Shown: positions 1 through 64,000 of the stretch, piece after piece
Layout of the letters: every line of letters starts with the position of its first letter
How positions within the stretch are numbered: position 1 is the stretch's first letter
DNA from: an uncultured Gammaproteobacteria bacterium
GTDB taxonomy: Bacteria; Patescibacteriota; Microgenomatia; UBA10105; UBA927
DNA: 64,000 nucleotides
NCBI GenBank assembly: GCA_964573695.1
Contig: CAZNKB010000001.1
Span: forward strand, 64,565-128,564
Direction of reading: 5' to 3'
Notes under the pieces: generated by a model
Seen by the model: only the letters and a program-made list of their open reading frames with translations
What the model was told of the DNA's origin: nothing
The model's database searches: none
Translations under genes and position numbers: made by a program

Positions 1-400
1 GTGTTCTTGGGCCCCCACGAAAATTGTGTCGCTTAACCACTCCTGCAAATCCTTTTCCTTTGCTTATTCCGGTAACCCGAATCGTGTCACCAGCCGCAAA
101 TACGGAATCAACGGCGATCTGTGAACCTGCTTTTTCCGTTTCTTCGATGTGAGAAACCGTAAAACTCCGCAAAAAACGGAGCTTTATGTCGAGCCCCGCT
201 TTTTTAAGATGTCCTACTTCTGCTTTGTTTAAATTTTTGGTGGTTCCGAATCCTAGTTGAATACTCTTGAAGTGCTCCTGATTTTCGACCTCAGTAATCC
301 AGTTGGGACCGGCCAAAATTTCCGTGACGGGAATTCGCTTCCCCGATTCATCGAAGGCTTGCGATTGTCCAAGTTTGATTCCAAGTAATGCTTGCATCAT
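1..400 (-). CDS. rplC: 50S ribosomal protein L3 (partial, continues beyond window start)
   Basis: Manual reverse-strand translation gives MMQALLGIKLGQSQAFDESGKRIPVTEI...GKGFAGVVKRHNFRGGP, matching the L3 N-terminus and the conserved GKGFxGVVKR motif. It is in frame to position 1. The start is the ATGATG at 400/397. It is absent from the ORF track because there is no stop inside the window. Confidence 0.8.
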   Translation of the reverse strand, partial: MMQALLGIKLGQSQAFDESGKRIPVTEILAGPNWITEVENQEHFKSIQLGFGTTKNLNKAEVGHLKKAGLDIKLRFLRSFTVSHIEETEKAGSQIAVDSVFAAGDTIRVTGISKGKGFAGVVKRHNFRGGPRT

Positions 401-416
401 ACGTGCTCTCCACAAA

Positions 417-438
417 AAACGACCTCGGTTGAGGTCGT
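417..438 (-). terminator. Stem-loop (GACCUC-AACC-GAGGUC) followed by a U6 run on the minus strand, in the rpsJ-rplC spacer
   Basis: The minus-strand RNA reads aacGACCUCaaccGAGGUCguuuuuugugg, located 17 nt upstream of the rplC start and about 170 nt downstream of the rpsJ stop. Confidence 0.4.
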
Positions 439-604
439 TCATTCCCGGTAACACCAGGATTTACGCTCATCCGAGACTTTTGGTTACCCCTGAAACACAC
501 ACGCTTTGTCGCGTCATATCAGGAAGCGTAAGTATACCAAAGTATCTCTGTTAACTCAAATACCAATAAGATCCCTCGGATACCCTCGGGATGACATTGG
601 CATG

Positions 605-913
605 TCACATTTTAATCTCGACATCCACCCCTGCGGGGAGGTCAAGATGCATGAGTTGATCTATCGTCTTGTCTGTCGGTTCCACAATGTCTATCAGTCG
701 TTTATGGACTTTGATCATAAAGTCTTCCCGACTGTTTCGGTCGATAAATGTAGCTCTGGCTACATTAAAGTGCGTTTTATCGGTCGGAAGCGGCACAGGG
801 CCCACCACGCGCGCACCTGTGCGCACTGCGGTGTCCAAGATTTTCTGGCAGCAGTCATCAATGATCCTGCTGTCATACGCTTTTAGTCTGACTCGTATAC
901 GACCTTTCGGCAT
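605..913 (-). CDS. rpsJ: 30S ribosomal protein S10
   Basis: The 102-aa protein RIRVRLKAYDSRIIDD...HKRLIDIVEPTDKTIDQLMHLDLPAGVDVEI is a textbook S10. It ends with a TGA stop, so TGA is a stop codon in this genome. Confidence 0.92.
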   Translation of the reverse strand: MPKGRIRVRLKAYDSRIIDDCCQKILDTAVRTGARVVGPVPLPTDKTHFNVARATFIDRNSREDFMIKVHKRLIDIVEPTDKTIDQLMHLDLPAGVDVEIKM

Positions 914-955
914 TGTGTGTTAATGTGCCTTGACAACCGTACTGCTACAGCAGTC

Positions 956-2143
956 TTAAGCGACAATTTTTGTAACAACCCCTGCTCCCACTGTGTGACC
1001 ACCCTCGCGGATAGCGAACCGAAGACCTTCTTCAAGTGCCACCGGCACGATTAATTTGACATTCATCTTGGTACTGTCTCCGGGCATGACCATTTCCACT
1101 CCCTGCGGCAACGCACACTCTCCGGTGACGTCTGTCGTCTGGATATAGAATTGCGGTCTGTATCCCGTAAAGAACGGAGTGTGTCGTCCACCCTCTTCTT
1201 TGGTCAGTACGTACACTTCTGCCTCAAATTCGGTGTGTGGCTTCACGGATCCTACGGCGGCAAGCACTTGTCCGCGCTCTACTTGCTCTTTCTCGACACC
1301 GCGGAGTAATACTCCGATGTTATCTCCTGCTAGCCCTTCATCGAGTGTTTTTCTAAACATTTCGACGCCGGTCACAACAGTCGACTGTGTGGGTTTGATA
1401 CCAACGATTTCAATGGTTTCTCCAACCTTCACCTTGCCGCGGGATACGCGTCCGGTAACCACAGTTCCCCGGCCTTTGATAGAGAAGACATCCTCTACCG
1501 GCATAAGGAACGGTTTGTCGAGTTCACGCACCGGATCCGGCACGTATTCGTCGACGGTCTTCATAAGCTCTTCGATTGCTTTTTCTGCTTCCGCGTCTCC
1601 TTGGAGGGCTTTGAGGGCTGATCCTCGGATGACCGGAATCTTGTCTCCCGGATACTTATATTTGGTAAGTAACTCACGGACTTCCATTTCAACAAGATCC
1701 AGAAGCTCTTTGTCCTGTACCATATCGCATTTGTTCATGAATACGACGATCGCAGGAACGTTCACCTGACCGGCAAGCAGGATGTGCTCGCGGGTTTGCG
1801 GCATCGGACCGTCGGGTGCTGAAACGACTAAGATTGCACCGTCCATCTGCGCGGCTCCCGTGATCATGTTTTTGACATAATCGGCATGTCCCGGCGCATC
1901 AATGTGTGCATAGTGGCGTTTGGCTGTTTCGTATTCGGAGTGGTGGATGTTTATGGTGACCCCTCTGGCCTTCTCTTCCGGAGCGTTATCGATCTCTTCA
2001 TACTTTAAGGCCTTGGCCATACCCGATTTGGCCAACACGTGCGTGATAGCAGAAGTAAGGGTGGTCTTGCCATGGTCAACGTGACCTATGGTTCCAATAT
2101 TCAAATGTGGTTTGCTGCGAACAAATTTAGCTACGTCTGCCAT
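956..2143 (-). CDS. tuf: Elongation factor Tu
   Basis: 395 aa with [18 protein letters not shown] and NKCD G-motifs, collinear with EF-Tu throughout. Confidence 0.97.
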
Positions 2144-2229
2144 ACTACCTCCTTACAGAACAAAATTATGTTTATAAAAATAATTAATCGACCTTAAAAT
2201 ATAAGTCGCTTTTGACATTTTAGCACATC

Positions 2230-4335
2230 TTAGACATTCTTCGCAATAATCTTTTCCTGAATATTTTTGGGAACTTCTTCGTAGTGACTCGGCTCCATAT
2301 AATATGTAGCCCGGCCTTTGGACAAACTCCGAAGCACTGTAGCATACCCTGACAGTTCGGCAAGCGGCACCATAGCCAGAATAACCGTAACTGTTCCCCG
2401 CTGCTCACTCCCCATAATCTGTGCACGTCTAGCGGAAAGATCGCCAATACAGTCTCCCATGTATTCATCGGGAGTGGTCACTTCCACCTTCATGATCGGC
2501 TCGAGTATTGTGGGATCTGCGTGTTTTACCGCATCCTGAAGCGCCATACTTCCTGCAATCTTAAATGCCATTTCTGACGAGTCGACGTCGTGATAACTTC
2601 CGTCATAGAGTGTGGCCGACATATCGACCAGCGGATAACCGGCAAGCACACCATTTTCCATGGCCTCGACGATACCCTTCTCAATCGGAGGAATAAACTC
2701 GTTCGGAACACTTCCCCCTTTGATTGCATCAATAAATTCAAATCCTTCTCCACGAGCCTTCGGCTCTATAGTAATCATCGCATGACCGTATTGACCTCTA
2801 CCTCCGGTCTGTCGGATATATTTCCCTTCTCCTTCAGCAAGCTTCTTGATCGTTTCCTTGTATGCGACTTGAGGTGCTCCGACATTTGCCTCCACCTTGA
2901 ATTCACGCTTCATGCGGTCAACCAAAATCTCCAAGTGTAACTCTCCCATGCCCCAAATAATTGTCTGGTTGGTTTCTTGATTGCTTTTGATTTTGAATGT
3001 CGGATCTTCTTCGGACAAACGCTGCAATGCATATCCCATTTTCTCCTGATCATTTTTGGTTTTGGGCTCAATAGCAAGCGAGATGACCGGATCGGGAAAC
3101 GTGATTTTTTCCAGTACGATCGGGTTTGTTTTGTCACAGAGGGTATCTCCGGTGATCGTATCTTTAAGCCCCACGACTGCGACGATTTCTCCTGCAAACG
3201 CTTCGCGGATTTCTTCCCGTTGGTTCGCGTGCATAAGAAGTAACCGTCCTACACGTTCTTCGGCACCCTTGCTCGAGTTATACGTATAAGAGCCTGACTC
3301 CAATTTCCCCGAATAGATACGGACGTAGGTCAGCTTTCCTACATGCGGATCAATCTGAATTTTGAACGCGAGCCCGGAAAAATGATCATCGCTCACGCGC
3401 TTCCGCGTCACATGCTCTTCGGTCTTAGGATGAATACCGCTTACTTCCGGAAGATCCAATGGAGACGGTAAATAATCAACGACTGCGTCGAGAAGCGGCT
3501 GAACGCCTTTGTTGCGAAGACTCGTGCCGCAATAGATAGGTACGAGCTTGTAAGCGATAACTGCCCGACGAAGTGCTGCTTTTAGCTCCTCTACCGTAGG
3601 CTCGGTACCCGCGAGGAATTTCTCCAGCAATGCGTCGTCTGTTTCGGAAATACGCTCAATCAAGTCGTTTCGGGATTTGGTCACTTCTTCCTTCAAATCC
3701 GCAGGAATTTCGGGGAGTTCGTCGGGGTGTGCGCCAAGATCATCGGTATTCCACACATACGCTTTAAGCGTGAGCAAATCGACAATACCTTTATAGGTCT
3801 GTTCCCTGCCGATCGGTACGACCATGACGGCGGTTCGGGCTCCCAGACGCTGTTCAATCTGCTGTATGGTATGTCGGAAATCTGCGCCGATTTTGTCCAT
3901 TTTGTTGACAAAACAGATACGCGGCACTTTGTACTTATCTGCCTGATGCCACACGGTTTCGGATTGACTCTGCACGCCTTCTTCCGCATCCAAAACGGTA
4001 ATGCCGCCGTCGAGCACGCGAAGAGAACGTTCCACTTCAGCAGTAAAATCCACATGTCCGGGCGTATCGATAATGTTAAAGCGGTACCCCTTCCAAAAAG
4101 TGGTCGTAGCGGCGGATACAATGGTGATGCCCCGCTCTTTCTCCTGCTCCATCCAGTCCATTTGGGTCGTACCTTCATCGATATCACCGATTTTGTAACT
4201 TCTTCCTGTGTAATAGAGGATACGCTCTGTGGTTGTGGTTTTGCCTGCATCGATATGCGCAATGATGCCGATGTTGCGTACTTTATCGAGTGGCACATCG
4301 CGGTTTTCTGTTACGGTTGTCTGTGGGTTTGCCAT
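2230..4335 (-). CDS. fusA: Elongation factor G
   Basis: 701 aa with [23 protein letters not shown] and NKMD motifs and EF-G domains IV-V. Confidence 0.97.
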
Positions 4336-4433
4336 AGGTCTATTGTATCAAATAAAAAAAGCTCCCCGACTTGGGAAGCAAAACTGCTTCAACAATTCAA
4401 CGTAACAATTGTACAGGATTTTCTACCGCCTGT

Positions 4434-4697
4434 CTAGGGATTTTGACGATCCTTCCACTTCCACCATTTAAGGAGTTCGGGGTCGTGAGTCTTGTTGGAA
4501 GCAAAATACACGGCGCACCGCATAACATAAAGCATACATCGGTCGAGAATAACCCCCTGATTCTTATTGAGTTCTTCATAAAGCTTTTCAGGATCTTTTC
4601 CGATCAAGTCTTCCACCTTATGGATATGTATGGCGTTTAAATCAGCAGCTATACGTTTACCCACCCCGGGAATGACGATAAGGGGATTTATTTTCAT
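4434..4697 (-). CDS. Small helix-hairpin-helix protein, Cdd1-like (pathogenicity-locus family)
   Basis: 87 aa with an IPGVGKRIAADL HhH motif and a conserved C-terminal HDPELLKWW-type motif, as in Cdd1/TfoX-C-like proteins. Confidence 0.55.
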   Translation of the reverse strand: MKINPLIVIPGVGKRIAADLNAIHIHKVEDLIGKDPEKLYEELNKNQGVILDRCMLYVMRCAVYFASNKTHDPELLKWWKWKDRQNP

Positions 4698-5077
4698 TTG
4701 GCACCAGGCAACACCATATGCAGCAATGCCGCAAACGTGATTCTGCCGGGACTCTTACATTGTAGCGAATCGGTGAAAATTGAGTGGAATTGGTTTAGAT
4801 GGTTCGGAGGAGCGACTCTCGTGCAGACAGTGGCACCGTCTTCCGAACGGATCCGGCGGTAACTCCGCTCGCTTGTGACATCTTTCCATGGACAAGGATG
4901 CGTACAGGTGCAATAACCCGCACCCGCTTCTCTACTCAAATGAAGCGTTATTGTGTTCCCGTCTGCCTGAACCGTTCGGGTTGCCATTCAAAATGGTACA
5001 TTACTCCATTAAATTTCCGTTGTAAAGTAAATACAAACGTTTCAACTTCACATCACCGATGTGCGAAGCTACCGTGC

Positions 5078-5106
5078 TACATATACACGACACTGTAAGG
5101 TATAAT
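5078..5106 (+). promoter_or_regulatory. Candidate promoter for the XRE gene, giving a near-leaderless transcript
   Basis: A consensus TATAAT sits at 5101-5106, 11 nt before the ATG at 5118. A weak -35 (tacata) lies 17 nt upstream. Confidence 0.3.
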
Positions 5107-5117
5107 CACCAGCAGAT

Positions 5118-5324
5118 ATGGAGACAATAGAAAATTCCGTATATAAACTCCGCACAAAAGCAAAAATTACTCAGGAACAGCTGGCAGTCGCTGTCGGGGT
5201 AACGCGACAAACAATTATCGCTATAGAAAAGGGATCGTATATTCCCTCACTACTGTTAGCATTTAACATTGCACAGTATTTTAGGAAACCTGTAGAATCT
5301 ATATTTGAATTATGCAAAAAATAA
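5118..5324 (+). CDS. XRE-family helix-turn-helix transcriptional regulator
   Basis: 68 aa with LRTKAKITQEQLAVAVGVTRQTIIAIEKG, a canonical HTH_3 motif. Confidence 0.75.
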   Translation: METIENSVYKLRTKAKITQEQLAVAVGVTRQTIIAIEKGSYIPSLLLAFNIAQYFRKPVESIFELCKK

Positions 5325-5686
5325 CCCAGCATTATTCAGGAGAAATTATCACCGCCATATTTCTCATGCTGCTTCTTGCAGCATTTGTGAGCCCACCAGG
5401 ACTTCTCATGCCAAAGTCTTCAGAAATGATTTTTCTGGTCATCTTTGTCCTCTCGTTTTTTGTATACTTGGGATTTATATGGAAAGAAACGGCAGTTGAT
5501 GAACGTGAACACGCGCATCAACTCACTGCGGGAAGAATTTCTTTTTTTGTAGGCTCATCTATCCTTACTCTAGGTATTATTGGTCAGGCACTTACCCATA
5601 ATATTGATCCGTGGCTGGTGGGAGCGCTGGGTGCTATGCTGCTTACGAAAATTATTGTCAGGATCTATACGCAGATAACCCACTAA
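5312..5686 (+). CDS. Small integral membrane protein, partner of the XRE regulator
   Basis: 124 aa with three or four hydrophobic helices. It overlaps the XRE stop by 13 nt, which suggests a two-gene operon. Confidence 0.5.
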   Translation: MQKITQHYSGEIITAIFLMLLLAAFVSPPGLLMPKSSEMIFLVIFVLSFFVYLGFIWKETAVDEREHAHQLTAGRISFFVGSSILTLGIIGQALTHNIDPWLVGALGAMLLTKIIVRIYTQITH

Positions 5687-5708
5687 CATCCATGTATGTT
5701 AAGTCCAC

Positions 5709-5737
5709 TTGACATTCCCCTAAGATAACCTTATTGT
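5709..5737 (+). promoter_or_regulatory. Candidate sigma70-like promoter for the thioredoxin-like gene
   Basis: TTGACA at 5709-5714, a 17-nt spacer and TATTGT at 5732-5737. An AAGGAGG RBS sits at 5766-5772 before the ATG at 5776. Confidence 0.3.
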
Positions 5738-5775
5738 AAGATAAGTAACAAATATTTTCCTTTCAAGGAGGATGT

Positions 5776-6309
5776 ATGAATAACAAACTACTTATCATCG
5801 TGGGTGTTGTCGTTATTGGTACCCTTGGGGGGGTATATATCCGAAGCCAGCATTCAAACAACAATAACCAAATTGTGCCGAAACCCACGGGAGCCATGGA
5901 AAAAACAGAAAACGCTACAACAGAGCCGACCCGTGGCATGGTGGAAAAAACTGTAACACCGAGTGGTTCAACAAACAAAGACGAAGGAACAATGATGAAA
6001 AACGAATCACGGTATGTCGTGTATTCCAAAACGGCTTTTGAGACGGCCAAGGGGAAGAAGCGGATATACTTTTTTCATGCGCCGTGGTGCCCCACCTGCA
6101 GACCGGCTGACGCAGCTTTCCAAAAAGACGCCGCGCTTATTCCGGAAAACGTCGTCCTGTTTAAGACGGACTACGATACGTCGGCAGAGCTGAAAAAGCA
6201 GTATGCCGTTACCTACCAGCATACATTTATTCAGGTTGATGAGAATGGCCGCGAAGTGACAAGGTGGAACGGGGGCGCGATAGCGGAATTAACGGCAAAT
6301 ATTAGATAA
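5776..6309 (+). CDS. Membrane-anchored thioredoxin-family protein (WCPTC active site)
   Basis: 177 aa with an N-terminal TM helix and a FHAPWCPTC thioredoxin CxxC motif. A strong RBS is present. Confidence 0.7.
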   Translation: MNNKLLIIVGVVVIGTLGGVYIRSQHSNNNNQIVPKPTGAMEKTENATTEPTRGMVEKTVTPSGSTNKDEGTMMKNESRYVVYSKTAFETAKGKKRIYFFHAPWCPTCRPADAAFQKDAALIPENVVLFKTDYDTSAELKKQYAVTYQHTFIQVDENGREVTRWNGGAIAELTANIR

Positions 6310-6314
6310 CGTTT

Positions 6315-8021
6315 ATGATAATCCTTATTCTTTTCGCTTTTCTTGGAGGACTTATTACCATACTTTCTCCCTGCATCCTACCTATTTTGCCAGTCGTGCT
6401 GTCGGGAAGCATCACGGGAGGCAAACGGCGCCCTATGGGAGTGGTAACCGGATTTATCCTAAGCTTTACGTTTTTTACTTTATTTCTTTCCGCTATAGTC
6501 CGCGCGACCGGACTCTCTGCCGACGCGCTCCGGTTGGTGGCGGTCGCGGTCATCTCGTTTTTTGGTATAAGCCTGCTTGTTCCCTCACTTCAAGTCGCCA
6601 TAGAAAAACTATTTTCCCGTCTTATCCAATGGGCGCCGAAACAAAACACAAATAACGGATTTATATCCGGTATCCTGGTAGGTTTGAGTCTTGGACTCAT
6701 CTGGACTCCGTGTGTCGGCCCGATTTTAGCTTCGATTATCACACTTGCGGCAACCAGCAGTGTCGGATTTTCTGCTGTCCTTATCACACTCGCATACGCG
6801 ATCGGCACTGCCATACCGCTTCTTGCCATTACCGCAGGGGGGAGAAATCTGCTTAATCGCCACCCCTGGTTACTTGCAAATACCGCACGGATTCAGAAAG
6901 GATTCGGCATGCTTATGCTTCTGACTGCTCTCGCGATTTATAACTCCTGGGACAGGCAATTCCAGACCTATGTCCTGGAAAAATTTCCAAGTTACGGCAC
7001 GGGACTTACCAAACTCGAAGATAATGCACTCGTAAAATCCCAATTGCAATTATTCAAAAAAGGAGGATCTATGACACCCACATCATTCAATGCTAATTAC
7101 GGCAATGCGCCGGATTTTATCGCGGGTGGACAGTGGTTTAACAGTGAGCCGCTTACGATGAGCGCGTTGCGCGGCAAGGTCGTACTAGTCGACTTTTGGA
7201 CATATACCTGCATCAACTGCATCCGAACACTCCCCTATATCAAGGCATGGCACGAAAAATATAAGGATAAGGGATTGGTTATTGTCGGCGTGCATACGCC
7301 CGAGTTTGAATTTGAAAAAAATCCCGAGAACGTCCAAAGGGCGCTCAAAGATTTTGGTCTCACCTACCCGGTCGTACAGGACAATGACTATGCGACGTGG
7401 CAGGCGTATGCCAACCACTATTGGCCGGCGAAATATTTGATCGACAAGGACGGCAAAATCCGGTACACCCATTTCGGCGAGGGAGATTATGACGAAACGG
7501 AAACTATGATACAGAAATTACTCTCAGAAGCAGGATCCCCGGTAAACGAAGCAGTGGCAAATCCGACATACCAGGTACAAACCAGAACGCCGGAAACATA
7601 TTTAGGGTACGAACGCATGACAGGACTTGTTTCCCCGGAGCGCGTGGTTCCCAACAAAACAACAACATTTACGGCACCTGTAACGATCAAACGCAACACG
7701 TTTGCGATGAGTGGCACCTGGACTATCGGAGCACAGCGAGCTATGCCCGCCACAGGAGCTGTACTTACGTATCACTTCGACGCCACTGAGCTATTCCTTG
7801 TCATGCGACCAAAAACACCCGGCGCTGTGGCAAAGATAAAAATCACCCTGGATGAAAAAGACGTGAGTGAATTTGCAGGAAGTGATGTAACAAACGGAAT
7901 GGTAACGGTGGATAGTGACCGGCTCTACAAACTTATCAAGCTGCCGGCAATCGGCCCCCACATACTGAAACTGGAATTCTTGGACAGCAACGCAGAGCTC
8001 TACGCGTTTACGTTTGGCTAA
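6315..8021 (+). CDS. DipZ-like thiol:disulfide interchange protein, a CcdA/DsbD transmembrane domain fused to a TlpA/ResA-like thioredoxin domain
   Basis: The N-terminus is multi-TM CcdA-like (SPCILPILP...TPCVGPIL, with paired Cys). The central region VVLVDFWTYTCINCIRTLPYI...VVGVHTPEF is a redoxin CxxC fold. A C-terminal domain of about 150 aa has unknown function. Confidence 0.8.
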   Translation: MIILILFAFLGGLITILSPCILPILPVVLSGSITGGKRRPMGVVTGFILSFTFFTLFLSAIVRATGLSADALRLVAVAVISFFGISLLVPSLQVAIEKLFSRLIQWAPKQNTNNGFISGILVGLSLGLIWTPCVGPILASIITLAATSSVGFSAVLITLAYAIGTAIPLLAITAGGRNLLNRHPWLLANTARIQKGFGMLMLLTALAIYNSWDRQFQTYVLEKFPSYGTGLTKLEDNALVKSQLQLFKKGGSMTPTSFNANYGNAPDFIAGGQWFNSEPLTMSALRGKVVLVDFWTYTCINCIRTLPYIKAWHEKYKDKGLVIVGVHTPEFEFEKNPENVQRALKDFGLTYPVVQDNDYATWQAYANHYWPAKYLIDKDGKIRYTHFGEGDYDETETMIQKLLSEAGSPVNEAVANPTYQVQTRTPETYLGYERMTGLVSPERVVPNKTTTFTAPVTIKRNTFAMSGTWTIGAQRAMPATGAVLTYHFDATELFLVMRPKTPGAVAKIKITLDEKDVSEFAGSDVTNGMVTVDSDRLYKLIKLPAIGPHILKLEFLDSNAELYAFTFG

Positions 8022-8413
8022 AGGAAGCCAAACAATCTTCTCTGATACCGGAACGTAGAAAAGCTTCCGCTCCTGGGAGGAAATACTTCTTTCACGTTAC
8101 GAACTTCACGCTTCGGTCTCAACTCCGGCGGGTTGACCTCAGACCACCGCGCTTCGTAAAGCGTATCTAAACCGGACTCTTTAAGTACTCGGCTCACGCT
8201 GTCATATTGGGAATATGCGCGCTCTCAATTCCCATTTCTATAGTCGCTGCCCGCGGAACCCATAACGACAAAGGCAAAATTTGCCGCTTCACTGTCGACC
8301 GTCAGCTCATGGACTGCCCACGGCATATGTGAAGCAAGTTCTTTCCGAAGATTTATAAATCGTTGCTGCATGGAATTTGGCCGAAGTATAGCCCCGGAGA
8401 ATACACTTGTCAA
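8018..8413 (-). pseudogene. ORF of about 131 codons interrupted by a single in-frame TGA, likely a pseudogene of unknown function
   Basis: The 62-aa ORF at 8225..8413 stops at TGA. The same frame continues without further stops for 68 more codons (ERAYSQYDSVSRVLKESGLDTLYEARWSEVNPPELRPKREV...) down to a TAG at 8018. TGA is a genuine stop elsewhere (rpsJ). Confidence 0.35.
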
Positions 8414-8433
8414 ACGTATCCCCGCACCGCAGG

Positions 8434-9636
8434 TTATGGAGAAATAACAATCCGGTAAATCACACCGGACTTATCATCAGAAACATACAGCGTTCCTTTG
8501 TCATCAAACAGCACATCTACGGGCCTACCAATAGCTCCTCCCTCCTGCAGGAACCCGCTAATAAAATCCGATTCCCCGGTTTTGTTAAGCGACGCATCGA
8601 GATCAAAACGCACTACTTTATATCCCGTTGGCTCACTGCGGTTCCATGATCCGTGATACGACACAAGCAGATCCCCCCGATATTCTTTGGGCCAGCTATC
8701 CGGAATCACGGCGAGCCCCAAAGGCGCTGAATGCGCCTGAAAGGTGATATGCGGCGGTATACTTTCTGCACATTTTTTTTGAGCCGCATCGGACGAGTCA
8801 AACGACCGGTCATGAACGTTGTTATTATAACAATACGGCCACCCGTAAAACCCTCCGCTACGGACAATATTTACTTCCTCGAAAGGTGTATTGTCCCCCA
8901 ACAGATCACGCCCCATGTCAGTCGCCCACATATCGCGGCTTACCGGGTGCCAGATAAAAAACACGCTGTTACGGAGTCCCGACGCATACTCGCGAAAATC
9001 CTTCCCGTCAGGATTACTTACGTATATTTTTGCCCGCCGTGGATCTTTTTCCACACAAACGTTACAACTGGATCCTATGGAAACGTACAATTTTCCGTCC
9101 GGGCCGAATCCTATCGAACGGGAAAAATGATTGCCGCCGGCAGGCAGGTCCAGCAGTTTCTTTTTATTTGTTGCTTTTCTGGTCCCGACATTATAATCGT
9201 ATGCTGCAATCTGATTCGTTTCGGCAATATAAAGCTTGCCCTCGTAAAATGCTAACCCGTGCGGCAGATTGAGCCCGTCTATTACCGTGATCGTCTCATC
9301 GGACACACCGTCGTTATTTGAGTCAGGCAGCGCCACAACCTTGCCCTGCGACGGAACACTCGCAAGAAGCGTCCCCCGAGGATCCCAGATCAACACGCGC
9401 GGACTTACGAGGTCTTTGGCAAAGTATGAAAGGGAAAATCCCTCCGGCAACGTCAGGGGCAATCCCGTGGTGTTCGTAAATTTCTGACGCGGCGCCCCTG
9501 TAAACGCCGGAGCTTGTATAGCTGATGGGATTGGCCCGAACGCTGGTCTCCAACCACGCAGATTCCTATACCCGAACCACCCGCCATAAACGATAATGCC
9601 CAGTAGTGCTAGGAAGATAGCTATCCTGACCTTCAT
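8434..9636 (-). CDS. PQQ-dependent sugar dehydrogenase, YliI / sorbosone dehydrogenase-like beta-propeller
   Basis: 400 aa with an N-terminal TM or signal helix. Motifs PHGLAFYEGKLYIAE and GGFYGWPYCY are typical of soluble aldose sugar dehydrogenases. Confidence 0.7.
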   Translation of the reverse strand: MKVRIAIFLALLGIIVYGGWFGYRNLRGWRPAFGPIPSAIQAPAFTGAPRQKFTNTTGLPLTLPEGFSLSYFAKDLVSPRVLIWDPRGTLLASVPSQGKVVALPDSNNDGVSDETITVIDGLNLPHGLAFYEGKLYIAETNQIAAYDYNVGTRKATNKKKLLDLPAGGNHFSRSIGFGPDGKLYVSIGSSCNVCVEKDPRRAKIYVSNPDGKDFREYASGLRNSVFFIWHPVSRDMWATDMGRDLLGDNTPFEEVNIVRSGGFYGWPYCYNNNVHDRSFDSSDAAQKKCAESIPPHITFQAHSAPLGLAVIPDSWPKEYRGDLLVSYHGSWNRSEPTGYKVVRFDLDASLNKTGESDFISGFLQEGGAIGRPVDVLFDDKGTLYVSDDKSGVIYRIVISP

Positions 9637-10274
9637 ATATAAAGTGTACCGGTTTCGGTATGTAAACGGAATGCCGCTAGCGTTTGGTATACCGTACCGG
9701 TAGGATATGTCCTCGATTCATTAAGCACAATGGACTCAACAGACAGTGTCACCGGAATATACTCCGCAAACGAACGAATACGCGTCTGTGACAGAGTACC
9801 TTTGAGTCTTGCGAGTGTCACATGCGGGAGAACGTGATGACCGTTTTTGAGAACCACCCCTCCACATTCCTTTTTGAGAAATGCCGCTACTTTGCGAGTA
9901 ATAAGAGAAACCAGCGCCCGAAACTCGGGAGTGCCCGCAAACCTTGCCCAGATCATTTTCGGGTCTGACGGAGTGGCGACTTCAAATCTTAGAAACGGCA
10001 ATTTCATGGAAGGAAACGTATCCAAAAGCTGCCGAAGGAATTCGATAAGCTTTGGTATATGCCGTTTTTCAACATTCCCAATAAACCGTACCGTGATATG
10101 GAAATTCGCCTGTCGCGTCCAGTACGTGGGAACCTTGCCGGTTACCTCTGCACGCATGACTTTCTTCTGATACGTGACGAATGCCTCCTGCCAGATAGGC
10201 CCCAGTGGAATAGCGAGAAACAGGCGTTTGGTTTGTGATTTGTGCACCCAAATTTTGTTCAAACTTGTATGCAT
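9633..10274 (-). CDS. thpR: RNA 2',3'-cyclic phosphodiesterase (2H phosphoesterase, ThpR/LigT family)
   Basis: 213 aa with two HxTx motifs (HITVRF and HVTLAR) at the expected spacing. Confidence 0.75.
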   Translation of the reverse strand: MHTSLNKIWVHKSQTKRLFLAIPLGPIWQEAFVTYQKKVMRAEVTGKVPTYWTRQANFHITVRFIGNVEKRHIPKLIEFLRQLLDTFPSMKLPFLRFEVATPSDPKMIWARFAGTPEFRALVSLITRKVAAFLKKECGGVVLKNGHHVLPHVTLARLKGTLSQTRIRSFAEYIPVTLSVESIVLNESRTYPTGTVYQTLAAFRLHTETGTLYI

Positions 10275-10283
10275 ATCCTCTGC

Positions 10284-10670
10284 TTACTCATCCTCAGGTG
10301 GGTAAAATATCAACCCCGTATAGTCCTTACAGCGATCATCATGTTCGCGCTTGAGGACACTCATATCTTTCTTTTTTTCCCGGAAAAACATCATATAGGT
10401 ATTTACGACCGGGCGGATCCAGGGGAGGATCTGACGTGGAGATTTTTGTTCTGCCTGCATAAGGCACATGTCCCAATCCGTCAAAACACCATATGATCTG
10501 GTACAGGCACTAGACCAGTCAGAGAGTACTGTCTGCGATTGGGCTGCTATGGTGTCTAAGGAATCCTCAAATTGTACGTTACACGAAACCTCACGCAATC
10601 GGAGCGCAAATGAGAAAAAGGAAAAAATGACGACGCCAATAAATACGATGAGTGTAATGGCAACTTTCAA
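10284..10670 (-). CDS. Hypothetical membrane-anchored protein
   Basis: 128 aa with an N-terminal TM helix and no recognisable motif. Confidence 0.4.
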   Translation of the reverse strand: MKVAITLIVFIGVVIFSFFSFALRLREVSCNVQFEDSLDTIAAQSQTVLSDWSSACTRSYGVLTDWDMCLMQAEQKSPRQILPWIRPVVNTYMMFFREKKKDMSVLKREHDDRCKDYTGLIFYPPEDE

Positions 10671-10681
10671 ATCTATTTCTA

Positions 10682-11284
10682 TTATTGGTCCTTAAAGGCC
10701 CACAACGCAAGAGCGACGTATGTACGATATGGCTTCCATTTACTCGTTAATCGCTTCATATATGCATCGGTTGGCTCTTTTTTGAGCTTATAAAGCGACT
10801 GGATCGCCTTTCGTAATCCCAAATCCCCAAATGAAAATACGTCTTCTCTTCCTAAAGAAAACATAAGGAACATTTCAGCCGTCCAGCGACCTATCCCTTT
10901 TACTCGGGTCAGCTGCTGTATCACTTCCTCGTCTGTTTGCGCTGTCAAACTACCAAATATAACACTCCCGTCCGCAACAGCCCTGGCAAGCGATTTAAGG
11001 TACGCGACCTTTGACCATGAGACGCCCATATCCCGAAGTTTCTGGTCAGGAACTGCCAGAAGTTTTTCTGGAGTCACGGACGAACGAGGGAAAAGCGAGC
11101 AAAACCGCGTAAAAATCGTCCTGCCCGCCTTCTCGGACAACTGTTGATTTATGATCGCTTCAGCCAAATCCTTAAACGGCGTGCGGGAAAGCACAATTGC
11201 TTCTTTTCTGACGTGGTGAAGAATAGGCTCCAGTCTTGGATCCCGGGAACGCAAATGCTTTTGGATACGTGTACGATCGTACAT
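10682..11284 (-). CDS. alkA: DNA-3-methyladenine glycosylase II, AlkA-like (HhH-GPD superfamily)
   Basis: 200 aa. LTRVKGIGRWTAEMFLMFSLGREDVFSFGDLGLRKA matches the HhH-GPD motif with the catalytic Asp. Confidence 0.75.
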   Translation of the reverse strand: MYDRTRIQKHLRSRDPRLEPILHHVRKEAIVLSRTPFKDLAEAIINQQLSEKAGRTIFTRFCSLFPRSSVTPEKLLAVPDQKLRDMGVSWSKVAYLKSLARAVADGSVIFGSLTAQTDEEVIQQLTRVKGIGRWTAEMFLMFSLGREDVFSFGDLGLRKAIQSLYKLKKEPTDAYMKRLTSKWKPYRTYVALALWAFKDQ

Positions 11285-11437
11285 ATACTAGTCAGACGGA
11301 TAATATTGCTCGAGTGCTGAATCGGCCGCTACGCATCCGAATCGTATGCACTCAACCAAAGCAGTAAATCCAGGAAAAATCGTGGGTACGCGATCGATAG
11401 TAACCAGTTCGACCGGCATAGGAGAAAGGGTTATGCT

Positions 11438-11911
11438 TTACCACTTAAAGTGGGCAAACGCCTTGTTTGCATCAGCCATACGATGCACGGTATCGCGTTT
11501 CTTGATCGCTTCACCCAAGCCTTTGGACGCGTCAAGAAGCTCGACTGCTAGCTTTTCTGCAAATGAATGGAATTCCCGATTCGATCGTTTTTTGGCGAAT
11601 TCGACGATCCAACGGATAGCAAGAGCGACCCGACGATCCCCCCGCACTTCCATAGGAACCTGATATGAGGCTCCTCCTACTCGGCGGGCTTTGACCTCTG
11701 TTTTGGGCCCTACCGTATTGATCGCTGTTTCAAATACTTTGATCGGATCCTCTCCTTTGTCTTTGATGATATCGAGAGCCTTGTACACAAGCGCTTCCGC
11801 CACCGTTTTTTTGCCGCTCAACATCACTCGGTTCACGAAGCGGGTCACCAACCTGTTTCCGTATATGGGATCCGCAGGAAGGAGTTTATGATATGTTTTA
11901 CTTGTTCTCAT
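11438..11911 (-). CDS. rpsG: 30S ribosomal protein S7
   Basis: 157 aa, collinear with S7 (KRRVGGASYQVPMEVRGDRR). Confidence 0.95.
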   Translation of the reverse strand: MRTSKTYHKLLPADPIYGNRLVTRFVNRVMLSGKKTVAEALVYKALDIIKDKGEDPIKVFETAINTVGPKTEVKARRVGGASYQVPMEVRGDRRVALAIRWIVEFAKKRSNREFHSFAEKLAVELLDASKGLGEAIKKRDTVHRMADANKAFAHFKW

Positions 11912-11923
11912 AGGTAAATACGT

Positions 11924-12361
11924 TTATGACGCCTTGGCAGGAACCGGTCCGTCATTTGTTTTTTTGGTTCCGTATCGGCTGCGACCCTGACGTCGTGTCA
12001 CAACGCCGGTCGTATCAAACTTACCACGCACGACATGATATTTGACTCCTGGTAAATCCGGTACACGACCTCCGCGGATAAGCACTATTGCGTGTTCCGT
12101 CAGCTCATGTCCGATACCCGGAATATAGGCCGTCACTTCCTGCTTATTAGACAGTCTTACTCTCGCTACTTTCCGAAGAGCTGAGTTTGGCTTTTTCGGC
12201 GTCATTGTTTTGACCAGGGTCACCACTCCCCGTTTAAACGGAGCCGGAAGTGATTTGGTGACACCGTCTTTCGCATTAAAAAACTTGCGAAGTGCTGTCG
12301 CCTTGACCTTCTTGGCTTGTCTGTGTCGTCCGTGTCTGACTAATTGATTTACTGTTGGCAT
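11924..12361 (-). CDS. rpsL: 30S ribosomal protein S12, with a roughly 10-aa C-terminal extension
   Basis: 145 aa with PTVNQLVR...[16 protein letters not shown]. The C-terminal tail is longer than in E. coli S12. Confidence 0.95.
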
Positions 12362-12366
12362 AAATA

Positions 12367-15300
12367 TTACTCCTGAATCATAGCGCGCTCAGCGGAAACC
12401 GGAATAAGTCGTCCGATTATAACGTTTTCCTTAAGTCCTAACAACTTATCTTCCTTTGTGGCAAGCGCAGCATCGGTCAAAACATTGGTCGTTTCCTGGA
12501 ATGACGCTGCGGACAACCAGCTTTCTGTATAAAGGGCAGCCCTGGTGATTCCCAAAACGACAATGTGTGCCGTCGCCGGTTCGCCACCTTCTGCAAGTAT
12601 GCGGGCATTTTCCTCACGGAATCTGTTTTTGTCGACCAGTTCGCCAGGAAGCAACATCGTGTCTCCAGACGTATCAATCCGGACCTTATCACTCATTTTG
12701 CGGACAATGGCCTCAAAATGCTTGTCGTGAATGGAAATACCCTGGGATTCATAGACTTTTTGCACCTCGCCGATAAGGTAGTACTGAGCGCCGATCAGTC
12801 CACGCACCTGTAATACTTCTTTGACGTCAAGATATCCACTCCCAAGCTGATCTCCTGCGGCGACCAGATCACCGGTCTTTACGTTGATTTCACTGGTCAA
12901 CGGAACGAGGTATTCCCGTTCTTCCGGCGGCTTCATGGTCGTATTGGTTATTTTGACCTTGTATCCTTGCGGTGTCTCCGTTACCTCTGCCTTCCCTGCT
13001 ATCTCTGCTACAGGAGAAAGATTTCTCGGCGTTCGGGCCTCGAACAATTCTTCCACACGAGGCAACCCCTGGGTAACGTCCAATCCCACGATACCTCCTG
13101 CGTGACGGACCCGCATGGTAAGTTGTGTTCCCGGCTCTCCGATAGATTGAGCAGCCATGACGCCAACGGGTGTACCAAGCTCGACCAATTTGGTCGTCGC
13201 ATAATCTCGTCCGTAACATGTTGCACAGATACCGATTTTTGCCGCACATGCAATAGGAGACCGGACCAATACGGATTCCACATTAGCTTCGTCTATTTGG
13301 CGCCCCGTTTCTTCCGTAATCTCCTCACCCTTCTTGACGATGATTTTCTTGCTTCCCGGAACCAGAATATCTTCCGCGCTGAACCGTCCGGCAAGGCGAT
13401 TAGCAAACGGTATCTGACGTCCGTCTTTTCTTGAAAGGAGCCAGCCTTCGTCCGTTCCACAGTCCTGCAAACGGATAATCACATCATGGGCCACATCGAC
13501 CAATCGACGCGTCAGATATCCTGCGTCTGCAGTCTTTAACGCCGAATCGGTAAGGCCTTTCCGTGATCCGCGGGTACTGGTCACGTATTCGAAAATAGAA
13601 AGTCCTTCGCGGTAATTGCTCTTTGTCGGTAGTTCCACGATTTTACCTAGCGGATCGACGACCAACCCTTTAATGGCACACAGCTGTTTAAGCTGATCTT
13701 TACTTGCGCGGGCTCCTCCCGAATCGATAATCATTTTGACCGGATTATCCGCCGTCAATCGTTCCCAGGTAAGGTCTGCGATACGCTCCGTCACCTCTAT
13801 CCAGACTTCGTTGGATAGGCGTTTCTTTTCTTCCACGGTGATAAGACCCATTTGGAAATTCTGGTCGATTTCTTTGGCTTTCGTATCTGCATCGGCGATG
13901 ATATCTTTCTTTTCCGCTATGGATTTGTTGTCAAATACCGAAACGGATAATCCGCCGCACAGTGTCGCCCCGTAAAATCCGATATCTTTAATCGCATCGA
14001 TAAGGTGGGTTACTTCCTCTTTAGAATACATACCGAACGCCTTGGTAATAAGCTGCTTAATCGTCGCTGCCTTTACCGGTGTGTTGATATATCGAAGCCC
14101 TTCCGGCAACACCTCGTTGAACATGAGCTTACCGACTGTCGTGACCGTCATGACCCCGTTTACTATAATTTTGATCGGGGTCCGGAGCGCCACCTTACCC
14201 GTCTGGTGGGCATAAATTGCTTCTGAAATATCTGAGAATATATGGAGCGTTTTTTCATCTGCTCCTTCTTTCGACGGGTCGACAGTCGTGAGATAGTAAC
14301 ACCCGATAACCATTTCCTTATTCGGCACGGTAATCGGTGATCCGTCAGCGGGCTTCAACAAATTATGCGTCGGCAACATGAGATCAATCGCTTCCTGCTG
14401 AGCAGCTCCTGAAAGCGGGATATGCACGGCCATTTGATCTCCGTCAAAGTCGGCGTTATAACCGGCACACACACACGGATGAATCCGGATAGCAGCTCCC
14501 TCGATAAGCACCGGGTAAAACGCCTGGAACCCGAGTTTATGAAGTGTCGGGGCCCGATTTAACATAACCGGATGATTTTTGGTGATTTCTTCCAAAATGT
14601 CATATACCTCAGGAGTTCTACGCTCCAGGACATTCTTGGCATTTTTGACGTTGGGAGCAATACCCCGCACGATCAGCTCACGAAGGACAAATGGCTTGAA
14701 CATCTCAAGCGCCATTTCTTTCGGAAGTCCGCATTGATTGAGTTTAAGTTCGGGACCAACGACGATAACGGATCGTCCTGAATAGTCTACACGCTTACCC
14801 AATAAGTTCTGACGGAACCGTCCCTGCTTACCCCGAAGCATATCGGAGAGTGAACGGAGCGGCTGTATCACCGTGCGACTGGAAGGCCGCTGTGTTGCAT
14901 CGATCAAGCTGTCTACCGCTTCCTGCAGCATGCGTTTTTCGTTGCGCAGAATAATTTCCGGCGCCCCCAAATCCATAAGATGCTTCAAGCGGTTGTTGCG
15001 GTTGATGACGCGGCGGTATAAATCGTTTAAGTCGCTGGTTGCAAACCGACCGCCGGTGAGTTGTACCATAGGGCGCAGATCCGGAGGAATAACAGGCAAC
15101 GTGTGCATGACCATCCAGGCCGGATTGATCATGGATTTACGCATACCGTCGACGACACGCAGCCGTTTCGTTGCTTTGACATGGCGCTGTCCGCTGGAAT
15201 TCTGGATCTCTTCTCGGAGTTCGGCCGCAAGCTTATCGAGATCGATCTTTTTAACCACTTCGAGCATCGCTTCTGCTCCCATACCGACCTTCAAAAACGA

Positions 15301-16089
15301 CGCGGCGTCATAGTCCAAAAGCCGCAAATACTCGTCTTCTGTAATCGTCACTCTGGGTTTGATACTTTTGACGATTGCCGTGATGTTTTCGATAACTTGT
15401 TTGATTTTTTCGGATTCTTTCTCGACTTGATCATCAAGCGTTGCCAATTCCTGTCGCTCACGAAGCGTAAGCTCAGAAATCGCCAGATCCTGGGCTTCTT
15501 TGCCCTGGACGGATGAGGTTACGTCGGATTTCTCCTTTGCCACTTCTTTTTTGCGTTTTTCGCGCTCAATATTTACCCTGGCAGCCAAATCAGCAATCCG
15601 CTTTTCACCCTGCTCGGCAAGTCCGGTAAGCACTTTTTTCTTCTCGTCGTCATCGACTGCTACCACCAGATATTGTGCAAAATAAATTACCCCTTCAAGT
15701 GCTCTGGGAGAAATATCCAAAAGCAACGATAATTTGCTCGGAGCGCCTTTGAAAAACCATACGTGCGCCACCGGGGCCGCCAACGTAATATGTCCCATAC
15801 GCTCTCGTCGGACTTTGCTTTGGGTAACCTCGACACCGCACTTGTCGCAGACAATACCGCGGTACCGGATCCTTTTGTATTTGCCGCAGTAACATTCCCA
15901 ATCCTTGGTCGGTCCGAAAATACGCTCGTCGAAAAGCCCGTCTTTTTCGGGTTTGAGTGTACGATAGTTGATCGTTTCGGGTTTGATGACCTCACCGTAT
16001 GACCAGGCTTTGACCTCATCAGGGCTCGCGAGTTTGATAAGTAACCCGGTAAAATCGACTATATTTGCAAAATTTCCTTTTTTGTCCAT
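12367..16089 (-). CDS. rpoC: DNA-directed RNA polymerase subunit beta-prime
   Basis: The ORF-track start at 16164 overlaps rpoB by 74 nt. The internal Met ([13 protein letters not shown]...[17 protein letters not shown]) at 16089 aligns with known RpoC N-termini and sits one nt after the rpoB TAA, with an AGGAGAA RBS. The NADFDGD catalytic motif is present. Confidence 0.95.
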
Positions 16090-16090
16090 G

Positions 16091-19000
16091 TTATTCTCCT
16101 TCTGTAGACGGCGTTCTTTCGGCTGATTTAGCTTCGTCTCCTTCTGATACGGTCTCCTGACCACTCACTTCTGCCAGTTCCTTGGCGGTTTTTTCGACAA
16201 CTTCATCTTTGACTGTGTCAGAAATAACAGGCGGCTTGGCAGTAACGACCCCGGTCGGGATAACATTCAAGCCTAATGCCTGCAGTTCCTTCACCAGAAC
16301 TTTAAACGATTCCGGTACGGTCGACGCCGGGATATCGGTTCCCTTGACTATTGCCTCGAACGCCTTGGCACGCCCTACCACATCGTCGGATTTAATCGTC
16401 AGCATCTCCTGCAAGATATGAGCAGCCCTATGGGATTCCAGCGCCCAAACTTCCATTTCTCCCAACCGCTGCCCTCCCATTTGTGCCTTACCCCCTAGCG
16501 GCTGCTGGGTGACGAGCGAGTACGGACCGGTACTCCGAGCGTGGGTCTTGTCTTCTACCATATGGATCAGCTTGAGGATGTATCCGATACCGACCACAAT
16601 CGGTTCTGCATACGGTTCGCCGGTTTTTCCGTCATAGACGGTGCTTTTGCCGGAAAGCGGAAGCCCTACCTTTTCCATTTGTCCGGTCATACGCTCTTCT
16701 GAAACGTGTTCAAATACAGGAAGCGCAACTTTGACGTTTACTTTGGATTCAGCGAGCCCCAGGTGAGCTTCGAGCAGTTGGCCCAAGTTCATACGGGACA
16801 ATACAGAAAGCGGCGAGATGATAATGTCGATGACGGTTCCGTCAGAGAGATACGGCATATCTGCTTCTTTGACAATCTTACTGATGACACCTTTGTTCCC
16901 GTGGCGTCCGGCAAGCTTGTCTCCGACGACTACTTTACGCATCTGGGCAACTTTTACGATGATTTTTCGGTTTGTACCCGGTTCCAACTCATCGCCTTTT
17001 TCCTTGTCCAAAATGACCACGTCAATAACCGTTCCGCGCTCCCCGTGTGGCAACCGCAGCGACGTATCGCGAACTTCACGGGCCTTCTCACCGAAAATAG
17101 CCCGGAGCAGGCGCTCTTCTGCAGTGAGCTCCGTTTCACCCTTCGGTGCGATTTTTCCGACTAAAATATCGTTAGGACCGACATCAGCGCCTACAACGAC
17201 GACACCGCTTTCATCAAGATTACGGAGTGCTTCTTCACCGACGTTCGGGATATCGCGGGTCGTTTCTTCCGGACCCAGCTTCGTATCCACGACACTGCAT
17301 TCGTGTTCTTCGATATGCACACTGGTAAGCAAATCCTCTCGCACCAAACGGGAAGAGATCACGATAGCGTCTTCGTAACCCAATCCCTCATAACTCATGT
17401 ATGCGATCGTGAGGTTGGATCCCAATGCCAATTCTCCGTTTTCTGAGGCCGGCGCCTCGATTAACACATCGCCTTTTTGCACCTTGTCGCCCATACCGAC
17501 CAGCACTTTTTGGTTGTAGCAGGTAGACTGAGATGTCCGCTTGAACTTCTGCGGTTCGTACGACGTGATATCGCCGTTTTTGTACTTCATTTTGACGAGT
17601 CCTGCATCTGCATAAATGACTTCACCGTCATCGACGGCTTTTATGAGTCTGCCCATGGATTCAACGACGGCGCCTTCCATACCCGTTCCGACAATCGGAG
17701 ACTGCGGGATAAGTAGCGGCACGGCCTGACACTGCATGTGGGTACCCATAAGTGCGCGGTTCGCCTCGTCATGTGCCAGGAACGGAATGAGTGAGGCAGG
17801 AGCCCCTACAACCTGCCGCGGCACTATATCGATGTATTCGATATTGGCGACATCGGTTTCCATATAATCACCCTTATACCGGACCGGAACACGCTCGGCG
17901 ATCACGAATCCGTCTTTGTCTTTGGGTAATTCTGCATGCGTAATATAATGATGCATCTCGTCGTTGGCATCGAGATAGACGATTTCTCCGGTAGCTCGGA
18001 TTTTGGTCTTATCTCCGTGTGTCACTTTCTCTACTTTTCGATACGGACTTTCCAAAAATCCGTATTCATTGACGCGGGCGTACAGTGCCATATAGGTCAC
18101 TAAACCGATATTCGGTCCCTCTGGGCTACGCACGGGATCAACACGGCCGTATTGGGATGCATTAATGTCACGGATAGAGAAACTTGCACGTTCCCGGGAA
18201 ATACCACCGACTCCCATAACGGTAAGCCTGCGAAGGTTATCGATTTCTGCAAGCGGATTGGTTTGATCCAATATAGTAGAAAGCTGACTTGTACGGAAAA
18301 AATCATTGATAGACGCGATAATCGGACGGGCATTGACCAAATGCGTCGGCGTAAGATCCTCTGCGTTGGGACCAGCCAAACTCATCTTTTCTCGGATAGA
18401 ACGCTCAAGCCGGAGTACTCCAACACGGAATGCGTTGGTCGCGACGAGCTCACCAACTCGGCGTACCCGGCGGTTACCAAGGTGGTCGATATCATCCACA
18501 TCCCCTTTGCCGTTGGCAAGCGTAATCAGGTATTTGATTCCTCCGATAATATCGTCTTTTGTCAGCACCCAGTTCTCTTTGGAATTTGCGACACTAAGCC
18601 CTAATTTCTTGTTCATCTTGTATCGCCCGACGCGCTCAAGAGAATACCGACGATAATCAAAAAACATAGTACGCAGCAATTCCTGTGCGTTATCCAAAAC
18701 GATCGGCTCGCCTGGGCGTAGCTTACGGTAGAGTTCCAACACGGCCTCATTGGAATCCGTGGTCGTATCTTTGGCTAGCGTCGCCTTTATGAACGTGTGT
18801 TCCGGATTGGTATCGACATCTTTAAATAACCGCTCAATTTCTTCGTTGGAACCGAATCCGACGGCCCGAAGAAATGTGGAAGCGACGAATTTGCGCCTGC
18901 GGTCTATACGTACCATAAGCACGTCGTTGCGGGTTACAAAAAATTCGAGCCAGCTACCGTGCATCGGTCTGATTTCGGCACTATAAAGCGTGCGGCCTGT

Positions 19001-19450
19001 CGAAGGATCCACCTCTCCGGTAAGATATATACCCGGCGAACGAACAAGCTGATTGACGACGCAGCGTTCGATTCCATTGATGACAAACGTACCCCGTTCG
19101 GTCATCGCAGGGATATCTCCCAAAAATACTTCCTGTGTGAGTTGGTGTCCTGTTTGTTTGTTGGTAAGTGTGGCTTTTACTTTGAGGGGCATGTCGAACG
19201 TGAGGCCTTTTTGCTGAGCAACTTCCGGGGTGAGTCGGGGTCGTCCGAAATAATAATCGCCAAAAGCAAGTTCCCAGTTTTTTCCGGTGAAATCCGTCAT
19301 CGGCGTGACTTCGGAAAGTAGTTCTTTGATACCGTGCTCGAGGAACCATTGATATGATTCACGCTGCACGAGAGTAAGATCGATTTTCGGAAGATCCGGA
19401 TACTGGGTTCCCCAAAAATCCCTCTTATAGTTGGAAGCTTTTGATGCCAT
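16091..19450 (-). CDS. rpoB: DNA-directed RNA polymerase subunit beta
   Basis: 1119 aa, collinear with RpoB including the rifampicin-region motifs. Confidence 0.97.
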
Positions 19451-19553
19451 CTATAATTCCTTATAAAATACCGCCGGTTTGTATGTTGTAAAGAACGACA
19501 AAAAGAAGCGAACAATGAACGTTCGCCTCCTTAAGGCTATTCAAGTAACCATA

Positions 19554-19581
19554 ATTATAACCAGGATTAGAAGTTTGTCAA
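19554..19581 (-). promoter_or_regulatory. Strong sigma70-type promoter for rpoBC on the minus strand
   Basis: On the minus strand, TTGACA (complement of 19576-19581), a 16-nt spacer and TATAAT (complement of 19554-19559). This sits about 100 nt upstream of the rpoB ATG. The leader contains a GCGAAC-N11-GUUCGC hairpin at 19508-19530. Confidence 0.45.
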
Positions 19582-19600
19582 GCGGGAGTAACGCATGTGG

Positions 19601-19629
19601 TTGACAGGAGACTCCGTAGTATTGATACT
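19601..19629 (+). promoter_or_regulatory. Divergent promoter for the DUF1761 gene
   Basis: TTGACA at 19601-19606, a 17-nt spacer and GATACT at 19624-19629. An AAGGAGG RBS sits at 19642-19648. Confidence 0.35.
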
Positions 19630-19656
19630 TAATATATAGTAAAGGAGGAATATAGT

Positions 19657-20073
19657 ATGTTTTTTACCCCGGTGAATTATCTCGCTATCATAGCCGCTGC
19701 CGCTGCCAGCATGGTCGTAGGATTCGTCTGGTACTCGCCTCTTCTTTTTGCAAAACCCTGGATGAAATTTTCCGACCTGGATGAGAAGAAACTGAAGGCC
19801 GCGCAAAAACACATGACAAAAACATACAGCATCTCTTTCGTGGCGGCACTCATCACGGCGTATGTTTTGGCTACCCTACTCAATACGATGCTGGTTGCCT
19901 CCCTTCTAGAGGGATTTATACTGGCGGTCCTCGTGTGGCTTGGATTTGTCGCAACGACTATGGTAACGGGCGTCCTCTTCCAGAAAATGCCGTGGGGATT
20001 ATTTTTTATCAACAGCGGGTATCAGCTCGCATCCATAGCAGTCATGAGTATCATCCTCACGCTGTGGGTATAA
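19657..20073 (+). CDS. DUF1761-family membrane protein
   Basis: 138 aa. The N-terminus MFFTPVNYLAIIAAAAASMVVGFVWYSPLLFAKPW resembles the DUF1761 signature. Confidence 0.55.
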   Translation: MFFTPVNYLAIIAAAAASMVVGFVWYSPLLFAKPWMKFSDLDEKKLKAAQKHMTKTYSISFVAALITAYVLATLLNTMLVASLLEGFILAVLVWLGFVATTMVTGVLFQKMPWGLFFINSGYQLASIAVMSIILTLWV

Positions 20074-20079
20074 AGCTCC

Positions 20080-20595
20080 TTACGGATTCAGAAGCCAAAT
20101 ATTATAATTGAGTACCGTAGCAAACGATACCCATGCCAAATACGGAAGCATGAGATACGAGCTTACCCGGTCGAGATCATGAAATCGTAAGGTAAGGAAA
20201 ATAACCAGCACCCAGATAATGGAGATATCCACAAATCCCAACGGGATATTACGCCCGCCGAAAAAAATAATAGACCACAATGTGTTGAACACCAAATGAA
20301 TAAGGAAAAGAAATACGGCGTTTCGCACCGGCTTATTTTTCATCCCTAACCTGCTGACCCGATATGCCGCTATACCCATGAGCGCGTAGAGCACAATCCA
20401 TACCGGGCTAAAAATCCAGCTAGGAGGATTAAACGAAGGCTTCGTGATCGCGGTATACCATGTGGGGATAGAAGAAACGGTAAATAGCGCCCCGATAATG
20501 CCCGCAGATTCGCAAAACGCAATCCAACTAATCAAATCCACCCAACGAACGGGCATACGTTTCGACGAATTCAGGCGCGGGCTGCGGCGTTTCAT
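20080..20595 (-). CDS. tspO: TspO/MBR tryptophan-rich sensory protein
   Basis: 171 aa with five TM helices and the WYxxLxKPSFNPPxW...VW..LYxLMGIA signature. Confidence 0.8.
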   Translation of the reverse strand: MKRRSPRLNSSKRMPVRWVDLISWIAFCESAGIIGALFTVSSIPTWYTAITKPSFNPPSWIFSPVWIVLYALMGIAAYRVSRLGMKNKPVRNAVFLFLIHLVFNTLWSIIFFGGRNIPLGFVDISIIWVLVIFLTLRFHDLDRVSSYLMLPYLAWVSFATVLNYNIWLLNP

Positions 20596-20736
20596 CTTAT
20601 TACTGTATCACAACATAAGTTGCCCTTCTATTGACTCATGTTTCGCGGCTTACTTTAAACGAATTTTCGAGGCGTGATTATACAATTTATTGCTACTACC
20701 TGGGATACACATACTCCATATAGCATACCAAATTAT

Positions 20737-21033
20737 TTATACGCCAAGGCGCGTTCTGGGTCTTTTTTTGGAGCGAATAGGTAACGTCATCATAAGATCA
20801 ACCAGCTCGTTGGATGAAGCATTTGCGTACACCGGATTTCCCTGCGGGTCGACGTCAATGACGACACGTACATCTTCTTCTGCAACTAACCCTCGCGCGA
20901 TACGGTCAGCTAGTTTACGCTCTTCAGTTAATGGGTGACTTCGAAGCGCGCTTCTGCGTCTAAATCTTTTTGATCGCTCTTGCCTTCCCGCCATAATGGC
21001 GTGAGTATAGTCAAACGGCAAGTAAGAACGCAA
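20737..21033 (-). CDS. Hypothetical small basic protein
   Basis: 98-aa ORF co-oriented with its neighbours. No motif recognised. Confidence 0.3.
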   Translation of the reverse strand: MRSYLPFDYTHAIMAGRQERSKRFRRRSALRSHPLTEERKLADRIARGLVAEEDVRVVIDVDPQGNPVYANASSNELVDLMMTLPIRSKKRPRTRLGV

Positions 21034-21051
21034 GAAGCAATAGCATAAGGG

Positions 21052-21450
21052 TTACTCTGAGGTAACTCCTTCAAAATGCTCATCGTCGGCGACGGCTTCA
21101 TCCCGGGTTCTGTGTACGATACCGTCCGCATGATGAGCCGGACTATAGAGCGTATAGAGCTTGAGCTCTTCGGTTTGAGACGTGTTGATCACATTGTGTT
21201 TTGCTCCCGCCGGAATGACCACGGCAGTCCCGTCGAGTACGTCATGACGCACGCCGTCAATGATCACTATTCCTCTACCTTTTTCAAATCGGAAAAACTG
21301 ATCATTGTCTTCATGGATCTCTTCTCCGATTTCTTCACCGGGTTTTAGGCTCATCAGCACCAACTGACTGTGTTTACCCGTATATAGCACCGTGCGGAAG
21401 TTGATATTTGCAAGCGCCAGTTGCTCTATCTTGCCGACATATCCTTTCAT
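21052..21450 (-). CDS. Cupin-domain protein
   Basis: 132 aa with a G(x)5HxH...E...G...H-like two-motif cupin pattern (GEEIGEEIHED...PAGAKHNV). Confidence 0.6.
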   Translation of the reverse strand: MKGYVGKIEQLALANINFRTVLYTGKHSQLVLMSLKPGEEIGEEIHEDNDQFFRFEKGRGIVIIDGVRHDVLDGTAVVIPAGAKHNVINTSQTEELKLYTLYSPAHHADGIVHRTRDEAVADDEHFEGVTSE

Positions 21451-21517
21451 ATATATATTATATGCACACCTGAAGCAGATATTTTGTTAACAAACTCACA
21501 CATGCTACGATAGAAGA

Positions 21518-21844
21518 ATGAATATAAATATCCGCATGATTTATCTTTATTTGTTTTCCTTTGTCGGCTTGTTTACGGTCGTCATCGGCTCAGTCCGCAT
21601 GGTAGACCTGGGACTTAAAGTGCTCGTGTTCAAGGACGCCGATCGTTATGAATACTCCGCCGTGAAACCTCTGGATGATACTGGTGATGCAGTAGACGAA
21701 CAGGCGATGAAAGAACAAGCGGCTCGTGAACAGACCCGTAACCGGCAGCGCGAATTCAGCGGAGCAATCGCCATGATTGCAGTCGGGCTTCCACTCTATC
21801 TCTACCACTGGAAGACGATCCAGAAGGAAAACAAAAAACACTAA
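21518..21844 (+). CDS. Hypothetical two-TM membrane protein
   Basis: 108 aa with hydrophobic N- and C-terminal helices flanking a charged loop. Confidence 0.4.
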   Translation: MNINIRMIYLYLFSFVGLFTVVIGSVRMVDLGLKVLVFKDADRYEYSAVKPLDDTGDAVDEQAMKEQAAREQTRNRQREFSGAIAMIAVGLPLYLYHWKTIQKENKKH

Positions 21845-22482
21845 TCGTTCTCTACAATGAGAACGGTTGTAATACGTACCGGATTCACCGGTTTAGAATT
21901 TTCTCTTCCGTCCTCTATGGTGGGGGCTGATGCAATGGCATCAACAACTCCCATACCTTCGATCACTTTTCCGAAGATGACGTAATCGTGCGGCAAATTG
22001 GTTTCGGCATGCATGATAAAAAACTGACTGCCGTTTGTGTTGGGTCCTGAGTTTGCCATAGCCACTACACCCCGGACATACGACCCGCTAAATGGTTCAT
22101 CGTCAAATTTATATCCCGGTCCTCCGGTACCGTTGCCTTTGGGATCCCCGCCCTGGATCATGAACCCTGGTATCACTCGATGAAACGGTGTGTTGTCATA
22201 AAACCCCTTGCGGGCAAGGTACACGAAATTATTTACGGTCTTGGGCGTATCCTTGGCGGTAAGTGCAATGACGATCTTGCCGGCAGTTGTTTCCAGCGTC
22301 GCAGTATATTTTTTTGCAACGTCTATTTCCATATCTGGTGCAGCCGGACGATCAATCGGTTGTTGTGTAGGCTGTAGTATCTGTTGGTCTGTCATAGATT
22401 TTCCTTTCGGCATACGCACATAGATCACGGCTGCGCACAATAAGACTGCGACAACTGTTACCCAGAGATACGTTTGCTTCAT
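21841..22482 (-). CDS. ppiB: Peptidyl-prolyl cis-trans isomerase, cyclophilin type, with N-terminal membrane anchor
   Basis: 213 aa with FHRVIPGFMIQGGDP...GSQFFI cyclophilin motifs. Confidence 0.85.
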   Translation of the reverse strand: MKQTYLWVTVVAVLLCAAVIYVRMPKGKSMTDQQILQPTQQPIDRPAAPDMEIDVAKKYTATLETTAGKIVIALTAKDTPKTVNNFVYLARKGFYDNTPFHRVIPGFMIQGGDPKGNGTGGPGYKFDDEPFSGSYVRGVVAMANSGPNTNGSQFFIMHAETNLPHDYVIFGKVIEGMGVVDAIASAPTIEDGRENSKPVNPVRITTVLIVEND

Positions 22483-22496
22483 AGAAGAACTCTATA

Positions 22497-22874
22497 TTAC
22501 CCGAAATCCGAGACAACTTCACCCACCAAAATATCGGGATCAAAAAATTTTTCAAGCAATGAAAAATTTTTTACATTGGACCGAAAAAAGATATCGAAGA
22601 CGATACCGACATACGGAATAATGCCGAACGCCGAATCGATCCCGATGTTCCAAAGCATCCGAACATACACCCATGCCGGCACTCGCAGCTGGTAAGCTAT
22701 CCAAAACAAATAAAACGATGTCGCAGTTGCCAGCAAATTCCCAAAGCCCGGGATGATATCGAGCATCGGGTCGATACCAAAACGGATGCCAAAAACATTG
22801 AACCGCAGGTCCATGACCTGGGTGAGCCTTCGGGCAAAATCGATATGTGCACGTAGGTTGGCAACCTGACTCAT
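22497..22874 (-). CDS. DUF4112-like small membrane protein
   Basis: 125 aa with a GIDPMLDIIPGFGNLLATATSFYLFWIA-type motif. Confidence 0.45.
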   Translation of the reverse strand: MSQVANLRAHIDFARRLTQVMDLRFNVFGIRFGIDPMLDIIPGFGNLLATATSFYLFWIAYQLRVPAWVYVRMLWNIGIDSAFGIIPYVGIVFDIFFRSNVKNFSLLEKFFDPDILVGEVVSDFG

Positions 22875-22925
22875 ATTCCAGAATTATAACACCCGGTATC
22901 CATGAGCTTCAGGAAAATCAACTGC

Positions 22926-22954
22926 TTGCATGAAGTGCATGCACTCGGTATAGT
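22926..22954 (+). promoter_or_regulatory. Promoter for the zinc-ribbon repeat gene (leaderless transcript predicted)
   Basis: TTGCAT at 22926-22931, a 17-nt spacer and TATAGT at 22949-22954. The first ATG at 22963 lies about 8 nt downstream, so no room for an SD. Confidence 0.4.
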
Positions 22955-22962
22955 TGCTGCAT

Positions 22963-23511
22963 ATGACAGATACAACATGTCCCAAATGCGGCAATCCCTT
23001 AGGTCCGATCGTTGAAACCAAATCCGGCAAACAAATGCAGAAATGCAGCACCGGTCACTGGAATCCGGAAACGAAAAAGAACGAAGGCTGCGACTACGTG
23101 AAGTGGATCGTACCCGAACCCAAAAGTCTGGATGAAAAATGCCCCAAGTGCGGCAGTCCGCTCGTCATGATGGTAACGCGTTTCGGCAAAAAAATGAAAA
23201 AATGTTCGACGAACACCTGGAACCGGGAAACGAAAAAAGCCGAAGGCTGCGATTATGTGGAGTGGATTAACGGCAGCACCGAACCACTCGACGAGGATTG
23301 CCCGGAGTGCGGCAAAAAACTCGTACTCTACACAACGGCAAGCGGCAAGAAAATGAAAAAATGCTCAACCTCAGGGTGGGATCGGGAAAAGAAACAGGCC
23401 ACTGGATGCACATACGTGCAGTGGCTCAAACCAGGAGAATATCCCGTGGAACACAAAGCAAACGGCGAGGAATTTTTACCTCCGGAACCTCCCGACGCGG
23501 AAGACGCGTAA
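22963..23511 (+). CDS. Standalone protein of three tandem topoisomerase-type C4 zinc-ribbon repeats
   Basis: Three repeats of about 53 aa (about 159 bp each), each with CPKCG...KCST..W..ETKK.EGCDYV.WI. This resembles the zf-C4_Topoisom module at topo I/III C-termini. The ORF track starts at TTG 22954, but the ATG at 22963 is more likely. Confidence 0.6.
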   Translation: MTDTTCPKCGNPLGPIVETKSGKQMQKCSTGHWNPETKKNEGCDYVKWIVPEPKSLDEKCPKCGSPLVMMVTRFGKKMKKCSTNTWNRETKKAEGCDYVEWINGSTEPLDEDCPECGKKLVLYTTASGKKMKKCSTSGWDREKKQATGCTYVQWLKPGEYPVEHKANGEEFLPPEPPDAEDA

Positions 23512-23515
23512 TTGG

Positions 23516-23755
23516 TTACGAACCCAGCAGCGTGTTTGATTGATTGGCTACGGAATCGGCCAGTTCACGAAGTTGTCTGGGTGTCATATCTGCAATGGCT
23601 TTCCGGTTGTCACCCACCACAAGAAGCATATCCCCTTCTTCCGACAAAGACAGACGGCGGCGTAACCCAAACGGTTTATCCGACAATCCCCGTGCACGGC
23701 GTTCAGAAATATGTCCCGGCGAAACACCCTGTTCCCGTTGCGTTCTTCTTGCCAT
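23516..23755 (-). CDS. Hypothetical small Arg-rich protein (doubtful)
   Basis: 79-aa ORF lying between the convergent zinc-ribbon gene and hflX. No motif. Confidence 0.2.
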   Translation of the reverse strand: MARRTQREQGVSPGHISERRARGLSDKPFGLRRRLSLSEEGDMLLVVGDNRKAIADMTPRQLRELADSVANQSNTLLGS

Positions 23756-24934
23756 ATGGGGATATTATACGCCTGCCATGCAATAGGCCGCATCGCGTAT
23801 AATGAGGACGTGCCGACTATTACCCGACCCTCCCGCATCCTATTTGTCTATCTGGCCCGTCCGAAAATCAGCCGCTCCGAAATGGAAAAGGACGTCACGG
23901 AATTGTGGCAACTTGTCGATACGCTGGGGAACGCCGCAGTTGTCGACATCATCACCCAGCATGGAGCAGTCACCCCTGCTACCTATATAGGCACGGGGAA
24001 AGTGGAAGAAATTCTCATTTACCTCGGGTCCCACCCGGTCGATACCATTATCATAAACGGAACCGCCTCGCCGAGCCAAAAATTTAAACTAATGAAAAAA
24101 TTCTGGGCTGCTAATCCCGCAATTCATGTTTGGGATCGGGTTGACCTCATCCTTGCTATCTTTGCCCACCACGCCAAAACAATAGAGGCCAATTTACAAA
24201 TCGAACTCGCACGCATGCATCACATGGGACCGCGGATTTTCGGCATGGGAATGGAACTCTCCCGCCAGGGAGGAGGTATCGGTACCCGGGGACTTGGGGA
24301 AACCAACACGGAACTTATGGAGCGCCACTGGAAACGCGAAATAAAAAAAGTGAAGGACGCGCTCGATAAACTCACCGAAAATCGACGACGACAGATGCAG
24401 CACCGGAAAAATCTGGGCCTCCAAACCATTTCCCTCGTGGGATATACCAATGCGGGCAAAACATCATTGTTTAACCTCCTTACACACAAAAAGCATCTTG
24501 TCGAAAACGCGCTGTTTGCAACCCTCGATAGCACGGTCGGAGAAATCTACATCCCTCAGCTTCGTACACAGGTCGTCGTCTCTGACACAATCGGATTTAT
24601 CAGCAATCTCCCGCCGGATTTAATCGATGCGTTCGCCTCGACGCTTATGGAGTCTGCCCATGCCGACGTGGTTCTCCATGTCATCGATGCGTCTGACCCC
24701 GATATAGCGGACAAAATCGATGTCGTAAGTCGTATCCTCGATCAGCTCGGCATCCCGGAAGAAAAAGAGGTGTTGGTATTTAATAAAGCCGATTCGATCA
24801 CGGAGACTGATCGGGATCGTATCATGGCAAACATTCATGGTGTACCGTTTATTTTTGCCTCAGCAAAAACACAGGAAGGAATTGGAGAACTCTTGACGTC
24901 GATATTACCCCGATTTATTACACCGAAAATCTAA
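23756..24934 (+). CDS. hflX: GTPase HflX
   Basis: G1 GYTNAGKTSLFN, G3 DTIGFI and G4 NKAD motifs, plus the HflX N-terminal domain. The track start at 23711 is possible. The Met at 23756 is preferred by alignment. Confidence 0.85.
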   Translation: MGILYACHAIGRIAYNEDVPTITRPSRILFVYLARPKISRSEMEKDVTELWQLVDTLGNAAVVDIITQHGAVTPATYIGTGKVEEILIYLGSHPVDTIIINGTASPSQKFKLMKKFWAANPAIHVWDRVDLILAIFAHHAKTIEANLQIELARMHHMGPRIFGMGMELSRQGGGIGTRGLGETNTELMERHWKREIKKVKDALDKLTENRRRQMQHRKNLGLQTISLVGYTNAGKTSLFNLLTHKKHLVENALFATLDSTVGEIYIPQLRTQVVVSDTIGFISNLPPDLIDAFASTLMESAHADVVLHVIDASDPDIADKIDVVSRILDQLGIPEEKEVLVFNKADSITETDRDRIMANIHGVPFIFASAKTQEGIGELLTSILPRFITPKI

Positions 24935-24937
24935 GAC

Positions 24938-25780
24938 TTACTTTTTCGACGATATATACTTACGCGCGGCCTTCACGGCGATACTACCGCCGGGGATAAA
25001 TATACCAGCTGCATCGGCTCCGATATCGAAGAGGAAATCCGTGTCCAGCACTTTACCCAAATACTCGCGGAATATTCTGCTACCGCTCGATACATTGCCG
25101 GTCACCCCGTCTATTTCCACGATCGCGTCTTTCCCTTTGCTTTTCCAGTGAAACTGAAATGCATACACCGGCCGGTAATACAGATCGACTGCGGAAACCT
25201 CGACGTGCTCTTCGAGAATGGTATCCGCCTGAATTCCCTTGATCATCTTAGAAAGCGCGTCGCGCATGATTGCCGATACCCGCGCCTGTGGAGGAACGAG
25301 AATGGAATCTTTGGCTACCATTTTCTCAATTTTTCCTTTCACCTCATCTGAGGGCTTATTCACGTATTCGGCCAGCTCAGCAAGATTCTTTCCACTCACT
25401 CCGTCCACATAGACAATCTCATGCTCTTCCTGTGTGCAGTGCTCGGTAACCGGCATATGGATATGTCCGTTTGTTTCCTGGTAGTCGGTACCGAGTACCG
25501 TCACGGACTTCACTTCTTTGCCACCGGTGCTTACCTGATATGTCGCATTGCGGTCATAGACATATTTCGCTTGTGCCGCCACATACCAGAACGGCTGGTA
25601 GCGGTGTTCGTTATAGGTAAGCTCAAAGTCATCGTCTTTGGGGCGTGAGAAAAATCCGGTTACTTTGCTCAACGCGTCAAACGCGCTGGATTTCCTTTCC
25701 CACGCCTTTTTTTCTGCGACAGATTGAGTTACCTGGTCCTTAAGAAGTAATATCCGCTGCTTGGCGACATCTATTTTCAT
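24938..25780 (-). CDS. Hypothetical protein (no recognisable family)
   Basis: 280 aa, soluble. Second gene of a two-gene minus-strand cassette immediately beside the R-M island. Confidence 0.5.
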   Translation of the reverse strand: MKIDVAKQRILLLKDQVTQSVAEKKAWERKSSAFDALSKVTGFFSRPKDDDFELTYNEHRYQPFWYVAAQAKYVYDRNATYQVSTGGKEVKSVTVLGTDYQETNGHIHMPVTEHCTQEEHEIVYVDGVSGKNLAELAEYVNKPSDEVKGKIEKMVAKDSILVPPQARVSAIMRDALSKMIKGIQADTILEEHVEVSAVDLYYRPVYAFQFHWKSKGKDAIVEIDGVTGNVSSGSRIFREYLGKVLDTDFLFDIGADAAGIFIPGGSIAVKAARKYISSKK

Positions 25781-25781
25781 A

Positions 25782-26576
25782 TCATTTACACGCTACGAGA
25801 AGCGTATGGTGTTTCTGACTACCGAGGTTTATATCAACTGAAGTACCATTGATCGTTTTGTCATCAAACATGACACGCATTGACCGGCTAACTCCAGGAA
25901 AATTATATCTCATCCCATAGATTTGGACTTGTATGTCGGACGGATCTGTTGCATCGACATGCACTTGAAGCGGTGGCAATTTTGCGACTGCCTCACCTCC
26001 TGCGGGAATAGACTGATTGGGCAACATGAGTCCTGGTATATTGACGGCAACACTTGCCGCAGGTTCTAATGGCGCACATCCGACGTTTTTGATGACGACA
26101 GATACTTCGGTTACTTTGAGCGCCACTACTCCGACTGCGATAAGAGTTAATATCCCCAGCGGCCCTTTGGCCGCTCCGAATATATTCCATGCGGATGTCG
26201 CTTTGTCCGCGATCGTTTTTTGAGAAAAATCATTGCCGATTTCCTTTTCTACACGAGTCACTTCTGATTTAAGCGTATTCCAGTATCCTAAGAAAAGGAG
26301 AAACGCCTTTTTCCGTTTCCTGTCCTCTGGGGAAAACTCAGGAATGGAGTCGAGAGCAAGGGATATGACTTCTCCTTTTTGTAAATGAGAAAATTTAGTC
26401 CCCGCTTTTGCGGCCGCATCAAGGGCTGCATTTAACTTCGGATGAATGTCGTATAACAACGTCCTGAGCGTCGGGATTGTGGAAGCATCAAGCGTTCCCT
26501 TTTGGAGAAGTTCCTGCGCAGCAGCAATACGTTTCTGCACCGTCTTCGCATCCATATATTGGAGGTATTGTAGCAC
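25782..26576 (-). CDS. Hypothetical single-pass membrane protein
   Basis: 264 aa with an N-terminal helical soluble region, one TM (GPLGILTLIAVGVVALKV) and a C-terminal extracytoplasmic region. Only 1 nt separates it from the downstream gene. Confidence 0.5.
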   Translation of the reverse strand: MLQYLQYMDAKTVQKRIAAAQELLQKGTLDASTIPTLRTLLYDIHPKLNAALDAAAKAGTKFSHLQKGEVISLALDSIPEFSPEDRKRKKAFLLFLGYWNTLKSEVTRVEKEIGNDFSQKTIADKATSAWNIFGAAKGPLGILTLIAVGVVALKVTEVSVVIKNVGCAPLEPAASVAVNIPGLMLPNQSIPAGGEAVAKLPPLQVHVDATDPSDIQVQIYGMRYNFPGVSRSMRVMFDDKTINGTSVDINLGSQKHHTLLVACK

Positions 26577-26602
26577 ACAATCAAAACAAAATTATTAGCG
26601 AA

Positions 26603-28162
26603 CTAGCTTAATTTTGACCTAAACTTCTCAAATACTTTTTGCGTATATACTTCCATGTCTTGCAAGTTTTCTTGCCTAATTGTAGTTTCGACGAAGTTTT
26701 CTATGCTATACGGTTTGATATTTACTTTCTTGCTCTCTGAAGAGCTTAATATGGAGGCGACATCAAAATAATCTTTGGTATCAGAATGAATAGTTGGCGC
26801 AACTAAAGATAAATATTTATTTCTATAGCTCTTAAACTCTTCCTCAGTATTCAAATGCCTTATCACAGACGTCGTTTCATTATTTAGTAGCTGTGTCTTA
26901 TTACGAATTAATGTTACTTCAATAAGCCAAAAAACCTCCGAAGAATAGACATCGATATCACCTAAATTACCAGGTGCGTGTGAGTAGGGCTTACCATATT
27001 GATCTGCTTTATAATTTGGCCTTAAATGAAATTTTTCGCCATAGGTTAATGCAATTAATATAGCAATATAAAACTCTAGTTTTAACGGTCTCGATATTTC
27101 TCTGAAATCCTCGATGACTATATTATTAGAATCTATAGACTTAATGCACTCAAGAATTTTCTTTTCGTCAATTTCATAAACTTTGATTAACTCAATTATT
27201 TTACTCGTATACTTTTCTCCATCTATCCTGTCTAAGCGTCTATACTTAACGACTAAAGATAAATACTGTTTATCTAAATGTGACAATTTATTATAATAAC
27301 TTTCTGCGTTAATTTTCTCGCCGGGCTCAAGTTCAAAACGAACCCTAAGCAAATCTAATATATATTCCAGTTTATTTTCGTTTATCTCAATAAATTTTAT
27401 TCCGCTGTAGCGAGTAGTAATGAAACCGGCAATATTCATAATTCTTCTTACAACATCTGGATAATCCTTCGTTACCGTGTTTATGGAGTTAGTAACCCCG
27501 TACTCATGTCTTAAATAATCATAAACTCCATCGAAATCAGAAAACTTATGTGAATCAATAACGTCAATAAATTGTTGAACATCTCCATTCTGGCTAAACG
27601 TTAATATTACAAATTGCTCGTATGTTAGCGCTCTTCCTTTCTCCTTTAGCTTTAGTAGCACTTCAAGTGCAAAACGGAAAAAATTGAAGTCATTTAGGAC
27701 GTTTCTATAAGGCGATTTTCTATTGTATTTCATCGCCTGTATCGAAAAAGCTTCCTGCTCATCTATTTCACCCCTAATAAGCTTATTAGCGATTTCAGAA
27801 ATTTTAAATGGCTCGTTATATTGTGAGTAAATCATGCCTAATTCCGATAAAGTTCTCATATATGTCCAAAAACGAGAAGGATACCCGCATGGAAAACCGC
27901 CATCTGCCCTTCTTGTAGAATTAACCTTAATTATAGCTCGCGACACATCTTCGTCAGTTAAATTATCAGAAATTAGTATACCTTTACTTGTTACCACTCC
28001 TACGCGGTACAAATGGCACATAATTTTCAATAAATTTCTGTCATTAAGAATGACGTTCTCAAAATTAACTAACTCAACCAAAATATCTAAGTACCGCTCA
28101 GGATTTCTTACCGCTGTTTCAAATGCCATTTGTTTATATTTAGGAGATATTTTATTAGTCAT
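26603..28162 (-). CDS. Putative Type II(S) restriction endonuclease (family unassigned; AlwI-like is a guess)
   Basis: 519-aa AT-rich ORF lying directly downstream of two tandem m6A methyltransferases. No conserved housekeeping motif. Context-based call. Confidence 0.5.
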   Translation of the reverse strand: MTNKISPKYKQMAFETAVRNPERYLDILVELVNFENVILNDRNLLKIMCHLYRVGVVTSKGILISDNLTDEDVSRAIIKVNSTRRADGGFPCGYPSRFWTYMRTLSELGMIYSQYNEPFKISEIANKLIRGEIDEQEAFSIQAMKYNRKSPYRNVLNDFNFFRFALEVLLKLKEKGRALTYEQFVILTFSQNGDVQQFIDVIDSHKFSDFDGVYDYLRHEYGVTNSINTVTKDYPDVVRRIMNIAGFITTRYSGIKFIEINENKLEYILDLLRVRFELEPGEKINAESYYNKLSHLDKQYLSLVVKYRRLDRIDGEKYTSKIIELIKVYEIDEKKILECIKSIDSNNIVIEDFREISRPLKLEFYIAILIALTYGEKFHLRPNYKADQYGKPYSHAPGNLGDIDVYSSEVFWLIEVTLIRNKTQLLNNETTSVIRHLNTEEEFKSYRNKYLSLVAPTIHSDTKDYFDVASILSSSESKKVNIKPYSIENFVETTIRQENLQDMEVYTQKVFEKFRSKLS

Positions 28163-29066
28163 AGTTTGTAACTAAAACCTCGTCAATTTTTTTCTTAGAA
28201 TTGTTGTGAAAACTTATGTAATTACTATTTATAGTATAAACCTTGTAGCTACGCATCCAAGCTTTAAATATATGGTTGTACACGTTTTTATGGAAAACTA
28301 TGTTTGATACTGCAAATTTAATTTTTTTTTCGTTCAACCAATCAAGTAATTTTATTAGTTCCATCTCCTTATCCGAATTCCACAGTTTATTATATTCACT
28401 AAAAGATATTAAATATGGCGGATCTAAATATACGAAATCCCCCTTTTGAAATTTAATTGATTTAATAAAATCTATGTAATCCATTGTTGAAATTATAATA
28501 TTTCTATCTTCCACCGCCGAAAAATAACTTTTTAGTGCGGAAGCGACGTTTATATTAAAGTCTACGTTGCCGACGGGGAGATTAAATTTCCCTTTTGAAT
28601 TAAATCTCAAAATACGATTGAAGCCGTAGATCAGAAGCATGTATAATTTTAGGTAGTCCTTTATTTTCTCTTTATTAAAATCATTTCTTAACTTAAGATA
28701 GCCTGGCTTATTAAACTTTGCATAATAAGTTTTAGTCCACTTTTTTCTATACAGTTTAGGTACCACGTCTTCCCAGTAGGAACGAGAAAGATTATATTTT
28801 TTTGCGATTTGATTAACTTTCGCAAACAACTTAGACCCATTATCTGAATTGCTTATTAAAAATTTATGTAGGCGGCAAATATTTTTGTCTATATCATTTA
28901 GTAGATAACTTTTTGCTTCTATATTTAAAAATACGGACCCTCCACCAACAAATGGCTCTATAAACCTAATAATTTTCGCGGGGAAATGTTTTTTAATTTC
29001 CGCCAATAATTTATACTTATCTCCAACATAAAAGAGTGGCGAGCGCTTAATGCTTGTTTTTCTCAT
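28155..29066 (-). CDS. Dam-class (D12) N6-adenine DNA methyltransferase M1
   Basis: Motif I FVGGGS and motif IV DPPY. The likely start is MRKTSIKRSPLFYVGDKYKLL at 29066; the track gives 29105. Confidence 0.8.
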   Translation of the reverse strand: MRKTSIKRSPLFYVGDKYKLLAEIKKHFPAKIIRFIEPFVGGGSVFLNIEAKSYLLNDIDKNICRLHKFLISNSDNGSKLFAKVNQIAKKYNLSRSYWEDVVPKLYRKKWTKTYYAKFNKPGYLKLRNDFNKEKIKDYLKLYMLLIYGFNRILRFNSKGKFNLPVGNVDFNINVASALKSYFSAVEDRNIIISTMDYIDFIKSIKFQKGDFVYLDPPYLISFSEYNKLWNSDKEMELIKLLDWLNEKKIKFAVSNIVFHKNVYNHIFKAWMRSYKVYTINSNYISFHNNSKKKIDEVLVTNYD

Positions 29067-30069
29067 ACGTTTTTGTAATAAATAACCACTCCTGGTGATT
29101 ATCAAAGTTTGTTTTTCCGCTATTAAAAAATCTGTGACTTTTTTTAAATATCATACTTTTGCCTTTTTCATTTAGAATCTCCTCTATTTGTTCGAGAGTT
29201 ATCTTGTTTCTGGAGGAGTGACTACGGGAGTTGTAGGTATTATTATACGAAACTACGATATAGTCACACTTTAAATTCTTTATGAGGTCGGCAAAAGCAT
29301 CTTTGGCCTCGACCGTACAATAACGGCTGGAATTTTCCGTGGGAGGCTTTAGAGCAACTCCGGATAATTTTCGCTTATCCCACTTCACTAATGTTTCGAG
29401 CAAATGATAAAAACGGCTATATTGTCTGGAGTTATACGGGGGGTCTATATAAACAACGTCTGCCTTAATTTTTTTTGCTAACGCATTTGCGTCCTGCCGG
29501 TATATATCCACCTTCTTTACCTTATGTGTATTTATCGGCCTGAGTAAGATTCTTTTATTGAGTATCGGTTTTTTGATATACGCATCATAATGACCAACCG
29601 TATTTGCATTTCTATCGACTGCATAAAGAAGTGATGTGAGAAGAATTGCATATTCTCTTTTGGATACCTTCTTTTTATTTTTTTCTATATCTTCACGTAT
29701 GAATCCTATGATTTTTGCGTTCTCGCGGGTAAAGTACTTCCCACCGAAATATCTGGAAAAATAATTAGGCGCTAATTCTTTCGCGTTTACTGAGTTATAG
29801 AGATCAAGATACTTTTTAATTTTTTTCGGCCGGAATTTACCCGAACCAAAAAAAGCATCGTAAATTACCTTGTTGGAATAGAGAAAGTCATTGATGATGA
29901 CATGCTTGTATTCCTTAATAGCTCTCGCGGAAATCACTCCAGTACCGGCAAACAGATCCGCAAATATTTTCCCCTCACAATTATTATCGATATGGGAAAA
30001 TATCCAATCTATAAGCTTAAATTTACTTCCGATATATCTTCTGCTCTCTAAACTAAATACCTTGTTCAT
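29047..30069 (-). CDS. Dam-class (D12) N6-adenine DNA methyltransferase M2
   Basis: Motif I FAGTGV and motif IV DPPY. The likely start is MNKVFSLESRRYIGSKFKL at 30069; the track gives 30147. Two tandem adenine MTases are typical of systems recognising asymmetric sites. Confidence 0.8.
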   Translation of the reverse strand: MNKVFSLESRRYIGSKFKLIDWIFSHIDNNCEGKIFADLFAGTGVISARAIKEYKHVIINDFLYSNKVIYDAFFGSGKFRPKKIKKYLDLYNSVNAKELAPNYFSRYFGGKYFTRENAKIIGFIREDIEKNKKKVSKREYAILLTSLLYAVDRNANTVGHYDAYIKKPILNKRILLRPINTHKVKKVDIYRQDANALAKKIKADVVYIDPPYNSRQYSRFYHLLETLVKWDKRKLSGVALKPPTENSSRYCTVEAKDAFADLIKNLKCDYIVVSYNNTYNSRSHSSRNKITLEQIEEILNEKGKSMIFKKSHRFFNSGKTNFDNHQEWLFITKTYEKNKH

Positions 30070-30128
30070 GATTATATAAATAGACAATATTAATCTCTTA
30101 TTATCCGAGCACGTAATAAGCTTCACGC

Positions 30129-30488
30129 TTAATATCTTTGCCTCCACCCCGATCTTCCCGTTGTTCTTTCTAAAACACCCTCCACTTCCTCTTTATCATG
30201 TATATTATCAACACTTCCTAATACTATCTCATTATCCTCAGGATTAGCACCGGAAAACTGCACGATAATCCCGCGATTTCTCCTCGTTCCGATGACCGCG
30301 ACATAATGGCCGCGATAGTCGCGCTCTCGCCTGGGTATTGAACTCTCCCAAAAATGCGCGTTAGGGAGATTTTCTACTACCACGTGCTCAACCAACATAC
30401 ACCACGAGGCTGGACGATTTCTCGTGTACCGAAACCAGTCACCACGCTTTTTTTTGATCTGAGAGATGATTTCCTTTGGGGTAGGCAT
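30129..30488 (-). CDS. Hypothetical protein at the island boundary
   Basis: 119 aa of native GC composition. Its 3' end runs into the AT-rich island. Confidence 0.4.
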   Translation of the reverse strand: MPTPKEIISQIKKKRGDWFRYTRNRPASWCMLVEHVVVENLPNAHFWESSIPRRERDYRGHYVAVIGTRRNRGIIVQFSGANPEDNEIVLGSVDNIHDKEEVEGVLERTTGRSGWRQRY

Positions 30489-30543
30489 TTGTTTGGCCTA
30501 TTATATAGCTCTGTCTAGACTCTATCAAACCAGAAATTCTGAC

Positions 30544-31017
30544 TTACACCTCCGAGGTGTAAGTGTCGAGGTCGGCAAGTATTTGAGCCGTGTGAACTAG
30601 TGGGTTCACTTTTTCATACACCTTCGCCACCTCACCCTTGGGATCGATGAGGTAGGTAATCCTGAGAATCCCGTCGTGGCTTCGCCCCATAAACTTTTTC
30701 TCTCCCCAGGCCTTGTAGGCTTTAATCGTCGAGAGTCTCTCGTCACTGAGTAACGGGAAATTCAAGTGAAATTTATCCGCAAACTTTTTGTGTGAGGACG
30801 CGCTATCCTTTGATACTCCCAGGACCACCACATTCTTCTTTTCAAGCTCAGCGGCATTATCCCGGAAACTGCACGCCTCTTTCGTACACCCCGGTGTATC
30901 GTCTTTGGGGTAAAAATAAAGAACTACCCATTTTCCACGATAAGCACGAAGCGTATGTACCTTACCGTTTTGATCCGCTAATGAGAAGTCATCTGCCACT
31001 TTATTCATTTGGGCCAT
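30544..31017 (-). CDS. bcp: Peroxiredoxin Bcp (thiol peroxidase, AhpC/TSA family)
   Basis: 157 aa with an FYPKDDTPGCTKEAC peroxidatic Cys motif. Confidence 0.85.
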   Translation of the reverse strand: MAQMNKVADDFSLADQNGKVHTLRAYRGKWVVLYFYPKDDTPGCTKEACSFRDNAAELEKKNVVVLGVSKDSASSHKKFADKFHLNFPLLSDERLSTIKAYKAWGEKKFMGRSHDGILRITYLIDPKGEVAKVYEKVNPLVHTAQILADLDTYTSEV

Positions 31018-31022
31018 ATGGG

Positions 31023-32111
31023 TTATTTTAGCATGCGCTCACTGTCAAATCGCATTGCATCAAGTATTGCCCTGCTCACTACGCCCTCCAAAAAATACGG
31101 CTGTCCGTAATCCATGACCCGGATCGGGAGATATTCCACGTCTATCAACTTCCCTTCGTAGAATGTATACCTACCTATGACTCCTCGCTTGGTTTCTTCA
31201 CTCCACTCCTGGTCGAATACAAAATTACCATGCGCGTATACAATAAATTTGTCCTTATATAGCTCGACAGGCTGAATCCAATGCGGATGATTCCCGAGCA
31301 CTACGTCTGCCCCCGCATCCACCGCCAGATGTGCCAGGTCCCGTTGTCGCATTGTAGGTTCTGATACGTATTCAACTCCCCAATGGTAAGAAACGATAAC
31401 CACGTCCGCACGTTGGCGGGCGGCTCTTATATCTGACTGAATAATAGCTTCTTCTGCCCACGGCACGCCCGCCTCCCGGGAGCCGATATCGTTATACGCC
31501 AAAAACGAAAAAACAGTTCCCTTCACTTCCTTATACTCAGCCCGGGTGGAAACAGGGAGAATGCCGGCCTCGGACAAATGCTTCTTGGTTTCTTCTATCC
31601 CTGCCTCGGAATAATTCCCTATGTGGTTATTCCCGAGTGTAGCGACATCGACGCCGGCGTAGGTAAATCCGTCGATAGATCTGGCATCCGCGCAAAAAAT
31701 CATCCCTTCGACAGTCGCAGTACATGTTGCAAGAAGCGGCGTTTCCAAATTAATCACTGTAAGATCAGCGTCTCGCAATATCTCTGCGGTTTTTTCAAAC
31801 GGCCAGCGGAAATTCTTTCTTACCAACATACCGTGATTTACCGAACGGGCTGGGATAACATCGCCGGTAGCAATCAGCCTAACTGTTTTCTCCTGTGGCA
31901 ACCCCATTATCCACGAATGGTCGATTGCAAATATGCTTTCGAGTGAAATAGAAGAAACCGAAAATATTTTCGGGGATTGAGAGACAACCCGCTGCTCCTG
32001 GCCCAGGATATCCGGAAACGTAACAACCGGATCCCGGTAGAGATACCAGCCCGCAAAAAATACAGCGGTGAGAATAATTACACCGGGGAAAAACCGCCAA
32101 AACATACGCAT
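31023..32111 (-). CDS. CapA/PgsA-family metallophosphatase (poly-gamma-glutamate capsule synthesis-like)
   Basis: 362 aa with an N-terminal TM and IATGDV...NLE.P...GNHPHW motifs. Confidence 0.7.
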   Translation of the reverse strand: MRMFWRFFPGVIILTAVFFAGWYLYRDPVVTFPDILGQEQRVVSQSPKIFSVSSISLESIFAIDHSWIMGLPQEKTVRLIATGDVIPARSVNHGMLVRKNFRWPFEKTAEILRDADLTVINLETPLLATCTATVEGMIFCADARSIDGFTYAGVDVATLGNNHIGNYSEAGIEETKKHLSEAGILPVSTRAEYKEVKGTVFSFLAYNDIGSREAGVPWAEEAIIQSDIRAARQRADVVIVSYHWGVEYVSEPTMRQRDLAHLAVDAGADVVLGNHPHWIQPVELYKDKFIVYAHGNFVFDQEWSEETKRGVIGRYTFYEGKLIDVEYLPIRVMDYGQPYFLEGVVSRAILDAMRFDSERMLK

Positions 32112-32164
32112 ACCACTTACCCCGCGGGTCAGTATAGCACGGATATGCTATACTCGATGCGCAG

Positions 32165-32404
32165 ATGAACGACATCATAACCGTCGAAGAGGCTGCCCGG
32201 TTTCTCCATAAGCACACCAGTACGATACGACGCTGGATCGAAACCAAAAAATTGAAGGCCAGACATCTCTCAGCTGGCGGACACGGCATCTATGCCATTT
32301 TACGAAGCGACTTATTAGAAGTAGCTATCTCGGGCACGCTAGAAGCGAAAGAAAAAACGAGTCATCCTAAAATTACGGCATTACAGCGCCAACTACCTCT
32401 TTGA
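32165..32404 (+). CDS. Excisionase-family (HTH_17) DNA-binding protein
   Basis: 79 aa. ITVEEAARFLHKHTSTIRRWIETKKLKARHL matches the MerR-like HTH_17. Confidence 0.55.
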   Translation: MNDIITVEEAARFLHKHTSTIRRWIETKKLKARHLSAGGHGIYAILRSDLLEVAISGTLEAKEKTSHPKITALQRQLPL

Positions 32405-32410
32405 TATCCT

Positions 32411-32611
32411 TTACGTTCCTGACTCGGGAGGTGAGGTAGGTGTCGGAGAAGCTGATTCTTCATTTGTTTCGGGGGAAGCGAACGGCTCAAAAAAATTTCC
32501 GTTTTTTCTCTCGACTGTCATATAGTAACCGACTGCGAAGATAAAACCGCCAACAAGAAAAGCGAGCACCGCCCACTGCCAGAGAGGACGTTTTGTAAAT
32601 TGTTCTTCCAT
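32411..32611 (-). CDS. Small membrane protein
   Basis: 66 aa with one TM and a Pro/Ser/Thr-rich tail. Confidence 0.3.
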   Translation of the reverse strand: MEEQFTKRPLWQWAVLAFLVGGFIFAVGYYMTVERKNGNFFEPFASPETNEESASPTPTSPPESGT

Positions 32612-32626
32612 ACGATACGTAGTATA

Positions 32627-34330
32627 TCACCAGCTTCCACCGCCGCCGCCACCGCCTCCACCACCGGAAGATCCGCCGGAAAATCCCGAAGAGTGACCGG
32701 TGGACGAATGTGCTGCTATCGAGGCAGCAAATGAACTACTCATGCCATGTCCCAGACTATGGGCAAATACGACGCTGTTAAATCTGCCCCCTGAGGTGGA
32801 CTCGTACCAATCCGGATTTTTTATCCCCAGAGATTTGAATCGAGCCGCCCAGATTTCCTCGACACCGAATGCCACAGCAAACGGGAGTAGTTTCTCAAAC
32901 ATCATTTGGTTTTTTGCCTGAAACGAAAGCTGTCGCTCTTGACTCGTCAGGAAATTACGAAGCGACCTGGCCATTGCTGCCGCTTCGGCGCCAAAAAGCG
33001 TTTTCCGTGGCATGTGCTGACCGAACATAAGGGAAACCAAAAACAAAATGGGATTTACAAACAGAAACGACACCACGGCAAGTGCGATATACCACCCGCG
33101 TAATGTGTTTGGGTTGCTCGGAAAAAACTTATCGGCGACGAGCGACTCATAGAGCATGCCCTTCACCTTTTCGAGCGTCCTGGTAAGGTCAATAGTCTTG
33201 ATACTCACTCGCTCTCCGGTCGCAAATACGCCGTCGAGGAGCTCACGTTCAAACGGCAATACGTGGACATCCCCTTTCCAATCTTTTGTTTTCTCCAAAT
33301 CAAACACGTTTTTTTGGGTTTCGATGATCTTAAGATACCCGCGGCGTGCGAGGTCGACAATCGACGCGTAAATATCCCGCAAATCAGCCCGCTCGTCAAC
33401 AAGCGTACCTGTTTCGGCCGGCGTGAGTTCCCTGTGATGCGGAGTTTTGGGCGGACTAAACCAGGCTTTTGCTTCTCCTGTGGCAGGCTTGGGATCCCTG
33501 CCTCCAATCCACCAAGCGCGGACAACGGCAATCGGAGCCACGACATACCAAAGTACGGATGCGATCGCCAACAACACCAATGTAATTTTACCGGCTAATG
33601 TATCAAAAAACGGGACTTGCTCCCTCGGCTCCAACACGGCGACCACACCTTTGGGAAATCCCACTACGATCGTAAGTCCCTCATTCATTGAGAGTGGTTT
33701 ACTGATGCGTACTGTTGCCGAACGCGGATCAATATGTTCGGTTTCACACTCTTTTTCTCTCTCACCTGCTTTTCCGGTAAAACAAGCGACGTGGATATCT
33801 TCGACAGGCACGTCTTTTGGCAATATCACGGTTACGGAAGCGTCCGAAATAGGCACCGGCCAACCGGTTCCCACCGCGTTCCAATAGAGCTCATCGTGGG
33901 ACGGGAAATACGTCAGGATACCCGAGGCAGTATAGGACAAATCATAAAGATGTTTGCCGGTTATTGTCTTATCGGGATCACCGATTTTCCATTGCAAATT
34001 ATCGCCTTGTGTGGCGGACTCAAACCGATACGGACTTCCCTTCCCGTCGGTAATCGTCACATCGGAAAAATCCATAACATAGGGCTTACCGGTATCATTT
34101 GTTTTGATGAAACTGATATCGCGGTAAATACCGTGGCGGGTAAGATCTCCGAAATCATAGGAAATGCGTTCATTCATTTTGGCAGTGCCGTCGGATTGAA
34201 GCGCTATCGAAACATCCAAGTGTTCGATGTGCTCGCTGCCTGCAAACGGATCGGCAGCAAACACCCGTGCTACCAGCGGGTTGACAGTGAGGAACGCAAT
34301 GACCAACAACAACCACATGATTCGTTTCAT
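32627..34330 (-). CDS. DUF2207-family membrane protein with C-terminal Gly-rich tail
   Basis: 567 aa with a signal peptide, an N-terminal extracytoplasmic domain (HGIYRDI), TM helices and a C-terminal GGSSGGGGGGGGGGSW tail typical of DUF2207. Confidence 0.6.
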   Translation of the reverse strand: MKRIMWLLLVIAFLTVNPLVARVFAADPFAGSEHIEHLDVSIALQSDGTAKMNERISYDFGDLTRHGIYRDISFIKTNDTGKPYVMDFSDVTITDGKGSPYRFESATQGDNLQWKIGDPDKTITGKHLYDLSYTASGILTYFPSHDELYWNAVGTGWPVPISDASVTVILPKDVPVEDIHVACFTGKAGEREKECETEHIDPRSATVRISKPLSMNEGLTIVVGFPKGVVAVLEPREQVPFFDTLAGKITLVLLAIASVLWYVVAPIAVVRAWWIGGRDPKPATGEAKAWFSPPKTPHHRELTPAETGTLVDERADLRDIYASIVDLARRGYLKIIETQKNVFDLEKTKDWKGDVHVLPFERELLDGVFATGERVSIKTIDLTRTLEKVKGMLYESLVADKFFPSNPNTLRGWYIALAVVSFLFVNPILFLVSLMFGQHMPRKTLFGAEAAAMARSLRNFLTSQERQLSFQAKNQMMFEKLLPFAVAFGVEEIWAARFKSLGIKNPDWYESTSGGRFNSVVFAHSLGHGMSSSFAASIAAHSSTGHSSGFSGGSSGGGGGGGGGGSW

Positions 34331-35311
34331 TTAGCGGAGGTACTTTGCGACATTGGCATTATGTTCATCCAATGTTTTAGCGTAATGCACCACCCCGGCG
34401 GGGTCGTGGAGATAGTACATATAGTCGGTTTTTTTAGGATACGCGGCCGCCCGCAGGGCAGCAAGCCCCGGGTTACTGATCGGCCCGGGCGGTAACCCCG
34501 GATTCATATACGTGTTATACACAGATTTTACATTTTTGTCGTCTTCGGAAAGCACTTTTTTCCACCAGGTTTTTTCCTGAGACTGATATCCCAATGCGTA
34601 CTGAAGCGTCGCATCCGCCTGCAGCGGCCACCCTGCCTCGAGTCGATTAAGGAGGATGCCCGCGATAATCGGCCGATCCTCATCCGTGCGACCTTCGCGC
34701 TCTACGATTGACGCCAGTATCACAACATCCTCAAGCGTCCTTTTTTGGGACTTTATATCCGCACGCATCTCGGGGGTCACTTTTTTATCGAATGCAGTTG
34801 TAAATATCGAGATAATCGCACCCGCCGTCGCATCCTGCGGAATAAGGTAGGTATCGGGAAACATATAGCCCATTTTGGCGCCTCTCAAAAATTCGCTCTC
34901 CGGCAAATCCAAATTTTTTGCCAGCGCTGTCGCGATTTCTTCATTCCGCCATCCTTCCAGGGTCGTAACCCAGATATCCTCAAATCCGTGCGTCAGCTCG
35001 CGGGCCAGCGACCTTGCATCCATGGTGCGGTTTAATCGGAATTCCCCGGCTTGCAGATTCCTCTCTATCCCCATGAGCTTGACCAAGACAAAGAAAGCGG
35101 TAGAACTCCGGATCAGGTTGTCCCCGGCGAGATTTGCTGCTATTGCCCGTACTCCGTCGCCCGCGTTTACGCGAAATGAAACAGGAGAAGTATCCTTGAG
35201 GTCTACGGCCCTTGTGCTATCGAACCACCACGCCAACGCCCCGCCTATGCCAAGGATCAAGACAAGCACCAATACCATGACTCTCGTGATGACCGTGTTA
35301 CTTGATTTCAT
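34331..35311 (-). CDS. mltG: Endolytic murein transglycosylase MltG (YceG-like)
   Basis: N-terminal TM and ILASIVEREG, NPGLPPGPISNPG motifs. The start at the Met at 35311 avoids an overlap with the upstream mini-ORF; the track start is 35383. Confidence 0.8.
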   Translation of the reverse strand: MKSSNTVITRVMVLVLVLILGIGGALAWWFDSTRAVDLKDTSPVSFRVNAGDGVRAIAANLAGDNLIRSSTAFFVLVKLMGIERNLQAGEFRLNRTMDARSLARELTHGFEDIWVTTLEGWRNEEIATALAKNLDLPESEFLRGAKMGYMFPDTYLIPQDATAGAIISIFTTAFDKKVTPEMRADIKSQKRTLEDVVILASIVEREGRTDEDRPIIAGILLNRLEAGWPLQADATLQYALGYQSQEKTWWKKVLSEDDKNVKSVYNTYMNPGLPPGPISNPGLAALRAAAYPKKTDYMYYLHDPAGVVHYAKTLDEHNANVAKYLR

Positions 35312-35489
35312 GAAGTAGCGCACGGCGGTATTTTTTCGCCGCGGGGTCATACATATATATACGTCCGCATGCACAATCCACACGCACCAGACCAGTACCT
35401 TCCTTTACCGGAAGGAACTTACCACACCCCACGCATTTTCCCTGCGAAAGGAGCCATGCTTGTACCGGACCCAACAAATTTTTGAACAT
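35298..35489 (-). CDS. Small zinc-ribbon-like protein (CxxC...CxC)
   Basis: 64 aa from the internal Met (MFKNLL...CVGCGKF...CACGRIY). It fits exactly between the phosphorylase stop and the mltG start. Confidence 0.3.
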   Translation of the reverse strand: MFKNLLGPVQAWLLSQGKCVGCGKFLPVKEGTGLVRVDCACGRIYMYDPAAKKYRRALLHEIK

Positions 35490-35491
35490 AG

Positions 35492-36751
35492 TTATTCCAG
35501 CGCGTACACAGGCATTGATTTCAATGTTTCCGCCGCTTCCTTCAAGCGCCATTTATCGGAACTGTAAATCGTAGCTAGTATATCACCTTTGTCCACCCGC
35601 TCTTCAAGTTTTCGATTCAAGTACATCCCTGCTTTTTTGTCGGTCGGGCACCCCAAAATTCGGCAAATGACGGTAATTTGCTGATTATTAATTCCCGATA
35701 TCATGCCATGTTTTGTCGCTTTGAGCTCATAGAAATCTTTGGCAGGTATGAGCCTGCTGCTTGTTACATCCGGGTGCCCCCCCTGTGCTTTGATAATTTC
35801 GCGCATCTTGGAAAGCGCCTTGCCGGAAGCCAGCAGTTCCCGCGCCACTTCCTCACCGTCCATATCCTTTTTTCCTGGAGTATCAGAAAAACATAAAGAT
35901 AATAATTTACCCGCAAGTCGAAGGGCTTTTGCTTCCAACGCAAGGGGGCGTTCCGGCGTTTGCTCCAATACTTCAAATACGTCGCGTGCCTCAAGTACCG
36001 GACCTATACCTCGACCTGCGTTTTGCCGCGTTTCGTTGATATCCACGACAACCTTAATTTTGAACCGTTTTCCAAGCATCATAAATTTCCGGGACATAAG
36101 CTCCGCATCTTTAAAATGCTGTATCTTCATCGTCGGTCCCACCGGTAAATCAAGGACGAGATGATTGGCTCCCGAGGCAATTTTTTTGGCCATGACGGAA
36201 ACGATGATTTTGTCATAGGATTCGAAGGCAAGAGGGCGCTCAACCTGAATAAGCGCATCGTCCGCAGGAGCCAGTCCTACGTGTCCGCCCCACACGATAC
36301 ACCCGCCGACTTTTTCCACGATTTTGGTGATCTGTGCCGTCGTAAAGGTAACGGGAGCCACGACTTCCATAGTATCTGCAGTTCCCGCAGGGGAGGTAAT
36401 AGCGCGTGTCGAGGTTTTGGGGATTTTGTATCCGGCTGCCGCGATAATAGGGACAACTATCATCGTCGTCCGTGTTCCAGCCACTCCTCCGGCAGAATGC
36501 TTGTCCGCCACAATCCCCTTAAATTTGAGTCTTGGACCGGTCGCCACCATTGCTTTTGTCAGCGAAAAAAGTTCTTCATCCGAAAAGCCTTCTTTGAACC
36601 CCGCTGCAGCAAAATAAGTCGTGAGGACCGGACTCAGTTTTTCGTTGGCGATCTCATCCATAATCGAGTAGATTTCGTCATAATTGAGCCGCTTACCGAC
36701 AAGTTTTTTTTTGATCGCGTCAACTGCTTTTTGTTGTGAATTGGCAGACAT
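35492..36751 (-). CDS. Thymidine/pyrimidine-nucleoside phosphorylase family protein (possible AMP phosphorylase)
   Basis: 419 aa with a DKHSAGGVAG phosphate-binding motif and a TP-family fold. Confidence 0.75.
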   Translation of the reverse strand: MSANSQQKAVDAIKKKLVGKRLNYDEIYSIMDEIANEKLSPVLTTYFAAAGFKEGFSDEELFSLTKAMVATGPRLKFKGIVADKHSAGGVAGTRTTMIVVPIIAAAGYKIPKTSTRAITSPAGTADTMEVVAPVTFTTAQITKIVEKVGGCIVWGGHVGLAPADDALIQVERPLAFESYDKIIVSVMAKKIASGANHLVLDLPVGPTMKIQHFKDAELMSRKFMMLGKRFKIKVVVDINETRQNAGRGIGPVLEARDVFEVLEQTPERPLALEAKALRLAGKLLSLCFSDTPGKKDMDGEEVARELLASGKALSKMREIIKAQGGHPDVTSSRLIPAKDFYELKATKHGMISGINNQQITVICRILGCPTDKKAGMYLNRKLEERVDKGDILATIYSSDKWRLKEAAETLKSMPVYALE

Positions 36752-36757
36752 ATTTGC

Positions 36758-37465
36758 TTATATCCTCACGAGCTTGGCTTTGACGTTTAACCGGTAAAGA
36801 TACGTTCCGGGAGGCACGCACGTTACCAGGGTGATATACGAGTCGTCAAACCGCTGTTCAAGCGGAGACAAATCCGTGGGTTCTACGACTACTTTGTCCG
36901 TCACGATATATTTATAGCTTAATCCATCGTAGGTAATATTGATATTCGCGCCGATTTTGATCGTCGGGAGAGTCGCAAATATTGTTTTATAATCCTTGGT
37001 CCCCCGAAAAAACTGCGGGAGAGTGGAGTGACCGAAAATAACCGTGTTTCCGTACTCACCGGGTAGCCCCGTACCTCCGTAATGAATAAGGCTTTTGCCT
37101 AAATCATCACCCGCGATGATGACGCTTGCGTCCGTTAACCCCAATGTCGGAATGGAGAGGGTATAACTATTGACGGGAGCGGATACCTTTTTTTGCGGAG
37201 ACGTCGGAAACCACGTATTGGGATCGGTTATATCCTTCTGCCCGGCAGCATAGGCTATCTGGCTTCCGGCATCCTTGCCACCCAAATCCGCTATCGGGCT
37301 TACTGTTTTTGCCAGTACTATCTGATCCACAAAAAAAAACGAAACAATGGGCCACATCGTCCACAAAATGATAAAAAACCCCAACGACATGAGGATATAC
37401 GAAACAACAACCGGTCGGGGAACCGGACGACGGGGCACCGCTTTTACATATCGGTACATTGCCAT
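36758..37465 (-). CDS. Sortase-family transpeptidase
   Basis: 235 aa with an N-terminal TM and a TLVTCVPPGT (TLxTC) catalytic Cys motif. Confidence 0.7.
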   Translation of the reverse strand: MAMYRYVKAVPRRPVPRPVVVSYILMSLGFFIILWTMWPIVSFFFVDQIVLAKTVSPIADLGGKDAGSQIAYAAGQKDITDPNTWFPTSPQKKVSAPVNSYTLSIPTLGLTDASVIIAGDDLGKSLIHYGGTGLPGEYGNTVIFGHSTLPQFFRGTKDYKTIFATLPTIKIGANINITYDGLSYKYIVTDKVVVEPTDLSPLEQRFDDSYITLVTCVPPGTYLYRLNVKAKLVRI

Positions 37466-37470
37466 ACCTA

Positions 37471-39882
37471 TTACTGTACCATGACGGTTACCGAGATGTT
37501 GCCGCTTTGTATGGGCAAACGGGATTTGGTCGGCGACAACGCAAATCGGAATTCTGCCCCGCTGACGCCTTTTGTCTCTTTGAGAATCTCAAGGGCAGTA
37601 TCCACGTCTTTACCGGCAAGCGCACGCTTGAGTCCGGCCTCATCGATGTGTGGCAGCGAAACGGCGGTCAATTTAGCAGTCAACGTAATAGTACCGTCCT
37701 TTTTCACGGTCACTCGAGAAACCGATACGTTCGTCTGCTCCGGCGCCAGGGAGTATCCTGCCGGCACCTTTGCTTCAACAAGCGTCGACAACGCGGCCTT
37801 GATATCACTGTCGGAAATACTCACCCCTGTCACTTTCACCGTCACTTTCCCGTGGAGCTCATTTGCTTCCTGATCGAGTTCCGCATCGAACACCTTTTCC
37901 GATACCTCAGTTTTGATCGTCTCGTCGATCAGCCTTTCACCGCCAGCCACGGCAAGCAGTTGCTGCTTGGCCTGTGTCACCAGATCTGTCGTCAGTGCTT
38001 TAACGAGTGCATCCTGATCCGCTCGCGATACGACCGTCACTTGCTTACTGGTCCCTCCGGTAAAGGCAGACTCATTGCGGGCTGATATTTGATTACCACT
38101 CATATTGGCAAAGGTAAACTCCGAACTTGCTCCCACATTACCGTTTGGACCTATATCGCGGGCGGTTACATTGGCGGCCGCCTTCCCGAACGTTATGGAG
38201 CCAATACTTTCGCTTGCCGATGCCACAGAAACATCGCTGTCGAGCGTAAATGCAATACCGCCTGTAGAAAGCACCGTACCTTTCGGCAATGTTTTGCCAC
38301 TGGTTACCTTGTTATAAATTGTCACTGTGCCCTTGGCAGGATCCCCCACGTTTTTTTTACCGGTAATGGCAATTGTTTTTTCTCCGCTTACGGACTGCTC
38401 TACTATCTTCCCCGGGATAATCTTGGTCGACGGATCTGCAGTAGTGGCCGATGTGTTGACCGTCACCGAGGTCGACTCATCGACGGATTGACTGGAAACC
38501 AATACGGTAACCATGACCTTTGGCAAGGCAAAGTAAAGTCCTCCCGCCACAAGGATAAAAAGGACAACGCCGATAATTACGGGAATTGTACCGCCCTTGA
38601 AACGCGGCATGTTCGACAACATACCCTTCACGGACCCAAATCCCGCGAACGAAAATGGGGGTAACTTGAATTTCGCGGGTAACGATATGGGTAACTTTTT
38701 GCCGGCAGACACAGGTGCTTTATGAGTCTGCGACGAGGTATGCTGATGCTCCAGCACGTCTTCATGACTAAACCCAAGGGCCTCCGGACTCACCACTTCC
38801 ACATTTGACAGTTCGTCATCTCCGCCCGTCATTTCAATAATTTGGGACTGCGTCTTTTCGGACTCATCGTCGCGCACCACTCCGTCCTCCGCAGTTTCTT
38901 CTTCGTCGTCTGGTGCGTCGCCTTGTGTGGTTGCTGCCTCATCCGTCTCTTCTTCCTCCGAAAATGCGCTTGACTCATCTTCCTCCTCTTCCGCTTCTTC
39001 TTCATCGATAACTTGAGTAGATGCCGTTGCGACAGCTGACTCCTGAGAGGTAGAGGGCATAGTAGGTTGAGCAACGGTCGAAACGCTTGCATCGGGTGAT
39101 TCCGTACGACTTTCACCGATTTCTTGAGACAACTCTGAAGCTCCCGCCAAAGAAATCGAGGTTAACAGTGTTTCGAGTGCAATACCTTCAATTTTGGGGA
39201 AATGCAGAAAATTCGCTCTCGTCGACCATGGATGCTTCAATAATTTTGAACGGACTTCCTCAAGTGTTGCCGTGTTGCCGCCATAGAGGAGTATGCGCGA
39301 GGGTAATACGTCACCGTCTTGGTGTTTTTTGAGAATCCCTTCAAGTGCAGCCGCCGGATCGTCATCGATGTCCATTGCGTCTTCGTGTGTCAGATTACCG
39401 ACGCGAAAAAGCGATATATGGGCACGCTTCCCTGAACATCCGAAAAGAATCACGCTGGGAGGAACGCCTTCGTCTTTTTTCAGTGAAAAAGCTATCGCCT
39501 GCGACAGGGGCACAAATCCGACCGGCGTAAGCTCAAGCATGACGGTAAGTTTCTTAAGGTGCGGGCGTATCGCCTCGAGGATATTGCCCTCGTGAGTCAG
39601 ATACGTGCCGGGCATGCCAAATACGGTTTTGGAGATTGCCTTCGCTACCCCTACCTTATCTTCGGCGGCAGAAAGCAGCCGATCCACTACCTGCGTGCGT
39701 GATTCCCACGTATCATCAGCCACCAATGCATGTGCAAAGCTGGAAATACGGGGCGTCTGTGAAGCGTCCAAGTGCCAGGTAGCGACGGCTGCGGCATCGG
39801 TATCGAGATAAAGCGAAAAAAAATAATTTTTCGCCTCTTCCTTCTTGGGCAATAAGTCGGTAAGCACGTGTGGAAGTTTCAT
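37471..39882 (-). CDS. Large bitopic membrane protein with an N-terminal actin-like (FtsA/PilM-like) ATPase-fold candidate, an acidic linker, one TM and a C-terminal extracytoplasmic beta-rich domain
   Basis: 803 aa. The N-terminus has phosphate-1-like YFFSLYLDTDAAAV and LLYGGNTA motifs. A poly-E linker (EEEAEEEEDE) follows, then a TM (IPVIIGVVLFILVAGGLYFALP), then about 330 aa rich in T/S/V/G. Confidence 0.45.
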   Translation of the reverse strand: MKLPHVLTDLLPKKEEAKNYFFSLYLDTDAAAVATWHLDASQTPRISSFAHALVADDTWESRTQVVDRLLSAAEDKVGVAKAISKTVFGMPGTYLTHEGNILEAIRPHLKKLTVMLELTPVGFVPLSQAIAFSLKKDEGVPPSVILFGCSGKRAHISLFRVGNLTHEDAMDIDDDPAAALEGILKKHQDGDVLPSRILLYGGNTATLEEVRSKLLKHPWSTRANFLHFPKIEGIALETLLTSISLAGASELSQEIGESRTESPDASVSTVAQPTMPSTSQESAVATASTQVIDEEEAEEEEDESSAFSEEEETDEAATTQGDAPDDEEETAEDGVVRDDESEKTQSQIIEMTGGDDELSNVEVVSPEALGFSHEDVLEHQHTSSQTHKAPVSAGKKLPISLPAKFKLPPFSFAGFGSVKGMLSNMPRFKGGTIPVIIGVVLFILVAGGLYFALPKVMVTVLVSSQSVDESTSVTVNTSATTADPSTKIIPGKIVEQSVSGEKTIAITGKKNVGDPAKGTVTIYNKVTSGKTLPKGTVLSTGGIAFTLDSDVSVASASESIGSITFGKAAANVTARDIGPNGNVGASSEFTFANMSGNQISARNESAFTGGTSKQVTVVSRADQDALVKALTTDLVTQAKQQLLAVAGGERLIDETIKTEVSEKVFDAELDQEANELHGKVTVKVTGVSISDSDIKAALSTLVEAKVPAGYSLAPEQTNVSVSRVTVKKDGTITLTAKLTAVSLPHIDEAGLKRALAGKDVDTALEILKETKGVSGAEFRFALSPTKSRLPIQSGNISVTVMVQ

Positions 39883-39888
39883 TCAGTT

Positions 39889-41805
39889 TTAGGTAAGCGA
39901 TGCGTAAATTCTTCGCACTCCTGCGCTACTTGCTTCCTCTTTTAGTATTGTAAAGTGACCCAACCCACCTGTAAAGCTGACGTGCGGCCCTCCGCAAAAT
40001 TCAGCGGAAAAATAATCACCTTTCCCTGCGCGTTCAGGATCAATTCCCTCAGAAAGTCCCACGAAATACACGCTGACACGATCAGGGTATTTGGCGCCGA
40101 ACTCCATTTGCGCACCGATCTTTTCCGCACTCTCCTTGGACATCTCTACCCGTGTTACCGGAAGATTCTGCTGTATTGCATGGTTTACGAGATCACTGAC
40201 TTTTTCTAATTCCTGAGAAGTAAATTTCTTTGAAAAGCTCACATCAATACGGAGACGCTCCGCTGTAATATTGCTTCCCCGCTGTTTGATCGTCGGATCG
40301 ACACATTTCTGAAGTGATGCCAAGAGCAGGTGATGCGCCGTGTGGAGGTCTGTCGTGGCTTTACTATGGTCCGCAAGACCACCCTTGAACATACCGGCAG
40401 CAGCAGTACGGGAAAGCTCCTGATGTTTACGAAATTCTCTTTGGAATTCCTCGCGATCCACCTGCTGACCTTTCTCAAGTGCCAATTCGTACGTAAGCTC
40501 CCACGGGAATCCGTAACTTTGCAGCAGATCAAATGCAACGGTACCGGTGATCGTGTCATGTTTTCCCAACTGTACCAGGCCGACTTTCAGCACTTTTTCA
40601 AAACGGGTGATCTCTTCTTTGAGAATCTGCCCCCTATCCAAAAATTCCTGGCTGTCCGGTTCAAAATACACGCCGCGATAAATCGCCCCTACCTCCTTGT
40701 AGACACTCATTCCTAACTCCGCTTTTGATCCGTTCCCCCCGAGCTGATGCATTTTTACGACCGCTCTGCGGATGAGACGGCGCAACACATATCCCTGCTG
40801 CTTATTCCCAGGAAACAATCCTTCGTTGATCATAAACACCGCGGCCTTGAGGTGATCTGCTATCACGCGCATCGCCTGGGTTTCTTTTATATCCCTGCCG
40901 TATGTAACGCCGGAAAACGTTTCGAGGTTGGTAATAATTCCTGCAAACAAATCAGTCCGGAAAACATCCGGATCATCTGCTACCGCCGCGGTCATCCGTT
41001 CCAATCCTCCGCCAAAATCCACATTTTTTTGCGACAACTCCTTTAGACTCCCGTCTTCCATTTTCTGATATTGCATAAACACCGAATTGGCGATTTCCAT
41101 AAATCTGCCGCAATCACAGTTTGGATGACACGCCTCCTGCTTGTACAAAGATTTTTCATGAAGTCCCAGTTCTTTTCCGAAATCAAAAAATACCTCACTG
41201 TCCGGCCCTCCCGGTTCTCCCGGCGGCATTTTTTCCGGCTCGCCCGACCTACTCCACCAGTTTTTACGGGCACTGTACGTAAATATGCGGGCATCCATGG
41301 GTGAGACGGATTCCCAAACCTTCGCCTCTATGCCGACTTTTTGGAATATTTGTTTCCATATTTCTATAGACTCTTCATCCTTAGGAATCCCTGAACTACC
41401 TTCTCTGGCAGAGCCAGATCCGGCTTCGCCGGAAAATACGCTTACATATAGGCGTTTGGGGTCAAGTCCCAACTCGCGAGTCAAAAAATCGAATATCCAT
41501 GGCAGCTGCTCTTTTTTGAAATAATCCCCAAGACTCCAGTTGCCAAGCATTTCAAAAAACGTGGTGTGGCGGTTGTCCCCGACCTCTTCGATATCCTGAG
41601 ACCGAAATGATTTCTGACTGTCGACAAGCCGAGTTCCCGCCGGATGCGATTGCCCCAAGAGATAAGGAACCAGAGGTTGCATACCGGAACTCGTAAATAA
41701 CGTAGTCGGGTCATTAAGCGGCACGATAGGCGCCGAGGGTATCTCTGCATGCCCCAACGCTTTGAAGTACTCTATATATTTACGCCTGACATCAGCCGAC
41801 TGCAT
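39889..41805 (-). CDS. alaS: Alanine--tRNA ligase (short form lacking the C-Ala domain)
   Basis: 638 aa with the class II catalytic core (HTTFFEMLGNWSLGDYFK) and an editing domain HxxxH...CGGPH. It ends right after the editing domain. Confidence 0.9.
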   Translation of the reverse strand: MQSADVRRKYIEYFKALGHAEIPSAPIVPLNDPTTLFTSSGMQPLVPYLLGQSHPAGTRLVDSQKSFRSQDIEEVGDNRHTTFFEMLGNWSLGDYFKKEQLPWIFDFLTRELGLDPKRLYVSVFSGEAGSGSAREGSSGIPKDEESIEIWKQIFQKVGIEAKVWESVSPMDARIFTYSARKNWWSRSGEPEKMPPGEPGGPDSEVFFDFGKELGLHEKSLYKQEACHPNCDCGRFMEIANSVFMQYQKMEDGSLKELSQKNVDFGGGLERMTAAVADDPDVFRTDLFAGIITNLETFSGVTYGRDIKETQAMRVIADHLKAAVFMINEGLFPGNKQQGYVLRRLIRRAVVKMHQLGGNGSKAELGMSVYKEVGAIYRGVYFEPDSQEFLDRGQILKEEITRFEKVLKVGLVQLGKHDTITGTVAFDLLQSYGFPWELTYELALEKGQQVDREEFQREFRKHQELSRTAAAGMFKGGLADHSKATTDLHTAHHLLLASLQKCVDPTIKQRGSNITAERLRIDVSFSKKFTSQELEKVSDLVNHAIQQNLPVTRVEMSKESAEKIGAQMEFGAKYPDRVSVYFVGLSEGIDPERAGKGDYFSAEFCGGPHVSFTGGLGHFTILKEEASSAGVRRIYASLT

Positions 41806-41887
41806 GGGTTTGATTATACCATGCGTATCACCGGGTAATACTCACCACTGCATTTCCTTATCGTAAGGGTATATACTATTTTCTGGA

Positions 41888-42697
41888 TTGATTGTTTCTA
41901 TGAAACGGCTGCCGATTCTCTATATCATCCTTATAATCTTCTTTGGTTTACCCATAATCCTCTGGGCAGTCGGCACACAGAACACGGACATCCGCAGCAG
42001 AGCAGATCTCTCCACTACTCCGACAATCACGCCTTCGGCAACTCCTCCGATCACTCCCTCCATTACCCCGACAGCAACTCTGACACCTACTCTTACGCCA
42101 ACTCCGACAAACTCGCCGCCCCGATGTAGTGGATTATCGGTAAGCCCTGGTGCGGGATCCAAACCGCTGACCGTCAACTTCAGCTGTGCGGGGTATGATG
42201 CCGACAATGACATCACGGCAGCCGAATTTGGATTTGGCGGAAGCGAAAAACGCCTGGTAGAAAAACCAGCCGGAACATTTGGATCTATCACAACGTCCTA
42301 TACCTATACACAGGCAGGAACCTATAACGTCACCTGCAGGATACGAGACAACAACCAGGTATTTTCCAATTATCCGGATTACTGCAAATATACAGTTGTC
42401 GTATCCGAAAATGTATTGACGCCGACCCCGCGAAGGACACCTATTCCAACCAAAGCGCCGACCACCACAGAGGACGATCTCATCATATTTACTGGTGCAG
42501 CCCCGACTGCGACCCCGACACTCACCATTAGTCCAGCCACAACAGCCACTCCCACGCCTACGGAAAAGGGTTGGCTTCAATTCGATCGTAGCTGGTGGTC
42601 AAACGAAAAAATCGCCCAGCTTACCATGATGGTTATCATAAGCGGACTTACCATAGTTGTCGCGCTCCTTCTCCACGGATTTTTCGACAAACGCTGA
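41888..42697 (+). CDS. PKD-domain surface protein with Pro/Thr-rich linkers and a C-terminal membrane anchor
   Basis: 269 aa with a signal/TM, (TPxxTP)n linkers, a PKD-like core (LTVNFSCAGYDADNDI...GTYNVTCRIRDNN) and a C-terminal TM. Confidence 0.55.
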   Translation: MIVSMKRLPILYIILIIFFGLPIILWAVGTQNTDIRSRADLSTTPTITPSATPPITPSITPTATLTPTLTPTPTNSPPRCSGLSVSPGAGSKPLTVNFSCAGYDADNDITAAEFGFGGSEKRLVEKPAGTFGSITTSYTYTQAGTYNVTCRIRDNNQVFSNYPDYCKYTVVVSENVLTPTPRRTPIPTKAPTTTEDDLIIFTGAAPTATPTLTISPATTATPTPTEKGWLQFDRSWWSNEKIAQLTMMVIISGLTIVVALLLHGFFDKR

Positions 42698-42722
42698 CAC
42701 GAAGAGGTACAATATCGCCTAC

Positions 42723-43067
42723 ATGCAGATTGTCAAACAAAAAAAGGCTCGAAGGGTTGATGCATCCCCCACCACGTCGGTTGAAGAGTATGTTATGTCG
42801 GAGTCCCATATCAGCGGAGCTACCGCAATCGTATATGGCAGATATCCTGAAAAAGGATTCGCCGTAAATACGGTAAGCCACGAATTAGCTCTGGTATTGA
42901 GCGGCAACGGATATGTCGGGACCAAAAGAAAAAAGACAGCCATAGAACTCGGTGATTGCATCCTGATCAAGCCAAATGAAAAATATTATTGGGACGGCCA
43001 TATGGCAATATTTATCGTGTGTACACCGACATGGAAACAAAAACAGCATATCATCGCTGACCGTTAG
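42723..43067 (+). CDS. Cupin-domain protein
   Basis: About 114 aa from the Met at 42723. The ORF track begins at 42657, overlapping the previous gene. Cupin beta-barrel motifs are weak. Confidence 0.4.
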   Translation: MQIVKQKKARRVDASPTTSVEEYVMSESHISGATAIVYGRYPEKGFAVNTVSHELALVLSGNGYVGTKRKKTAIELGDCILIKPNEKYYWDGHMAIFIVCTPTWKQKQHIIADR

Positions 43068-43076
43068 CACATCATC

Positions 43077-44045
43077 ATGGACCCAAAAACACGCATAGAT
43101 CCCCGCTTCTCACTTGAGGAGGTGGTTCGAGAATCTGCGAAGGAATTTATACTAGGATCCGTCAGTTCGTTTTCTATTATCCAAACCGGGTATCAGGAAT
43201 GCAATCTGGATGTCACCGCGACAAACGGACGCTTCGTCCTAAAAATATTTGCATCCGACAAGTCCAAATCACGTGTTCAGGACGTCGTCTGGGGATATGC
43301 CCGGTTTCAGAAACTTGGCGTTCCGCTACCCAATCTCCGTCACACTCTGACGGGTAAAGCCATAATGGAATACCACAAGGACACGCACCGCGTATTCATC
43401 GCAGCCTTCGACTATATCGCAGGCAAACCACTCACACATACATCGGCCACTGACGACGATATCGTTATACTCACCAGGGCAATGGCGGGTATTCATGCCA
43501 CTGTCAAAACGATAGATCGGTATTATGACACACTCGGAATAACCAACATAGTTACCGAGTTTGAAAAAAACCGTGATGCCCTGTTTACCGATGAATCCAC
43601 CCAACTCCTCCCTATCATCGCCAAATTCCGCAAGCTCGATCTCACGCGATTTCACCATAGCGTCATCCATGGCACCATGGAAAAAGAAAACGTATTGAAA
43701 AATACCGAAGGTAAACTCTACTTATTGGATCTAGGATGCATGGACTATAACGCCTCGATTCTCGACATAGCGACGTTTATTGCGAATTTTTCCGTCTACC
43801 TTCCTCAAGTCAAACGTAATCATCTTATCCATCTGGTGCTCACTACTTATGGAGCGTTATCACCACTTGTTCAGGAGGAAATTGCTGCACTTCCCACGTT
43901 AATCCGGGCGCAATTTGCAGCGTATATCATCGGCATGACCTACAACATGCGCAAAAACCATGACATGAGCAAACAAACCCAAGTCTGGCTCGACAGAGGG
44001 TGGGACGGACTACGGGCATATGCCGATATAAAATCGCTTATCTAA
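43077..44045 (+). CDS. Phosphotransferase-family protein (APH/choline-kinase-like kinase fold)
   Basis: 322 aa with a Brenner motif HGTMEKENVL and a DLG motif, as in aminoglycoside or homoserine kinase-like enzymes. Confidence 0.6.
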   Translation: MDPKTRIDPRFSLEEVVRESAKEFILGSVSSFSIIQTGYQECNLDVTATNGRFVLKIFASDKSKSRVQDVVWGYARFQKLGVPLPNLRHTLTGKAIMEYHKDTHRVFIAAFDYIAGKPLTHTSATDDDIVILTRAMAGIHATVKTIDRYYDTLGITNIVTEFEKNRDALFTDESTQLLPIIAKFRKLDLTRFHHSVIHGTMEKENVLKNTEGKLYLLDLGCMDYNASILDIATFIANFSVYLPQVKRNHLIHLVLTTYGALSPLVQEEIAALPTLIRAQFAAYIIGMTYNMRKNHDMSKQTQVWLDRGWDGLRAYADIKSLI

Positions 44046-44055
44046 TCTCAAGGAC

Positions 44056-44922
44056 ATGATCGCTTATCTTTTCGGACTGATCGCATATTTAGGCTGGGGA
44101 TCCGGAGACGTATTCGGAACATTTGCAACCCGCAAAGTCGGCCCGTATATCACCACCTTCTGGGCATTCGCGTTTGCGGCCATACTCGGAAGCTTCTATG
44201 TTCCGTTTGCCCTACGTGATCTTCACGCGCTAACGCCTGACCTCCTTGTTCTGAACCTGCTGCTGGGCGTCATGTATGTGGGCGGCAACCTCACGTTTAA
44301 CGAAGCGCTGCGCCTTTCCAGTGCGCCGATCGTGGGTACGATCGGAGGATCATTTGCTGCGCTTACTGTGCTGCTTTCCTATCTGTTTCTCGGAGAAACT
44401 ATTTCCGTGACACGGATAGTCCTTATCTGTATTGTTTTTTTGGGTGTATTTATAACGACCACTTCGCACAGCCAAAAAAAAGATGCCGGGTTCTCCAAAG
44501 GAATCATTCTGGCGCTTATCAGTCTTATCGTGTGGGGCATTTATTTTACGTTCAATAAAATCCTCATGAGTCGTATGGGTTGGTTCTGGCCTAATTACAT
44601 ACCGATGCTTTTGTTCCCGCTCATCGGAATCTACATGAAATGGAAACATATTGCATTTATACTCCCCAAACGTGATGTAGCGGTTCCGCTTTTTTTCAAT
44701 GCGCTAATGCTGCGGGGCGGAGATGTTGCGTTTAATGTCGGGGCGAGCATGGGACTGACCGCAACTGTGGCTCCTTTGGGGGGGGCGTATCCCACGCTGT
44801 TTGCGGTGTTATCGTATTTTGTCTTCCGGAATCCGCTCAACAAAAAACAAGTAGCAGGCATCATCATTGCATTAGGCGGGTTAGTTGCGTTAGGATTTGC
44901 AGGGAGCTCTCTCTCGTTATGA
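44056..44922 (+). CDS. EamA/DMT-family transporter (paralog 1)
   Basis: 288 aa with 10 TM helices and duplicated EamA halves. Confidence 0.7.
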   Translation: MIAYLFGLIAYLGWGSGDVFGTFATRKVGPYITTFWAFAFAAILGSFYVPFALRDLHALTPDLLVLNLLLGVMYVGGNLTFNEALRLSSAPIVGTIGGSFAALTVLLSYLFLGETISVTRIVLICIVFLGVFITTTSHSQKKDAGFSKGIILALISLIVWGIYFTFNKILMSRMGWFWPNYIPMLLFPLIGIYMKWKHIAFILPKRDVAVPLFFNALMLRGGDVAFNVGASMGLTATVAPLGGAYPTLFAVLSYFVFRNPLNKKQVAGIIIALGGLVALGFAGSSLSL

Positions 44923-45245
44923 ATAGTGCGATACTAGTAATGGTTTCCTGCGCTGACAGTGGCCAAGCCGAACGGATCGGTGAACTTCTGCTCAAAAAAA
45001 AGCTAGCCGCATGTGTTCAGGTAATACACTCAGTCGAATCCGTATTTCTTTGGCCTCCCCGGAAAAACCAACTGGATTATGCCACCGAAGCATTGCTGCT
45101 TATAAAAACCCTGGACGCCAAATGGATCTCGCTCGAAAAAACGATTATCAGCGCCCATTCGTACGAAAATCCGGAAATAATTGCCCTCCCCATATTACAC
45201 ATAACCAAAAAATACCTCGCCTGGCTCACAAGCGAACTCTCGTAA
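44919..45245 (+). CDS. cutA: Divalent-cation tolerance protein CutA
   Basis: 108 aa. Motifs KLAACVQV, LLLIKT and ENPEIIALPI match CutA1. Confidence 0.75.
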   Translation: MNSAILVMVSCADSGQAERIGELLLKKKLAACVQVIHSVESVFLWPPRKNQLDYATEALLLIKTLDAKWISLEKTIISAHSYENPEIIALPILHITKKYLAWLTSELS

Positions 45246-45278
45246 TTTACTCGCTGTAGACGTATACTGTCACTAGAT

Positions 45279-46127
45279 ATGACATGGTTTTTGCTGGCGG
45301 CCGCCAGCGCTTTTATTTTTGCCGCACTCGAGCTCCTCATGCGTGTCTTATCGGTCAAAACACATTCACCCCGAATTTTTTCACTCGTATTTAACCTTTG
45401 GGGAGCTGTGTTTGCCATTATGCTATTTATCGCCGAAGGAGGATCATTCGCTTCGCTCGCCAGCCTCACTCTCTCACAATATCTTTGGATTGTGGCCGCA
45501 ATCATTCTGTATGGGATCTACGAACGAAGCCAATTTTTCGCACGACGGGGCATGGATGCGGCGACCTTTTCAATCATAATGAAATTAAATACGGTCATTG
45601 GTTTTTTCGGAGCAATCTTGGTACTTGGAGAACCGCTGACTATCACAAAGGTTGTGGGTGTGGCGCTTATAATCGGCGCGAGTTTATCGCTTGTCTACAA
45701 AAATCCGAAATTTACCTTCAGCGAAGCGTTCATATATACGCTCGTGTGTGCCGCAACACTCGGTTCAACCGGGTTTGTAGATAAACCGGCGTCGTCACCT
45801 CTGCCGGCAACGCTTTATAGTTTTCTTGTCTGGTGCTTCCCGTTATTCATCATTGCATTTCCTCGCGTATCCAAAAAAGAATTCGTGCGAGAACTAAAAA
45901 TAGGCGGCTGGAAAGTCGCGCTTGCCGCGCTCTTAAACGTCGTCGGGTATATTATTTACATCCATGCGGTGACTCTTGCGGAAGCCTCCAGAGTAAATCC
46001 GATCGTAGCAACATATGGGATACTTACGGTCATCGGTGGTATTTTCATATTAAAAGAAAGGGATCACTTCTGGCGAAAAATAGCGGCAGGCATCGTCGCA
46101 TTTGCAGGCGTTATACTGCTTAAATGA
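45279..46127 (+). CDS. EamA/DMT-family transporter (paralog 2)
   Basis: 282 aa with 10 TM helices. Confidence 0.7.
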   Translation: MTWFLLAAASAFIFAALELLMRVLSVKTHSPRIFSLVFNLWGAVFAIMLFIAEGGSFASLASLTLSQYLWIVAAIILYGIYERSQFFARRGMDAATFSIIMKLNTVIGFFGAILVLGEPLTITKVVGVALIIGASLSLVYKNPKFTFSEAFIYTLVCAATLGSTGFVDKPASSPLPATLYSFLVWCFPLFIIAFPRVSKKEFVRELKIGGWKVALAALLNVVGYIIYIHAVTLAEASRVNPIVATYGILTVIGGIFILKERDHFWRKIAAGIVAFAGVILLK

Positions 46128-46153
46128 CACGTGACGGAACAATCCTATATAAT
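46124..46153 (+). promoter_or_regulatory. Candidate promoter for the Ldh_2 gene
   Basis: ATGACA at 46124-46129, an 18-nt spacer and TATAAT at 46148-46153. An AAGGAGG RBS sits at 46166-46172 and the ATG at 46177. Confidence 0.35.
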
Positions 46154-46176
46154 GAACCCATTCCCAAGGAGGCAAC

Positions 46177-47160
46177 ATGAACGTAAAGATTTCTGAAATA
46201 AAAATAGTAGCGCTTAAAGCACTTAAAAAATACGGATATGACAATAAACAGGCCGCAGTTATTCTCGATATTCTTTTTTATGCCCAACTCCGGGGAAATA
46301 ATCAGGGGCTGGTCAAACTCATCGGTAAGGGTATTCCTAAAAGTCCGAAAGCAGGAGCAATAACGATAGCAAGGGAAACGAAATTATCGGCCATGATAGA
46401 CGGCATGAACAATATGGGCATGATCGCAATGAAAATGGCTATGGAAATGGCTGTTTCAAAAGCAAAAGAGCACGGCTTCGGCATCGTAGGAACATACAAC
46501 ACGTATTCCTCGACAGGAGCGCTCGGGTATTATGCCGCGAATATGGCCAGGCTGGGACTTATCGGTTTTGCATTCGCCGGTTCCCCTCCGACCGTTGCCC
46601 CATACGGCTCATATGAAGCACTCTATGGGACCAATCCTTTGGCAATCGGCGTTCCCGCTGATCCTGAGCCGGTCGTACTAGACATGGCGACGGCTGCCAT
46701 GGCCTACTACGGACTCATCGAGGCAAAAACCGCGGGAAAAACAATTGCCGAAGGACTTGCGTATGACAACAAGGGCAATCCGACGACAGATCCCGCTGCC
46801 GCCATGAATGGAGCTATCAAAAGTTTCGGTGGATATAAGGGGTCGGGATTAGGATTTATGGTGACTGCGTTTACCGGACCGTTGGTCGGAGCGGCATTCG
46901 CCGGAATCGGAGAGCGCGGAGATTGGGGCAATCTCGTCATGGCAATTGATCCCGAGCTCTTAGTCGATCGCAACGAATTTAAGAAAAACGTTACGTTATT
47001 GGCCGAAAAAGTAAAAGAGACCAAGCGGCTATCTGGCGTGAAAGAAATACTGCTACCCAGCGAACGCGGCAACAAACTCACAAAACAACGCATGGAATCA
47101 GGAATGATCGACATCGAAGAAAATCTATATAATGAACTCAAAAAAGCAGCAGGGAACTAA
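46177..47160 (+). CDS. Malate/L-lactate dehydrogenase-like (Ldh_2 family) oxidoreductase
   Basis: 327 aa, collinear with Ldh_2-family proteins (AKEHGFGIVG...YYAANMARLGLIGFA...GTNPLAIGVP). Confidence 0.7.
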   Translation: MNVKISEIKIVALKALKKYGYDNKQAAVILDILFYAQLRGNNQGLVKLIGKGIPKSPKAGAITIARETKLSAMIDGMNNMGMIAMKMAMEMAVSKAKEHGFGIVGTYNTYSSTGALGYYAANMARLGLIGFAFAGSPPTVAPYGSYEALYGTNPLAIGVPADPEPVVLDMATAAMAYYGLIEAKTAGKTIAEGLAYDNKGNPTTDPAAAMNGAIKSFGGYKGSGLGFMVTAFTGPLVGAAFAGIGERGDWGNLVMAIDPELLVDRNEFKKNVTLLAEKVKETKRLSGVKEILLPSERGNKLTKQRMESGMIDIEENLYNELKKAAGN

Positions 47161-48067
47161 TATTCGGTTTTTAGGCGAAGTGAACACCCGATATCTTTCT
47201 ATCGGTTTTTTGGTTATTGTTTCCGCGGCCTACACGTTGCTTTCCATAGGATCCCGACTCCTTGCGGAGGGTTTTCAACCGATGACCCAAGTATACATGC
47301 GAATCGCGCTTGCAACTATTACCCTCATTATAGTCTTCCGCAAAAAAATACGCTGGTCTCGCATTACAAGTATCCCCTTAAGAGACGGGTGGATTCTTTT
47401 GACCATGGGCACTATCGGCTATTCAGTGGCAGTTTACTTTGTAACCCTTGGCGCCCTTAACGCTAAACTCGCCAATGTGGCCATCATTTTTGCGTCGGTC
47501 CCTTTTTTTTCTTATCTTTATGCTTTTTTCTTCCTCAAAAAATCCTTTGATGTCAAACTCACCGGGCTACTACTCATTTCGCTTATCGGCATAAGTTTCG
47601 TAGCCACGAAATCGTTTGCTCCCCGTCTTGAGACATTTGGCGCTGGAGAATGGTTTACCCTTCTTGCCACGGCTACCATGGCTTGGTTTTTCGTCGGAAG
47701 AAAAACACTGAGCAAGCACCTGAATACGGAGGAAATCACCGTCATTGTCATGGCGATAGCCGCCGTTTCTGGTTTTATCCTCGCGCTCATACGACGAGAG
47801 ACATTTTCCCTTACCGCATTTGCCAACCTTCACGTCATACTTGGCCTTGCCATAGGCGGACTCATGAACGTCATCGTTAACCCGATTGAAATATACGCAT
47901 TTGAGCATCTTGATGCCGTTTTCGGGAGTCAGATATTACTACTGGAGAACGTATTTGCACTACTTTTCGGGTATCTTCTCTATGCCGAAACTATAACGAC
48001 GCCCGAGCTAGCGGGGGGCTTTATTGTCGTAAGCAGTGTCTTTATTGCAAACAAATTACCGCAATGA
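47132..48067 (+). CDS. EamA/DMT-family transporter (paralog 3)
   Basis: 311 aa with 10 TM helices. Confidence 0.65.
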   Translation: MNSKKQQGTNIRFLGEVNTRYLSIGFLVIVSAAYTLLSIGSRLLAEGFQPMTQVYMRIALATITLIIVFRKKIRWSRITSIPLRDGWILLTMGTIGYSVAVYFVTLGALNAKLANVAIIFASVPFFSYLYAFFFLKKSFDVKLTGLLLISLIGISFVATKSFAPRLETFGAGEWFTLLATATMAWFFVGRKTLSKHLNTEEITVIVMAIAAVSGFILALIRRETFSLTAFANLHVILGLAIGGLMNVIVNPIEIYAFEHLDAVFGSQILLLENVFALLFGYLLYAETITTPELAGGFIVVSSVFIANKLPQ

Positions 48068-48921
48068 AAATTCGAACCGGGTTTGTATTTGCCATATCTG
48101 GAGCGATCGTTTGGGCCATAACGATCGTACTATACCGAGTCGTCCTCAAAGCAGGAGAAAATCCCTACAACCTCACCTTTTGGACAACGGTGCTTGCGCT
48201 CCCATATTGGCTTTTCATGATTTTCCGGGAACGGGCAAACTTCAAAAAACTGCGCCGGAACGATTACCTGCTTCTGGTTGCTATGGCATTGGTAAGCAGT
48301 GTCGGAGTGGGACTTGCGGAAGTATTTGCGCTCAGCTATAGCCCGGCAGTCAATTTTGCGTTCCTTATCCGCACCGTTACCGTATTTACCATAGGATTTG
48401 CATATCTCTTTTTGAGGGAACGCATTACAAGAGAGAAACTGCTTTTGGTTATGCTCCTTCTTATGGGATCGTTTTTTCTGACTACCGGAGGAAAAGCCTT
48501 ACATTTCACCAGGGGAGACATATTCACCATACTTGAAGCGATACTCATAGCCTTCGGGACAAACGTGCTAGGCAAACTCGCGACGAACAGAATACCCGCA
48601 AATACTGTTTCTTCGGGCCGTTTCATAATCTCTGTCGCACCTCTTGTCTTATTGGCTTTCGCTAACACTGTGATTGCGATACCGCAACATATGGGACTTG
48701 TGCTGATCATTACATTCTTAGATTTTCTATTGGCGATTCTTATTTTTCAGGGATTCAAACACTCCACCGCCACATTTATGACGATGATCATGTCGTTTAC
48801 GCCGGTTTTCGTCTCCTTTATCGCGTACCCCGTTTTAGGAGAATCCCTCACAGTGGTCCAACTTTTAGGCGGCGGACTGATCGTACTGGCAGGAATACTG
48901 GTGGAAAAATTCAGGATATAG
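48064..48921 (+). CDS. EamA/DMT-family transporter (paralog 4)
   Basis: 285 aa with 10 TM helices. A 4-nt overlap with paralog 3. Confidence 0.7.
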   Translation: MKIRTGFVFAISGAIVWAITIVLYRVVLKAGENPYNLTFWTTVLALPYWLFMIFRERANFKKLRRNDYLLLVAMALVSSVGVGLAEVFALSYSPAVNFAFLIRTVTVFTIGFAYLFLRERITREKLLLVMLLLMGSFFLTTGGKALHFTRGDIFTILEAILIAFGTNVLGKLATNRIPANTVSSGRFIISVAPLVLLAFANTVIAIPQHMGLVLIITFLDFLLAILIFQGFKHSTATFMTMIMSFTPVFVSFIAYPVLGESLTVVQLLGGGLIVLAGILVEKFRI

Positions 48922-48925
48922 ACGC

Positions 48926-50326
48926 ATGATGCTACCTCACATGAAACAACGCGCAATCGACTTATCCGCATACCTTTTTATGGCGGTCTATACGCTCGCA
49001 GCAGTATTGGTTTCGCTTCACCGATTCTGGCAATATGAAGTGTTTTATTATGACTTCGGAATCTTCGATGCTGCGATATGGAATGTCGCGCATTTGCGTC
49101 CTCCCATTGTCGACCACTTTGTCATCGGCGGCAAAGTCATATTTGCCGACCATTTCAGCCCGAGTATGTTTCTTTTGTCTCCCCTATACTGGGTAACCAG
49201 CCGTCCGGAAGCCCTACTGATTGCACAGTCGCTGGCTGTAGGCCTGAGCGCACTCGTTTTATATGCGCTCGGAAAACGTATCCTGAAAAACCCGTTTGCT
49301 CCGCTTGCCGTTACGGTTTCCTATCTATTATTTGTCGGTACGCAAAACGCCCTGATAGCCGATATCCATGAGGTGACGTTCATGATGCTTCCGTTGATGC
49401 TCGTCTTTTACGCAATAGTCGCAAACCGGAAAAAACTCTTCTGGATAAGTTTTTTCATAACTCTGGGCTTTAAGGAAAGCTCTTCGTTGCTAGGACTCGG
49501 ACTCGCCGCGTATATATATCTGTATAACCGGCGATGGGCAAAAACCGCACTCCTTGTTGCCTCGATATCCGCTCTTTGGGGATATGTCACGACACAAATT
49601 ATCATTCCGTATTTTTACGGCCAAAAATATTTTTATACGCCGTCACTTAGCTCCAATCCTCTTATAATACTCTGGTCTTTCTTTGACGACCCGGTAAAAC
49701 GAAAGACATTGCTTTTGAGTTTCGTTAGCTTCGGATTTCTTCCATTGTTGTATCCCCCTGCATGGCCACTACTCCTACAGGATATTGCAGCGCGATTCAT
49801 GCAAAAAGAATTCTCGCTTCGGTGGGGACTTGGCCTTCACTACAGCGCACAACTTGCCGTCCTTATGGCATTTAGCTCCATAATGAGCCTTAACGCGCTC
49901 TTTGCCCGTTTCCGGTCAAATATCGTATCAACGGGGGCTTGCCTCCTGCTTATTGCCCTGCCTTTGTATCTGCATCAATTCAAGCTTCATGGGCCCTTGG
50001 GACTTGCGTATAATCCCGCGTTTTATGCGCATACGAAGAATTTCCAGTTTCTGGATACGTTAATAGCCAAAGTTCCCAAAGGGGCCACCGTCATGACCCA
50101 AAACAATATCGCCCCGCACATGATACACACCCACAATGTATTGCTGCTGCGCGATTCCTACACAGACTATATGCCGGAATATTTTGTGATTGACGCACGA
50201 GACGGGCAAAACTTCAACGATTTTTTTGGCGTACGGATTGAAGTACTCAAAAGCCTGCTTGCCAAAGATTCCCGATACGAAGTGAGTTTTCGAACGGACG
50301 ATCAGATCATTTATAAGCGCAAATAG
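48926..50326 (+). CDS. DUF2079-family polytopic membrane protein
   Basis: 466 aa, multi-TM. The N-terminus HRFWQYEVFYYDFGIFDAAIWN is typical of DUF2079. Confidence 0.55.
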   Translation: MMLPHMKQRAIDLSAYLFMAVYTLAAVLVSLHRFWQYEVFYYDFGIFDAAIWNVAHLRPPIVDHFVIGGKVIFADHFSPSMFLLSPLYWVTSRPEALLIAQSLAVGLSALVLYALGKRILKNPFAPLAVTVSYLLFVGTQNALIADIHEVTFMMLPLMLVFYAIVANRKKLFWISFFITLGFKESSSLLGLGLAAYIYLYNRRWAKTALLVASISALWGYVTTQIIIPYFYGQKYFYTPSLSSNPLIILWSFFDDPVKRKTLLLSFVSFGFLPLLYPPAWPLLLQDIAARFMQKEFSLRWGLGLHYSAQLAVLMAFSSIMSLNALFARFRSNIVSTGACLLLIALPLYLHQFKLHGPLGLAYNPAFYAHTKNFQFLDTLIAKVPKGATVMTQNNIAPHMIHTHNVLLLRDSYTDYMPEYFVIDARDGQNFNDFFGVRIEVLKSLLAKDSRYEVSFRTDDQIIYKRK

Positions 50327-50330
50327 ATAA

Positions 50331-50714
50331 TCAACGCTTCTTGGGGATATTCTTAAATTGCTTCCGCAGTGTGGCGGTAGTTTCTGCGCCTTTTTGTTGC
50401 ATTTCCTGAATGTGCGCCAGTGCAATATCAATTTTTTCGGCTGCCGCCTCCGTCACTTCATCTTTTTTATCATCGATAGATTCAAGTACTTTCTCCTTCA
50501 TGACTTCACCCTGACGAACCAACTCCTTGCCTTTTGATTGCAGCTCATCCAGGCGCTCCTCTAATTCATCGAGTATATCCCTGCCTTTGTCTTCGATAAG
50601 CTTGCTTGTCTTTTTACCTTCTTTGGTTCCCAAGAAAAAAATTACCAACGCGCCTATGAGACCCCCGACAAAAAAGCCGAAGAGAAATTTACCGTCATTG
50701 TTATTATCAGACAT
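50331..50714 (-). CDS. YtxH-domain protein
   Basis: 127 aa with an N-terminal TM (GFFVGGLIGALVIFF) and a coiled-coil Glu/Lys-rich region. Confidence 0.5.
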   Translation of the reverse strand: MSDNNNDGKFLFGFFVGGLIGALVIFFLGTKEGKKTSKLIEDKGRDILDELEERLDELQSKGKELVRQGEVMKEKVLESIDDKKDEVTEAAAEKIDIALAHIQEMQQKGAETTATLRKQFKNIPKKR

Positions 50715-50715
50715 A

Positions 50716-51051
50716 TTATTCTCCTTCCGTATCGTTTTTTTTCCGAAACGTCTTAAAAACAGACAATGCGGCCTTGATACCGCTCATCACACCCGACATA
50801 CTCGCAACCGAATCTCCGACCGTGCCGGTCACTTTTTTGGCATCGTCCAGCATGGTATTCATCTTGATGATAGAGGTGCGGATTTCTTTGAAGATATACC
50901 AAACCTGAACTCCCAAAAGCACCAAAAGAAGTGTCAAAATAAAACTGATGACGATAATAGTGAGTTGTACCGGATCCATGGGCAGAAATTTCTTTCTACG
51001 GACTACCGTCTCGTATATGACTAGTATCAACGAAAACGCTCTTTCTGTCAA
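50716..51051 (-). CDS. DUF948-like small membrane protein
   Basis: 111 aa with one TM and a following helical segment. Pairs with the ytxH-like gene, as in Bacillus ytxG-ytxH. Confidence 0.4.
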   Translation of the reverse strand: MTERAFSLILVIYETVVRRKKFLPMDPVQLTIIVISFILTLLLVLLGVQVWYIFKEIRTSIIKMNTMLDDAKKVTGTVGDSVASMSGVMSGIKAALSVFKTFRKKNDTEGE

Positions 51052-51078
51052 TCTGTCTTACTGTATCTCGCGCATGCT

Positions 51079-51726
51079 TCAGGGCTGATAACCAACCTCC
51101 CGCGTAATCGTCGTAACCTTCCCGAACCGGCTAGTAGCTGTAACCGTAATTTTGTTCACTCCGGGTAAAACCGCCACCTGCTCATAAAAACGTCCGTCAT
51201 CTCGCACAATCGTTGAAATGCCGTTTATCGTGACCGTGGCATCACGATCAGATTGCCCCTCCACGACGACCCGGCTACTCGATATGATCTGCTGGTTTTC
51301 CGGACTTTTGACCGTAAGCGGCGGCGCTTTCCCGATACGGAAATACTGATTCCCAAGGTAGAAAAAAAATATCACCAATAGTATGCCAACCAATATCGCC
51401 ACGAACCGACCTGGAGTCAGGTGAAGCAGGGAAGCATTCAGCGGTTCGGACACCCCTTTCGGAAGCAGGCTCGCTCTGGATACATCGGTCATTTGTCTTC
51501 GGAAAAATGCCATGACAGCGTCTGTCGGCAGACCGAGATATTCGGCGTAATTCCGAACAAAGCCTTTGGCATAGGAAGGGGACGGCAGGGCGGCAAAATT
51601 ATCATCTTCTATCGCCAGAATATATTTTTCGCGGATTTTTATGGCCCGTTCGATATCTCCGGGGGTAAGTTCCCGTGTTAGTCTCGCCTCCCGAAGCATA
51701 TTTCCTACGGTCTTCATGGGGAACAC
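51079..51726 (-). CDS. RodZ-like HTH-domain membrane protein
   Basis: 215 aa with an N-terminal HTH (LREARLTRELTPGDIERAIKIRE), a TM (ILVGILLVIFFFYL) and a C-terminal beta domain. Confidence 0.55.
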   Translation of the reverse strand: MFPMKTVGNMLREARLTRELTPGDIERAIKIREKYILAIEDDNFAALPSPSYAKGFVRNYAEYLGLPTDAVMAFFRRQMTDVSRASLLPKGVSEPLNASLLHLTPGRFVAILVGILLVIFFFYLGNQYFRIGKAPPLTVKSPENQQIISSSRVVVEGQSDRDATVTINGISTIVRDDGRFYEQVAVLPGVNKITVTATSRFGKVTTITREVGYQP

Positions 51727-53952
51727 CTAACTTTCTTTGGTTTCTGTCTGTTCTTGGTTGAGGAAATCCTCCGGATTTTTGATCAGAACGTCGCGCGGTT
51801 TTGAACCTTCCCCAGGACCGATAATGCCTGCCAGCTCCAATTGATCGAGTATCCTTGCCGCCCGAGCATATCCCACCGAGAGTCTCCGTTGGAGAAGCGA
51901 AGCAGACGCTTTGTCATATTGGCAAACCAGCCGGAGTGCATCTTCAAACAATGGGTCTCTCCCGTCGTTTGTCCCGGCAACTCCGCCTTTTTTCATAGCT
52001 CCTGCAGGTTGACTCAATACCTCTTCGGTATAGTGAACCTCAACCTGCCTGTTTTTGAAAAAGTCGACCACTTTTCCGACTTCTTTATCCGAAACGAACG
52101 TCCCTTGGATACGCATAGGCTTGGACTGATCGGGTGGTACGTATAACATGTCTCCCCGACCCAATAATTTTTCCGCTCCCGGCATGTCGATAATGACTCG
52201 CGAGTCTACCATAGACGATACGTTAAACGCGATGCGCGCCGGAATATTTGCTTTGATAAGTCCGGTGATGACGTCGACGCTCGGCCGCTGCGTCGCTACC
52301 ACCAGGTGGATACCGGTCGCCCTGGCCATTTGTGCGATCCGGCATATCGTATCCTCCACCTCTACCGGTGCATATGCCATAAGGTCTGCTAGCTCATCAA
52401 TAATGATAACGATAAACGGAAGCGCCTGGAATCCGGAGAGTTCGTTAAACCCGTCGATATTTCTGACTCCTACTTCAGCAAACTGCTTATATCGGCGCTC
52501 CATTTCCTGAGTAGCCCAACGAAGCGCTGACAATATTTTGTCTGTCTCCACGATAACTGGTGTCAGCAAGTGGGGAACCCCGTTGTATCCCACAAGTTCT
52601 ACGCGCTTGGGATCAACCAATATGAGCCGTACTTCGGCAGGAGTCGTACGGTATAGCAAACTACAGATCCATGAGTTCAAAAGCACGGATTTACCAGATC
52701 CTGTGGTACCGGCAACCAACACATGCGGCATCTTACCGATATCCCCGACCAGGGGGTTACCGGACACGTCGAGGCCCAATGCGACCGAAAGCTTACTCTT
52801 TGCTTTTTTCATTGTCTCTGCAAGAAGCATCCGTTTGAGGGTAACGAATTCGAGTCCGCGGTTGGGAATTTCAATTCCGACCAGGTCTCGCCCTGGAATC
52901 GGCGCTTCAATACGTACCTGTCCTGTCGGGGCAGCAAGAGCGAGTGCCATATCACTTCCCAGTGATGTAATTTTGGAAACCTTCGTACCCAGCGACAATT
53001 TGATTGCGTATTGCGTAACCGCCGGACCGGGATTTACCTCGACCACGTCCGCCTGTACGCCAAAACTGTCAAGCGTCTTTTCTATGATCTCCGCGTTTTT
53101 CCGCACATCCCCCCGGTCAGCCTTTTCACCGGGACCGTCAGAAAGCAATGTGACATCGGGGTATTCCCACATTTTCATGTCCTGACTCGCAGTCAAACCG
53201 GAGGCGATAGATAATCCGCCTGATTCTTTCTCTTTGGGAGCAACTCCTGATTTTTGGGGAACGGGAGGCGGGGTCATGGGGGTTTTTAATACAGGCTTAT
53301 CTTGTTCTGTGTTCCCTATTTTCAATGCTTCTTTTTTCGCCCCTCCTATAATCAGCTCCGCTTTCCGTTCACGCTGTCCTAGTGATCCGATCCATTCGAA
53401 AATGGTCTGCGCACCCATGAGAAGGAAGTTGATAAACCGGTCAAGCGACGTGTTAAACAGCACGATAACACCGATTAATATCACACCCAAAAACAAAAGC
53501 GTCGACCCTTCAGGAGCAATCGCATCGGACGTAAGGGTCCAAAATAAATCTCCGATATCACCGGAGCGGGTAAGCGCCAATAGCCCGAAAACAATAATCC
53601 CCAACCCCATGGGAACGTTTTGATTCCCCAATTCGCTCTTTACCTTAAAAAACAGCGTGCTTAAGGAGACCAACAGTATGGGCAGAAGATACATCACCCA
53701 GCCGAAATGCTCGATAAGGCTACTCCTTAAGGAAGACAGCATAGCGCCTTCACCAAAATATGACAGGGATATTGCGGCAGCAAATAGCCAAAACCAAATT
53801 GCCGCCACCGTATAGACAGTCTGTTTTTTCAGCTTCAGACCAAAACCTTTGCGCTTATGATATTTGCGTTTGGACTTTTTGAATTTAAATGCCATAGTTT
53901 CGGTACTCTCCAGTATAGAAACAGCCACGGCCGAATGCAACGGAACACACAC
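51727..53952 (-). CDS. ftsK: DNA translocase FtsK/SpoIIIE
   Basis: 741 aa with N-terminal TM helices, a Walker A GTTGSGKS and the winged-helix gamma domain. Confidence 0.9.
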   Translation of the reverse strand: MCVPLHSAVAVSILESTETMAFKFKKSKRKYHKRKGFGLKLKKQTVYTVAAIWFWLFAAAISLSYFGEGAMLSSLRSSLIEHFGWVMYLLPILLVSLSTLFFKVKSELGNQNVPMGLGIIVFGLLALTRSGDIGDLFWTLTSDAIAPEGSTLLFLGVILIGVIVLFNTSLDRFINFLLMGAQTIFEWIGSLGQRERKAELIIGGAKKEALKIGNTEQDKPVLKTPMTPPPVPQKSGVAPKEKESGGLSIASGLTASQDMKMWEYPDVTLLSDGPGEKADRGDVRKNAEIIEKTLDSFGVQADVVEVNPGPAVTQYAIKLSLGTKVSKITSLGSDMALALAAPTGQVRIEAPIPGRDLVGIEIPNRGLEFVTLKRMLLAETMKKAKSKLSVALGLDVSGNPLVGDIGKMPHVLVAGTTGSGKSVLLNSWICSLLYRTTPAEVRLILVDPKRVELVGYNGVPHLLTPVIVETDKILSALRWATQEMERRYKQFAEVGVRNIDGFNELSGFQALPFIVIIIDELADLMAYAPVEVEDTICRIAQMARATGIHLVVATQRPSVDVITGLIKANIPARIAFNVSSMVDSRVIIDMPGAEKLLGRGDMLYVPPDQSKPMRIQGTFVSDKEVGKVVDFFKNRQVEVHYTEEVLSQPAGAMKKGGVAGTNDGRDPLFEDALRLVCQYDKASASLLQRRLSVGYARAARILDQLELAGIIGPGEGSKPRDVLIKNPEDFLNQEQTETKES

Positions 53953-54001
53953 TCCCCTAACCTACTTATATCCTATAGTAAATATAGGGAATATGTCAAG
54001 T

Positions 54002-55783
54002 TCACACTTCTAATACCACGGGAACGATGAGCGGACTCCTGCCTGTTTCCTTAAGAAGATACTCCTTAAGAGCCTCCTCTATCCGCTTTTTGACCGATAG
54101 CCAATCAGTAATTCTTCCTTTTTTGAGTGTCAGCGCATGCGAAACCACTGATGACGCCCGGTTCAGGAGCTGTTGTGAACCTTTTACATAAACAAACCCC
54201 CTCGTGATAATCTCCGGCGGACTTGTCATGCGTCCGGTAGATGCATCTACGGGAACGACGACGACGACAATCCCTTCGTGTGCTATGGTCTGACGGTCCT
54301 TGAGCACGACATTACCTACGTCGCCTATACCTAATCCGTCGATCATTATGTCTTCCAGCATGACCCGGTCAACTACCCTTGGCGCGCTATTTTGGCTAAA
54401 TTCCATTACTTCCCCGTCTTCAGGAATGAGTACGCTTCGTTTGTCATACCCCAAATCTCCTGCCAGTCTCCGATACTGCATCAGGTGTTTATAGGTCCCT
54501 CCAATGGGCCAAACATATTTCGGTCCGACAGCGGACAAAAGCAGCATCATGTCTCCCGAGCTTCCGTGTCCGGATACGTGGAGATCCTCCATAATGTCAC
54601 TGTAGGAAACTCTTGCTCCATGGCGGTAAATCTGATCAATCAGCTTATTGACGTCGTTTTCCCTTCCGGGTATCGGATCGGCTGAGATAATAACGGTATC
54701 GGCGTCGGTCAGTCTCACCATTTTGTGGGCATCGCTTGCGATACGGAACAGGTTAGACGATGGCTGACCTTGGGCACCTGCGACAACGAGAAATTGCTTG
54801 TTGGCCGGAAGCCGTTTCAGGTCGCGGTCGTTGATGATGACGTCACGGGGAAACTTCATATAGCCTAACTTGACTGATTCCTCCACATTCTGATCGATAC
54901 TTCTGCCTAAGAAAGCAATTTTCCGGCCATGCTTTTGTGCAAGCTCGATTGCAAGCTGAATACGGGATATATTGCTCGATTGCGTCGTAAAAAGCACTTT
55001 CCCCTGACTCAACCTGAGCTCCTTTTCTATCGTTTCACCGATGATTTGCTCTGAAGGAGTAAATCCCGGCCGCTCGCTTCCCAAGCTGTCAGAAAGCATA
55101 CAAAGCACTCCTTTTTTGCCTACAGCGTTTATTTTTTCCAGTTCGGACGGCTTCCCGTCGAGCGGGGTAGGATCGAATTTAAAGTCACTTCCGTGATAAA
55201 AGATACCAATAGGTGTTTCAATCACCAGATGCGATGTATCCGGCACGGAATGCGTAAGCCGGATAAACGAAACCCGAAATACTCCAGCCGTCACCTGTTT
55301 ATCAAACGTCATCGGGCGTACGCGATCCCGAATCGGGGTTTCCTTGAGCTTCAAGTTAGCGAACGCGGCTGCCAGTGTCGGCCCATACATCGGCACCCTT
55401 CCTAATTTGGGATAAATATACGGCAAACCGCCGATATGGTCGTCATGACCGTGAGTGAATACGATTGCGCGTATTTTGTCCCGTTTGTCCATAAGATAAC
55501 GGACGTCCGGAATCACCAGATCGATACCAAACATCTCTTCATCCGGAAACCCTATGCCGCAATCCACTATCAGAATATCCCGGAGCTTTCCGTCGTATCT
55601 ATACTCATACAGATACATATTTTTCGTAACGTTTCCCGCTCCGCCAAGCGGTACGATACGCACCGCGTCTTTTCCGGTATTTGGGCTAAACGATCTCCCC
55701 TCGAATACTTGTTTCGCCTGAAACTTCGGGGGGCGTTGTATATACATTCTTCTCATATGTTTACCTTCTTTCTTTAGAGGCAA
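54002..55783 (-). CDS. rnj: Ribonuclease J (beta-CASP metallo-beta-lactamase)
   Basis: 593 aa with HGHDDHIGGLPY (HxHxDH), beta-CASP motifs and a C-terminal domain. Confidence 0.9.
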   Translation of the reverse strand: MPLKKEGKHMRRMYIQRPPKFQAKQVFEGRSFSPNTGKDAVRIVPLGGAGNVTKNMYLYEYRYDGKLRDILIVDCGIGFPDEEMFGIDLVIPDVRYLMDKRDKIRAIVFTHGHDDHIGGLPYIYPKLGRVPMYGPTLAAAFANLKLKETPIRDRVRPMTFDKQVTAGVFRVSFIRLTHSVPDTSHLVIETPIGIFYHGSDFKFDPTPLDGKPSELEKINAVGKKGVLCMLSDSLGSERPGFTPSEQIIGETIEKELRLSQGKVLFTTQSSNISRIQLAIELAQKHGRKIAFLGRSIDQNVEESVKLGYMKFPRDVIINDRDLKRLPANKQFLVVAGAQGQPSSNLFRIASDAHKMVRLTDADTVIISADPIPGRENDVNKLIDQIYRHGARVSYSDIMEDLHVSGHGSSGDMMLLLSAVGPKYVWPIGGTYKHLMQYRRLAGDLGYDKRSVLIPEDGEVMEFSQNSAPRVVDRVMLEDIMIDGLGIGDVGNVVLKDRQTIAHEGIVVVVVPVDASTGRMTSPPEIITRGFVYVKGSQQLLNRASSVVSHALTLKKGRITDWLSVKKRIEEALKEYLLKETGRSPLIVPVVLEV

Positions 55784-55819
55784 GTTTACGTTTTCGAGGA
55801 TTTATAATAATCACGTTCT

Positions 55820-56920
55820 TTAGTAAACTTCTATAAAATTTTTAATATTGTCTTCCGTAATACGGAAGGTTGTTGCTTTTCCTTCGACGATAGACAGTGC
55901 TACTTTGCGACACACACTGTTTAACGTCCGCTCAATGCTCCGTATACCGGCGTCGTATCCTAACGGCCGCACAAGCTTCGCCCACATTGCCTCATCAATC
56001 GTCAGATTCTCGGCTGTCAAACCGGATTCTTTCATAAGCGCGGGCATGACATAATCCTTCGCAATCCTAATCTTTTCTTCATCCGTATAGGACGGCATCT
56101 GAATGGGTTCCAAACGGTCAAGGACAGCCGTTGCGATATTGGTCGTATTGTTACTTGTCGCGATAAATAATACTTCAGACAGGTCGAACGGATAATCCAT
56201 ATAGTGATCGACGAATGCGGAATTTTGCTCCGGATCCAGCAACTCGACCAGGACTCCCATAATATCGCCACGTGCGTGTTCTGACACGCGGTCGATTTCA
56301 TCGAGCAATACCACCGGATTTTTGGTTCCCGCAAACCGGAGTCCTTTTAGGATGAGGCCGATTTCCGCATCCGGACGAACCCGCGACTGACCACGGAGCT
56401 CAAGAGCATCGGACATGCCTCCGAATGCGATGCGGACAAACCGTCGCCCCATAGCCTGAGCTATCGATTTGGCAAGCGTCGTCTTACCGGTACCGACAAG
56501 ACCCACAAGGCATAAAATCGGCGCACGCCGCGCAAGCATCGCATGGGTGGATTTCGCCTCCGCCTCCCGCTTATCCTCATCGGAAGATTCTTTTGCCCAG
56601 CGGTCCTGGTTCAGTTTAATAACCGCCAGATACTCCAGAATTCTTTCTTTGACCGGCTGGAGCCCATAATGATGCATTTCCAGAATTTTGCGGGCGTTTA
56701 CAAGATCCAGTTGATCCGAACTTCGTTCGTTCCACGGGAGGTTAATCACCCAATCGATATACCGAAGCATCTGTTCGATGTGAACCCGGGCGGATATATC
56801 ATGTTCCAAGCGCTCTATTTCCTCGAGAGAAGCCGCCACGCGTGTTTCCATTTCGGGAGGAACGTGCGCTTCTTTGAGCTTTTTGCGAAGAACGCCTACT
56901 TCATCGAGCAGTCTGGACAT
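55820..56920 (-). CDS. Lon-family AAA+ ATPase lacking the N-terminal LON domain and the C-terminal protease domain
   Basis: 366 aa. The helical region (LDLVNARKILEMHHYGLQPVKERILEYLAV) plus the AAA module (GLVGTGKTTLAKSIAQAMGRRFVRIAFGGMSD, sensor-2) align with Lon. The ORF stops at the AAA/protease boundary. Confidence 0.7.
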   Translation of the reverse strand: MSRLLDEVGVLRKKLKEAHVPPEMETRVAASLEEIERLEHDISARVHIEQMLRYIDWVINLPWNERSSDQLDLVNARKILEMHHYGLQPVKERILEYLAVIKLNQDRWAKESSDEDKREAEAKSTHAMLARRAPILCLVGLVGTGKTTLAKSIAQAMGRRFVRIAFGGMSDALELRGQSRVRPDAEIGLILKGLRFAGTKNPVVLLDEIDRVSEHARGDIMGVLVELLDPEQNSAFVDHYMDYPFDLSEVLFIATSNNTTNIATAVLDRLEPIQMPSYTDEEKIRIAKDYVMPALMKESGLTAENLTIDEAMWAKLVRPLGYDAGIRSIERTLNSVCRKVALSIVEGKATTFRITEDNIKNFIEVY

Positions 56921-56936
56921 GATTCTATACTACCAC

Positions 56937-59153
56937 TTAAAAACGTCTTCGTCCTCGGTCAAATCCGCCCCGGCGATTGCCTCCGCCATGACGATCCGAG
57001 CCCCCGCGACTATCGCGACGCTCTGGGGATTTCTTTTGGGCATCTTCACCGAAAAGCATGGAAAGATTGATTCTGTGCATATCATCAATCTCCATGACCC
57101 GAACTTTTACCACTTGTCCGATCGTCACGATTTTTGCGGGATCATCCACAAAGTCCACGCTCATTTGCGAAACGTGCACCATGCCTTCTTTCCCCGGAAG
57201 TATTTCGACGAATGCACCAAACGGCAATATCCGCTTGACCTCTCCTTCAAACTCCTCACCAACCTCTACATCGTGAGTGAGTCCTTCTACCCATTCAACG
57301 GCTTTCTGTACATTGTCCGCATCCGGACCGGAAATAAATACCGAGCCGTCATCGTTGACATCGACAGTGGCTCCCGTTGTCGCAATGATATTGCGGATTA
57401 CTTTTCCTCCGGGACCGATCACTTCTCCGATGCGTTCCGTCGGAATTTTGATGACTTTCACTTTCGGCGCATATTGAGAAACCGTCTGTCTTGGACTTGC
57501 GATTACCGCGGTAATTTTGTCCAATATCATCATACGGGCCACGCGCGCCCGTTCGAGCGTTTGATCCACGATTTCATCCGTGAGTCCGTCGATTTTGATA
57601 TCCAGTTGGATTGCGGTAATACCGTTTTTGGTTCCCGCGACCTTAAAGTCCATATCTCCGGAAAAGTCCTCTATCCCTAAAATATCCGTGAGCAAGACAA
57701 ACGAGTCTTTATCAGACATAAGACCAACCGAGATACCTGCAACCGGCTCCTTGATCGGAACGCCGGCGTCCATAAGGGCTAATGTAGAGCCGCATGTCGA
57801 AGCCATAGAGGTCGATCCGTTGCTGCTCATAATTTCAGAAACAAGCCGAATGGTATAGGGAAATTCTTCTTCGGTTGGAATAACCGCCATAAGCGCACGC
57901 TCAGCGAGAGCTCCATGACCGATTTCGCGTCTGCTCGGAGTTCCGACTCTCCCTGTTTCCCCCACAGAATATGGAGGCATACTATAGTGGTGGATATATC
58001 GTTTGGACTCCTCCCCCATTGGACTCTCGATAAGTTGCTCGAGACTGGGAGTACCCAGTGTCGCCACCGTCAACGCCTGTGTTTGACCGCGCTTAAACAT
58101 TGCGCTCCCGTGCGTGCGGCTTAACACTCCTACTTCTATTTCAATCGGGCGCACTTCATCAATCTTCCGTCCGTCAAAACGCTTGCCATGAAGCAGCACG
58201 TTCTCTTTTACCTGCTTTTTAAACAATGCATCCAGCGCTCCTTCGATATCCTTGACGCTGTAATCTGTGCCGTAATTTTCAGCAATGACTTTTGCCAGTT
58301 CTGCCACTTCGGTTCCGCCAAATTCCTTTTCCGCTTTTTTGGCGAATGCAGCGGTCATTTCTTTTTTGTAGTCCTTCTCAATTTTTTTCTTGAGCTCGTC
58401 TGCTTCGGAGACCTCCGTTACGGCGATTTTACTCTTGCCGACGGCTTTCACGAGCTCATTGATAAGGTCTATAATTTCGCCGTTTGCTTTTTTTGCCTCC
58501 AATACGGCTCCCGCCACGACGGATTCCGGCGTTTCACAAAATCCACCTTCCAACATGACCACTTTTTCCCTGCTCGAAGACACGACGAAATCAAATTCAC
58601 TCGTTTCCTGTTCCGTAATCGTCGGGTTTATAATGTACGCACCTTTTTCCGTTCCGGCTTCTTTGACATATCCCACGCGTACACCCGCAATCGGACCGTT
58701 CCACGGTATCGGGGAAATAGCGATAGCGGCCGATGTGGCAACTAACCCTAGTACATCCGGATCGTTTTGCCCGTCAACACTAAGCACCGTAATGATGACC
58801 TGCACGTCATGTTTGTAGCTTTTGGGAAACAGAGGCCGGATGGACCGGTCGATCACGCGACCCGCGAGTACTGCATCGTCAGTGGGTCGACCTTCCCTTT
58901 TGACCCAACGCGATCCTTTGATCCGTCCTCCGGCGTAAAGCCGTTCGACGTATTCGACGGAAAGCGGAAAATAATCAAGGGTCGTTTCTTTGCTCGACGC
59001 GGTCACCGTGGCAAGCACCATGGTATCGCCGTATTTGGCAAGCACGGCAGCTGATGCCTGTTCGGCAAATCGTCCAACCTCAAGAGTCAACGCTTTTCCT
59101 GCTATTTCAGCAGATTTGGAGACAATCTTCATATTCTTTCCGCTACTAGCCAT
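56937..59153 (-). CDS. pnp: Polynucleotide phosphorylase with a C-terminal RGG-rich tail
   Basis: 738 aa with two RNase PH domains, KH and S1 domains. The tail is ...RRDSRGGSDRHGGGNRRGGFDRGRRRF. Confidence 0.95.
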   Translation of the reverse strand: MASSGKNMKIVSKSAEIAGKALTLEVGRFAEQASAAVLAKYGDTMVLATVTASSKETTLDYFPLSVEYVERLYAGGRIKGSRWVKREGRPTDDAVLAGRVIDRSIRPLFPKSYKHDVQVIITVLSVDGQNDPDVLGLVATSAAIAISPIPWNGPIAGVRVGYVKEAGTEKGAYIINPTITEQETSEFDFVVSSSREKVVMLEGGFCETPESVVAGAVLEAKKANGEIIDLINELVKAVGKSKIAVTEVSEADELKKKIEKDYKKEMTAAFAKKAEKEFGGTEVAELAKVIAENYGTDYSVKDIEGALDALFKKQVKENVLLHGKRFDGRKIDEVRPIEIEVGVLSRTHGSAMFKRGQTQALTVATLGTPSLEQLIESPMGEESKRYIHHYSMPPYSVGETGRVGTPSRREIGHGALAERALMAVIPTEEEFPYTIRLVSEIMSSNGSTSMASTCGSTLALMDAGVPIKEPVAGISVGLMSDKDSFVLLTDILGIEDFSGDMDFKVAGTKNGITAIQLDIKIDGLTDEIVDQTLERARVARMMILDKITAVIASPRQTVSQYAPKVKVIKIPTERIGEVIGPGGKVIRNIIATTGATVDVNDDGSVFISGPDADNVQKAVEWVEGLTHDVEVGEEFEGEVKRILPFGAFVEILPGKEGMVHVSQMSVDFVDDPAKIVTIGQVVKVRVMEIDDMHRINLSMLFGEDAQKKSPERRDSRGGSDRHGGGNRRGGFDRGRRRF

Positions 59154-59172
59154 ATGGAAGTATAAAACACGA

Positions 59173-59218
59173 GAGGGGTGGAAGATAGAAAATGGAAGAA
59201 CCGTGCTATTTTCCCCTT
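59173..59218 (-). promoter_or_regulatory. Imperfect long hairpin in the rpsO-pnp intergenic region
   Basis: GAGGGGUGGAAGAUAG...CUAUUUUCCCCUUC can pair (about 12-14 bp with a bulge). It sits 20-65 nt upstream of the pnp start. Confidence 0.35.
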
Positions 59219-59281
59219 CTATACTCTATCCTCGACCACTTCTCTATTTTATCTTTCAATGGCCGCGTGCGACCTATAAAT

Positions 59282-59716
59282 TTATGTTAAACCTAACTTT
59301 TCTTTTATTTGTGTGAATCGTTTCTTATCTTTTTTCTCGAGGTAATTTAACAACCTCCGGCGCTTACTGACAATCCCCAATAGTCCTCGGCGTGAGTGAT
59401 TATCGTGCGGGTTACTCCGTAAGTGCCCCACGAGCTTCTCAACTCTTCTGGTGAGCAATGCAACCTGTACCTCGGGACTCCCCGTATCTCCGTTGTTGAC
59501 TGCAAATTGTGCGATAATCTCTTGTTTCTCAGGAGAAGGAATCGCTGTTTCTTCAGCTTTCGCTTTCGCTGCTGCTTTTGTCGCCTTGGTAACTTTCACC
59601 GGTTTTGTGGCTGACGAAACTTTGGCTGCCGGTGCCTTTTTTGCGGCTTTCACTTCTTTCGCGACTTTGGTGGCTTTCACCGGTTTTGTCGCTTTTTTGG
59701 TAGTTTTTGCTGGCAT
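59282..59716 (-). CDS. rpsO: 30S ribosomal protein S15 with a roughly 55-aa N-terminal Lys/Ala-rich (histone-H1-like) extension
   Basis: The C-terminal 89 aa are collinear with S15 ([38 protein letters not shown]...). The N-terminus is [31 protein letters not shown]... with no ATG at the canonical S15 start. Confidence 0.85.
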
Positions 59717-59724
59717 ATCCTTAT

Positions 59725-59751
59725 AAAAAGGAGCGTCTCATTCGTGCTCCT
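59725..59751 (-). terminator. Hairpin plus U-run between nrnA and rpsO on the minus strand
   Basis: Minus strand AGGAGCacgaaugagacGCUCCUUUUUAUAAGGAU, immediately before the rpsO RBS and ATG. Confidence 0.35.
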
Positions 59752-59809
59752 AAGGCACTTATTATACGATATTCCTCTGTATTTTACCAGTGGGAGAAAG
59801 TACCCGGGC

Positions 59810-60784
59810 CTAGAGGAGAGATGAGCTTTTGAAAATTTTCGGCTTCAGCCAATCCGAAGGAGGCTGCGCCGGTGATTTATTCTCCGGTGAAACCGGAGCT
59901 GTTTTCGATTCAGTCGGAATGACCACTGGAGCCGGTTCTTCTTGCGGCTGCTCAATGATCGGCGTCTCGATAACAGGCACTGCTGAAGGAGTCACCGGCT
60001 GATTGTTTACAAATACCTTGGGCTCGGTACTCCCGCGCGGTGAGGACGCACTGCCGAAACGCTTCGCTCCTGCCTTAAGACACACACTTGCCACTTCGAA
60101 TGCCATGCTTGTGACATTGGTGTTTTGGAAGTTGCTGGTCGCATCATATATGGCATTCAATAAATTTGTAGCGATATCGGTAGTCAACTTCACGCCTAAC
60201 GTCGCCAATAACTCCGCAACCAGTTCCGTCGTCGAAGAAGCCCCGGGGTCGACAAGATTTAGCGCCCCGTAGTTGGTGTTATTCCCGTGAAAATCGATAT
60301 TAATAATGGACTTTCCGTGCATCACGTCTTTTTGGTGTTGGTATACCGAACCCAAATCAGTAAGATCAAGGGTATCGACGCTCATAATAAGATCAGCCGA
60401 TACACCCTGGTAGGAATATTGGACTTTATCGGGACTAAATAGTTCAAATCCCGGACGATGCTCAACTACGAGATTGAATTTTTTCCCTTCTATATTGTAG
60501 CTGACCTTTTCGATCGACCCGTCGACATAATCTAACGATATAACAAAGTTCTTCTTACCGAAATCTCGAACCACCCGGTCGACCCCCACGAAACTCGACA
60601 GTCCGACCGTTACCGGATCAGGGCACACCACGGTTGCTTTTTTGCCCAGGGAAATAAGCCCCAACATCAGGGCAAGACTGCCGCCCATACTGTCCATAGT
60701 AGGCTTAGCGTGCGTAACAATGACGATATCGTTGGCTTTCCCAACAAGTTCTTTTGCCTTGGTGAGTGCTTCTTCGTAGGTCAT
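59810..60784 (-). CDS. DHH-family phosphoesterase (NrnA-like nanoRNase/pAp phosphatase)
   Basis: 324 aa with DHH motifs (IVTHAKPTMDSMGGSLAL ... DFHGNN) and a Pro-rich C-terminal tail. Its position after infB mirrors the Firmicute arrangement. Confidence 0.7.
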   Translation of the reverse strand: MTYEEALTKAKELVGKANDIVIVTHAKPTMDSMGGSLALMLGLISLGKKATVVCPDPVTVGLSSFVGVDRVVRDFGKKNFVISLDYVDGSIEKVSYNIEGKKFNLVVEHRPGFELFSPDKVQYSYQGVSADLIMSVDTLDLTDLGSVYQHQKDVMHGKSIINIDFHGNNTNYGALNLVDPGASSTTELVAELLATLGVKLTTDIATNLLNAIYDATSNFQNTNVTSMAFEVASVCLKAGAKRFGSASSPRGSTEPKVFVNNQPVTPSAVPVIETPIIEQPQEEPAPVVIPTESKTAPVSPENKSPAQPPSDWLKPKIFKSSSLL

Positions 60785-60872
60785 ATATCGTTATGTCGTT
60801 TATTCGTTACCTGGTTACTTCAAAAAAATGCGTTTTCGACTAACGAAGTACCATGTATTGCGAACGAACGAA

Positions 60873-62381
60873 CTATCCTGTAGTGAATGCTATTATAGCA
60901 TCTTGGAGCGTAAAATCAACCTTTTTGTCAAGCAACACGCCACATTCTCCTCCCACCTCAACTTTGGTGACTTCGTTCTTGCCCTGGCGTATTGATTTGA
61001 TTCGGGCACGATCGATCTCCGTTTCTTCCCTCATAATACGCACCGAATCTCCTTTTGCGAGCCTGCCGGAAACAACTTTTGTGCCTGCAATACGGTCTTT
61101 TTCGTAGGGAAATTCGGCAATGACCTTTCCCGTCCCTAATACGCGCTCTGTTACCAGCAATTCCTCCATACCGGTAACGACATCTTTCATCTCGTCAAGA
61201 AGCTCGTAAATAATCGAATAGGTCCGGAAAATGACTTTTTCGTGAGTAGCAAGCTTTTGGACACCGGCACCGACTTTGACGTTAAATCCGACGACCACAG
61301 CTCCACTTGCCCGCGCTTCCAAAATATCTGCCTCGGTAATTTCTCCCAAACTTGCACTTACGATATCAATATCGATTTTTATAAGCGCTTCAAGCACTGC
61401 CTCAAGCGACCCTGAAGTATCGGCTTTGATAAGCAATTTCAGTCGCTTTTTGTCTGCTGCGGTCATGGCAGCCAAAAAATCCGTGACACTTGCCGCTTCT
61501 TTCGGTTTTTGCGCTGTCAATGGTGCCGCTGCAACAGGGAGGCCGGTAACCATGACTCCGATTGAAGGAAGAGAAGAAAATCCCAACACTTCAACCGGCT
61601 TACCGGGAAGGGCTTTTTCAACTTTTGTTCCGGACTCATCAAAAAGCGCCCGCACCTTGCCGAGGGATTTCTCTCCTTCGTAAAGAAGCGTTCCGACTAG
61701 AGCGGTACCGGATTTTATGAGTAATGTCGCTACCTGACCTCGAAATTTATCGATCTTTGCCTCGATGACTACCGCGCTCAATGCGCCATTTTGGTCTCCC
61801 GCAAGTTCCTTCATATCGGCCATGAGCAAAATAAGCTCCAGAAGATCCGATATTCCTTTTCCTTCTTTGGCAGATACCAACACGCAAGGCACGTCGCCAC
61901 CGAATCCTTCAACCTGCACTCCGTGCTTGGCAAGGTCGGATTTCACTTTATCGATGATGACACCGGGAAGGTCAATTTTGTTGATCGCAACGATCAATGG
62001 AATCCCGGCGGATTGTATTTGGGAAATAGATTCAATGGTCTGCGGTTTAACGCTATCGTTTGCCGCCACGACAAGTATGGCGATATCAGCCGCGTTTGCC
62101 CCTCTGGAGCGAATCTTTCCGAATGCTTCGTGTCCCGGGGTATCAATAAATGTAATAAGCCGATCTTCATGACTTTTGGTTTTATAGGAAATTTGGTAAG
62201 CCCCGATATGCTGGGTTATTCCTCCGTGTTCGCCACTTGCGACATTGGCTTTCCGGATATAATCAAGAAGAGTTGTTTTGCCGTGATCAACGTGACCCAA
62301 TACGGCAACCACGGGAGGACGTGAAGCATGCCCCATGAGGTGCGAGGATACACTCTGAGCTATCGTAGTCTTTTTTGCCAT
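60873..62381 (-). CDS. infB: Translation initiation factor IF-2 (short form)
   Basis: 502 aa with [20 protein letters not shown] and NKID motifs and a C-terminal beta-barrel. The long N-terminal region of E. coli IF-2 is absent. Confidence 0.9.
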   Translation of the reverse strand: MAKKTTIAQSVSSHLMGHASRPPVVAVLGHVDHGKTTLLDYIRKANVASGEHGGITQHIGAYQISYKTKSHEDRLITFIDTPGHEAFGKIRSRGANAADIAILVVAANDSVKPQTIESISQIQSAGIPLIVAINKIDLPGVIIDKVKSDLAKHGVQVEGFGGDVPCVLVSAKEGKGISDLLELILLMADMKELAGDQNGALSAVVIEAKIDKFRGQVATLLIKSGTALVGTLLYEGEKSLGKVRALFDESGTKVEKALPGKPVEVLGFSSLPSIGVMVTGLPVAAAPLTAQKPKEAASVTDFLAAMTAADKKRLKLLIKADTSGSLEAVLEALIKIDIDIVSASLGEITEADILEARASGAVVVGFNVKVGAGVQKLATHEKVIFRTYSIIYELLDEMKDVVTGMEELLVTERVLGTGKVIAEFPYEKDRIAGTKVVSGRLAKGDSVRIMREETEIDRARIKSIRQGKNEVTKVEVGGECGVLLDKKVDFTLQDAIIAFTTG

Positions 62382-62410
62382 ACTGTAATGAACCGAAGGC
62401 TCGTCTCATA

Positions 62411-63574
62411 CTAGCTAGACGTATTGGTATCAGTCGAGTCTTTTCCCTCTTGTGACTTTTGAACCTCTGCCACCTGCTCACCTTGCTGCTCTGGCGGCTT
62501 TTCCGCTTCAGTTGTCGGCTGCGGAACTTCTTCTTTTGGTTCTTTCGGCGTAGGTGTCGCTTCTTTTGGTGACTCTCCTGCCGGCATTTCTTCGGCCTTC
62601 ACAGGCGCAGCCGCTCCCTCAGGAAGACCTTTTCCTTTGATGTCAATTTTCCAACCTGTCAATTTGGCGGCTAAACGGACATTCCCGCCGTCGCGGCCGA
62701 TAGCGAGCGAGAGCTGATCGTCGGGAACAGCTACTTCCGCCGCCTGCTTTTTCTCATGGAGAATTACATCCATATCTTTGGCAGGTGCGAGCGCGGACAT
62801 GATAAACAGCTTCATGTCGTCACTCCACTGGATAATATCGACTTTTTCATTGCCGCCAAGCTCAGTAATAACCGCCTGTACGCGTACGCCCTTTTGTCCG
62901 ACGCATGATCCCACGGGATCAACACCGGGAGCCGTCGAATAGACAGCGACTTTCGTCCTGTTTCCTGCCTCCCGCGCAACTACACGAAGCTCAACTGATC
63001 CCTGGGCTACTTCCGGCACTTCACGCTTGAATAACCCTTCTACCAGGCCTTTGTGTGCCCGAGAAACGATAATTTCATTACCCCGCATCGTTTCCCTGAT
63101 TCCTTCGATATAAAACGTCAGCCGCTGGTTCAGATGATAACGCTCTGCGGGATTTTGCTCTGATACCGGCATGACCGCCTGAGTACGCCCGATATCCACA
63201 ACAACATTCGGACCGTCAAACCTAAGAATCATTCCGGGAGCAATAGCGCCGATTTTTTCCTGATAATCAGAAAGTACCGCTTGTTTTTCCGCTTCACGGA
63301 TACGCTGGAGGATTACTTGTTTGGCGGTCTGGGCGGCTATACGACCAAATCCGGGAGGCGTGACGTCCTTACCGTCCTGAAGCACGCGGGCTTCTCCACT
63401 ATCAGGGTTTAAATCTACCGTAAGGGTAATCAGTTCATCGGTTCCGTAATCCTTACGATACGCGGCCAATATCGCGGCCTTTATCGTCTCCAACACTACG
63501 TTGGGATCTATCCCTCGTTCTGTGGCAACCTGGTTTAATGCTAATGCGAATTCGCTTCTTACGACTGCTGGCAT
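62411..63574 (-). CDS. nusA: Transcription termination/antitermination factor NusA with a Pro/Glu/Lys-rich C-terminal tail
   Basis: 387 aa with N-terminal, S1 and KH1/KH2 domains. The C-terminus is low-complexity PEKPT-rich rather than AR1/AR2. Confidence 0.9.
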   Translation of the reverse strand: MPAVVRSEFALALNQVATERGIDPNVVLETIKAAILAAYRKDYGTDELITLTVDLNPDSGEARVLQDGKDVTPPGFGRIAAQTAKQVILQRIREAEKQAVLSDYQEKIGAIAPGMILRFDGPNVVVDIGRTQAVMPVSEQNPAERYHLNQRLTFYIEGIRETMRGNEIIVSRAHKGLVEGLFKREVPEVAQGSVELRVVAREAGNRTKVAVYSTAPGVDPVGSCVGQKGVRVQAVITELGGNEKVDIIQWSDDMKLFIMSALAPAKDMDVILHEKKQAAEVAVPDDQLSLAIGRDGGNVRLAAKLTGWKIDIKGKGLPEGAAAPVKAEEMPAGESPKEATPTPKEPKEEVPQPTTEAEKPPEQQGEQVAEVQKSQEGKDSTDTNTSS

Positions 63575-63594
63575 GATTTACTCCTTATGTTATT

Positions 63595-63617
63595 AAAAAA
63601 GGCGGGGTCACCCCACC
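63595..63617 (-). terminator. Intrinsic-terminator-like hairpin plus U6 in the nusA leader (putative attenuator)
   Basis: Minus strand GGUGGGGUGACCCCGCCUUUUUU, located 20 nt upstream of the nusA ATG and just 5' of the AAGGAG SD. Confidence 0.4.
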
Positions 63618-63763
63618 TTTATCTCTTACAACGCTTCCTATTATATAGGCTCACGGGCTCCGCGTCAAACACCGTGTCTACAGGTATTTCCGTCACATTA
63701 CTCTTTAGCACGACGGCAACGGTACTGTTGACAACAACAAGGCAATATCATAATGATGTATAT

Positions 63764-64000
63764 ATGAGGAAATCCACATACAATCTGCATTTCATTTTCA
63801 AAGTAATCGCCGCCGTTATAGTTCTCGTCGTATTTGCCGTCGCAGCCTACCGCATTAATACGACGAGCACGGAGCAACGATCACGTGCTTCGGCACTGCG
63901 TATGGAAAAAAGCATATTTGCGGACGTTCCCAAAAACAGCTACGCTTTCAGTGCAATCGAACGGATTTACCGACTTGGACTAACCGCAGGATGCAGCCAG
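63764..64000 (+). CDS. Partial ORF encoding an N-terminal TM/signal anchor followed by an SLH-like motif (continues beyond the window)
   Basis: MRKSTYNLHFIFKVIAAVIVLVVFAVAAY...FADVPKNSYAFSAIERIYRLGLTAGC resembles the S-layer-homology consensus FxDV...HWA..AIE.L...GI..G. In frame to the window end. Absent from the ORF track because it has no stop. Confidence 0.35.
   Translation, partial: MRKSTYNLHFIFKVIAAVIVLVVFAVAAYRINTTSTEQRSRASALRMEKSIFADVPKNSYAFSAIERIYRLGLTAGCSQ

What the first reader, a model, noticed from the sequence alone, without database searches (positions are those of the whole stretch)
22926..23511. Leaderless standalone protein made of three topoisomerase-type zinc-ribbon repeats
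Three repeats of about 159 bp each encode CPKCG...KCST..W..ETKK.EGCDYV.WI. This resembles the C4 zinc ribbons that normally decorate topoisomerase I/III C-termini and bind ssDNA, but here with no catalytic domain. The consensus -10 (TATAGT) sits about 8 nt before the first ATG, so the mRNA is probably leaderless. A free-standing topo zinc-finger array could act as a ssDNA/RNA-binding factor or as a topoisomerase accessory or mimic.
Basis: partly seen in the sequence, partly recalled or inferred. Interest (0 to 1): 0.5.

Follow-up and report, generated by a model that had tools for sequence, protein, structure and literature searches.

The report
Free-standing triple topoisomerase-type zinc-ribbon protein
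A small, very strongly conserved gene of Microgenomates (candidate-phyla-radiation) bacteria encodes three copies of the zinc-ribbon DNA-binding module normally found at the tail of topoisomerase I, without any enzyme domain; it is a divergent relative of a known kind of protein (E. coli YrdD) and its cellular role is untested.

Summary
Window 22963-23511 (+) encodes a 182-aa protein of three ~53-aa repeats with 12 cysteines, plus an acidic tail carrying a near-invariant GEEFLPPEP motif.

- **Where the variant occurs:** it sits at the C-terminus of real type IA topoisomerases, including a code-25 CPR lineage. It is also fused singly to phage Erf and Rad52-type annealing proteins.
- **Distribution:** the named genome hits are almost all Microgenomates. 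The gene is monocistronic, has no conserved neighbours, and is more conserved than SSB.
- **Leaderless start:** a -10 box ends 5-9 nt before the ATG in 72 of 75 loci, and Shine-Dalgarno motifs are nearly absent. The same layout precedes about a third of the window's other genes, so it is a lineage habit.
- **topA idea fails:** Levybacteria and Daviesbacteria TopA keep two canonical ribbons.

Most likely this is a zinc-dependent single-stranded-DNA binder with a partner-docking tail. It is a new variant of a known kind, of moderate interest.

The parts
22926..22931 (+). -35-like hexamer TTGCAT (3 of 6 matches to TTGACA)
   Evidence: Read directly. It lies 17 nt upstream of the -10 box. It is weak on its own. 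A -35-like hexamer at this distance is present in 31 of 75 homologous loci.
22949..22954 (+). -10 box TATAGT, ending 8 nt before the ATG. The predicted transcription start is at 22961-22963, giving a leader of 0-2 nt.
   Evidence: TANNNT ends 5-9 nt before the ATG in 72 of 75 homologous loci (mode 7 nt), against a mean of 14.5 and a maximum of 24 in 200 shuffles. Forty-two loci have TGnTAnnnT.
22963..23511 (+). Coding sequence, 182 aa plus stop: the triple zinc-ribbon protein
   Evidence: An identical protein was found on two other metagenome contigs. A 99% match lies on Ca. Gottesmanbacteria contig JAHFKN010000005.1.
22963..23118 (+). Zinc ribbon 1 (aa 1-52; Cys 6, 9, 28, 43)
23119..23277 (+). 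Zinc ribbon 2 (aa 53-105; Cys 60, 63, 81, 96). It is the most conserved repeat (TRFGKKMKKCSTN) and the closest to the canonical RFGKF..C ribbon.
23278..23436 (+). Zinc ribbon 3 (aa 106-158; Cys 113, 116, 134, 149)
23437..23508 (+). Acidic, predicted-disordered C-terminal tail (aa 159-182, pI about 4)
   Evidence: pLDDT is below 50 for residues 164-182. pI is.
23464..23490 (+). Near-invariant short linear motif G-E-E-F-L-P-P-E-P (aa 168-176)
   Evidence: G168, P173 and P174 are invariant, and E169, E170, F171, L172, E175 and P176 are at least 90% conserved in 30 homologues. The motif [DE][DE][FYW][LIM]PP occurs in 73 ORFs within 960 kb of related loci, all of them members of this family.

Best explanation
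This is a real, monocistronic and probably leaderless gene for a 20-kDa protein. The protein consists of three tandem four-cysteine zinc ribbons of the type that forms the single-stranded-DNA-binding C-terminal region of type IA topoisomerases, followed by a disordered acidic tail.

**Shown here:**
- The repeats are homologous to canonical topoisomerase ribbons and are predicted to adopt the same fold.
- They differ by a 9-residue insertion that the model builds as an extra beta-hairpin in the second zinc knuckle.
- The same variant ribbon is used as the C-terminal DNA-binding region of real topoisomerases in other lineages, and as an appendage of phage single-strand annealing proteins.
- The protein is nearly confined to Microgenomates and is under very strong purifying selection.

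**Inferred:**
- Each ribbon binds one Zn(II) through its four Cys.
- The ribbons use their lysine-rich beta-3 strand (GKKMKKC) and the conserved Trp and Tyr of the inserted hairpin and last strand to hold a stretch of single-stranded DNA or a single/double-strand junction. Such substrates arise at transcription bubbles, R-loops, and replication or recombination intermediates.
- The GEEFLPPEP tail docks a partner protein, or folds back on the basic surface, in the way the acidic tails of SSB-type proteins do.

The protein would therefore act like the detached DNA-sensing arm of topoisomerase I, as proposed for E. coli YrdD. It would work alongside a canonical SSB and a TopA that keeps its own ribbons, not in place of them.
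For: **Homology and fold**
- PF01396 scores 37.4 bits against a cutoff of 32, and 56 of 57 single repeats hit it.
- hhalign against canonical ribbons gives 97.6% probability and E 2.6e-12 over the full domain, with a 9-residue insertion.
- BLASTP against YrdD gives E 3e-6 with the same insertion.
- The full model matches 4RUL over 158 columns at probability 0.97.

**Functional context of the variant ribbon**
- It forms the C-terminus of topoisomerases P0145, P0276, P0155 and P0230.
- It is fused to Erf (P0177) and Rad52/22 (P0154) annealing proteins. P0154 lies on a phage-like contig, as does the uncharacterised single-ribbon protein P0184.
- Topo I ribbons bind ssDNA and ss/ds junctions (PMC4678816; bioRxiv 10.1101/2024.10.07.617030).
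- YrdD shows Zn-dependent ssDNA binding, as cited in PMC4678816.

**Constraint**
- Identity is 70-95% among the top 120 hits.
- Between two Microgenomates genomes the protein is 77.5% identical, against 67% for the SSB OB domain and 33% for bS6.

**Tail**
- The motif is near-invariant and family-specific.
- A similar acidic E-x-E-F-L tail ends the code-25 CPR topoisomerase.
- Acidic/aromatic tails also end the phage fusions.

**Leaderless start:**

**Own transcription unit:** no neighbour is shared by more than 11 of 80 loci.
Against: - There is no biochemical, expression or TSS evidence for any member of the family.
- The aromatic residue on strand beta-3 that stacks on bases in E. coli Topo I is replaced here by Lys or Met, so the DNA-binding mode cannot simply be transferred (PMC4678816).
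- Pfam matches cover only the first half of the ribbon model, and each repeat alone is below the cutoff.
- Conservation higher than SSB is more than plain ssDNA binding usually demands. It hints at a fixed macromolecular partner that was not identified.
- RNA cannot be excluded as the ligand.
- Structure models are of moderate confidence only (pLDDT 68.5 and 79) and were built without zinc.
Confidence: 0.55

Rival explanations
1. It is a trans-acting C-terminal arm of topoisomerase I. Under this view, topA of these bacteria has lost its zinc ribbons and this protein supplies them as a separate subunit, giving a split topoisomerase I.
For: - The ribbons are of topoisomerase type, and there are three of them, as in E. 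coli Topo I D5-D7.
- In a code-25 CPR lineage the same variant ribbons and a similar acidic tail are fused to the topoisomerase.
Against: - TopA of Ca. Levybacteria (P0296, 707 aa) and Ca. Daviesbacteria (P0364, 744 aa) each carry two canonical PF01396 ribbons, at 91 and 99 bits. Both groups hold the standalone gene.
- There is no linkage with topA: none was found in 960 kb of flanks.
- E. coli likewise has both a complete TopA and the standalone YrdD.
- Not checked: the TopA of the very genome the window comes from.
Confidence: 0.1
2. It is an RNA-binding or ribosome- or RNA-polymerase-associated structural factor, and its extreme conservation reflects a fixed RNA or protein surface rather than DNA.
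For: - It is more conserved than SSB and far more than bS6.
- It is lysine-rich.
- E. coli Topo I ribbons contact RNA polymerase (Cheng et al. 2003, as cited in PMC4678816).
- HflX lies next to the gene in this window.
Against: - The HflX neighbourhood is not conserved.
- The best structural and sequence matches are to DNA-binding topoisomerase ribbons.
- All identified fusion partners are DNA enzymes or annealing proteins.
- There are no hits to ribosomal protein families.
Confidence: 0.15
3. It is a mobile or phage-derived gene, such as an anti-defence, defence or recombination accessory protein, rather than a core cellular gene.
For: - Single-ribbon relatives sit in phage early regions and are fused to annealing proteins.
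- The genomic neighbourhood is variable.
- One homologue lies next to CBASS-like and restriction-modification genes.
Against: - The three-ribbon form is absent from IMG/VR, which holds only 4 single-ribbon loci, and from INPHARED phages.
- There is no PADLOC hit.
- Identity of 70-95% across many Microgenomates lineages, with a uniform length, fits vertical inheritance of a core gene.
- Flanks are housekeeping genes.
Confidence: 0.05
4. It is a metal (Zn/Fe) buffering or redox-sensing cysteine-rich protein with no nucleic-acid role.
For: - It has 12 Cys in 182 aa.
- YrdD binds both iron and zinc, according to the title of Cheng et al. 2014 as cited in PMC4678816.
Against: Conservation extends well beyond the cysteines to basic and aromatic surface positions, the linkers and the tail. 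The domain's fusion partners are DNA proteins.
Confidence: 0.05

Closest known systems
E. coli YrdD (b3283; COG0551, 'ssDNA-binding Zn-finger and Zn-ribbon domains of topoisomerase 1')
   Same: - It is a free-standing protein of about 180 aa made only of tandem topoisomerase-type C4 ribbons, in an organism whose TopA keeps its own ribbons.
- Domain-level similarity is BLASTP E 3e-6.
- YrdD is reported to bind ssDNA in a Zn-dependent way (PMC4678816, citing Cheng et al. 2014).
   Different: - YrdD is reported to have four ribbons (PMC4678816; Pfam matches three stretches), all with a short CxxYPxC knuckle. It scores 180 bits on PF01396, against 37 bits here.
- It has no 9-residue hairpin insertion and no GEEFLPPEP tail.
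- It sits beside tsaC, smg and smf, a synteny absent here.
- The two are not orthologous. The families are confined to Enterobacteriaceae (YrdD, per PMC4678816) and essentially to Microgenomates (this family).
C-terminal zinc-ribbon domains D5-D7 of E. coli topoisomerase I (PDB 4RUL, 9GDA; Pfam PF01396)
   Same: - Three consecutive 4-Cys ribbons.
- Homology is supported by hhalign at 97.6%.
   Different: - There is no catalytic core here.
- The base-stacking aromatic on beta-3 is not conserved.
- The second knuckle is longer, with a predicted extra hairpin.
- The linkers and each repeat are individually conserved.
Type IA topoisomerases carrying the same variant ribbon (P0145/P0276 from a UGA=Gly CPR lineage; P0155 'Mycoplasma sp.' MAG; P0230)
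   Same: - They carry the identical variant motif: CPxCG...GKK.KKCS..W....K...GC.[YF][VI].W.
- P0276 also ends in an acidic EEDETEFLSS tail.
   Different: - The ribbons are fused to Toprim and Topoisom_bac domains.
- There are one or two ribbons, not three.
- P0155 mixes one variant and one canonical ribbon.
Eukaryotic Zf-GRF fingers (APE2, NEIL3, TOP3A; PDB 5U6Z, 7JL5)
   Same: - Both have a long spacer between the third and fourth Cys, followed by aromatic-x-x-W after the last Cys.
- Both have a G-basic-basic-hydrophobic stretch before the third Cys.
- GRF fingers are ssDNA binders.
   Different: - There is no hit to the GRF Pfam model. Only PF23549 (GRF_2) appears, at 16 bits against a cutoff of 27.
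- The first knuckle is CPxCG, as in topoisomerase ribbons.
- The structural match is weaker than to Topo I.

Membership tests
Topoisomerase C4 zinc ribbon (Pfam PF01396, Zn_ribbon_Top1) | Four zinc-ligand cysteines arranged as CxxC ... C-x(n)-C in each unit | tested here: met
   There are 12 Cys, four per repeat. Eleven are invariant and C28 is at least 90% conserved in 30 homologues.
Topoisomerase C4 zinc ribbon (Pfam PF01396, Zn_ribbon_Top1) | Score above the family's gathering threshold | tested here: met
   The whole protein scores 37.4 bits against a cutoff of 32. This pass is marginal: single repeats reach only about 24.5 bits and match only profile positions 1-20 of 39.
Topoisomerase C4 zinc ribbon (Pfam PF01396, Zn_ribbon_Top1) | Homology over the whole domain to canonical ribbons | tested here: met
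   hhalign of the repeat profile against YrdD and TopA ribbons gives 97.6% probability and E 2.6e-12. Columns 2-48 align to 1-38, with one 9-residue insertion.
Topoisomerase C4 zinc ribbon (Pfam PF01396, Zn_ribbon_Top1) | Four-stranded antiparallel sheet with the Zn site at one end | tested here: met
Topoisomerase C4 zinc ribbon (Pfam PF01396, Zn_ribbon_Top1) | Aromatic residue on strand beta-3 that stacks on ssDNA bases (E. coli Topo I, PMC4678816) | tested here: not met
   The aligned position is Lys or Met (GKKMKKC against GKF(L/I)xC). Conserved Trp and Tyr lie elsewhere.
Topoisomerase C4 zinc ribbon (Pfam PF01396, Zn_ribbon_Top1) | Occurrence at the C-terminus of type IA topoisomerases | tested here: met
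   The variant ribbon is found C-terminal to Toprim and Topoisom_bac domains in P0145, P0155 and P0230. P0276 and the fragment P0259 carry it after Topoisom_bac.
Topoisomerase C4 zinc ribbon (Pfam PF01396, Zn_ribbon_Top1) | Zn(II) binding and ssDNA binding | not testable with these tools
   This needs metal analysis and EMSA on purified protein.
YrdD-like free-standing ribbon proteins (orthology with E. coli YrdD) | Ribbon-only architecture without a catalytic domain | tested here: met
YrdD-like free-standing ribbon proteins (orthology with E. coli YrdD) | Full-length sequence relatedness and the same number and type of ribbons | tested here: not met
   Only single-ribbon local alignments were found, at E 3e-6. 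There are three variant ribbons here, against YrdD's canonical ribbons (three Pfam stretches; four according to PMC4678816).
YrdD-like free-standing ribbon proteins (orthology with E. coli YrdD) | Conserved neighbourhood (tsaC-yrdD-smg-smf) | tested here: not met
   No neighbour is shared by more than 11 of 80 loci, and none of those genes was recognised among the recurrent neighbour clusters.
Zf-GRF zinc finger | Match to the GRF family model | tested here: not met
OB-fold bacterial SSB | OB fold and a C-terminal ...[DE][LIM]PF tip | tested here: not met
   The predicted fold is an all-ribbon one, and the tail motif is internal and different. Canonical SSBs ending in MPF or LPF are encoded near the gene in L058 and L069.
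Leaderless mRNA | Promoter -10 element within about 10 nt of an AUG start, and no Shine-Dalgarno sequence | tested here: met
   In the window, TATAGT is followed by 8 nt and then ATG. Across homologues, 72 of 75 loci have the -10 box and 3 of 75 have an SD-like motif.
Leaderless mRNA | Mapped transcription start at or within a few nt of the start codon | not testable with these tools
   This needs dRNA-seq or 5' RACE.

The most novel reading that the evidence does not exclude
The protein is an essential, Microgenomates-specific hub. It would recognise unwound DNA, for example at transcription bubbles or R-loops, or during replication restart. It would recruit a conserved partner through the GEEFLPPEP peptide, acting as a non-OB counterpart of SSB that evolved from the detached arm of a CPR-type topoisomerase I. 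This would explain why it is more conserved than SSB itself.
Probability: 0.15. Interest if true: 0.6.

Novelty: new variant of a known kind. Interest (0 to 1): 0.35.

Why it matters
**Biology of the lineage.** Microgenomates are uncultivated bacteria with minimal genomes, so a gene kept at 70-95% identity across the class is likely to matter to them. That conservation exceeds SSB in the one genome pair compared. Yet nothing beyond an automatic domain label exists for this gene.

**The domain.** The analysis defines a distinct hairpin-bearing subtype of the topoisomerase zinc ribbon. It shows that this subtype is reused in CPR topoisomerases and in phage annealing proteins. It also identifies a candidate docking peptide that could be used to fish for the partner.

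**Wider point.** Promoter-at-the-start-codon layout looks widespread in this genome and in relatives. This bears on gene calling and on how translation starts in CPR bacteria.

**Limit.** None of this overturns current understanding. The kind of protein is already known (YrdD).

Tried and rejected
- **topA without ribbons.** No topA lies in the window's large ORFs or in 960 kb of related loci. A database search then turned up Levybacteria and Daviesbacteria TopA, each with two canonical ribbons. The split-topoisomerase idea is rejected for those groups.
- **SSB replacement.** Rejected. Canonical rpsF-ssb operons lie near the gene in L058 and L069.
- **Conserved operon partner.** None found.
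- **Defence system.** No PADLOC hit.
- **Phage gene.** No INPHARED match, and only four single-ribbon loci in IMG/VR.
- **PDB by sequence.** Nothing significant; Topo I scores E 0.57.
- **NCBIfam.** Only sub-threshold ribbon hits.
- **PHROGs.** Nothing for the protein itself beyond a weak hit to a family of unknown function.
- **Tail motif shared with other proteins.** It is not shared.
- **Literature.** Searches for Patescibacteria or Microgenomates with 'zinc ribbon', and for leaderless translation in Patescibacteria, found nothing relevant. The YrdD paper itself is not held.
- **AFDB fold search.** The library was unavailable.
- **Tandem Repeats Finder.** It does not see the repeats at the DNA level.
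- **Terminator.** No intrinsic terminator is predicted after the stop codon. The next gene converges on it.
Full report
**What is in the sequence**

Window 22963-23511 (+) is an open reading frame of 182 codons plus stop. It starts at an ATG. An in-frame TTG nine bases upstream overlaps the -10 box and has no counterpart in most relatives.

The protein has three repeats of about 53 residues: aa 1-52, 53-105 and 106-158. They are 47-65% identical to one another, with 23 invariant columns. Repeat 1 against repeat 3 gives BLASTP E 5e-16. The DNA copies have diverged too far for Tandem Repeats Finder to call them.

A 24-residue acidic tail (pI about 4) follows.

Upstream lie TTGCAT (22926-22931), a 17-nt spacer, TATAGT (22949-22954), then 8 nt and the ATG.

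**Source and distribution**

A 99%-identical copy lies on contig JAHFKN010000005.1 of a Candidatus Gottesmanbacteria MAG. The window also carries fusA, rpoB, rpoC, alaS, ftsK, rnj and pnp. It is therefore ordinary chromosomal DNA of a Microgenomates (CPR/Patescibacteria) bacterium.

A word-indexed search of 5.8 billion proteins found about 2,100 relatives. The best 120 are nearly all 175-200 aa and 70-95% identical.

Named genomes are almost all Microgenomates: Gottesman-, Levy-, Collier-, Davies-, Shapiro-, Woese-, Woyke-, Chisholm- and Roizmanbacteria. NCBI already calls the family 'topoisomerase DNA-binding C4 zinc finger domain-containing protein', and JGI calls it 'ssDNA-binding Zn-finger/Zn-ribbon topoisomerase 1'.

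An exhaustive HMMER scan with a single-repeat profile found only 289 clusters at E ≤ 0.001. It covered 1.84 billion cluster representatives (50% identity). The three-repeat architecture collapsed essentially into one full-length cluster. This is a narrow, tight family.

**Is it a topoisomerase-type ribbon?**

The evidence says yes, with a twist.

- PF01396 is the best Pfam family and passes its threshold for the whole protein (37.4 against 32 bits). However, every repeat matches only the first half of the model and is sub-threshold on its own.
- A profile of 57 single repeats was compared with canonical ribbons from E. coli YrdD, Levybacteria and Daviesbacteria TopA, and a Mycoplasma-MAG topoisomerase. 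It gave 97.6% probability and E 2.6e-12 over the entire domain.
- That alignment contains one 9-residue insertion between the third and fourth cysteines: CST..W..ETKK..GC against CSxYPxC. BLASTP against YrdD shows the same gap.
- A single-repeat AlphaFold model (pLDDT 79) builds the insertion as an extra short hairpin.
- The three-domain model (pLDDT 68.5, pTM 0.33, so the domains are flexibly linked) has one meaningful Foldseek hit. This is 4RUL, full-length E. coli Topo I with ssDNA, at probability 0.97 over 158 aligned columns.
- Sequence search of the PDB alone is not significant.

A variable spacer in the second knuckle is a recognised property of these ribbons (PMC10969213).

**Where else the variant ribbon occurs**

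This is the most informative result.

The same hairpin-bearing ribbon forms the C-terminus of genuine type IA topoisomerases with Toprim and Topoisom_bac domains. These are P0145 (769 aa), P0155 (678 aa, NCBI 'Mycoplasma sp.' MAG, with one variant ribbon followed by one canonical ribbon) and P0230 (654 aa).

P0145's relative P0276 comes from a 21%-GC contig. Its gene has 25 in-frame TGA codons. Reading TGA as glycine (table 25) restores GIGRPSTYE and CPKCG. The organism is therefore a UGA=Gly CPR lineage; Gracilibacteria and Absconditabacteria are the groups known, from established knowledge, to use that code.

That topoisomerase ends with two variant ribbons and an acidic tail, SEEDETEFLSS.

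Single copies of the ribbon are also appended to other proteins:

- an Erf protein (P0177);
- a Rad52/22-family protein (P0154);
- a Rho_N-domain protein (P0139);
- a set of uncharacterised proteins of 100-200 aa.

P0154 and the uncharacterised single-ribbon protein P0184 lie on phage-like contigs with terminase, ParB, YopX, NinG and many small early genes.

IMG/VR holds only four loci, each with a single ribbon. INPHARED holds none. So the ribbon is a portable module attached to enzymes and annealing proteins that act on single-stranded DNA. The three-ribbon protein is the cellular, free-standing form.

**Constraint and anatomy**

In 30 homologues, each of the three repeats keeps its own conserved features, the linkers are conserved, and the tail carries a near-invariant G-E-E-F-L-P-P-E-P. 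The tail is predicted to be disordered.

The motif [DE][DE][FYW][LIM]PP occurs in 73 ORFs in 960 kb of related loci. Every one is a member of this family.

Between two Microgenomates genomes (L058 and L069) the protein is 77.5% identical. The SSB OB domain is 67% identical and ribosomal protein bS6 is 33%. That is unusually strong purifying selection for a small nucleic-acid binder.

**Surroundings**

The gene lies between a divergent DUF4112 gene and a convergent small ORF followed by hflX. TspO, a cupin and a cyclophilin lie further upstream.

Across 80 loci, no neighbouring gene family is shared by more than 11 loci. The gene is thus its own transcription unit with no operon partner. No terminator is predicted downstream.

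**Leaderless start**

- In 72 of 75 distinct homologous loci, a TANNNT hexamer ends 5-9 nt before the ATG (mode 7). Shuffles give a mean of 14.5 and a maximum of 24.
- Forty-two loci have the extended TGnTAnnnT form.
- Only 3 carry a Shine-Dalgarno-like tetramer.

Conservation of a promoter element at a fixed distance from the start codon, together with the absence of an SD, strongly supports a leader of 0-2 nt.

The same signature precedes 14 of 43 other long ORFs in the window, including fusA, alaS, the TspO gene and the cyclophilin gene. Other genes, such as those at 956-2143 and 46177-47160, have clear AAGGAGG sites. Leaderless initiation therefore looks like a habit of the lineage and not a feature of this gene. 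I found no paper describing it for Patescibacteria.

**What it probably does**

[quoted passage not shown] YrdD, the free-standing ribbon protein of Enterobacteriaceae, is reported to bind ssDNA in a Zn-dependent manner (PMC4678816, citing Cheng et al. 2014).

Given the homology, the fold and the company the variant ribbon keeps, the best-supported mechanism has two parts:

- Three Zn-stabilised ribbons grip single-stranded DNA or a junction.
- An acidic, aromatic and proline-rich tail contacts a partner or folds back on the basic surface. This would resemble the tails of bacterial SSB, T4 gp32 and T7 gp2.5 (established knowledge; an inference here).

Two cautions apply. The base-stacking aromatic of E. 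coli Topo I strand beta-3 is replaced by Lys or Met. The binding mode may therefore be more electrostatic and may use the conserved Trp and Tyr of the insertion and last strand. RNA is also not excluded as the ligand.

**Ideas tested and set aside**

- **The protein supplies ribbons missing from topA.** Not supported. Levybacteria TopA (P0296, 707 aa) and Daviesbacteria TopA (P0364, 744 aa) each have two canonical ribbons, at 91 and 99 bits.
- **It replaces SSB.** Not supported. Canonical SSBs ending in MPF or LPF sit in rpsF-ssb operons near the gene in two genomes.
- **Defence or phage origin.** Unsupported.

**Comparison and novelty**

It works like, and is built like, YrdD and the Topo I C-terminal arm. 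It is not an orthologue of YrdD, for four reasons:

- a different ribbon subtype;
- a different synteny;
- a different ribbon number: YrdD has three by Pfam or four per PMC4678816;
- only domain-level similarity.

I file it as a new variant of a known kind: a hairpin-bearing subfamily of PF01396 ribbons in a free-standing triple array with a conserved tail, found almost only in Microgenomates.

Interest is moderate. The class of protein is known and already labelled by annotation pipelines. The exceptional conservation and the unassigned docking motif are the parts worth following.

Noticed in passing
Window, starts of 2230-4335(-), 8434-9636(-), 20080-20595(-), 21841-22482(-), 30544-31017(-), 36758-37465(-), 39889-41805(-), 45279-46127(+), 55820-56920(-), 56937-59153(-) and others: About a third of the other long ORFs (14 of 43) have a -10-like TANNNT ending 5-9 nt before the ATG and no Shine-Dalgarno sequence. 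Other genes (956-2143, 5776-6309, 46177-47160, 62411-63574) have strong AAGGAGG sites. This suggests widespread leaderless initiation in this Gottesmanbacteria genome. I found no paper describing this for Patescibacteria.
   Followed up: partly
L094:3001-5352 (Logan SRR943317 contig, GC 21%): This type IA topoisomerase gene has 25 in-frame TGA codons. Translation with table 25 (UGA=Gly) restores GIGRPSTYE and CPKCG. It therefore comes from a code-25 CPR lineage, and the database proteins P0145 and P0276 carry Trp where Gly belongs. Its C-terminus has two of the variant ribbons plus an acidic EEDETEFLSS tail.
   Followed up: yes
L088:7001-7621 and L089:1726-2277; proteins P0154, P0158, P0177, P0139, P0149, P0173, P0184, P0199: Single copies of the variant ribbon are fused to Erf, Rad52/22-like and Rho_N domains. 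They also occur in an uncharacterised family of about 170-200 aa with a conserved N-terminal domain and a C-terminal helical domain. P0154 and P0184 lie on phage-like contigs (terminase, ParB, YopX, NinG). Several of these proteins end in acidic/aromatic tails such as EEEDYPFPEEEL or DETPDF, which recall SSB tips.
   Followed up: partly
Loci L008, L013-L015, L020-L022, L027 and many others: Many TPA_asm MAG records titled 'uncultured Gammaproteobacteria' or 'uncultured Pseudomonadales' encode this otherwise Microgenomates-specific protein at about 66-90% identity. Their organism labels are probably placeholders or errors.
   Followed up: no
Window 37471-39882(-), 24938-25780(-), 25782-26576(-): An 803-aa ORF and two adjacent ORFs of 280 and 264 aa have no Pfam match at the thresholds used. 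They are uncharacterised proteins close to the finding.
   Followed up: no
L082 (Ca. Chisholmbacteria), upstream of 6001: This is one of the few homologues without the -10 box at the start codon. It has an AAAGGA Shine-Dalgarno-like site 7 nt before the ATG, so the leaderless layout has been replaced at least once.
   Followed up: no
P0045 (alignment, repeat 1): One homologue reads RWLKGSW where all others have RCSTGSW. It thus lacks the third cysteine of ribbon 1. This is either a sequencing or assembly error, or a ribbon that has lost its zinc site.
   Followed up: no
Window 20080-20595(-); L004:7484-7936(-): A TspO/MBR gene lies 2.4 kb upstream of the ribbon gene in the window and directly upstream of it in L004. 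It recurs in 6 of 80 loci. This is most likely residual synteny, not a functional link.
   Followed up: partly

Follow-up and report, generated by a model that had tools for sequence, protein, structure and literature searches.

For restriction-modification (R-M) systems with asymmetric recognition sites, two methyltransferases (MTases) are the textbook solution. AlwI from Acinetobacter lwoffii (GGATC, 4/5) has its two MTases fused into a single polypeptide, each serving one strand (PMC4081073), and both AlwI and MlyI, with a single catalytic site, function as dimers (PMC3017599). In Caldicellulosiruptor, the AlwI-family endonuclease R.Cal02329/CsaDORF2754P is encoded in one operon with separate M1 and M2 and is linked to GCATC/GATGC, an asymmetric 5-bp site with a CATC/GATG core that carries m6A on both strands (PMC9799307). 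BspD6I is a heterodimer of a 604-aa and a 186-aa chain (ss.BspD6I). BccI from Bacteroides caccae recognises CCATC and, like AlwI, cleaves at 4/5 (PMC5665511, PMC3017599).

Here we analysed a 64,000-nt stretch of DNA (the window), whose host is probably a Patescibacteria (Gottesmanbacteria-like) bacterium. The first-pass annotation had marked an AT-rich island at 26577-30150 with three co-oriented genes, and quantitative windowed GC bears out the shift: this interval has 33.0% GC versus 48.5% in the remaining window. The other 3.6-kb segments have a mean of 48.5%, an SD of 1.3% and a minimum of 45.6%, and thus the island lies ~12 SD below them. The reported fall from ~50% to ~28% GC holds as a drop, but 28% is reached only at the lowest point (27-30% around 28000-28800) and the island mean is 33%. 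Three minus-strand ORFs, encoding the endonuclease R and the MTases M1 and M2, occupy the whole island (Table 1). Judged from its sequence, the island is an ordinary AlwI-family three-gene R-M cassette, with no new nuclease family.

Table 1 Features of the locus, with positions counted from the first letter of the window
Feature	Position	Strand	Description
orf119, left anchor gene	30129..30488	-	46% GC, host-like; no family match; conserved in sister strain L170
Promoter-like match	30500..30528	-	TTGATA-17-TATAAT, 11/12; best sigma-70-like match in the region
Cargo (island proper)	26578..30128	-	3551 bp; from blastn and MAFFT junction alignments against L170; GC 33% vs 48.5%
M2	29047..30069	-	D12-class (alpha) N6-adenine DNA MTase, 340 aa; motifs FAGTGV, DPPY
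M1	28155..29066	-	Dam-family D12-class N6-adenine DNA MTase, 303 aa; motifs FVGGGS, DPPY
R	26603..28162	-	AlwI-family Type IIS restriction endonuclease, 519 aa
R residues ~1-345	27128..28162	-	Helical/winged-helix DNA-recognition region, FokI/BpuJI/BspD6I type; boundary approximate
R residues ~358-519	26606..27091	-	PD-(D/E)XK-type catalytic domain and C-terminal helices
R family-invariant residues	D402 26957-26959; E415 26918-26920; E429 26876-26878		E415 is part of E415-V-T417; also R435-H436
orf264, right anchor gene	25782..26576	-	Probable ATG at 26555; host-like GC; no family match

The family of the endonuclease had been left open, as possibly novel. R is, however, a clear member of a known nuclease family: it scores 178.2 bits against Pfam PF09491 RE_AlwI (cutoff 23.1, E 3.7e-52) and matches PADLOC REase_II PDLC03507 over residues 7-499 (E 1.7e-41). 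More than 120 full-length homologues share 53-61% identity with R, and every informative source name among them reads 'AlwI family type II restriction endonuclease'; one named homologue, 58% identical, comes from a Bacteroidales MAG. In plasmid and phage collections, 'AlwI family' matches were only 23-31% identical, with no phage matches. The predicted fold is that of a BspD6I/FokI-type PD-(D/E)XK nuclease, with an N-terminal recognition region and a single C-terminal PD-(D/E)XK-type catalytic domain. D402, E415, E429 and R435-H436 do not vary across 25 sequences and line up with the D, IE, E and RH positions of ss.BspD6I; D402, E415 and E429 are the putative catalytic residues. They form a non-canonical D...E-x-T...E motif, which is why the signature was missed by eye.

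Based on this architecture, R would bind its site as a monomer through the FokI/BspD6I-type recognition region and cleave a short way off, a few bases to one side, using its single catalytic domain. For double-strand cleavage this domain probably has to form a transient pair with a second copy, as reported for AlwI and MlyI. R could also be a strand-specific nickase, like Nt.BstNBI or Nt.BspD6I (GAGTC), or need a separate small catalytic subunit. Its best structural match is Nt.BspD6I, its sole sequence-level PDB match is the small subunit of that enzyme, and its catalytic domain is also hit by a PADLOC model named 'Type II nicking endonuclease' (E 3.5e-14). However, R and the nickases share 13% identity, and the large subunit was undetected in a sequence search of solved structures. 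A small-subunit-like ORF is absent from the 3.55-kb cargo and from all 72 complete cassettes, and the downstream orf264 is a host backbone gene. The full-length PADLOC match, an ordinary REase_II, scores far above the nickase model, and the 519 aa of R are nearer to the 542-position REase_II profile than to the 604-aa nickase (PMC4081073). AlwI and MlyI are moreover described as homodimeric (PMC3017599). We consider a nickase or a two-subunit enzyme quite unlikely. An extra 244-aa ORF in one subclade of homologous loci (L007/L008) was considered as a small catalytic subunit and rejected, as it has no similarity to the R catalytic domain.

Both MTases carry the expected D12-class motifs and match PF02086 (M1, E 1e-33; M2, E 4.1e-37). 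DPPY lies at residues 228 and 235 of the mechanical MTase ORFs, with FxGxG upstream. For M2 (mechanical ORF 29047-30147, GTG at 30147), the likeliest start is the ATG at 30069, and orthologues of 337 aa align from residue 1; for M1 (mechanical ORF 28155-29105), it is the ATG at 29066, and the 303-aa form is on record. M1 passes the Dam subfamily model TIGR00571 (151.5 bits, cutoff 114.85), matches T4 Dam (1yfj, E 1e-43) and was aligned to EcoDam too, while its 85.7 bits against the E. coli Dam equivalog NF008152 fall under the cutoff of 441. M2 matches PADLOC MTase_II PDLC03373 (E 5.9e-130), has no sequence match in the PDB and scores far below the TIGR00571 cutoff; at the sequence level, it is not Dam-like.

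M1 and M2 each align to one half of fused MTase models, M2 to the N-terminal halves (PADLOC), and would be the unfused counterpart of the two-domain MTase of AlwI, each protecting one strand of an asymmetric site. The proposal that two separate adenine MTases mark an asymmetric, Type IIS-like site is supported by the D12-class profiles and by the described systems (PMC4081073, PMC9799307). The island shares with AlwI the PF09491 family, one catalytic site per chain and, as homology suggests, two strand-specific adenine MTase activities and an asymmetric 5-bp site with cleavage a few bases outside it (PMC4081073, PMC3017599). In this comparison, made by description, the MTases are fused in AlwI but encoded by two overlapping genes here; all homologous cassettes seen likewise keep them separate. 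MlyI, a related enzyme with the site GAGTC, is described with a single GASTC MTase (PMC4081073), whereas the island has two MTases, and unlike BspD6I it has no small subunit.

The three genes would be transcribed from the minus strand as an overlapping operon in the order M2, M1, R. M2 and M1 overlap by 20 nt and M1 and R by 8 nt, which fits the two-MTase Type IIS layout of adjacent endonuclease and MTase genes. The same order and orientation are found in 72/72 loci holding all three genes, and the three proteins co-vary across homologous loci at 54-60% identity. The sigma-70-like match upstream of orf119, a match to the consensus only, may allow readthrough into the cassette; promoter-like sites in the region are no more numerous than in shuffled sequence. 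The island is best read as a complete, probably active Type IIS R-M operon of the AlwI family. The activity of R is predicted, and R-M systems in reduced genomes often decay, so that the cassette might be a remnant with an inactive R and surviving orphan MTases. All three ORFs are, however, full length relative to their orthologues with zero frameshifts, and the family-invariant residues of R, including D402, E415, E429 and R435-H436, are intact, as are MTase motifs I and IV. Such decay is therefore highly improbable.

Defence-island hotspots with interchangeable cargo are well known. To the left and right of the cassette lie orf119 and orf264, and the alignment of neighbours that had been suggested to define the site was provided by a sister strain, L170, which was located through the orf119 protein cluster. 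Exact-protein look-ups of R, bcp and orf280 gave nothing, and scanning genomes with orf264 likewise came up empty. L170 and the window share 95.9% identity over 7.8 kb. Their homology is lost at 30129 and picks up again at 26577, and in L170 the slot holds, at identical junctions, an unrelated 3058-bp cargo made up of RadC, a MazG-like gene and a helicase that hits Nhi/AbiO models. With the true edges at 26578 and 30128 taken from this 96%-identical strain, the right edge reported earlier (26577) is exact and the left one is 22 nt off (30128, not 30150). The cargo begins at the base after the orf119 stop codon and ends 22 nt ahead of the orf264 start. It consists of a 59-nt leader, M2, M1, R and a 25-nt tail, and these 59 and 25 nt are its only non-gene parts. 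In a genus-level relative, L010, a HinfI/TdeIII-family endonuclease with D12 and N6_N4 MTases sits between bcp and hflX, between the same conserved blocks as the island.

The interval between orf119 and orf264 is thus a variable defence slot, with three unrelated cargos in three relatives. As in known hotspots, unrelated defence cargos lie between the same conserved genes in an integrase-free setting; here, in contrast, the slot lies in the ultra-small genome of a Patescibacteria bacterium and its limits are fixed to the nucleotide, in a comparison of three genomes. Scans of the window bear out the reported lack of mobility features: no tRNA was found in it, no integrase- or transposase-like ORF was among its genes, and searches for a target-site duplication and for terminal, direct or inverted repeats at the island edges gave chance-level matches only. 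The acquisition route, called unknown in the first-pass annotation, is thereby narrowed to a cassette in a precisely bounded slot that holds other cargo in close relatives. Since integrase, tRNA and target duplication are lacking, homologous recombination through the conserved flanks is the likeliest way in which the current occupant arrived. Two points count against this route: no donor sequence turned up, and the junctions themselves (94-96%) show no clear rise in divergence. Overall, we consider it very likely that the island is an AlwI-family Type IIS R-M operon occupying a variable slot, with its functions read from homology.

We then turned to the recognition site. CCATC/GATGG is the most avoided word in the host DNA, with 15 sites observed versus 96.7 expected (P about 5e-25). 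It ranks first of 512 overall and holds that rank in all five segments, and the avoided word is exactly 5 bp wide. This avoidance makes CCATC/GATGG, the very word that BccI recognises, the leading candidate for the site, at a little less than an even chance; the likeness to BccI is one of site and geometry only and serves as a lead. M1 would take the C-C-A-T-C strand and M2 the G-A-T-G-G strand. In L010, with its GANTC-type cassette, GANTC is avoided (observed/expected 0.44) and CCATC is not (0.76), whereas GANTC stands at 0.93 in the window.

Avoidance of GGATC or GAGTC was considered as a pointer to an AlwI- or PleI-type specificity and rejected, as neither word is avoided. GCATC, the site of the Caldicellulosiruptor system, is not avoided either (1.23), and that system, compared by description, belongs to another host phylum. 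GGATG is only weakly depleted (0.84), and FokI, with its fused M.FokI (GGATG/CATCC), belongs to another endonuclease family at the sequence level.

A strict AlwI isoschizomer, with both MTases reading the GATC core of GGATC/GATCC, would fit the Pfam family of R, the Dam-family M1, which is close to the GATC enzyme T4 Dam, and the two strand-specific MTases of AlwI (PMC4081073). In EcoDam, the residues that read GATC are R124 (pair 4), L122/P134, Y119, and K9 with Y138 (pair 1) (PMC4417163). The recognition hairpin of M1, YGFNRILRFNSKGKFNLPVGNV, keeps equivalents of Y119 (as F), N120, L122 (as I), R124 and P134. The Y138 position, which by hand count from the alignment is R130 in T4 Dam, is Val in 37/38 orthologue variants and Ile in the remaining one. 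M1 thus keeps the R124-type reader of the fourth pair, C:G, but does not have the full GATC-reading set, as it lacks the G1-reading residue found in both solved GATC enzymes. Moreover, M2 is not Dam-like and the MTases are unfused. GGATC shows no avoidance in the host (0.96; avoidance being an indirect proxy for specificity) and occurs more often than expected in the regions flanking homologous cassettes (1.12) and within these cassettes (1.48). These points make a GGATC enzyme unlikely.

The CCATC avoidance might instead stem from another system, elsewhere in the genome or in the past of the lineage, with the cassette reading another asymmetric site. Since only 64 kb of the genome is visible, a system elsewhere could cause the avoidance. 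The cassette-less L170 shares it (5 sites versus ~15.6 expected), and various R-M sites are often strongly avoided in the metagenomic contigs examined. The island itself is not depleted (4 sites versus 3.7 expected), whereas the accessory DNA of L170 has 0 versus 7.7 expected, and thus the island has the look of a recent arrival in a lineage already avoiding CCATC. On the other hand, CCATC/GATGG is an asymmetric 5-mer with one A per strand, as a Type IIS enzyme with two m6A MTases needs, and the M1 residues fit an N-A-T-C strand. The cassette is the sole R-M system in the 64 kb, where no protein with MTase motifs was found beside M1 and M2, and in L010 the slot occupant matches the avoided word. 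We regard an unrelated origin of the avoidance as a serious possibility, falling just short of even.

A cross-genome comparison, made first with 9 loci and then with the flanks of 42 non-redundant cassettes, gave a weak association. In these flanks (433 kb), CCATC stands at 0.84, versus 0.93 in 76 control loci, and it is among the ten most depleted words in 5/36 cassette loci versus 2/76 controls; several long flanks show no depletion. With so weak a signal, the CCATC assignment is neither confirmed nor killed. Inside 56 cassettes, the strongest depletions are those of the sites of other common systems (GANTC, CTNAG, GGATG and GCAGC), and CCATC, at 0.69, is not decisive. Turnover between the window and L170 (3 sister-only sites, 0 window-only) runs in the predicted direction, in numbers far too small to weigh.

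The nuclease family is already described and annotated, and the original claim of novelty matters little. The nucleotide-precise swap between 96%-identical Patescibacteria strains, together with the third cargo, presents a clean integrase-free defence slot in an ultra-small genome. The ~six-fold avoidance of CCATC and the reciprocal GANTC control offer a concrete specificity prediction for a whole uncharacterised Type IIS clade. It is tempting to speculate, at somewhat less than even confidence, that the ~520-aa AlwI-family clade, which is widespread among Patescibacteria, Bacteroidales and marine bacteria, is the natural CCATC/GATGG (BccI-type) system, and that the depletion records long-term cycling. 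If so, the six-fold depletion would reflect population-level cycling of cassettes through an integrase-free recombination slot, and the recognition site of an R-M system in uncultured Patescibacteria would be readable from host word avoidance alone.

The island is a clear compositional outlier, with a GC content of 33.0% vs 48.5% in the remaining window. The other 3.6-kb windows average 48.5% (SD 1.3%, minimum 45.6%), which puts the island ~12 SD out. The AT-rich island claimed in the first-pass annotation is thus real, and its figure of ~28% GC holds as a local minimum but not as the mean. The island is taken up by three minus-strand ORFs, transcribed as M2-M1-R: two D12-class adenine methyltransferases (MTases) and a 519-aa restriction endonuclease (REase). 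M1 was already recorded in its 303-aa form in public data, and 337-aa orthologues match the 340-aa M2 from residue 1. The three genes overlap, M1 starting 20 nt inside the end of M2 and R 8 nt inside that of M1, and therefore form one operon. The remaining window is housekeeping DNA (EF-Tu, EF-G, RpoB/C, S7/S12, AlaRS, PNPase, IF-2 and NusA); it contains no tRNA, and MTase motifs occur in no protein besides M1 and M2. The neighbouring gene for a peroxiredoxin has its closest relatives in MAGs of Candidatus Gottesmanbacteria and Microgenomates (64-71% identity), so the host is a Patescibacteria bacterium.

Features of the island, its surroundings and compared loci
Feature	Locus	Position	Description
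Low-GC stretch	window	5001-5800	sole other stretch <40% GC (38-40%)
124-aa ORF	window	5312-5686	within the low-GC stretch; hydrophobic N-terminus
Zinc-ribbon protein	window	22954-23511 (+)	185 aa; three tandem repeats (CPxCG...KMxKCST..W....K...GC.YV.W); 87% identical in L010
orf280	window	24938-25780
orf264	window	25782-26576
Island	window	26577-30150
L170 homology restarts	window	26577
M1 start ATG	window	29066
M2 start ATG	window	30069
L170 homology stops	window	30129
orf119	window	30129-30488
bcp 5' part	window	30679-30977
Second indel	window	31017-31023	5 bp
Second indel	L170	7846-9380	between capA and bcp
Slot cargo	L170	10271-13328	equivalent to window 26578-30128
AT-rich island	L010	11500-14500	27-38% GC
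Variant cassette	L007	6943-11569
Variant cassette	L008	5612-10199
Second R-M pair	L006	19771-21530
CCATC/GATGG, host DNA (n=15)	window	1843, 4149, 4798, 9524, 15111, 19447, 23169, 34949, 36924, 42628, 43829, 47481, 49533, 54759, 58839
CCATC/GATGG, island	window	27219, 27528, 27900, 28361

R belongs to the AlwI family. A profile search matched it to Pfam RE_AlwI (E 3.7e-52), and the REBASE-derived PADLOC model REase_II matched over residues 7-499. More than 120 full-length homologues (53-61% identity) were found in a collection of 5.8 billion proteins; every informative source name among them reads 'AlwI family type II restriction endonuclease', the rest being generic, and the named homologues belong to MAGs of Gracilibacteria, Nomurabacteria and Bacteroidales. 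Searched exhaustively, a set of 1.84 billion cluster representatives yielded 335 clusters related to R. In its predicted fold, R matches the Nt.BspD6I nickase (score 18.8, 374 residues aligned), the BpuJI recognition domain (15.7), the BspD6I small subunit (15.2) and FokI (10.8). Residues D402, E415-V-T417, E429 and R435-H436 are invariant in the family and line up with the BspD6I small subunit's catalytic core; R is therefore a PD-(D/E)XK-type nuclease whose motif is non-canonical. This explains why none had been seen by eye. The earlier proposal of an open or novel endonuclease family does not survive these matches, as the AlwI family is already known.

Both M1 and M2 fall into the D12 MTase family and contain FxGxG and DPPY motifs. 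M1 is a Dam-family enzyme (above the TIGR00571 cutoff; T4 Dam match, E 1e-43). M2 is a remoter D12 enzyme that matches no solved structure by sequence. Specific PADLOC MTase_II models are matched nearly end to end (M1 4.7e-104, M2 5.9e-130), and in two fused MTase models (646 and 722 positions) M2 aligns to the N-terminal half and M1 to the C-terminal half. In the AlwI system the two MTases are joined in a single chain, one per strand (Pingoud et al., PMC4081073), whereas M1 and M2 are unfused here, like the separate proteins of a Caldicellulosiruptor AlwI-family system (PMC9799307). With an AlwI-family REase and two D12-class MTases, the initial restriction-modification (R-M) interpretation was right in outline.

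The comparison covered nine loci obtained via exact homologues plus 80 from metagenomes. In 72/72 loci holding all three genes they lie on one strand as M2-M1-R, and identities to the window copies co-vary among the three proteins (M1 56-57%, M2 54-59%, R 54-60%). The module is thus passed on as a whole, probably with a single specificity. In some other genomes it lies between serine recombinases or adjoins a tyrosine integrase with a primase, and thus travels on mobile elements elsewhere. Several variants were observed: in one subclade (L007 and L008) M2 carries a fused HTH (HTH_3/19/31) domain at its N-terminus, and a further ORF of 244 aa lies between M1 and R; in other subclades M2 has a fused UPF0758_N (RadC N-terminal) domain (L006 and L009) or follows a small HTH_17 gene (L001). 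None of these possible control elements is present in the window cassette. L006 also carries a second R-M pair (HinfI/TdeIII-family REase and D12 MTase) 8 kb downstream of its AlwI-type cassette on the same contig.

Comparison with the sister strain L170 (95.9% identical over 7.8 kb) delimits the cassette. Homology stops at the final base of the orf119 stop codon and restarts 22 nt before the probable orf264 ATG. Between these points the window holds a 3551-bp cassette comprising a 59-nt leader, the three genes and a 25-nt tail, and L170 (Logan SRR22388145 contig 18172) holds an unrelated 3058-bp cargo with genes for RadC, a MazG-like protein and a Schlafen-type helicase of 624 aa; the helicase matches the PADLOC defence models PDC-S41, AbiO and Nhi. 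orf119 and orf264 are the anchors bounding this swap slot. These two genes and orf280 have host-like GC. Neither Pfam, NCBIfam and PADLOC nor the fetched loci gave a match to them, with the exception of L170, in which only orf119 and the orf264 start are visible because its contig ends at that point. The genus-level relative L010 (Ca. Gottesmanbacteria UBA6580, DJJA01000003.1) keeps the outer synteny, with DUF2207, HTH, CapA and Bcp on one side and HflX and a zinc-ribbon protein on the other. Its own AT-rich island, between bcp and hflX, encodes a HinfI/TdeIII-family REase, a D12 MTase and a CcrM/HinfI-type N6_N4 MTase.

Around the island, no flanking repeats exceeded chance level. The slot flanks are mosaic: the 5' part of bcp is 80% identical to L170 vs 96-98% elsewhere and adjoins a second indel, which suggests a recombination mosaic. 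Divergence shows no clear rise directly at the slot junctions. Most economically, the cassette would have entered a variable defence slot by replacement, with homologous recombination taking place in the conserved flanks. At the second indel L170 carries two additional ORFs of 145 and 208 aa, neither with a family match.

Word avoidance was scored for 512 5-mer words against a maximal-order Markov expectation in host DNA (window 1-26576 plus 30151-64000). CCATC/GATGG was seen 15 times vs 96.7 expected (observed/expected, O/E, 0.16; Poisson P ~5e-25), ranking 1/512 overall and first in 5/5 independent segments. It is the only 5-mer avoided by host DNA, the next-lowest word lying at 0.64. ACATC, GCATC, TCATC and all CATCN words have O/E of 0.84-1.33, and a sixth base adds nothing to the effect; GGATC (0.96), GAGTC (0.95) and GATC (0.90) show no avoidance. 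A reciprocal control comes from L010, whose slot holds a GANTC-type cassette: GANTC is depleted in the surrounding DNA (16 vs 36.7 expected, P ~1e-4; window O/E 0.93) and CCATC is not avoided (0.76). CCATC is the site of BccI, cut at 4/5 (PMC5665511), the same geometry as that of AlwI (PMC3017599). EcoDam uses R124 to read the C:G pair at position 4 and K9 and Y138 for position 1; the position-1 contact is not conserved in the Dam family as a whole (PMC4417163). Equivalents of EcoDam Y119, N120, R124 and P134 persist in M1 and in 38/38 orthologue variants. At the residue corresponding to Y138, which our own count along the alignment makes R130 in T4 Dam, 37/38 variants have Val and 1/38 has Ile. 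The MTases agree with a CCATC site: with the R124-type reader kept and Val at the Y138 position, M1 suits an N-A-T-C strand such as CCATC, and the non-Dam-like M2 would take the GATGG strand.

However, several results urge caution. Depletion is mild in 42 non-redundant flanks of homologous cassettes (CCATC O/E 0.84 vs 0.93 in 76 control loci), and CCATC is among the top-10 depleted words in 5/36 cassette loci vs 2/76 control loci. The island is undepleted (4 sites vs 3.7 expected) and is the sole stretch with normal density. The avoidance is common to the cassette-less L170, whose slot cargo and second specific insert contain 0 sites vs 7.7 expected, and only 64 kb of the genome is visible. 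We put CCATC/GATGG forward as the leading candidate for the recognition site, at slightly less than even confidence. GGATC is improbable, and another asymmetric site takes the considerable probability that remains.

Avoidance of other words was also observed. The 56 non-redundant M2-M1-R cassettes (L001-L009, L090-L169) have low O/E for GAATC (0.47), GACTC (0.47), CTAAG (0.49), CTCAG (0.48), CATCC (0.59), GCAGC (0.49) and GGACC (0.33), with GGATC over-represented (1.48). Cassette DNA is poor in sites of other widespread R-M systems, as expected for DNA moving between restricting hosts. Near-total avoidance of single R-M-type words (seen/expected) occurs in the contig flanks of L013 (GCAGC 1/17.8), L094 (GAATC 0/14), L099 (GCAGC 2/15, CTCAG 1/12.6), L116 (CTAAG 0/12.7), L136 (CGACG 0/15.1) and L146 (CATCC 2/21). 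Strong site avoidance seems common in the small genomes of metagenomic or Patescibacteria contigs.

Family, fold, operon, conserved module and slot are established here; the mechanism proposed next is inferred. M1 and M2 would divide the two strands of an asymmetric 5-bp site between them, each methylating the adenine on one. R would use its N-terminal region to bind this site as a monomer, and its single C-terminal catalytic domain would cut a few bases downstream. To cut the other strand, this domain would pair transiently with a second copy, as described for AlwI and MlyI (PMC3017599). A nicking-only R is less likely, because a small-subunit gene lies beside 0/72 complete cassettes. The precisely defined, integrase-free cassette swap in a Patescibacteria genome is of modest added value, as is the testable prediction of specificity.

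What the first reader, a model, noticed from the sequence alone, without database searches (positions are those of the whole stretch)
32627..41805. Tightly packed envelope operon: alaS, 803-aa actin-like/TM/extracellular protein, sortase, nucleoside phosphorylase, zinc-ribbon mini-ORF, MltG and DUF2207
Nine minus-strand genes have spacings of 0-10 nt. The 803-aa protein combines a cytoplasmic actin-fold-like N-domain (FtsA/PilM-like motifs), a poly-Glu linker, one TM and a large extracytoplasmic beta-rich domain. It is immediately followed by a sortase and a murein transglycosylase. This looks like a cell-surface assembly or division-associated module. The large protein has no family I can name.
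Basis: partly seen in the sequence, partly recalled or inferred. Interest (0 to 1): 0.5.

Follow-up and report, generated by a model that had tools for sequence, protein, structure and literature searches.

The report
Membrane pseudo-actin protein paired with sortase
The 803-residue gene encodes an undescribed membrane protein of Microgenomates (CPR) bacteria with an actin-shaped cytoplasmic domain that has lost its ATP-binding motifs and an outer domain remotely related to phage baseplate protein J; it always sits next to a sortase, so it is probably that enzyme's transmembrane partner, but its function is untested.

Summary
Seven co-directional minus-strand genes, not nine, fill 32627-41805. 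Their spacings are 6, 5, 6, 2, -14 and 0 nt, and a terminator-like hairpin follows the last gene.

The 803-aa protein has five parts:
- an acidic disordered linker;
- a conserved "LGF...D" linear motif;
- one TM helix;

By sequence the N-domain family is isolated. It has about 1,385 clusters, and nearly all of the 150 listed hits are 650-850 aa with the match at the N-terminus. Named members come from Candidatus Gottesmanbacteria and Daviesbacteria.

The order AlaRS-X-sortase-...-MltG holds in every locus long enough to show it. In Daviesbacteria the order is AlaRS-X-sortase-RuvX-MltG. X and sortase therefore look like a pair sitting inside an alaS-ruvX-mltG string. The phosphorylase belongs to AMP/RuBisCO nucleotide salvage.

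Best reading: a nucleotide-independent, GspL/PilM-PilN-like transmembrane adaptor that works with the sortase. The structure is well supported and the function is inferred. It is not a phage baseplate protein, not an FtsA or PilM family member, and not a canonical sortase substrate.

The parts
39889..41805 (-). Alanyl-tRNA synthetase, short form (638 aa); first gene of the co-directional string
   Evidence: PF01411 at 4e-106 and tRNA_SAD. It lies upstream of X in every locus long enough to show it.
37471..39882 (-). X: the 803-aa bitopic membrane protein (whole ORF including stop codon)
   Evidence: ORF listing. There are 289 and 287 homologues, and 501. Most listed hits align over the full length. 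The query itself hits no Pfam, NCBIfam or PHROG family.
39109..39837 (-). X residues 16-258: cytoplasmic minimal ASKHA/actin-fold core (two bbbababa halves), with nucleotide-binding motifs not conserved
38806..39108 (-). X residues 259-359: acidic, poorly conserved, length-variable disordered linker
   Evidence: Column conservation is 0.15-0.31. Linker length ranges 5-135 aa with median 49, and the median acidic fraction is 0.34.
38749..38805 (-). X residues 360-378: conserved linear motif NVxVVxPExLGFxxxDVLE inside the linker
   Evidence: G370 is 96% conserved, F371 97% and D375 81% across 333 sequences. G370, F371 and D375 are invariant in alignment A1.
38524..38589 (-). X residues 432-453: single transmembrane helix (N-in, C-out)
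   Evidence: The hydrophobic stretch TIPVIIGVVLFILVAGGLYFAL is preceded by R and K residues. AF2 models a helix at model residues 4-23.
38029..38520 (-). X residues 455-618: extracytoplasmic Baseplate_J-like beta-barrel domain
37474..38028 (-). X residues 619-803: long helix plus repeated alpha/beta (SIMPL/BP26-like) distal ectodomains; contains the conserved LP(790)xxxxNI loop and ends without a sorting signal
36758..37465 (-). Membrane-anchored sortase (235 aa); obligate downstream neighbour of X
   Evidence: PF04203 scores 69.8 bits. The TLVTC motif, a His (GHS) and an Arg are visible in the translation. It is below every class cut-off. It lies downstream of X in all 58 loci that contain both, with a median gap of about 34 nt.
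35492..36751 (-). Archaeal-type thymidine/AMP phosphorylase; a metabolic passenger in the string
   Evidence: NF003338 scores 479 bits and TIGR03327 scores 444 bits. It is absent in L003, L020, L033 and L052. It sits next to an e2b2-RuBisCO fusion in L064.
35298..35489 (-). 63-aa CxxC...CxC zinc-ribbon protein that overlaps the MltG start by 14 nt
   Evidence: Alignment A4 shows 65-86% identity with invariant CVGCG and CxCGR. A homologue is present in L064. It is found in 54 loci. It hits no family.
34331..35311 (-). MltG/YceG endolytic transglycosylase (start taken at the Met that matches homologue lengths)
   Evidence: PF02618 at 7.9e-77. Gene lengths of 328-341 aa in homologous loci.
32627..34330 (-). 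DUF2207 membrane protein with a Gly-rich C-terminal tail; last gene of the string
   Evidence: PF09972 and PF20990. It is present in 24 loci.
32561..32577 (-). Terminator-like hairpin with a T-run about 50 nt after the DUF2207 stop codon
   Evidence: Consensus scan only.

Best explanation
X is a bitopic membrane adaptor found so far only in Microgenomates.

**Shown.**
- A cytoplasmic minimal actin/ASKHA core lacks conserved ATP-binding motifs and lacks the 1C and 2B partner-binding inserts.
- It is joined to one TM helix by a variable acidic disordered linker that carries a nearly invariant 'LGF...D' motif.
- The TM helix leads to an ectodomain built from a Baseplate_J-like beta-barrel and SIMPL-like alpha/beta domains.
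- The gene is always followed by a membrane-anchored sortase.
- In Daviesbacteria-type loci the two genes lie between alaS and ruvX-mltG.

**Inferred.**
- X works without nucleotide hydrolysis as a transmembrane scaffold, in the manner of GspL or the PilM-PilN pair.
- Its ectodomain holds, positions or regulates the neighbouring sortase, or what that sortase assembles on the wall.
- The pseudo-actin domain and the GF motif dock onto a cytoplasmic partner. This would tie surface-protein anchoring to a site or state defined inside the cell.
- AlaRS, the phosphorylase and probably MltG and DUF2207 are co-transcribed neighbours rather than parts of the same machine.
For: **Fold**
- The N-domain model has pLDDT 87.5 and two RNase-H-like halves.
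- Foldseek gives probability 1.00 to EutJ, PilM and FtsA.

**Pseudo-ATPase**
- The phosphate-1 Asp is present in only 48% of 333 sequences, with no Gly.
- Phosphate-2 has no Asp and no GGG.
- The adenosine glycines are 68% and 40% conserved.

**Architecture is fixed**
- An exhaustive HMMER search found 1,385 clusters.
- Nearly all of the top 150 are 650-850 aa with the match at residues 1-260.
- The family edge is sharp: 1,201 hits at E <= 1e-10 against 1,385 at E <= 1e-3.

**Ectodomain**
- Pfam Baseplate_J is hit by 26 of 40 members.
- The profile aligns to diffocin TRI-2.

**Pairing with sortase**
- X is followed by sortase in all 58 loci holding both, with a median gap of about 34 nt.
- The two genes overlap by 4 nt in L063.
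- The pairing persists from Gottesmanbacteria to Daviesbacteria while other neighbours change (RuvX, RuBisCO, phosphorylase, DUF2207).
- Pairwise distances for the X N-domain and sortase give the highest correlation among the cluster genes, r 0.89 and partial r 0.82. This evidence is weak.

**Context from papers**
- Sortase is near-ubiquitous in Microgenomates (PMC6744442).
- A sortase-linked membrane partner has a precedent in SafA-SrtA of Actinobacteria (PMC9282373).
Against:
- No sortase substrate with an LPXTG-type signal was found in the window or in about 0.9 Mb of related loci.
- The X-sortase pair lies within a long, stable housekeeping string. Adjacency could therefore reflect co-inheritance rather than shared function.
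- The mirror-tree margin is small: 0.89 against 0.70-0.85 for the other pairs.
- The ectodomain fold has no known link to sortases.
- The cytoplasmic partner is unknown.
Confidence: 0.4

Rival explanations
1. Division or elongation adaptor. X is an FtsA-like membrane tether that links FtsZ or MreB filaments to wall remodelling by MltG. Sortase would be a bystander.
Against: - The FtsA-defining 1C subdomain, the 2B FtsZ-binding subdomain, the ATP motifs and the amphipathic C-terminal helix are all missing.
- No FtsA or SHS2 Pfam hit was found.
- alaS-ruvX-mltG is, by my own recollection, linked in many bacteria without X, so these neighbours predate X.
- In this window an 8.4-kb plus-strand block separates FtsK, the RodZ-like gene and YtxH from AlaRS.
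- The one complete Microgenomates genome I read about encodes MreBCD and PilM separately (PMC7143001).
Confidence: 0.2
2. Surface-exposed adhesin or host-interaction protein. The ectodomain is the business end and binds host or wall ligands in these probably episymbiotic cells. The cytoplasmic domain is only an anchor or signalling stub.
For: X is the fastest-evolving gene of the string, with median identity 43% against 56-74% for its neighbours. The ectodomain is large, and its barrel is a domain type that phages use in host-contacting baseplates. CPR-enriched membrane families are thought to serve cell-cell interaction (PMC6744442).
Against: - Most of the divergence lies in the linker.
- The ectodomain is actually the best-conserved part, with column conservation 0.57-0.84 and many invariant residues. 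That is unlike a diversifying adhesin.
- The cytoplasmic domain and GF motif are also strongly conserved, which argues for an intracellular function.
Confidence: 0.15
3. A GspL/PilM-PilN-type platform component of a pilus or secretion machine. The pseudo-actin domain would dock a PilB or GspE-type ATPase and the ectodomain would contact the filament base.
For: The architecture matches GspL: a nucleotide-free actin-like domain, one TM helix and an outer domain. PilM is among the best structural matches. One member gives a weak PilN hit at E 0.034. Type IV pili are prominent in CPR (PMC6744442).
Against: - No pilus or secretion gene lies next to X in any of about 60 loci.
- There is no GspL or PilM Pfam hit.
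- The ectodomain is not ferredoxin-like.
- The one complete Microgenomates genome I read about already has a canonical PilM in its pilus locus (PMC7143001).
Confidence: 0.12
4. Phage-derived baseplate protein or prophage remnant, as the database name 'baseplate J/gp47 family protein' implies.
For: There are weak PF04865 hits and structural matches to baseplate J and wedge proteins. NCBI uses this name for some members.
Against: - Only a barrel of about 130-160 residues matches.
- No PHROG family is hit.
- tblastn against 50,697 phage genomes finds nothing.
- No relative is found in IMG/VR.
- The context is a conserved housekeeping string with no tail, sheath or tube genes.
- GC content is the same as the surroundings.
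Confidence: 0.03

Closest known systems
GspL/EpsL of type II secretion, and the split PilM-PilN pair of type IV pili
   Same: Both are bitopic inner-membrane scaffolds. Each has a cytoplasmic actin-like domain that in GspL does not bind nucleotide (my own knowledge), one TM helix and an outer domain. PilM is among the best structural matches.
   Different: There is no sequence relationship. X lacks the extra subdomain that GspL and PilM use for partner binding. Its outer domain is a Baseplate_J-like barrel plus SIMPL-like domains rather than a ferredoxin-like fold. It is never encoded next to pilus or secretion genes; it is always next to a sortase.
FtsA
   Different: X has no 1C or 2B subdomain and no conserved ATP motifs. 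It has a TM helix plus a 350-aa ectodomain instead of an amphipathic helix. It is not adjacent to ftsZ in the window.
Baseplate J / gp47 / wedge-2 proteins of contractile tails (PF04865)
   Same: The remote homology to the beta-barrel domain is probably real and includes the GGT(S/D) motif.
   Different: X is a cellular membrane protein in a housekeeping context. It has no partner baseplate genes and no detectable sequence match to phage genomes or PHROGs. Only one domain is shared.
SafA-SrtA of Actinobacteria (a sortase-linked membrane partner)
   Same: In both cases a conserved membrane protein is genetically linked to a housekeeping sortase. According to its authors, SafA binds SrtA through an exoplasmic motif (PMC9282373).
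   Different: SafA is a small protein with no actin-fold or baseplate-like domain. No homology exists between the two, and the analogy is purely by gene linkage.

Membership tests
ASKHA / actin-like ATPase superfamily (fold level) | Two RNase-H-like bbbababa subdomains in tandem | tested here: met
ASKHA / actin-like ATPase superfamily (fold level) | Conserved phosphate-1 (DxG), phosphate-2 (DxGGG) and adenosine (GG) nucleotide-binding motifs | tested here: not met
   Across 333 sequences, D27 is 48% conserved and no Gly follows. The phosphate-2 hairpin has no Asp and no GGG. G201 is 68% and G202 is 40% conserved. Motif positions were assigned from secondary structure, not from a superposition.
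FtsA | 1C (SHS2) subdomain and 2B subdomain | tested here: not met
   The core of about 240 residues has no insert at either position. No FtsA or SHS2_FTSA Pfam hit appears in the query or in 50 members.
FtsA | C-terminal amphipathic membrane-targeting helix and linkage to ftsZ or the dcw cluster | tested here: not met
   X has a TM helix plus an ectodomain instead. No FtsZ family hit was found among the 40 window ORFs scanned against Pfam or among the genes listed for related loci.
FtsA | Binds the FtsZ C-terminal peptide | not testable with these tools
PilM / GspL | Sequence membership (Pfam PilM_2, GspL or T2SSL models) | tested here: not met
   No such hit was found. The N-domain profile finds no PDB chain at a significant E-value; the best is 0.37 and is unrelated.
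PilM / GspL | Architecture: cytoplasmic actin-like domain, one TM helix, outer domain | tested here: met
   This concerns how it may work, not family membership.
PilM / GspL | Encoded with pilus or secretion genes (pilN/O/B/C or gspE/M) | tested here: not met
   None is present in the flanks of about 60 loci.
Baseplate_J (PF04865) | Pfam model hit at or above the gathering score (21.1 bits) | tested here: inconclusive
   The query itself gives no hit. Of 40 members, 26 hit at E <= 0.1, best 1.5e-6. Distant members score 17.9-21.4 bits and cover only model positions about 18-113 of 255.
Baseplate_J (PF04865) | Structural match to the baseplate J / wedge-2 barrel | tested here: met
Baseplate_J (PF04865) | Phage, contractile-injection or T6SS gene context | tested here: not met
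Sortase substrates (cell-wall sorting signal) | C-terminal LPXTG-type motif followed by a hydrophobic helix and a basic tail | tested here: not met
   X ends 0-1 residues after its last beta-strand in 320 of 334 sequences. The conserved LP(790)xxxxNI has no Thr-Gly, no following TM helix and no basic tail.
Sortase (gene 36758-37465) | Sortase domain with a His, the TLxTC Cys and an Arg | tested here: met
   PF04203 scores 69.8 bits against a 26.6 cut-off. GHS, ITLVTC and YRLNV can be read in the translation. No class A-F model reaches its cut-off, so the class is unassigned.

The most novel reading that the evidence does not exclude
X oligomerises through its Baseplate_J-like barrel and SIMPL-like domains into a ring or wedge-like platform that spans the membrane. 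Phage wedge proteins and BP26 both form rings (my own recollection). The pseudo-actin domains would form the cytoplasmic face. Together with the sortase, this would be a previously unknown trans-envelope assembly station of Microgenomates, a cellular 'baseplate' on which a sortase-built surface structure is assembled or anchored for contact with host cells.
Probability: 0.12. Interest if true: 0.75.

Novelty: new variant of a known kind. Interest (0 to 1): 0.5.

Why it matters
Microgenomates are a large uncultivated part of the Candidate Phyla Radiation, and their cell envelopes are almost unstudied. Sortase is near-universal in them (PMC6744442), yet nothing is known about what it does there.

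This work gives a concrete, conserved partner candidate: a membrane protein that joins a nucleotide-free actin fold inside the cell to a baseplate-like domain outside. That makes the question testable by co-folding, pull-downs, localisation and phylogenetic profiling.

It also adds a case of an actin-fold domain reduced to a bare scaffold, and a cellular, non-phage use of the Baseplate_J barrel. Finally, it flags the database name 'baseplate J/gp47 family protein' as misleading for these genes.

Tried and rejected
- **N-domain derived from RuvX.** X sits where ruvX lies in other bacteria, and one member gave PF03652 at E 0.011. Rejected because RuvX is present as a separate gene right after X-sortase in L063 and L064, and the fold is a full two-lobed ASKHA.
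- **Maf_N hit** on residues 366-378 (18 bits, cut-off 27). This is a chance match of the acidic GF motif.
- **Weak PilN, SpaA and other single-member Pfam hits**. They are not reproducible across members.
- **X as a sortase substrate.** It has no sorting signal.
- **PKD protein (41900-42697) as a sortase substrate.** It has a C-terminal TM helix and a basic tail, but its conserved pre-TM sequence is WWSNEKIAQ, with no LPXTG-like motif.
- **Phage origin.** All three tests were negative.
- **RNA elements or tRNAs** in the string or in the 515-nt gap. None was found.
- **Promoter scan.** It was uninformative: 14 found against 13.9 expected.
- **Literature.** No paper describing this family was found.
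- **AFDB50 fold search.** The library was unavailable.
- **Mirror-tree co-evolution test.** It ran but is only weakly discriminating.


Full report
**1. What is in the sequence**

The region 32627-41805 holds seven co-directional ORFs on the minus strand. Pfam and NCBIfam identify six of them.

| Gene | Window coordinates | Evidence |
|---|---|---|
| AlaRS (638 aa) | 39889-41805 | PF01411 4e-106, tRNA_SAD |
| X (803 aa) | 37471-39882 | no family hit |
| Sortase | 36758-37465 | PF04203, 69.8 bits |
| Thymidine/AMP phosphorylase | 35492-36751 | NF003338, 479 bits, above its 434-bit cut-off |
| Zn-ribbon ORF (63 aa) | 35298-35489 | no family hit |
| MltG/YceG | 34331-35311 | PF02618, 259 bits |
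| DUF2207 | 32627-34330 | PF09972 and PF20990 |

- I chose start codons that reproduce the gene lengths called in homologous loci: 63 aa for the small ORF and about 328 aa for MltG. The spacings are then 6, 5, 6, 2, -14 and 0 nt.
- A terminator-like hairpin (32577-32561, minus strand) follows the last stop codon.
PGA_cap and a peroxiredoxin lie beyond a 515-nt gap.
- There are no tRNAs and no Rfam matches.
- GC content is the same as in the surrounding sequence.

**2. Organism**

- Homologues and related loci carry the names Candidatus Gottesmanbacteria, Patescibacteria group, one 'Woesebacteria' and, for distant members, Candidatus Daviesbacteria and 'Microgenomates group'.
- The window is therefore from a Microgenomates (CPR) bacterium, most likely Gottesmanbacteria.
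- Many TPA MAG titles read 'uncultured Gammaproteobacteria'. They carry the same CPR-type locus, so they look like placeholder labels.

**3. Anatomy of the 803-aa protein (X)**

I aligned 120 homologues to the query and later extended the set to 333. The alignments show five segments.

- **N-domain, residues about 16-258.** It is well conserved.
- **Linker, residues 259-359.** It is acidic, poorly conserved and variable in length: 5-135 aa, median 49, median Asp+Glu fraction 0.34.
- **Linear motif, residues 360-378 (NVxVVxPExLGFxxxDVLE).** G370 is 96% conserved, F371 97% and D375 81%.
- **TM helix, residues 432-453.** It is preceded by basic residues, so the topology is N-in, C-out.
- **Ectodomain, residues 455-803.** This is the best-conserved part, with column conservation 0.57-0.84 and many invariant residues.

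The first residues (M1, K2, P4) are also at least 90% conserved.

**4. The N-domain**

- AlphaFold2 with a 25-sequence alignment gave a confident model, pLDDT 87.5 and pTM 0.83.
- Its secondary structure is the textbook actin/ASKHA pattern: two consecutive bbbababa (RNase-H-like) halves. There is no insert where the 1B/1C or 2B subdomains of actin, FtsA or PilM would sit.
- Foldseek agrees on the superfamily with probability 1.00. Its top hits are EutJ, PPX/GppA, PilM and FtsA, with TM-scores up to 0.61.
- The fold is therefore certain, but the subfamily is not.
- By sequence the domain is isolated:
  - It gives no Pfam or NCBIfam hit.
  - Its profile finds no PDB chain.
  - An exhaustive HMMER search of 1.84 billion representatives found 1,385 clusters at E <= 1e-3, of which 1,201 are at E <= 1e-10. 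This is a sharp edge, not a tail running into the huge FtsA, PilM or Hsp70 families.
  - Nearly all of the 150 listed hits are 650-850 aa long with the match at residues 1-260.
- The nucleotide-binding motifs are not conserved:
  - The phosphate-1 Asp is present in 48% of sequences and is never followed by Gly.
  - The phosphate-2 hairpin has neither Asp nor GGG.
  - The adenosine glycines are 68% and 40% conserved.
- I assigned these positions from the predicted secondary structure, not from a superposition. A coordinate-level check is still needed.
- Conclusion: a pseudo-ATPase actin core, most plausibly a protein-binding module.

**5. The ectodomain**

- The AF2 model has pLDDT 85.5. Its pTM of 0.55 suggests that the relative domain orientations are uncertain.
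- It shows the TM helix, a beta-barrel (query residues about 455-618), a long helix and then repeated alpha/beta units.
- Pfam Baseplate_J (PF04865) is hit by 26 of 40 family members, best E 1.5e-6. The query itself gives no hit.
- The family profile aligns to diffocin TRI-2 (CD1371, 8v3w_E), including the GGT(S/D) motif.
- Nothing else links X to phages:
  - No PHROG family is hit.
  - tblastn against 50,697 phage genomes finds nothing.
  - No relative is found in IMG/VR.
  - No tail genes lie nearby.
- The NCBI name 'baseplate J/gp47 family protein' given to some members is therefore a domain-level resemblance, not a function.

**6. Gene neighbourhood**

- In 57 species-level genomes plus five metagenome loci, the order AlaRS, X, sortase, (phosphorylase), Zn-ribbon, MltG holds wherever the contig is long enough.
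- X is followed by sortase in all 58 loci that contain both. The median gap is about 34 nt, and three loci have insertions of about 1-1.6 kb.
- The phosphorylase is missing in L003, L020, L033 and L052. DUF2207 is present in 24 loci.
- In the ancestral arrangement FtsK, a RodZ-like HTH_25 protein, a small ORF and YtxH lie directly upstream of AlaRS. In the window's sublineage an 8.4-kb plus-strand block (PKD protein, APH, EamA transporters, CutA1, Ldh_2, DUF2079; 41888-50326) has been inserted between them.
- The Daviesbacteria-type loci are the most informative:
  - L063 reads AlaRS, X, sortase (4-nt overlap with X), RuvX, YceG.
  - L064 reads AlaRS, X, sortase, RuvX, an e2b2(IF-2B)-RuBisCO fusion, phosphorylase, a 69-aa Zn-ribbon, YceG.
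- From my own knowledge, not tested here, alaS-ruvX-mltG is a widespread neighbourhood. Examples are M. tuberculosis Rv2555c-Rv2553c and the B. subtilis alaS...yrrK...yrrL region.
- Two conclusions follow. X and sortase look like a pair sitting inside that older string. The phosphorylase belongs with the CPR AMP/RuBisCO nucleotide-salvage route, not with the envelope.
- X is the fastest-evolving gene in the string. Median identity to the window protein is 43%, against 62% for AlaRS, 56% for sortase, 74% for the phosphorylase, 70% for the Zn-ribbon and 62% for MltG. Much of this comes from the linker.

**7. Is X a sortase substrate, and are substrates nearby?**

- X ends 0-1 residues after its last beta-strand in 320 of 334 sequences. 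It has no LPXTG, no C-terminal TM helix and no basic tail.
- A conserved loop, (R)LP(790, 99%)xxxxN(88%)I(96%), lies in a lower-confidence stretch just before the last strand. It has the Leu-Pro of a sorting motif and nothing else. I record it only as a lead, possibly a pseudo-substrate.
- I scanned the window and about 0.9 Mb of related loci for proteins with a C-terminal TM helix and a basic tail. The only recurrent non-transporter candidate is the PKD protein, which is transcribed divergently from alaS. Its conserved pre-TM sequence is WWSNEKIAQ, not a sortase motif.
- The sortase has the His, the TLVTC Cys and the Arg. It is below the cut-off of every NCBIfam class model. Its nearest solved relatives are class C, D and E enzymes at E 3e-8 or weaker.

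**8. How it most likely works**

*Shown:*
- the architecture;
- loss of the conserved ATP motifs;
- the fixed domain combination;
- the invariable sortase neighbour.

*Inferred:*
- X is a nucleotide-independent transmembrane adaptor in the style of GspL or PilM-PilN.
- Its ectodomain acts with the co-translated, membrane-anchored sortase, by positioning it, stabilising it, regulating it, or supporting what it assembles.
- The pseudo-actin core and the invariant GF motif bind a cytoplasmic partner.

*Supporting context:*
- A precedent for a conserved membrane partner of a housekeeping sortase is SafA-SrtA in Actinobacteria (PMC9282373).
- Sortase is near-ubiquitous in Microgenomates, and 35 Microgenomates-enriched families are mostly hypothetical proteins, 14 of them predicted to be membrane-localised (PMC6744442).
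- A mirror-tree test on 41 loci put the X N-domain and sortase as the best-correlated pair (r 0.89; partial r 0.82 with AlaRS as control). The margin over other pairs (0.70-0.85) is small, so I treat it as weak.

I put about 0.4 on this reading. The rivals are:

| Rival | Confidence |
|---|---|
| Division or elongation tether | 0.2 |
| Surface adhesin | 0.15 |
| Pilus or secretion platform | 0.12 |
| Phage remnant | 0.03 |

**9. Comparison with known families and novelty**

- X works like GspL or PilM-PilN in architecture, but it fails their membership tests on sequence, ectodomain fold and gene context.
- It fails FtsA membership: no 1C or 2B subdomain, no ATP motifs, no amphipathic helix and no ftsZ linkage.
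- It shares one remote domain with Baseplate_J.
- I found no paper describing the family.
- I classify it as a new variant of a known kind: a bitopic actin-fold scaffold with an unprecedented ectodomain and an unprecedented sortase linkage.
- Interest is moderate (0.5). It is a concrete entry point into CPR envelope biology and an unusual reuse of two well-known folds, but the function is still inferred.

**10. Limits**

- The phyletic range beyond Gottesmanbacteria and Daviesbacteria is unknown, because only the top-ranked hits are listed.
- Operon status rests on spacing and a consensus terminator only.

Noticed in passing
window 35298-35489 (-); L001:14695-14886, L003:11186-11353, L004:12109-12300, L005:12290-12481, L064:14776-14985: A 63-aa CxxC...CxC zinc-ribbon protein (MFKN..QAWLLSQGKCVGCGK...CxCGRxYMYD...RRA.L.E.K) matches no Pfam or NCBIfam family. 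It is 46-94% identical across 54 loci. Its stop codon overlaps the MltG start by the same 14 nt in the window and in L001, L003 and L004. This suggests translational coupling to MltG and possibly a MltG-related role.
   Followed up: partly
window 26603-30147 (-): A low-GC island (33-37% against about 48%) encodes an AlwI-type restriction endonuclease (PF09491, 3.7e-52) and two D12-class N6-adenine methyltransferases. It looks like a horizontally acquired type IIS restriction-modification system, sitting just downstream of the peroxiredoxin gene.
   Followed up: partly
window 35492-36751 (-); L064:11372-14751: The 'nucleoside phosphorylase' is the archaeal thymidine/AMP-phosphorylase type, but it starts at about position 86 of the 502-position model, so the N-terminal domain is missing. 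In L064 its homologue sits next to a fused IF-2B(e2b2)-RuBisCO gene, which is the CPR AMP-salvage pathway. No RuBisCO gene was seen among the window ORFs that were scanned.
   Followed up: partly
window 41888-50326 (+): An 8.4-kb block on the opposite strand splits the otherwise conserved FtsK, RodZ-like, YtxH, AlaRS string in this sublineage. It encodes a PKD-domain surface protein with Pro/Thr-rich linkers and a C-terminal anchor, an APH-like kinase, several EamA transporters, CutA1, Ldh_2 and DUF2079.
   Followed up: partly
window 39889-41805 (-): AlaRS is short, 638 aa here and 575-625 aa in relatives. It covers only positions 1-449 of the 552-position catalytic model plus the SAD domain, so the C-terminal C-Ala region seems to be missing.
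   Followed up: no
window 32112-32626: A 515-nt stretch between DUF2207 and PGA_cap has no convincing gene, tRNA or Rfam match. Its length varies from about 200 to 1,200 nt in relatives. It contains only short ORFs of 66 aa or less and terminator-like hairpins.
   Followed up: partly
window 32627-34330 (-), C-terminus: The DUF2207 protein ends in a long Gly/Ser tail (SGFSGGSSGGGGGGGGGGSW). It is the last gene of the string and is present in only about 40% of related loci.
   Followed up: no
L009, L011-L013, L018-L022 and many others (record titles): Many TPA MAG records titled 'uncultured Gammaproteobacteria bacterium' carry the same Gottesmanbacteria-type locus, with the CPR-style short AlaRS, X and sortase. 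These titles look like mislabels or placeholders.
   Followed up: no
window 39838-39882 (-), X residues 1-15: The extreme N-terminus of X (MKLPD..., with M1, K2 and P4 at least 90% conserved) is conserved although AF2 gives it low confidence (pLDDT below 50). It may be a second short linear motif besides the GF motif.
   Followed up: no

Follow-up and report, generated by a model that had tools for sequence, protein, structure and literature searches.

A predicted Lon-type AAA+ ATPase family of Microgenomates and Dojkabacteria without protease and LON N-domain, in part of its members encoded between pnp and rnj

Lon is usually seen as the archetypal single-chain AAA+ protease, with motor and peptidase always fused. 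In the 64-kb stretch of DNA analyzed here (in the following, the window), an open reading frame (ORF) of 366 aa at 55820–56920 on the minus strand, with an ATG start and its stop codon at 55820–55822, encodes a Lon-type AAA+ ATPase lacking both the protease and the N-domain. This raises the question whether the locus represents the remnant of a broken lon gene, one half of a split protease or an ATPase acting on its own.

According to a preliminary description of the sequence, the ORF aligns with Lon from the helical region to the end of the AAA+ module and stops before the S16 domain, and the comparisons with TIGR00763, PRK10787, Pfam and PDB all agree with this. Residues 10–351 cover positions 257–571 of the 795 of the TIGR00763 (lon) profile at 336.6 bits (cut-off 608.05) and residues 5–365 positions 248–581 of the 784 of PRK10787 at 268.4 bits (cut-off 891), hence reaching only about half and about a third, respectively, of the cut-offs, because the N-domain and the protease are missing. 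Pfam assigns AAA to residues 136–273 and Lon_lid to residues 297–349, and neither LON_substr_bdg (PF02190) nor Lon_C (PF05362, S16) was matched in the 366-aa ORF. The start codon of the ORF falls at the position of about residue 248 of Lon, pnp ends 16 nt upstream, and the C-terminus corresponds to the AAA+/S16 boundary of LonA, where the S16 domain would begin. By alignment with 4ypl, 7fd4 and 6v11 and by the helices of an AlphaFold2 (AF2) model, residues 1–104 (56609–56920, minus strand) represent the end of the long helix of LonA and the three-helix bundle (NTD3H). They are followed by a charged, variable insertion preceding the Walker A motif (residues 105–131, 56528–56608, minus strand), which is modeled by AF2 at low confidence and not found in most canonical LonA, whereas the Lon lid (alpha) subdomain (residues 276–366, 55823–56095, minus strand) also matches the alpha-domain structures 1x37, 4git and 1qzm in the PDB. 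All strong matches to solved structures are LonA proteins (3m6a at E = 7e-83; 4ypl with residues 6–329 aligned to query residues 6–353). The AF2 monomer (pLDDT 73.7, shallow alignment, pore-loop region at low confidence) was used for fold confirmation alone, and the best 50 PDB matches listed by Foldseek are LonA chains throughout. Hence, the protein shares with LonA the AAA+ module with three-helix bundle and Lon lid, at about 40–45% identity over the bundle, the AAA+ large subdomain and the lid, but it departs from this group in the curated score, the LON N-domain, the S16 Ser-Lys domain and the aromatic-hydrophobic pair of pore-loop 1 (LonA represented by TIGR00763/PRK10787 and by 3m6a, 6on2/6v11, 4ypl and 7fd4).

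The likeness to LonA extends to Walker A and B, sensor-1, Arg finger, sensor-2, the bridging Glu and the Tyr/Trp pair of NTD3H. Walker A is present as GLVGTGKT (residues 140–147, 56480–56503, minus strand; GPPGVGKT in canonical Lon) with invariant K146 and T147, and Walker B as VVLLDE (residues 203–208, 56297–56314, minus strand) with invariant D207 and E208. With the residue roles described for Yersinia pestis Lon (K362-type Walker A, E447, N473, R484, R542, Y294, and W297; PMC7239648), the invariant sensor-1 N257 (56150–56152) and Arg finger R269 (56114–56116), together spanning 56114–56152 on the minus strand, are equivalent to N473 and R484, and sensor-2 R327 inside the Lon lid (55940–55942, minus strand) to R542. 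Likewise, E231 corresponds to E447, the bridging Glu of the PS1-beta-hairpin, and D242, nearly invariant in 68 close homologues, to E458. In NTD3H, Y54 is equivalent to Y294 and common to the family and LonA, and W57, invariant among close homologues, is equivalent to W297. In the alignment, conservation of K146, T147, D207, E208, E231, N257, R269, and R327 reaches at least 95% both across the family and across LonA. Thus, the full residue set for ATP binding and hydrolysis in an oligomeric ring is kept, including the trans Arg finger and the bridging Glu, and retention of the trans-acting elements argues for an ATP-hydrolyzing oligomer. From these conserved trans-acting residues alone, we infer that hexamers may form also without a protease ring.

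The window protein is not a singular case. A search space of 5.8 billion protein clusters and genome and metagenome scans yielded more than 240 protein clusters and 40 loci with the same short architecture (about 350–510 aa) and with neither a LON N-domain nor S16, the named members belonging to Microgenomates-type bacteria (Gottesman-, Levy-, and Shapirobacteria) and Dojkabacteria. Among the matches listed, at least 120 closest clusters at 75–100% identity all measure 342–375 aa, and the precomputed Pfam annotation of 120 out of 120 contains neither Lon_C nor the LON N-domain. These clusters derive from NCBI, JGI, ENA and Logan assemblies, and are assigned to Gottesmanbacteria, Microgenomates or Patescibacteria where named. 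On short contigs from two independent read assemblies, an identical protein is encoded, again flanked by pnp and rnj. Database labels for family proteins read “AAA family ATPase” or “ATP-dependent Lon protease,” the latter being misleading. An exhaustive search of 50%-identity representatives gave one close match (70%). More distant short proteins at 39–55% identity (P0133, P0140, P0141, P0142, P0143, P0146, P0148, P0156, and P0238) have a common C-terminal end point and often bear low-complexity N-terminal extensions. A profile search with the distant subgroup retrieved at least 120 clusters of 366–632 aa, none with Lon_C or the LON N-domain among the matches listed, those with names being nearly all Candidatus Dojkabacteria. 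The scan of GTDB genomes found at least 12 short and at least 68 canonical LonA loci, and a scan of metagenomes that started from the distant subgroup at least 28 further short ones. Accordingly, the comparison of orthologues proposed in the preliminary description returns the same short architecture in close and in deeply diverged relatives.

In a neighbor-joining tree of the common module, 23 AAA-only sequences group in a single clade to the exclusion of 68 LonA. Such a topology fits a single ancient event in which both flanking domains were lost, with the limit that neighbor joining on a sampled set is no rigorous test. In syntenic loci, identity to the window protein is 49–58%, compared with 45–59% for pnp, 44–64% for nusA, 49–55% for ftsK, 42–46% for rnj and 41–49% for infB. 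The AAA-only gene is thus paced like pnp, nusA and ftsK, in the manner of a core housekeeping gene and not of a decaying remnant. Together with the homologue lengths, the shared architecture in diverged relatives and the invariant ATPase residues, this rate disposes of the “degenerated Lon” that had been considered for the locus. Judged by conservation, the proteins almost certainly constitute a real, conserved, ATPase-competent Lon family devoid of protease. No curated family in Pfam or NCBIfam has the AAA-only Lon architecture, and a description of a protease-less Lon from CPR/Patescibacteria was not found in the open-access literature, which is weak evidence of absence; apparently, the family has been undescribed so far. 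LonC and BrxL are comparable as Lon-family variants with altered domain function. LonC, however, keeps the protease and has a dead ATPase, the opposite of the present family, and BrxL-type proteins carry a Lon protease-like domain. Membership in an anti-phage defense system was also considered and rejected, as PADLOC gave only weak generic AAA matches for the window protein (best TRIP13 at E = 5e-8 over about 90 residues) and no match to BrxL.

Besides the lost domains, the family differs from LonA in motifs that are 93–100% conserved in the latter. GPPGVGKT is changed to GL[VAQ]GTGKT, RGDPxSA of the pore-loop-2 region to R[AG]DIMGV, and YTREAGVR to PLGxDxGIR. The most conspicuous change concerns pore-loop 1, where the sequence RGQSRVRPDAEIG (residues 176–188, 56357–56395, minus strand), nearly invariant in the subfamily of the window protein and found in 61 of 67 close homologues, replaces RGHRRTY[VI]GxxPG of LonA. 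By this, Tyr398, Ile399 and Gly400 become Arg182, Pro183 and Asp184, with Arg182-Pro183 being invariant in 68 close homologues and R180 likewise in the subfamily, while RRTY is present in all of 119 canonical Lon sequences. Family-wide, the consensus reads RGxS[RK]xxP[DE]AEPG, thus xP[DE]AEPG at the place of TY[VI]G. Among 51 diverse members, the Gly400 position is Asp or Glu in 43 and a Glu follows two residues on in 48, whereas an aromatic residue occupies the Tyr398 position in 12, or in 24 when the preceding position is also counted. The corresponding Lon residues, Y398 and I399, are described as intercalating into the polypeptide during its translocation (PMC7239648). Replacement of this pair along with loss of the protease makes canonical substrate threading by the motor no longer likely and suggests a motor that would operate without it; given the aromatics retained at or near the Tyr position, some members may still have residual threading ability. 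For the same reason, the preliminary description as a stand-alone Lon-type unfoldase in an RNA-degradation neighborhood holds for the architecture and, in the window lineage, for the neighborhood, but the term “unfoldase” is not established with the canonical Tyr-hydrophobic-Gly pore loop replaced.

Taken together, we slightly favor a stand-alone LonA-derived ATPase ring, presumed to be hexameric, that would act without proteolysis. In this scenario, a LonA ancestor in the Microgenomates/Dojkabacteria part of the CPR would have lost the N-terminal substrate-recognition and the S16 protease domains, and the three-helix bundle, AAA+ large subdomain and lid would then have been held under strong purifying selection. 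The protein would assemble into an ATP-hydrolyzing hexamer devoid of proteolytic activity and serve as a chaperone-like remodeler or holdase, not as a motor that processively threads substrates into a peptidase; in the window lineage, its gene would be transcribed together with pnp and rnj within a nusA-infB-rpsO-pnp housekeeping block. The chaperone-like remodeler mechanism specifically is advanced only tentatively. A precedent for useful Lon ATPase action without proteolysis exists in LONP1, whose anti-aggregation function is reported to need ATP hydrolysis and not protease activity (PMC8368198). In contrast to the family protein with its altered loop and missing protease, LONP1 retains the full LonA length, a canonical pore loop and protease activity. 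A large and strongly conserved family consisting of the motor only and having a rewritten substrate-gripping loop would offer a natural separation of functions, from which one could learn how the Lon ATPase acts without proteolysis, bearing on the chaperone-like role debated for mitochondrial Lon as well as on protein, and possibly RNA, quality control in CPR bacteria with minimal genomes.

The genomic context points to RNA decay as a further candidate process. In line with the preliminary description, pnp (56937–59153, encoding a PNPase with an Arg/Gly-rich C-terminal tail) lies immediately upstream and rnj (54002–55783, RNase J) immediately downstream, both on the minus strand like the AAA-only gene (X in the following gene orders). 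The gap to pnp is 16 nt and that to rnj 36–75 nt depending on the choice of start codon, as the true start of rnj may be the ATG at 55756 or 55747. The complete order in the window is nusA, infB, a DHH-family gene, rpsO, pnp, X, rnj, ftsK and a RodZ-like HTH gene, all on the minus strand. It recurs in loci L003, L006, L007, L008, L009, and L014 and, up to the contig limit, in L041, with X at 49–80% identity to the window protein and with the reading frame of X overlapping that of rnj in L006, L009, and L014. Another subclade shows the order pnp-X-udg-rnj (L094 and L102–L104) or X-udg-rnj (L087 and L105); X-udg adjacency is found in L011 as well, and udg is absent from this position in the window lineage. 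Over the evaluable loci, pnp is located at most 1.2 kb upstream in 10 of 27 and rnj at most 1.2 kb downstream in 11 of 28, so that the RNA-degradation neighborhood of the preliminary description is not universal, and udg follows directly in 8 of 32. Elsewhere, X is preceded by a cysteine desulfurase gene (L012, L093, and L099) or adjoins a type-IV-secretion-like cluster or a Peptidase_M23 gene, including the complete Dojkabacteria genome CP129478.1.

Two of the neighboring genes deserve a separate remark. In many family members, a gene of the UDG superfamily (uracil-DNA glycosylase-like) is placed directly after X, often with overlapping stop and start codons (L011 at 9980–11695, L012 at 2180–3993, L087, L094, and L102–L105). 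In two other loci, X is divergent from groES-groEL with a spacer of about 90–160 nt (L005 at 7757–9835 and L010 at 7875–9871). Heat-shock control by CIRCE was considered and dismissed, as no exact match to this element occurs in 82 loci and none in the two groES-groEL intergenic regions.

From this context, it can be proposed that the protein assists the RNA-decay machinery as an accessory ATPase, with a ring that would remodel or regulate PNPase and/or RNase J or their RNA-protein substrates. In its favor are the tight same-strand arrangement with both short gaps, its preservation at about 47–58% identity in the seven syntenic loci, the X/rnj frame overlaps and the second arrangement with udg. 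Scanning 50–64 kb for promoters and terminators gave 19 promoter-like sites (16.3 in shuffled sequence) and 22 terminator-like ones (14.8), none of them in the pnp-X or X-rnj gap, which is compatible with co-transcription and otherwise uninformative. As a possible variant, the ring might engage the Arg/Gly-rich C-terminal tail of the PNPase of these lineages, the basic tail being, speculatively, opposed to the acidic pore loop of the family. Nevertheless, linkage to pnp and rnj is missing in most Dojkabacteria loci and in L005, L010, and L012, where unlinked members adjoin groESL, the cysteine desulfurase, the UDG-family gene, the type-IV-secretion-like cluster or Peptidase_M23, and an RNA-binding domain is absent. 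Moreover, the whole block from nusA to rodZ is syntenic and, therefore, adjacency may be inherited gene order and not functional coupling. In part of the family, the RNA-decay neighborhood is thus genuine, closely packed and ancient, and as evidence for a functional link to RNA decay it is suggestive, not compelling; an accessory role of this kind appears unlikely on balance. Rather doubtful still is the more far-reaching version, in which the Lon of the Microgenomates/Dojkabacteria lineage, its pore loop now acidic, has become an ATPase dedicated to non-proteolytic work and is an integral, co-transcribed part of a PNPase-RNase J decay assembly, attached, for instance, through the basic PNPase tail. 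If true, the family would add a novel type of degradosome component, and Lon-type proteolysis would be missing from these bacteria altogether.

Apart from this, two ribosome- and RNA-related proteins of the block show unusual termini. The PNPase ends in a disordered, basic tail rich in Arg, Gly, Ser, and Pro (56937–57020, minus strand) with the terminal sequence ...RRDSRGGSDRHGGGNRRGGFDRGRRRF. Similar basic tails are found within the last 70 PNPase residues in all Microgenomates-type loci examined (L003, L004, L006–L009, L014, and L041), while the tail is much shorter in the single non-CPR PNPase of the set (L016). The rpsO gene (59282–59716, minus strand) encodes an S15 protein with a Lys/Ala-rich N-terminal extension of about 55–60 aa resembling histone H1 tails. 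Here, the Pfam S15 domain begins at residue 64, and the extension is shared with the closest relative (L003) and missing in more distant loci.

Two-component AAA+ proteases are common, and the ATPase could also be one half of a split Lon, feeding a chamber whose S16 or other peptidase is encoded elsewhere, as in ClpXP or HslUV. The family protein is comparable to these ATPases in being a stand-alone polypeptide of the HCLR clade of similar size. Moreover, the aromatic-hydrophobic pore-loop pair is kept in some members (e.g., SRAYLDAEPG and SRAFLDAEPG), and the S16 searches covered only the 64-kb window and flanks of up to 10 kb. For these searches, an S16 profile was built from four canonical Lon protease domains, which as a control detects every canonical Lon locus. 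In the six frames of the window, nothing was found with this profile (best E = 1.6), neither a separate protease half beside the gene, the lack of which had already been stated in the preliminary description, nor an overlooked protease-domain ORF near it. Likewise, 40 family loci with up to 10 kb of flanking DNA to each side, amounting to 530 kb, gave no S16 match. An adjacent protease half is hence excluded for the window and for the 530 kb around these loci. Other large ORFs of the window were also inspected as hidden Lon or protease candidates and rejected, one of 803 aa having no Pfam match and the others encoding AlaRS, EF-G, RpoC, and similar proteins. The ATPases of ClpXP and HslUV keep the aromatic-hydrophobic-Gly pore loop and are usually encoded beside their peptidase. 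In contrast, the family gene has no adjacent peptidase in the window and the 40 loci, and the Tyr-hydrophobic-Gly threading motif is lost in most members, with Arg-Pro-Asp instead in the window subfamily. Furthermore, the C-terminus coincides with the end of the lid domain, leaving no additional segment for docking. A split Lon is, consequently, improbable.

Even less can be said for a nucleic-acid-directed ATPase, i.e., a Lon-derived ring or clamp acting on DNA or RNA instead of proteins, which we consider very improbable. It is true that the DNA motor RuvB belongs to the same HCLR clade as Lon (PMC7239648), that the depositors of 6n2i titled this Lon “DNA-binding ATP-dependent protease La,” that udg, ftsK, pnp, and rnj are frequent neighbors and that R180 and R182 are invariant in the window subfamily. 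However, the pore-loop residues conserved throughout the family are acidic (Asp/Glu and Glu) and therefore unfavorable for binding a phosphate backbone, Arg182 is limited to the window subfamily, and no nucleic-acid-binding domain has been gained. Finally, a truncation, frameshift or decaying lon pseudogene, including an assembly truncation, has virtually no standing, as against the bare fact that the ORF ends at a domain boundary are the same length and C-terminus in hundreds of independent NCBI, JGI, ENA, and Logan assemblies, a mere 36 nt from stop codon to rnj with S16 remnants in no frame, and the invariant catalytic residues and core-gene-like evolutionary rate.

Several other features were observed in passing. 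Several records that combine gene content typical of Patescibacteria with the CPR-specific AAA-only gene (L003, L004, L006, L007, L009, and L010; TPA assemblies) are titled “uncultured Gammaproteobacteria bacterium” in GTDB, which looks like mislabeled taxonomy. In the window, a low-GC island at about 26000–30000 (GC of 0.33–0.37 versus about 0.48 elsewhere) with an AlwI-type restriction endonuclease gene (26603–28162, minus strand) is probably a horizontally acquired restriction-modification island. The aforementioned 803-aa ORF (37471–39882, minus strand) is situated directly upstream of a sortase gene (36758–37465, minus strand) and may encode a sortase-anchored surface protein. The alanyl-tRNA synthetase (39889–41805, minus strand) has 638 aa comprising the class-II core and the second additional domain, and is noticeably shorter than the usual bacterial enzyme.
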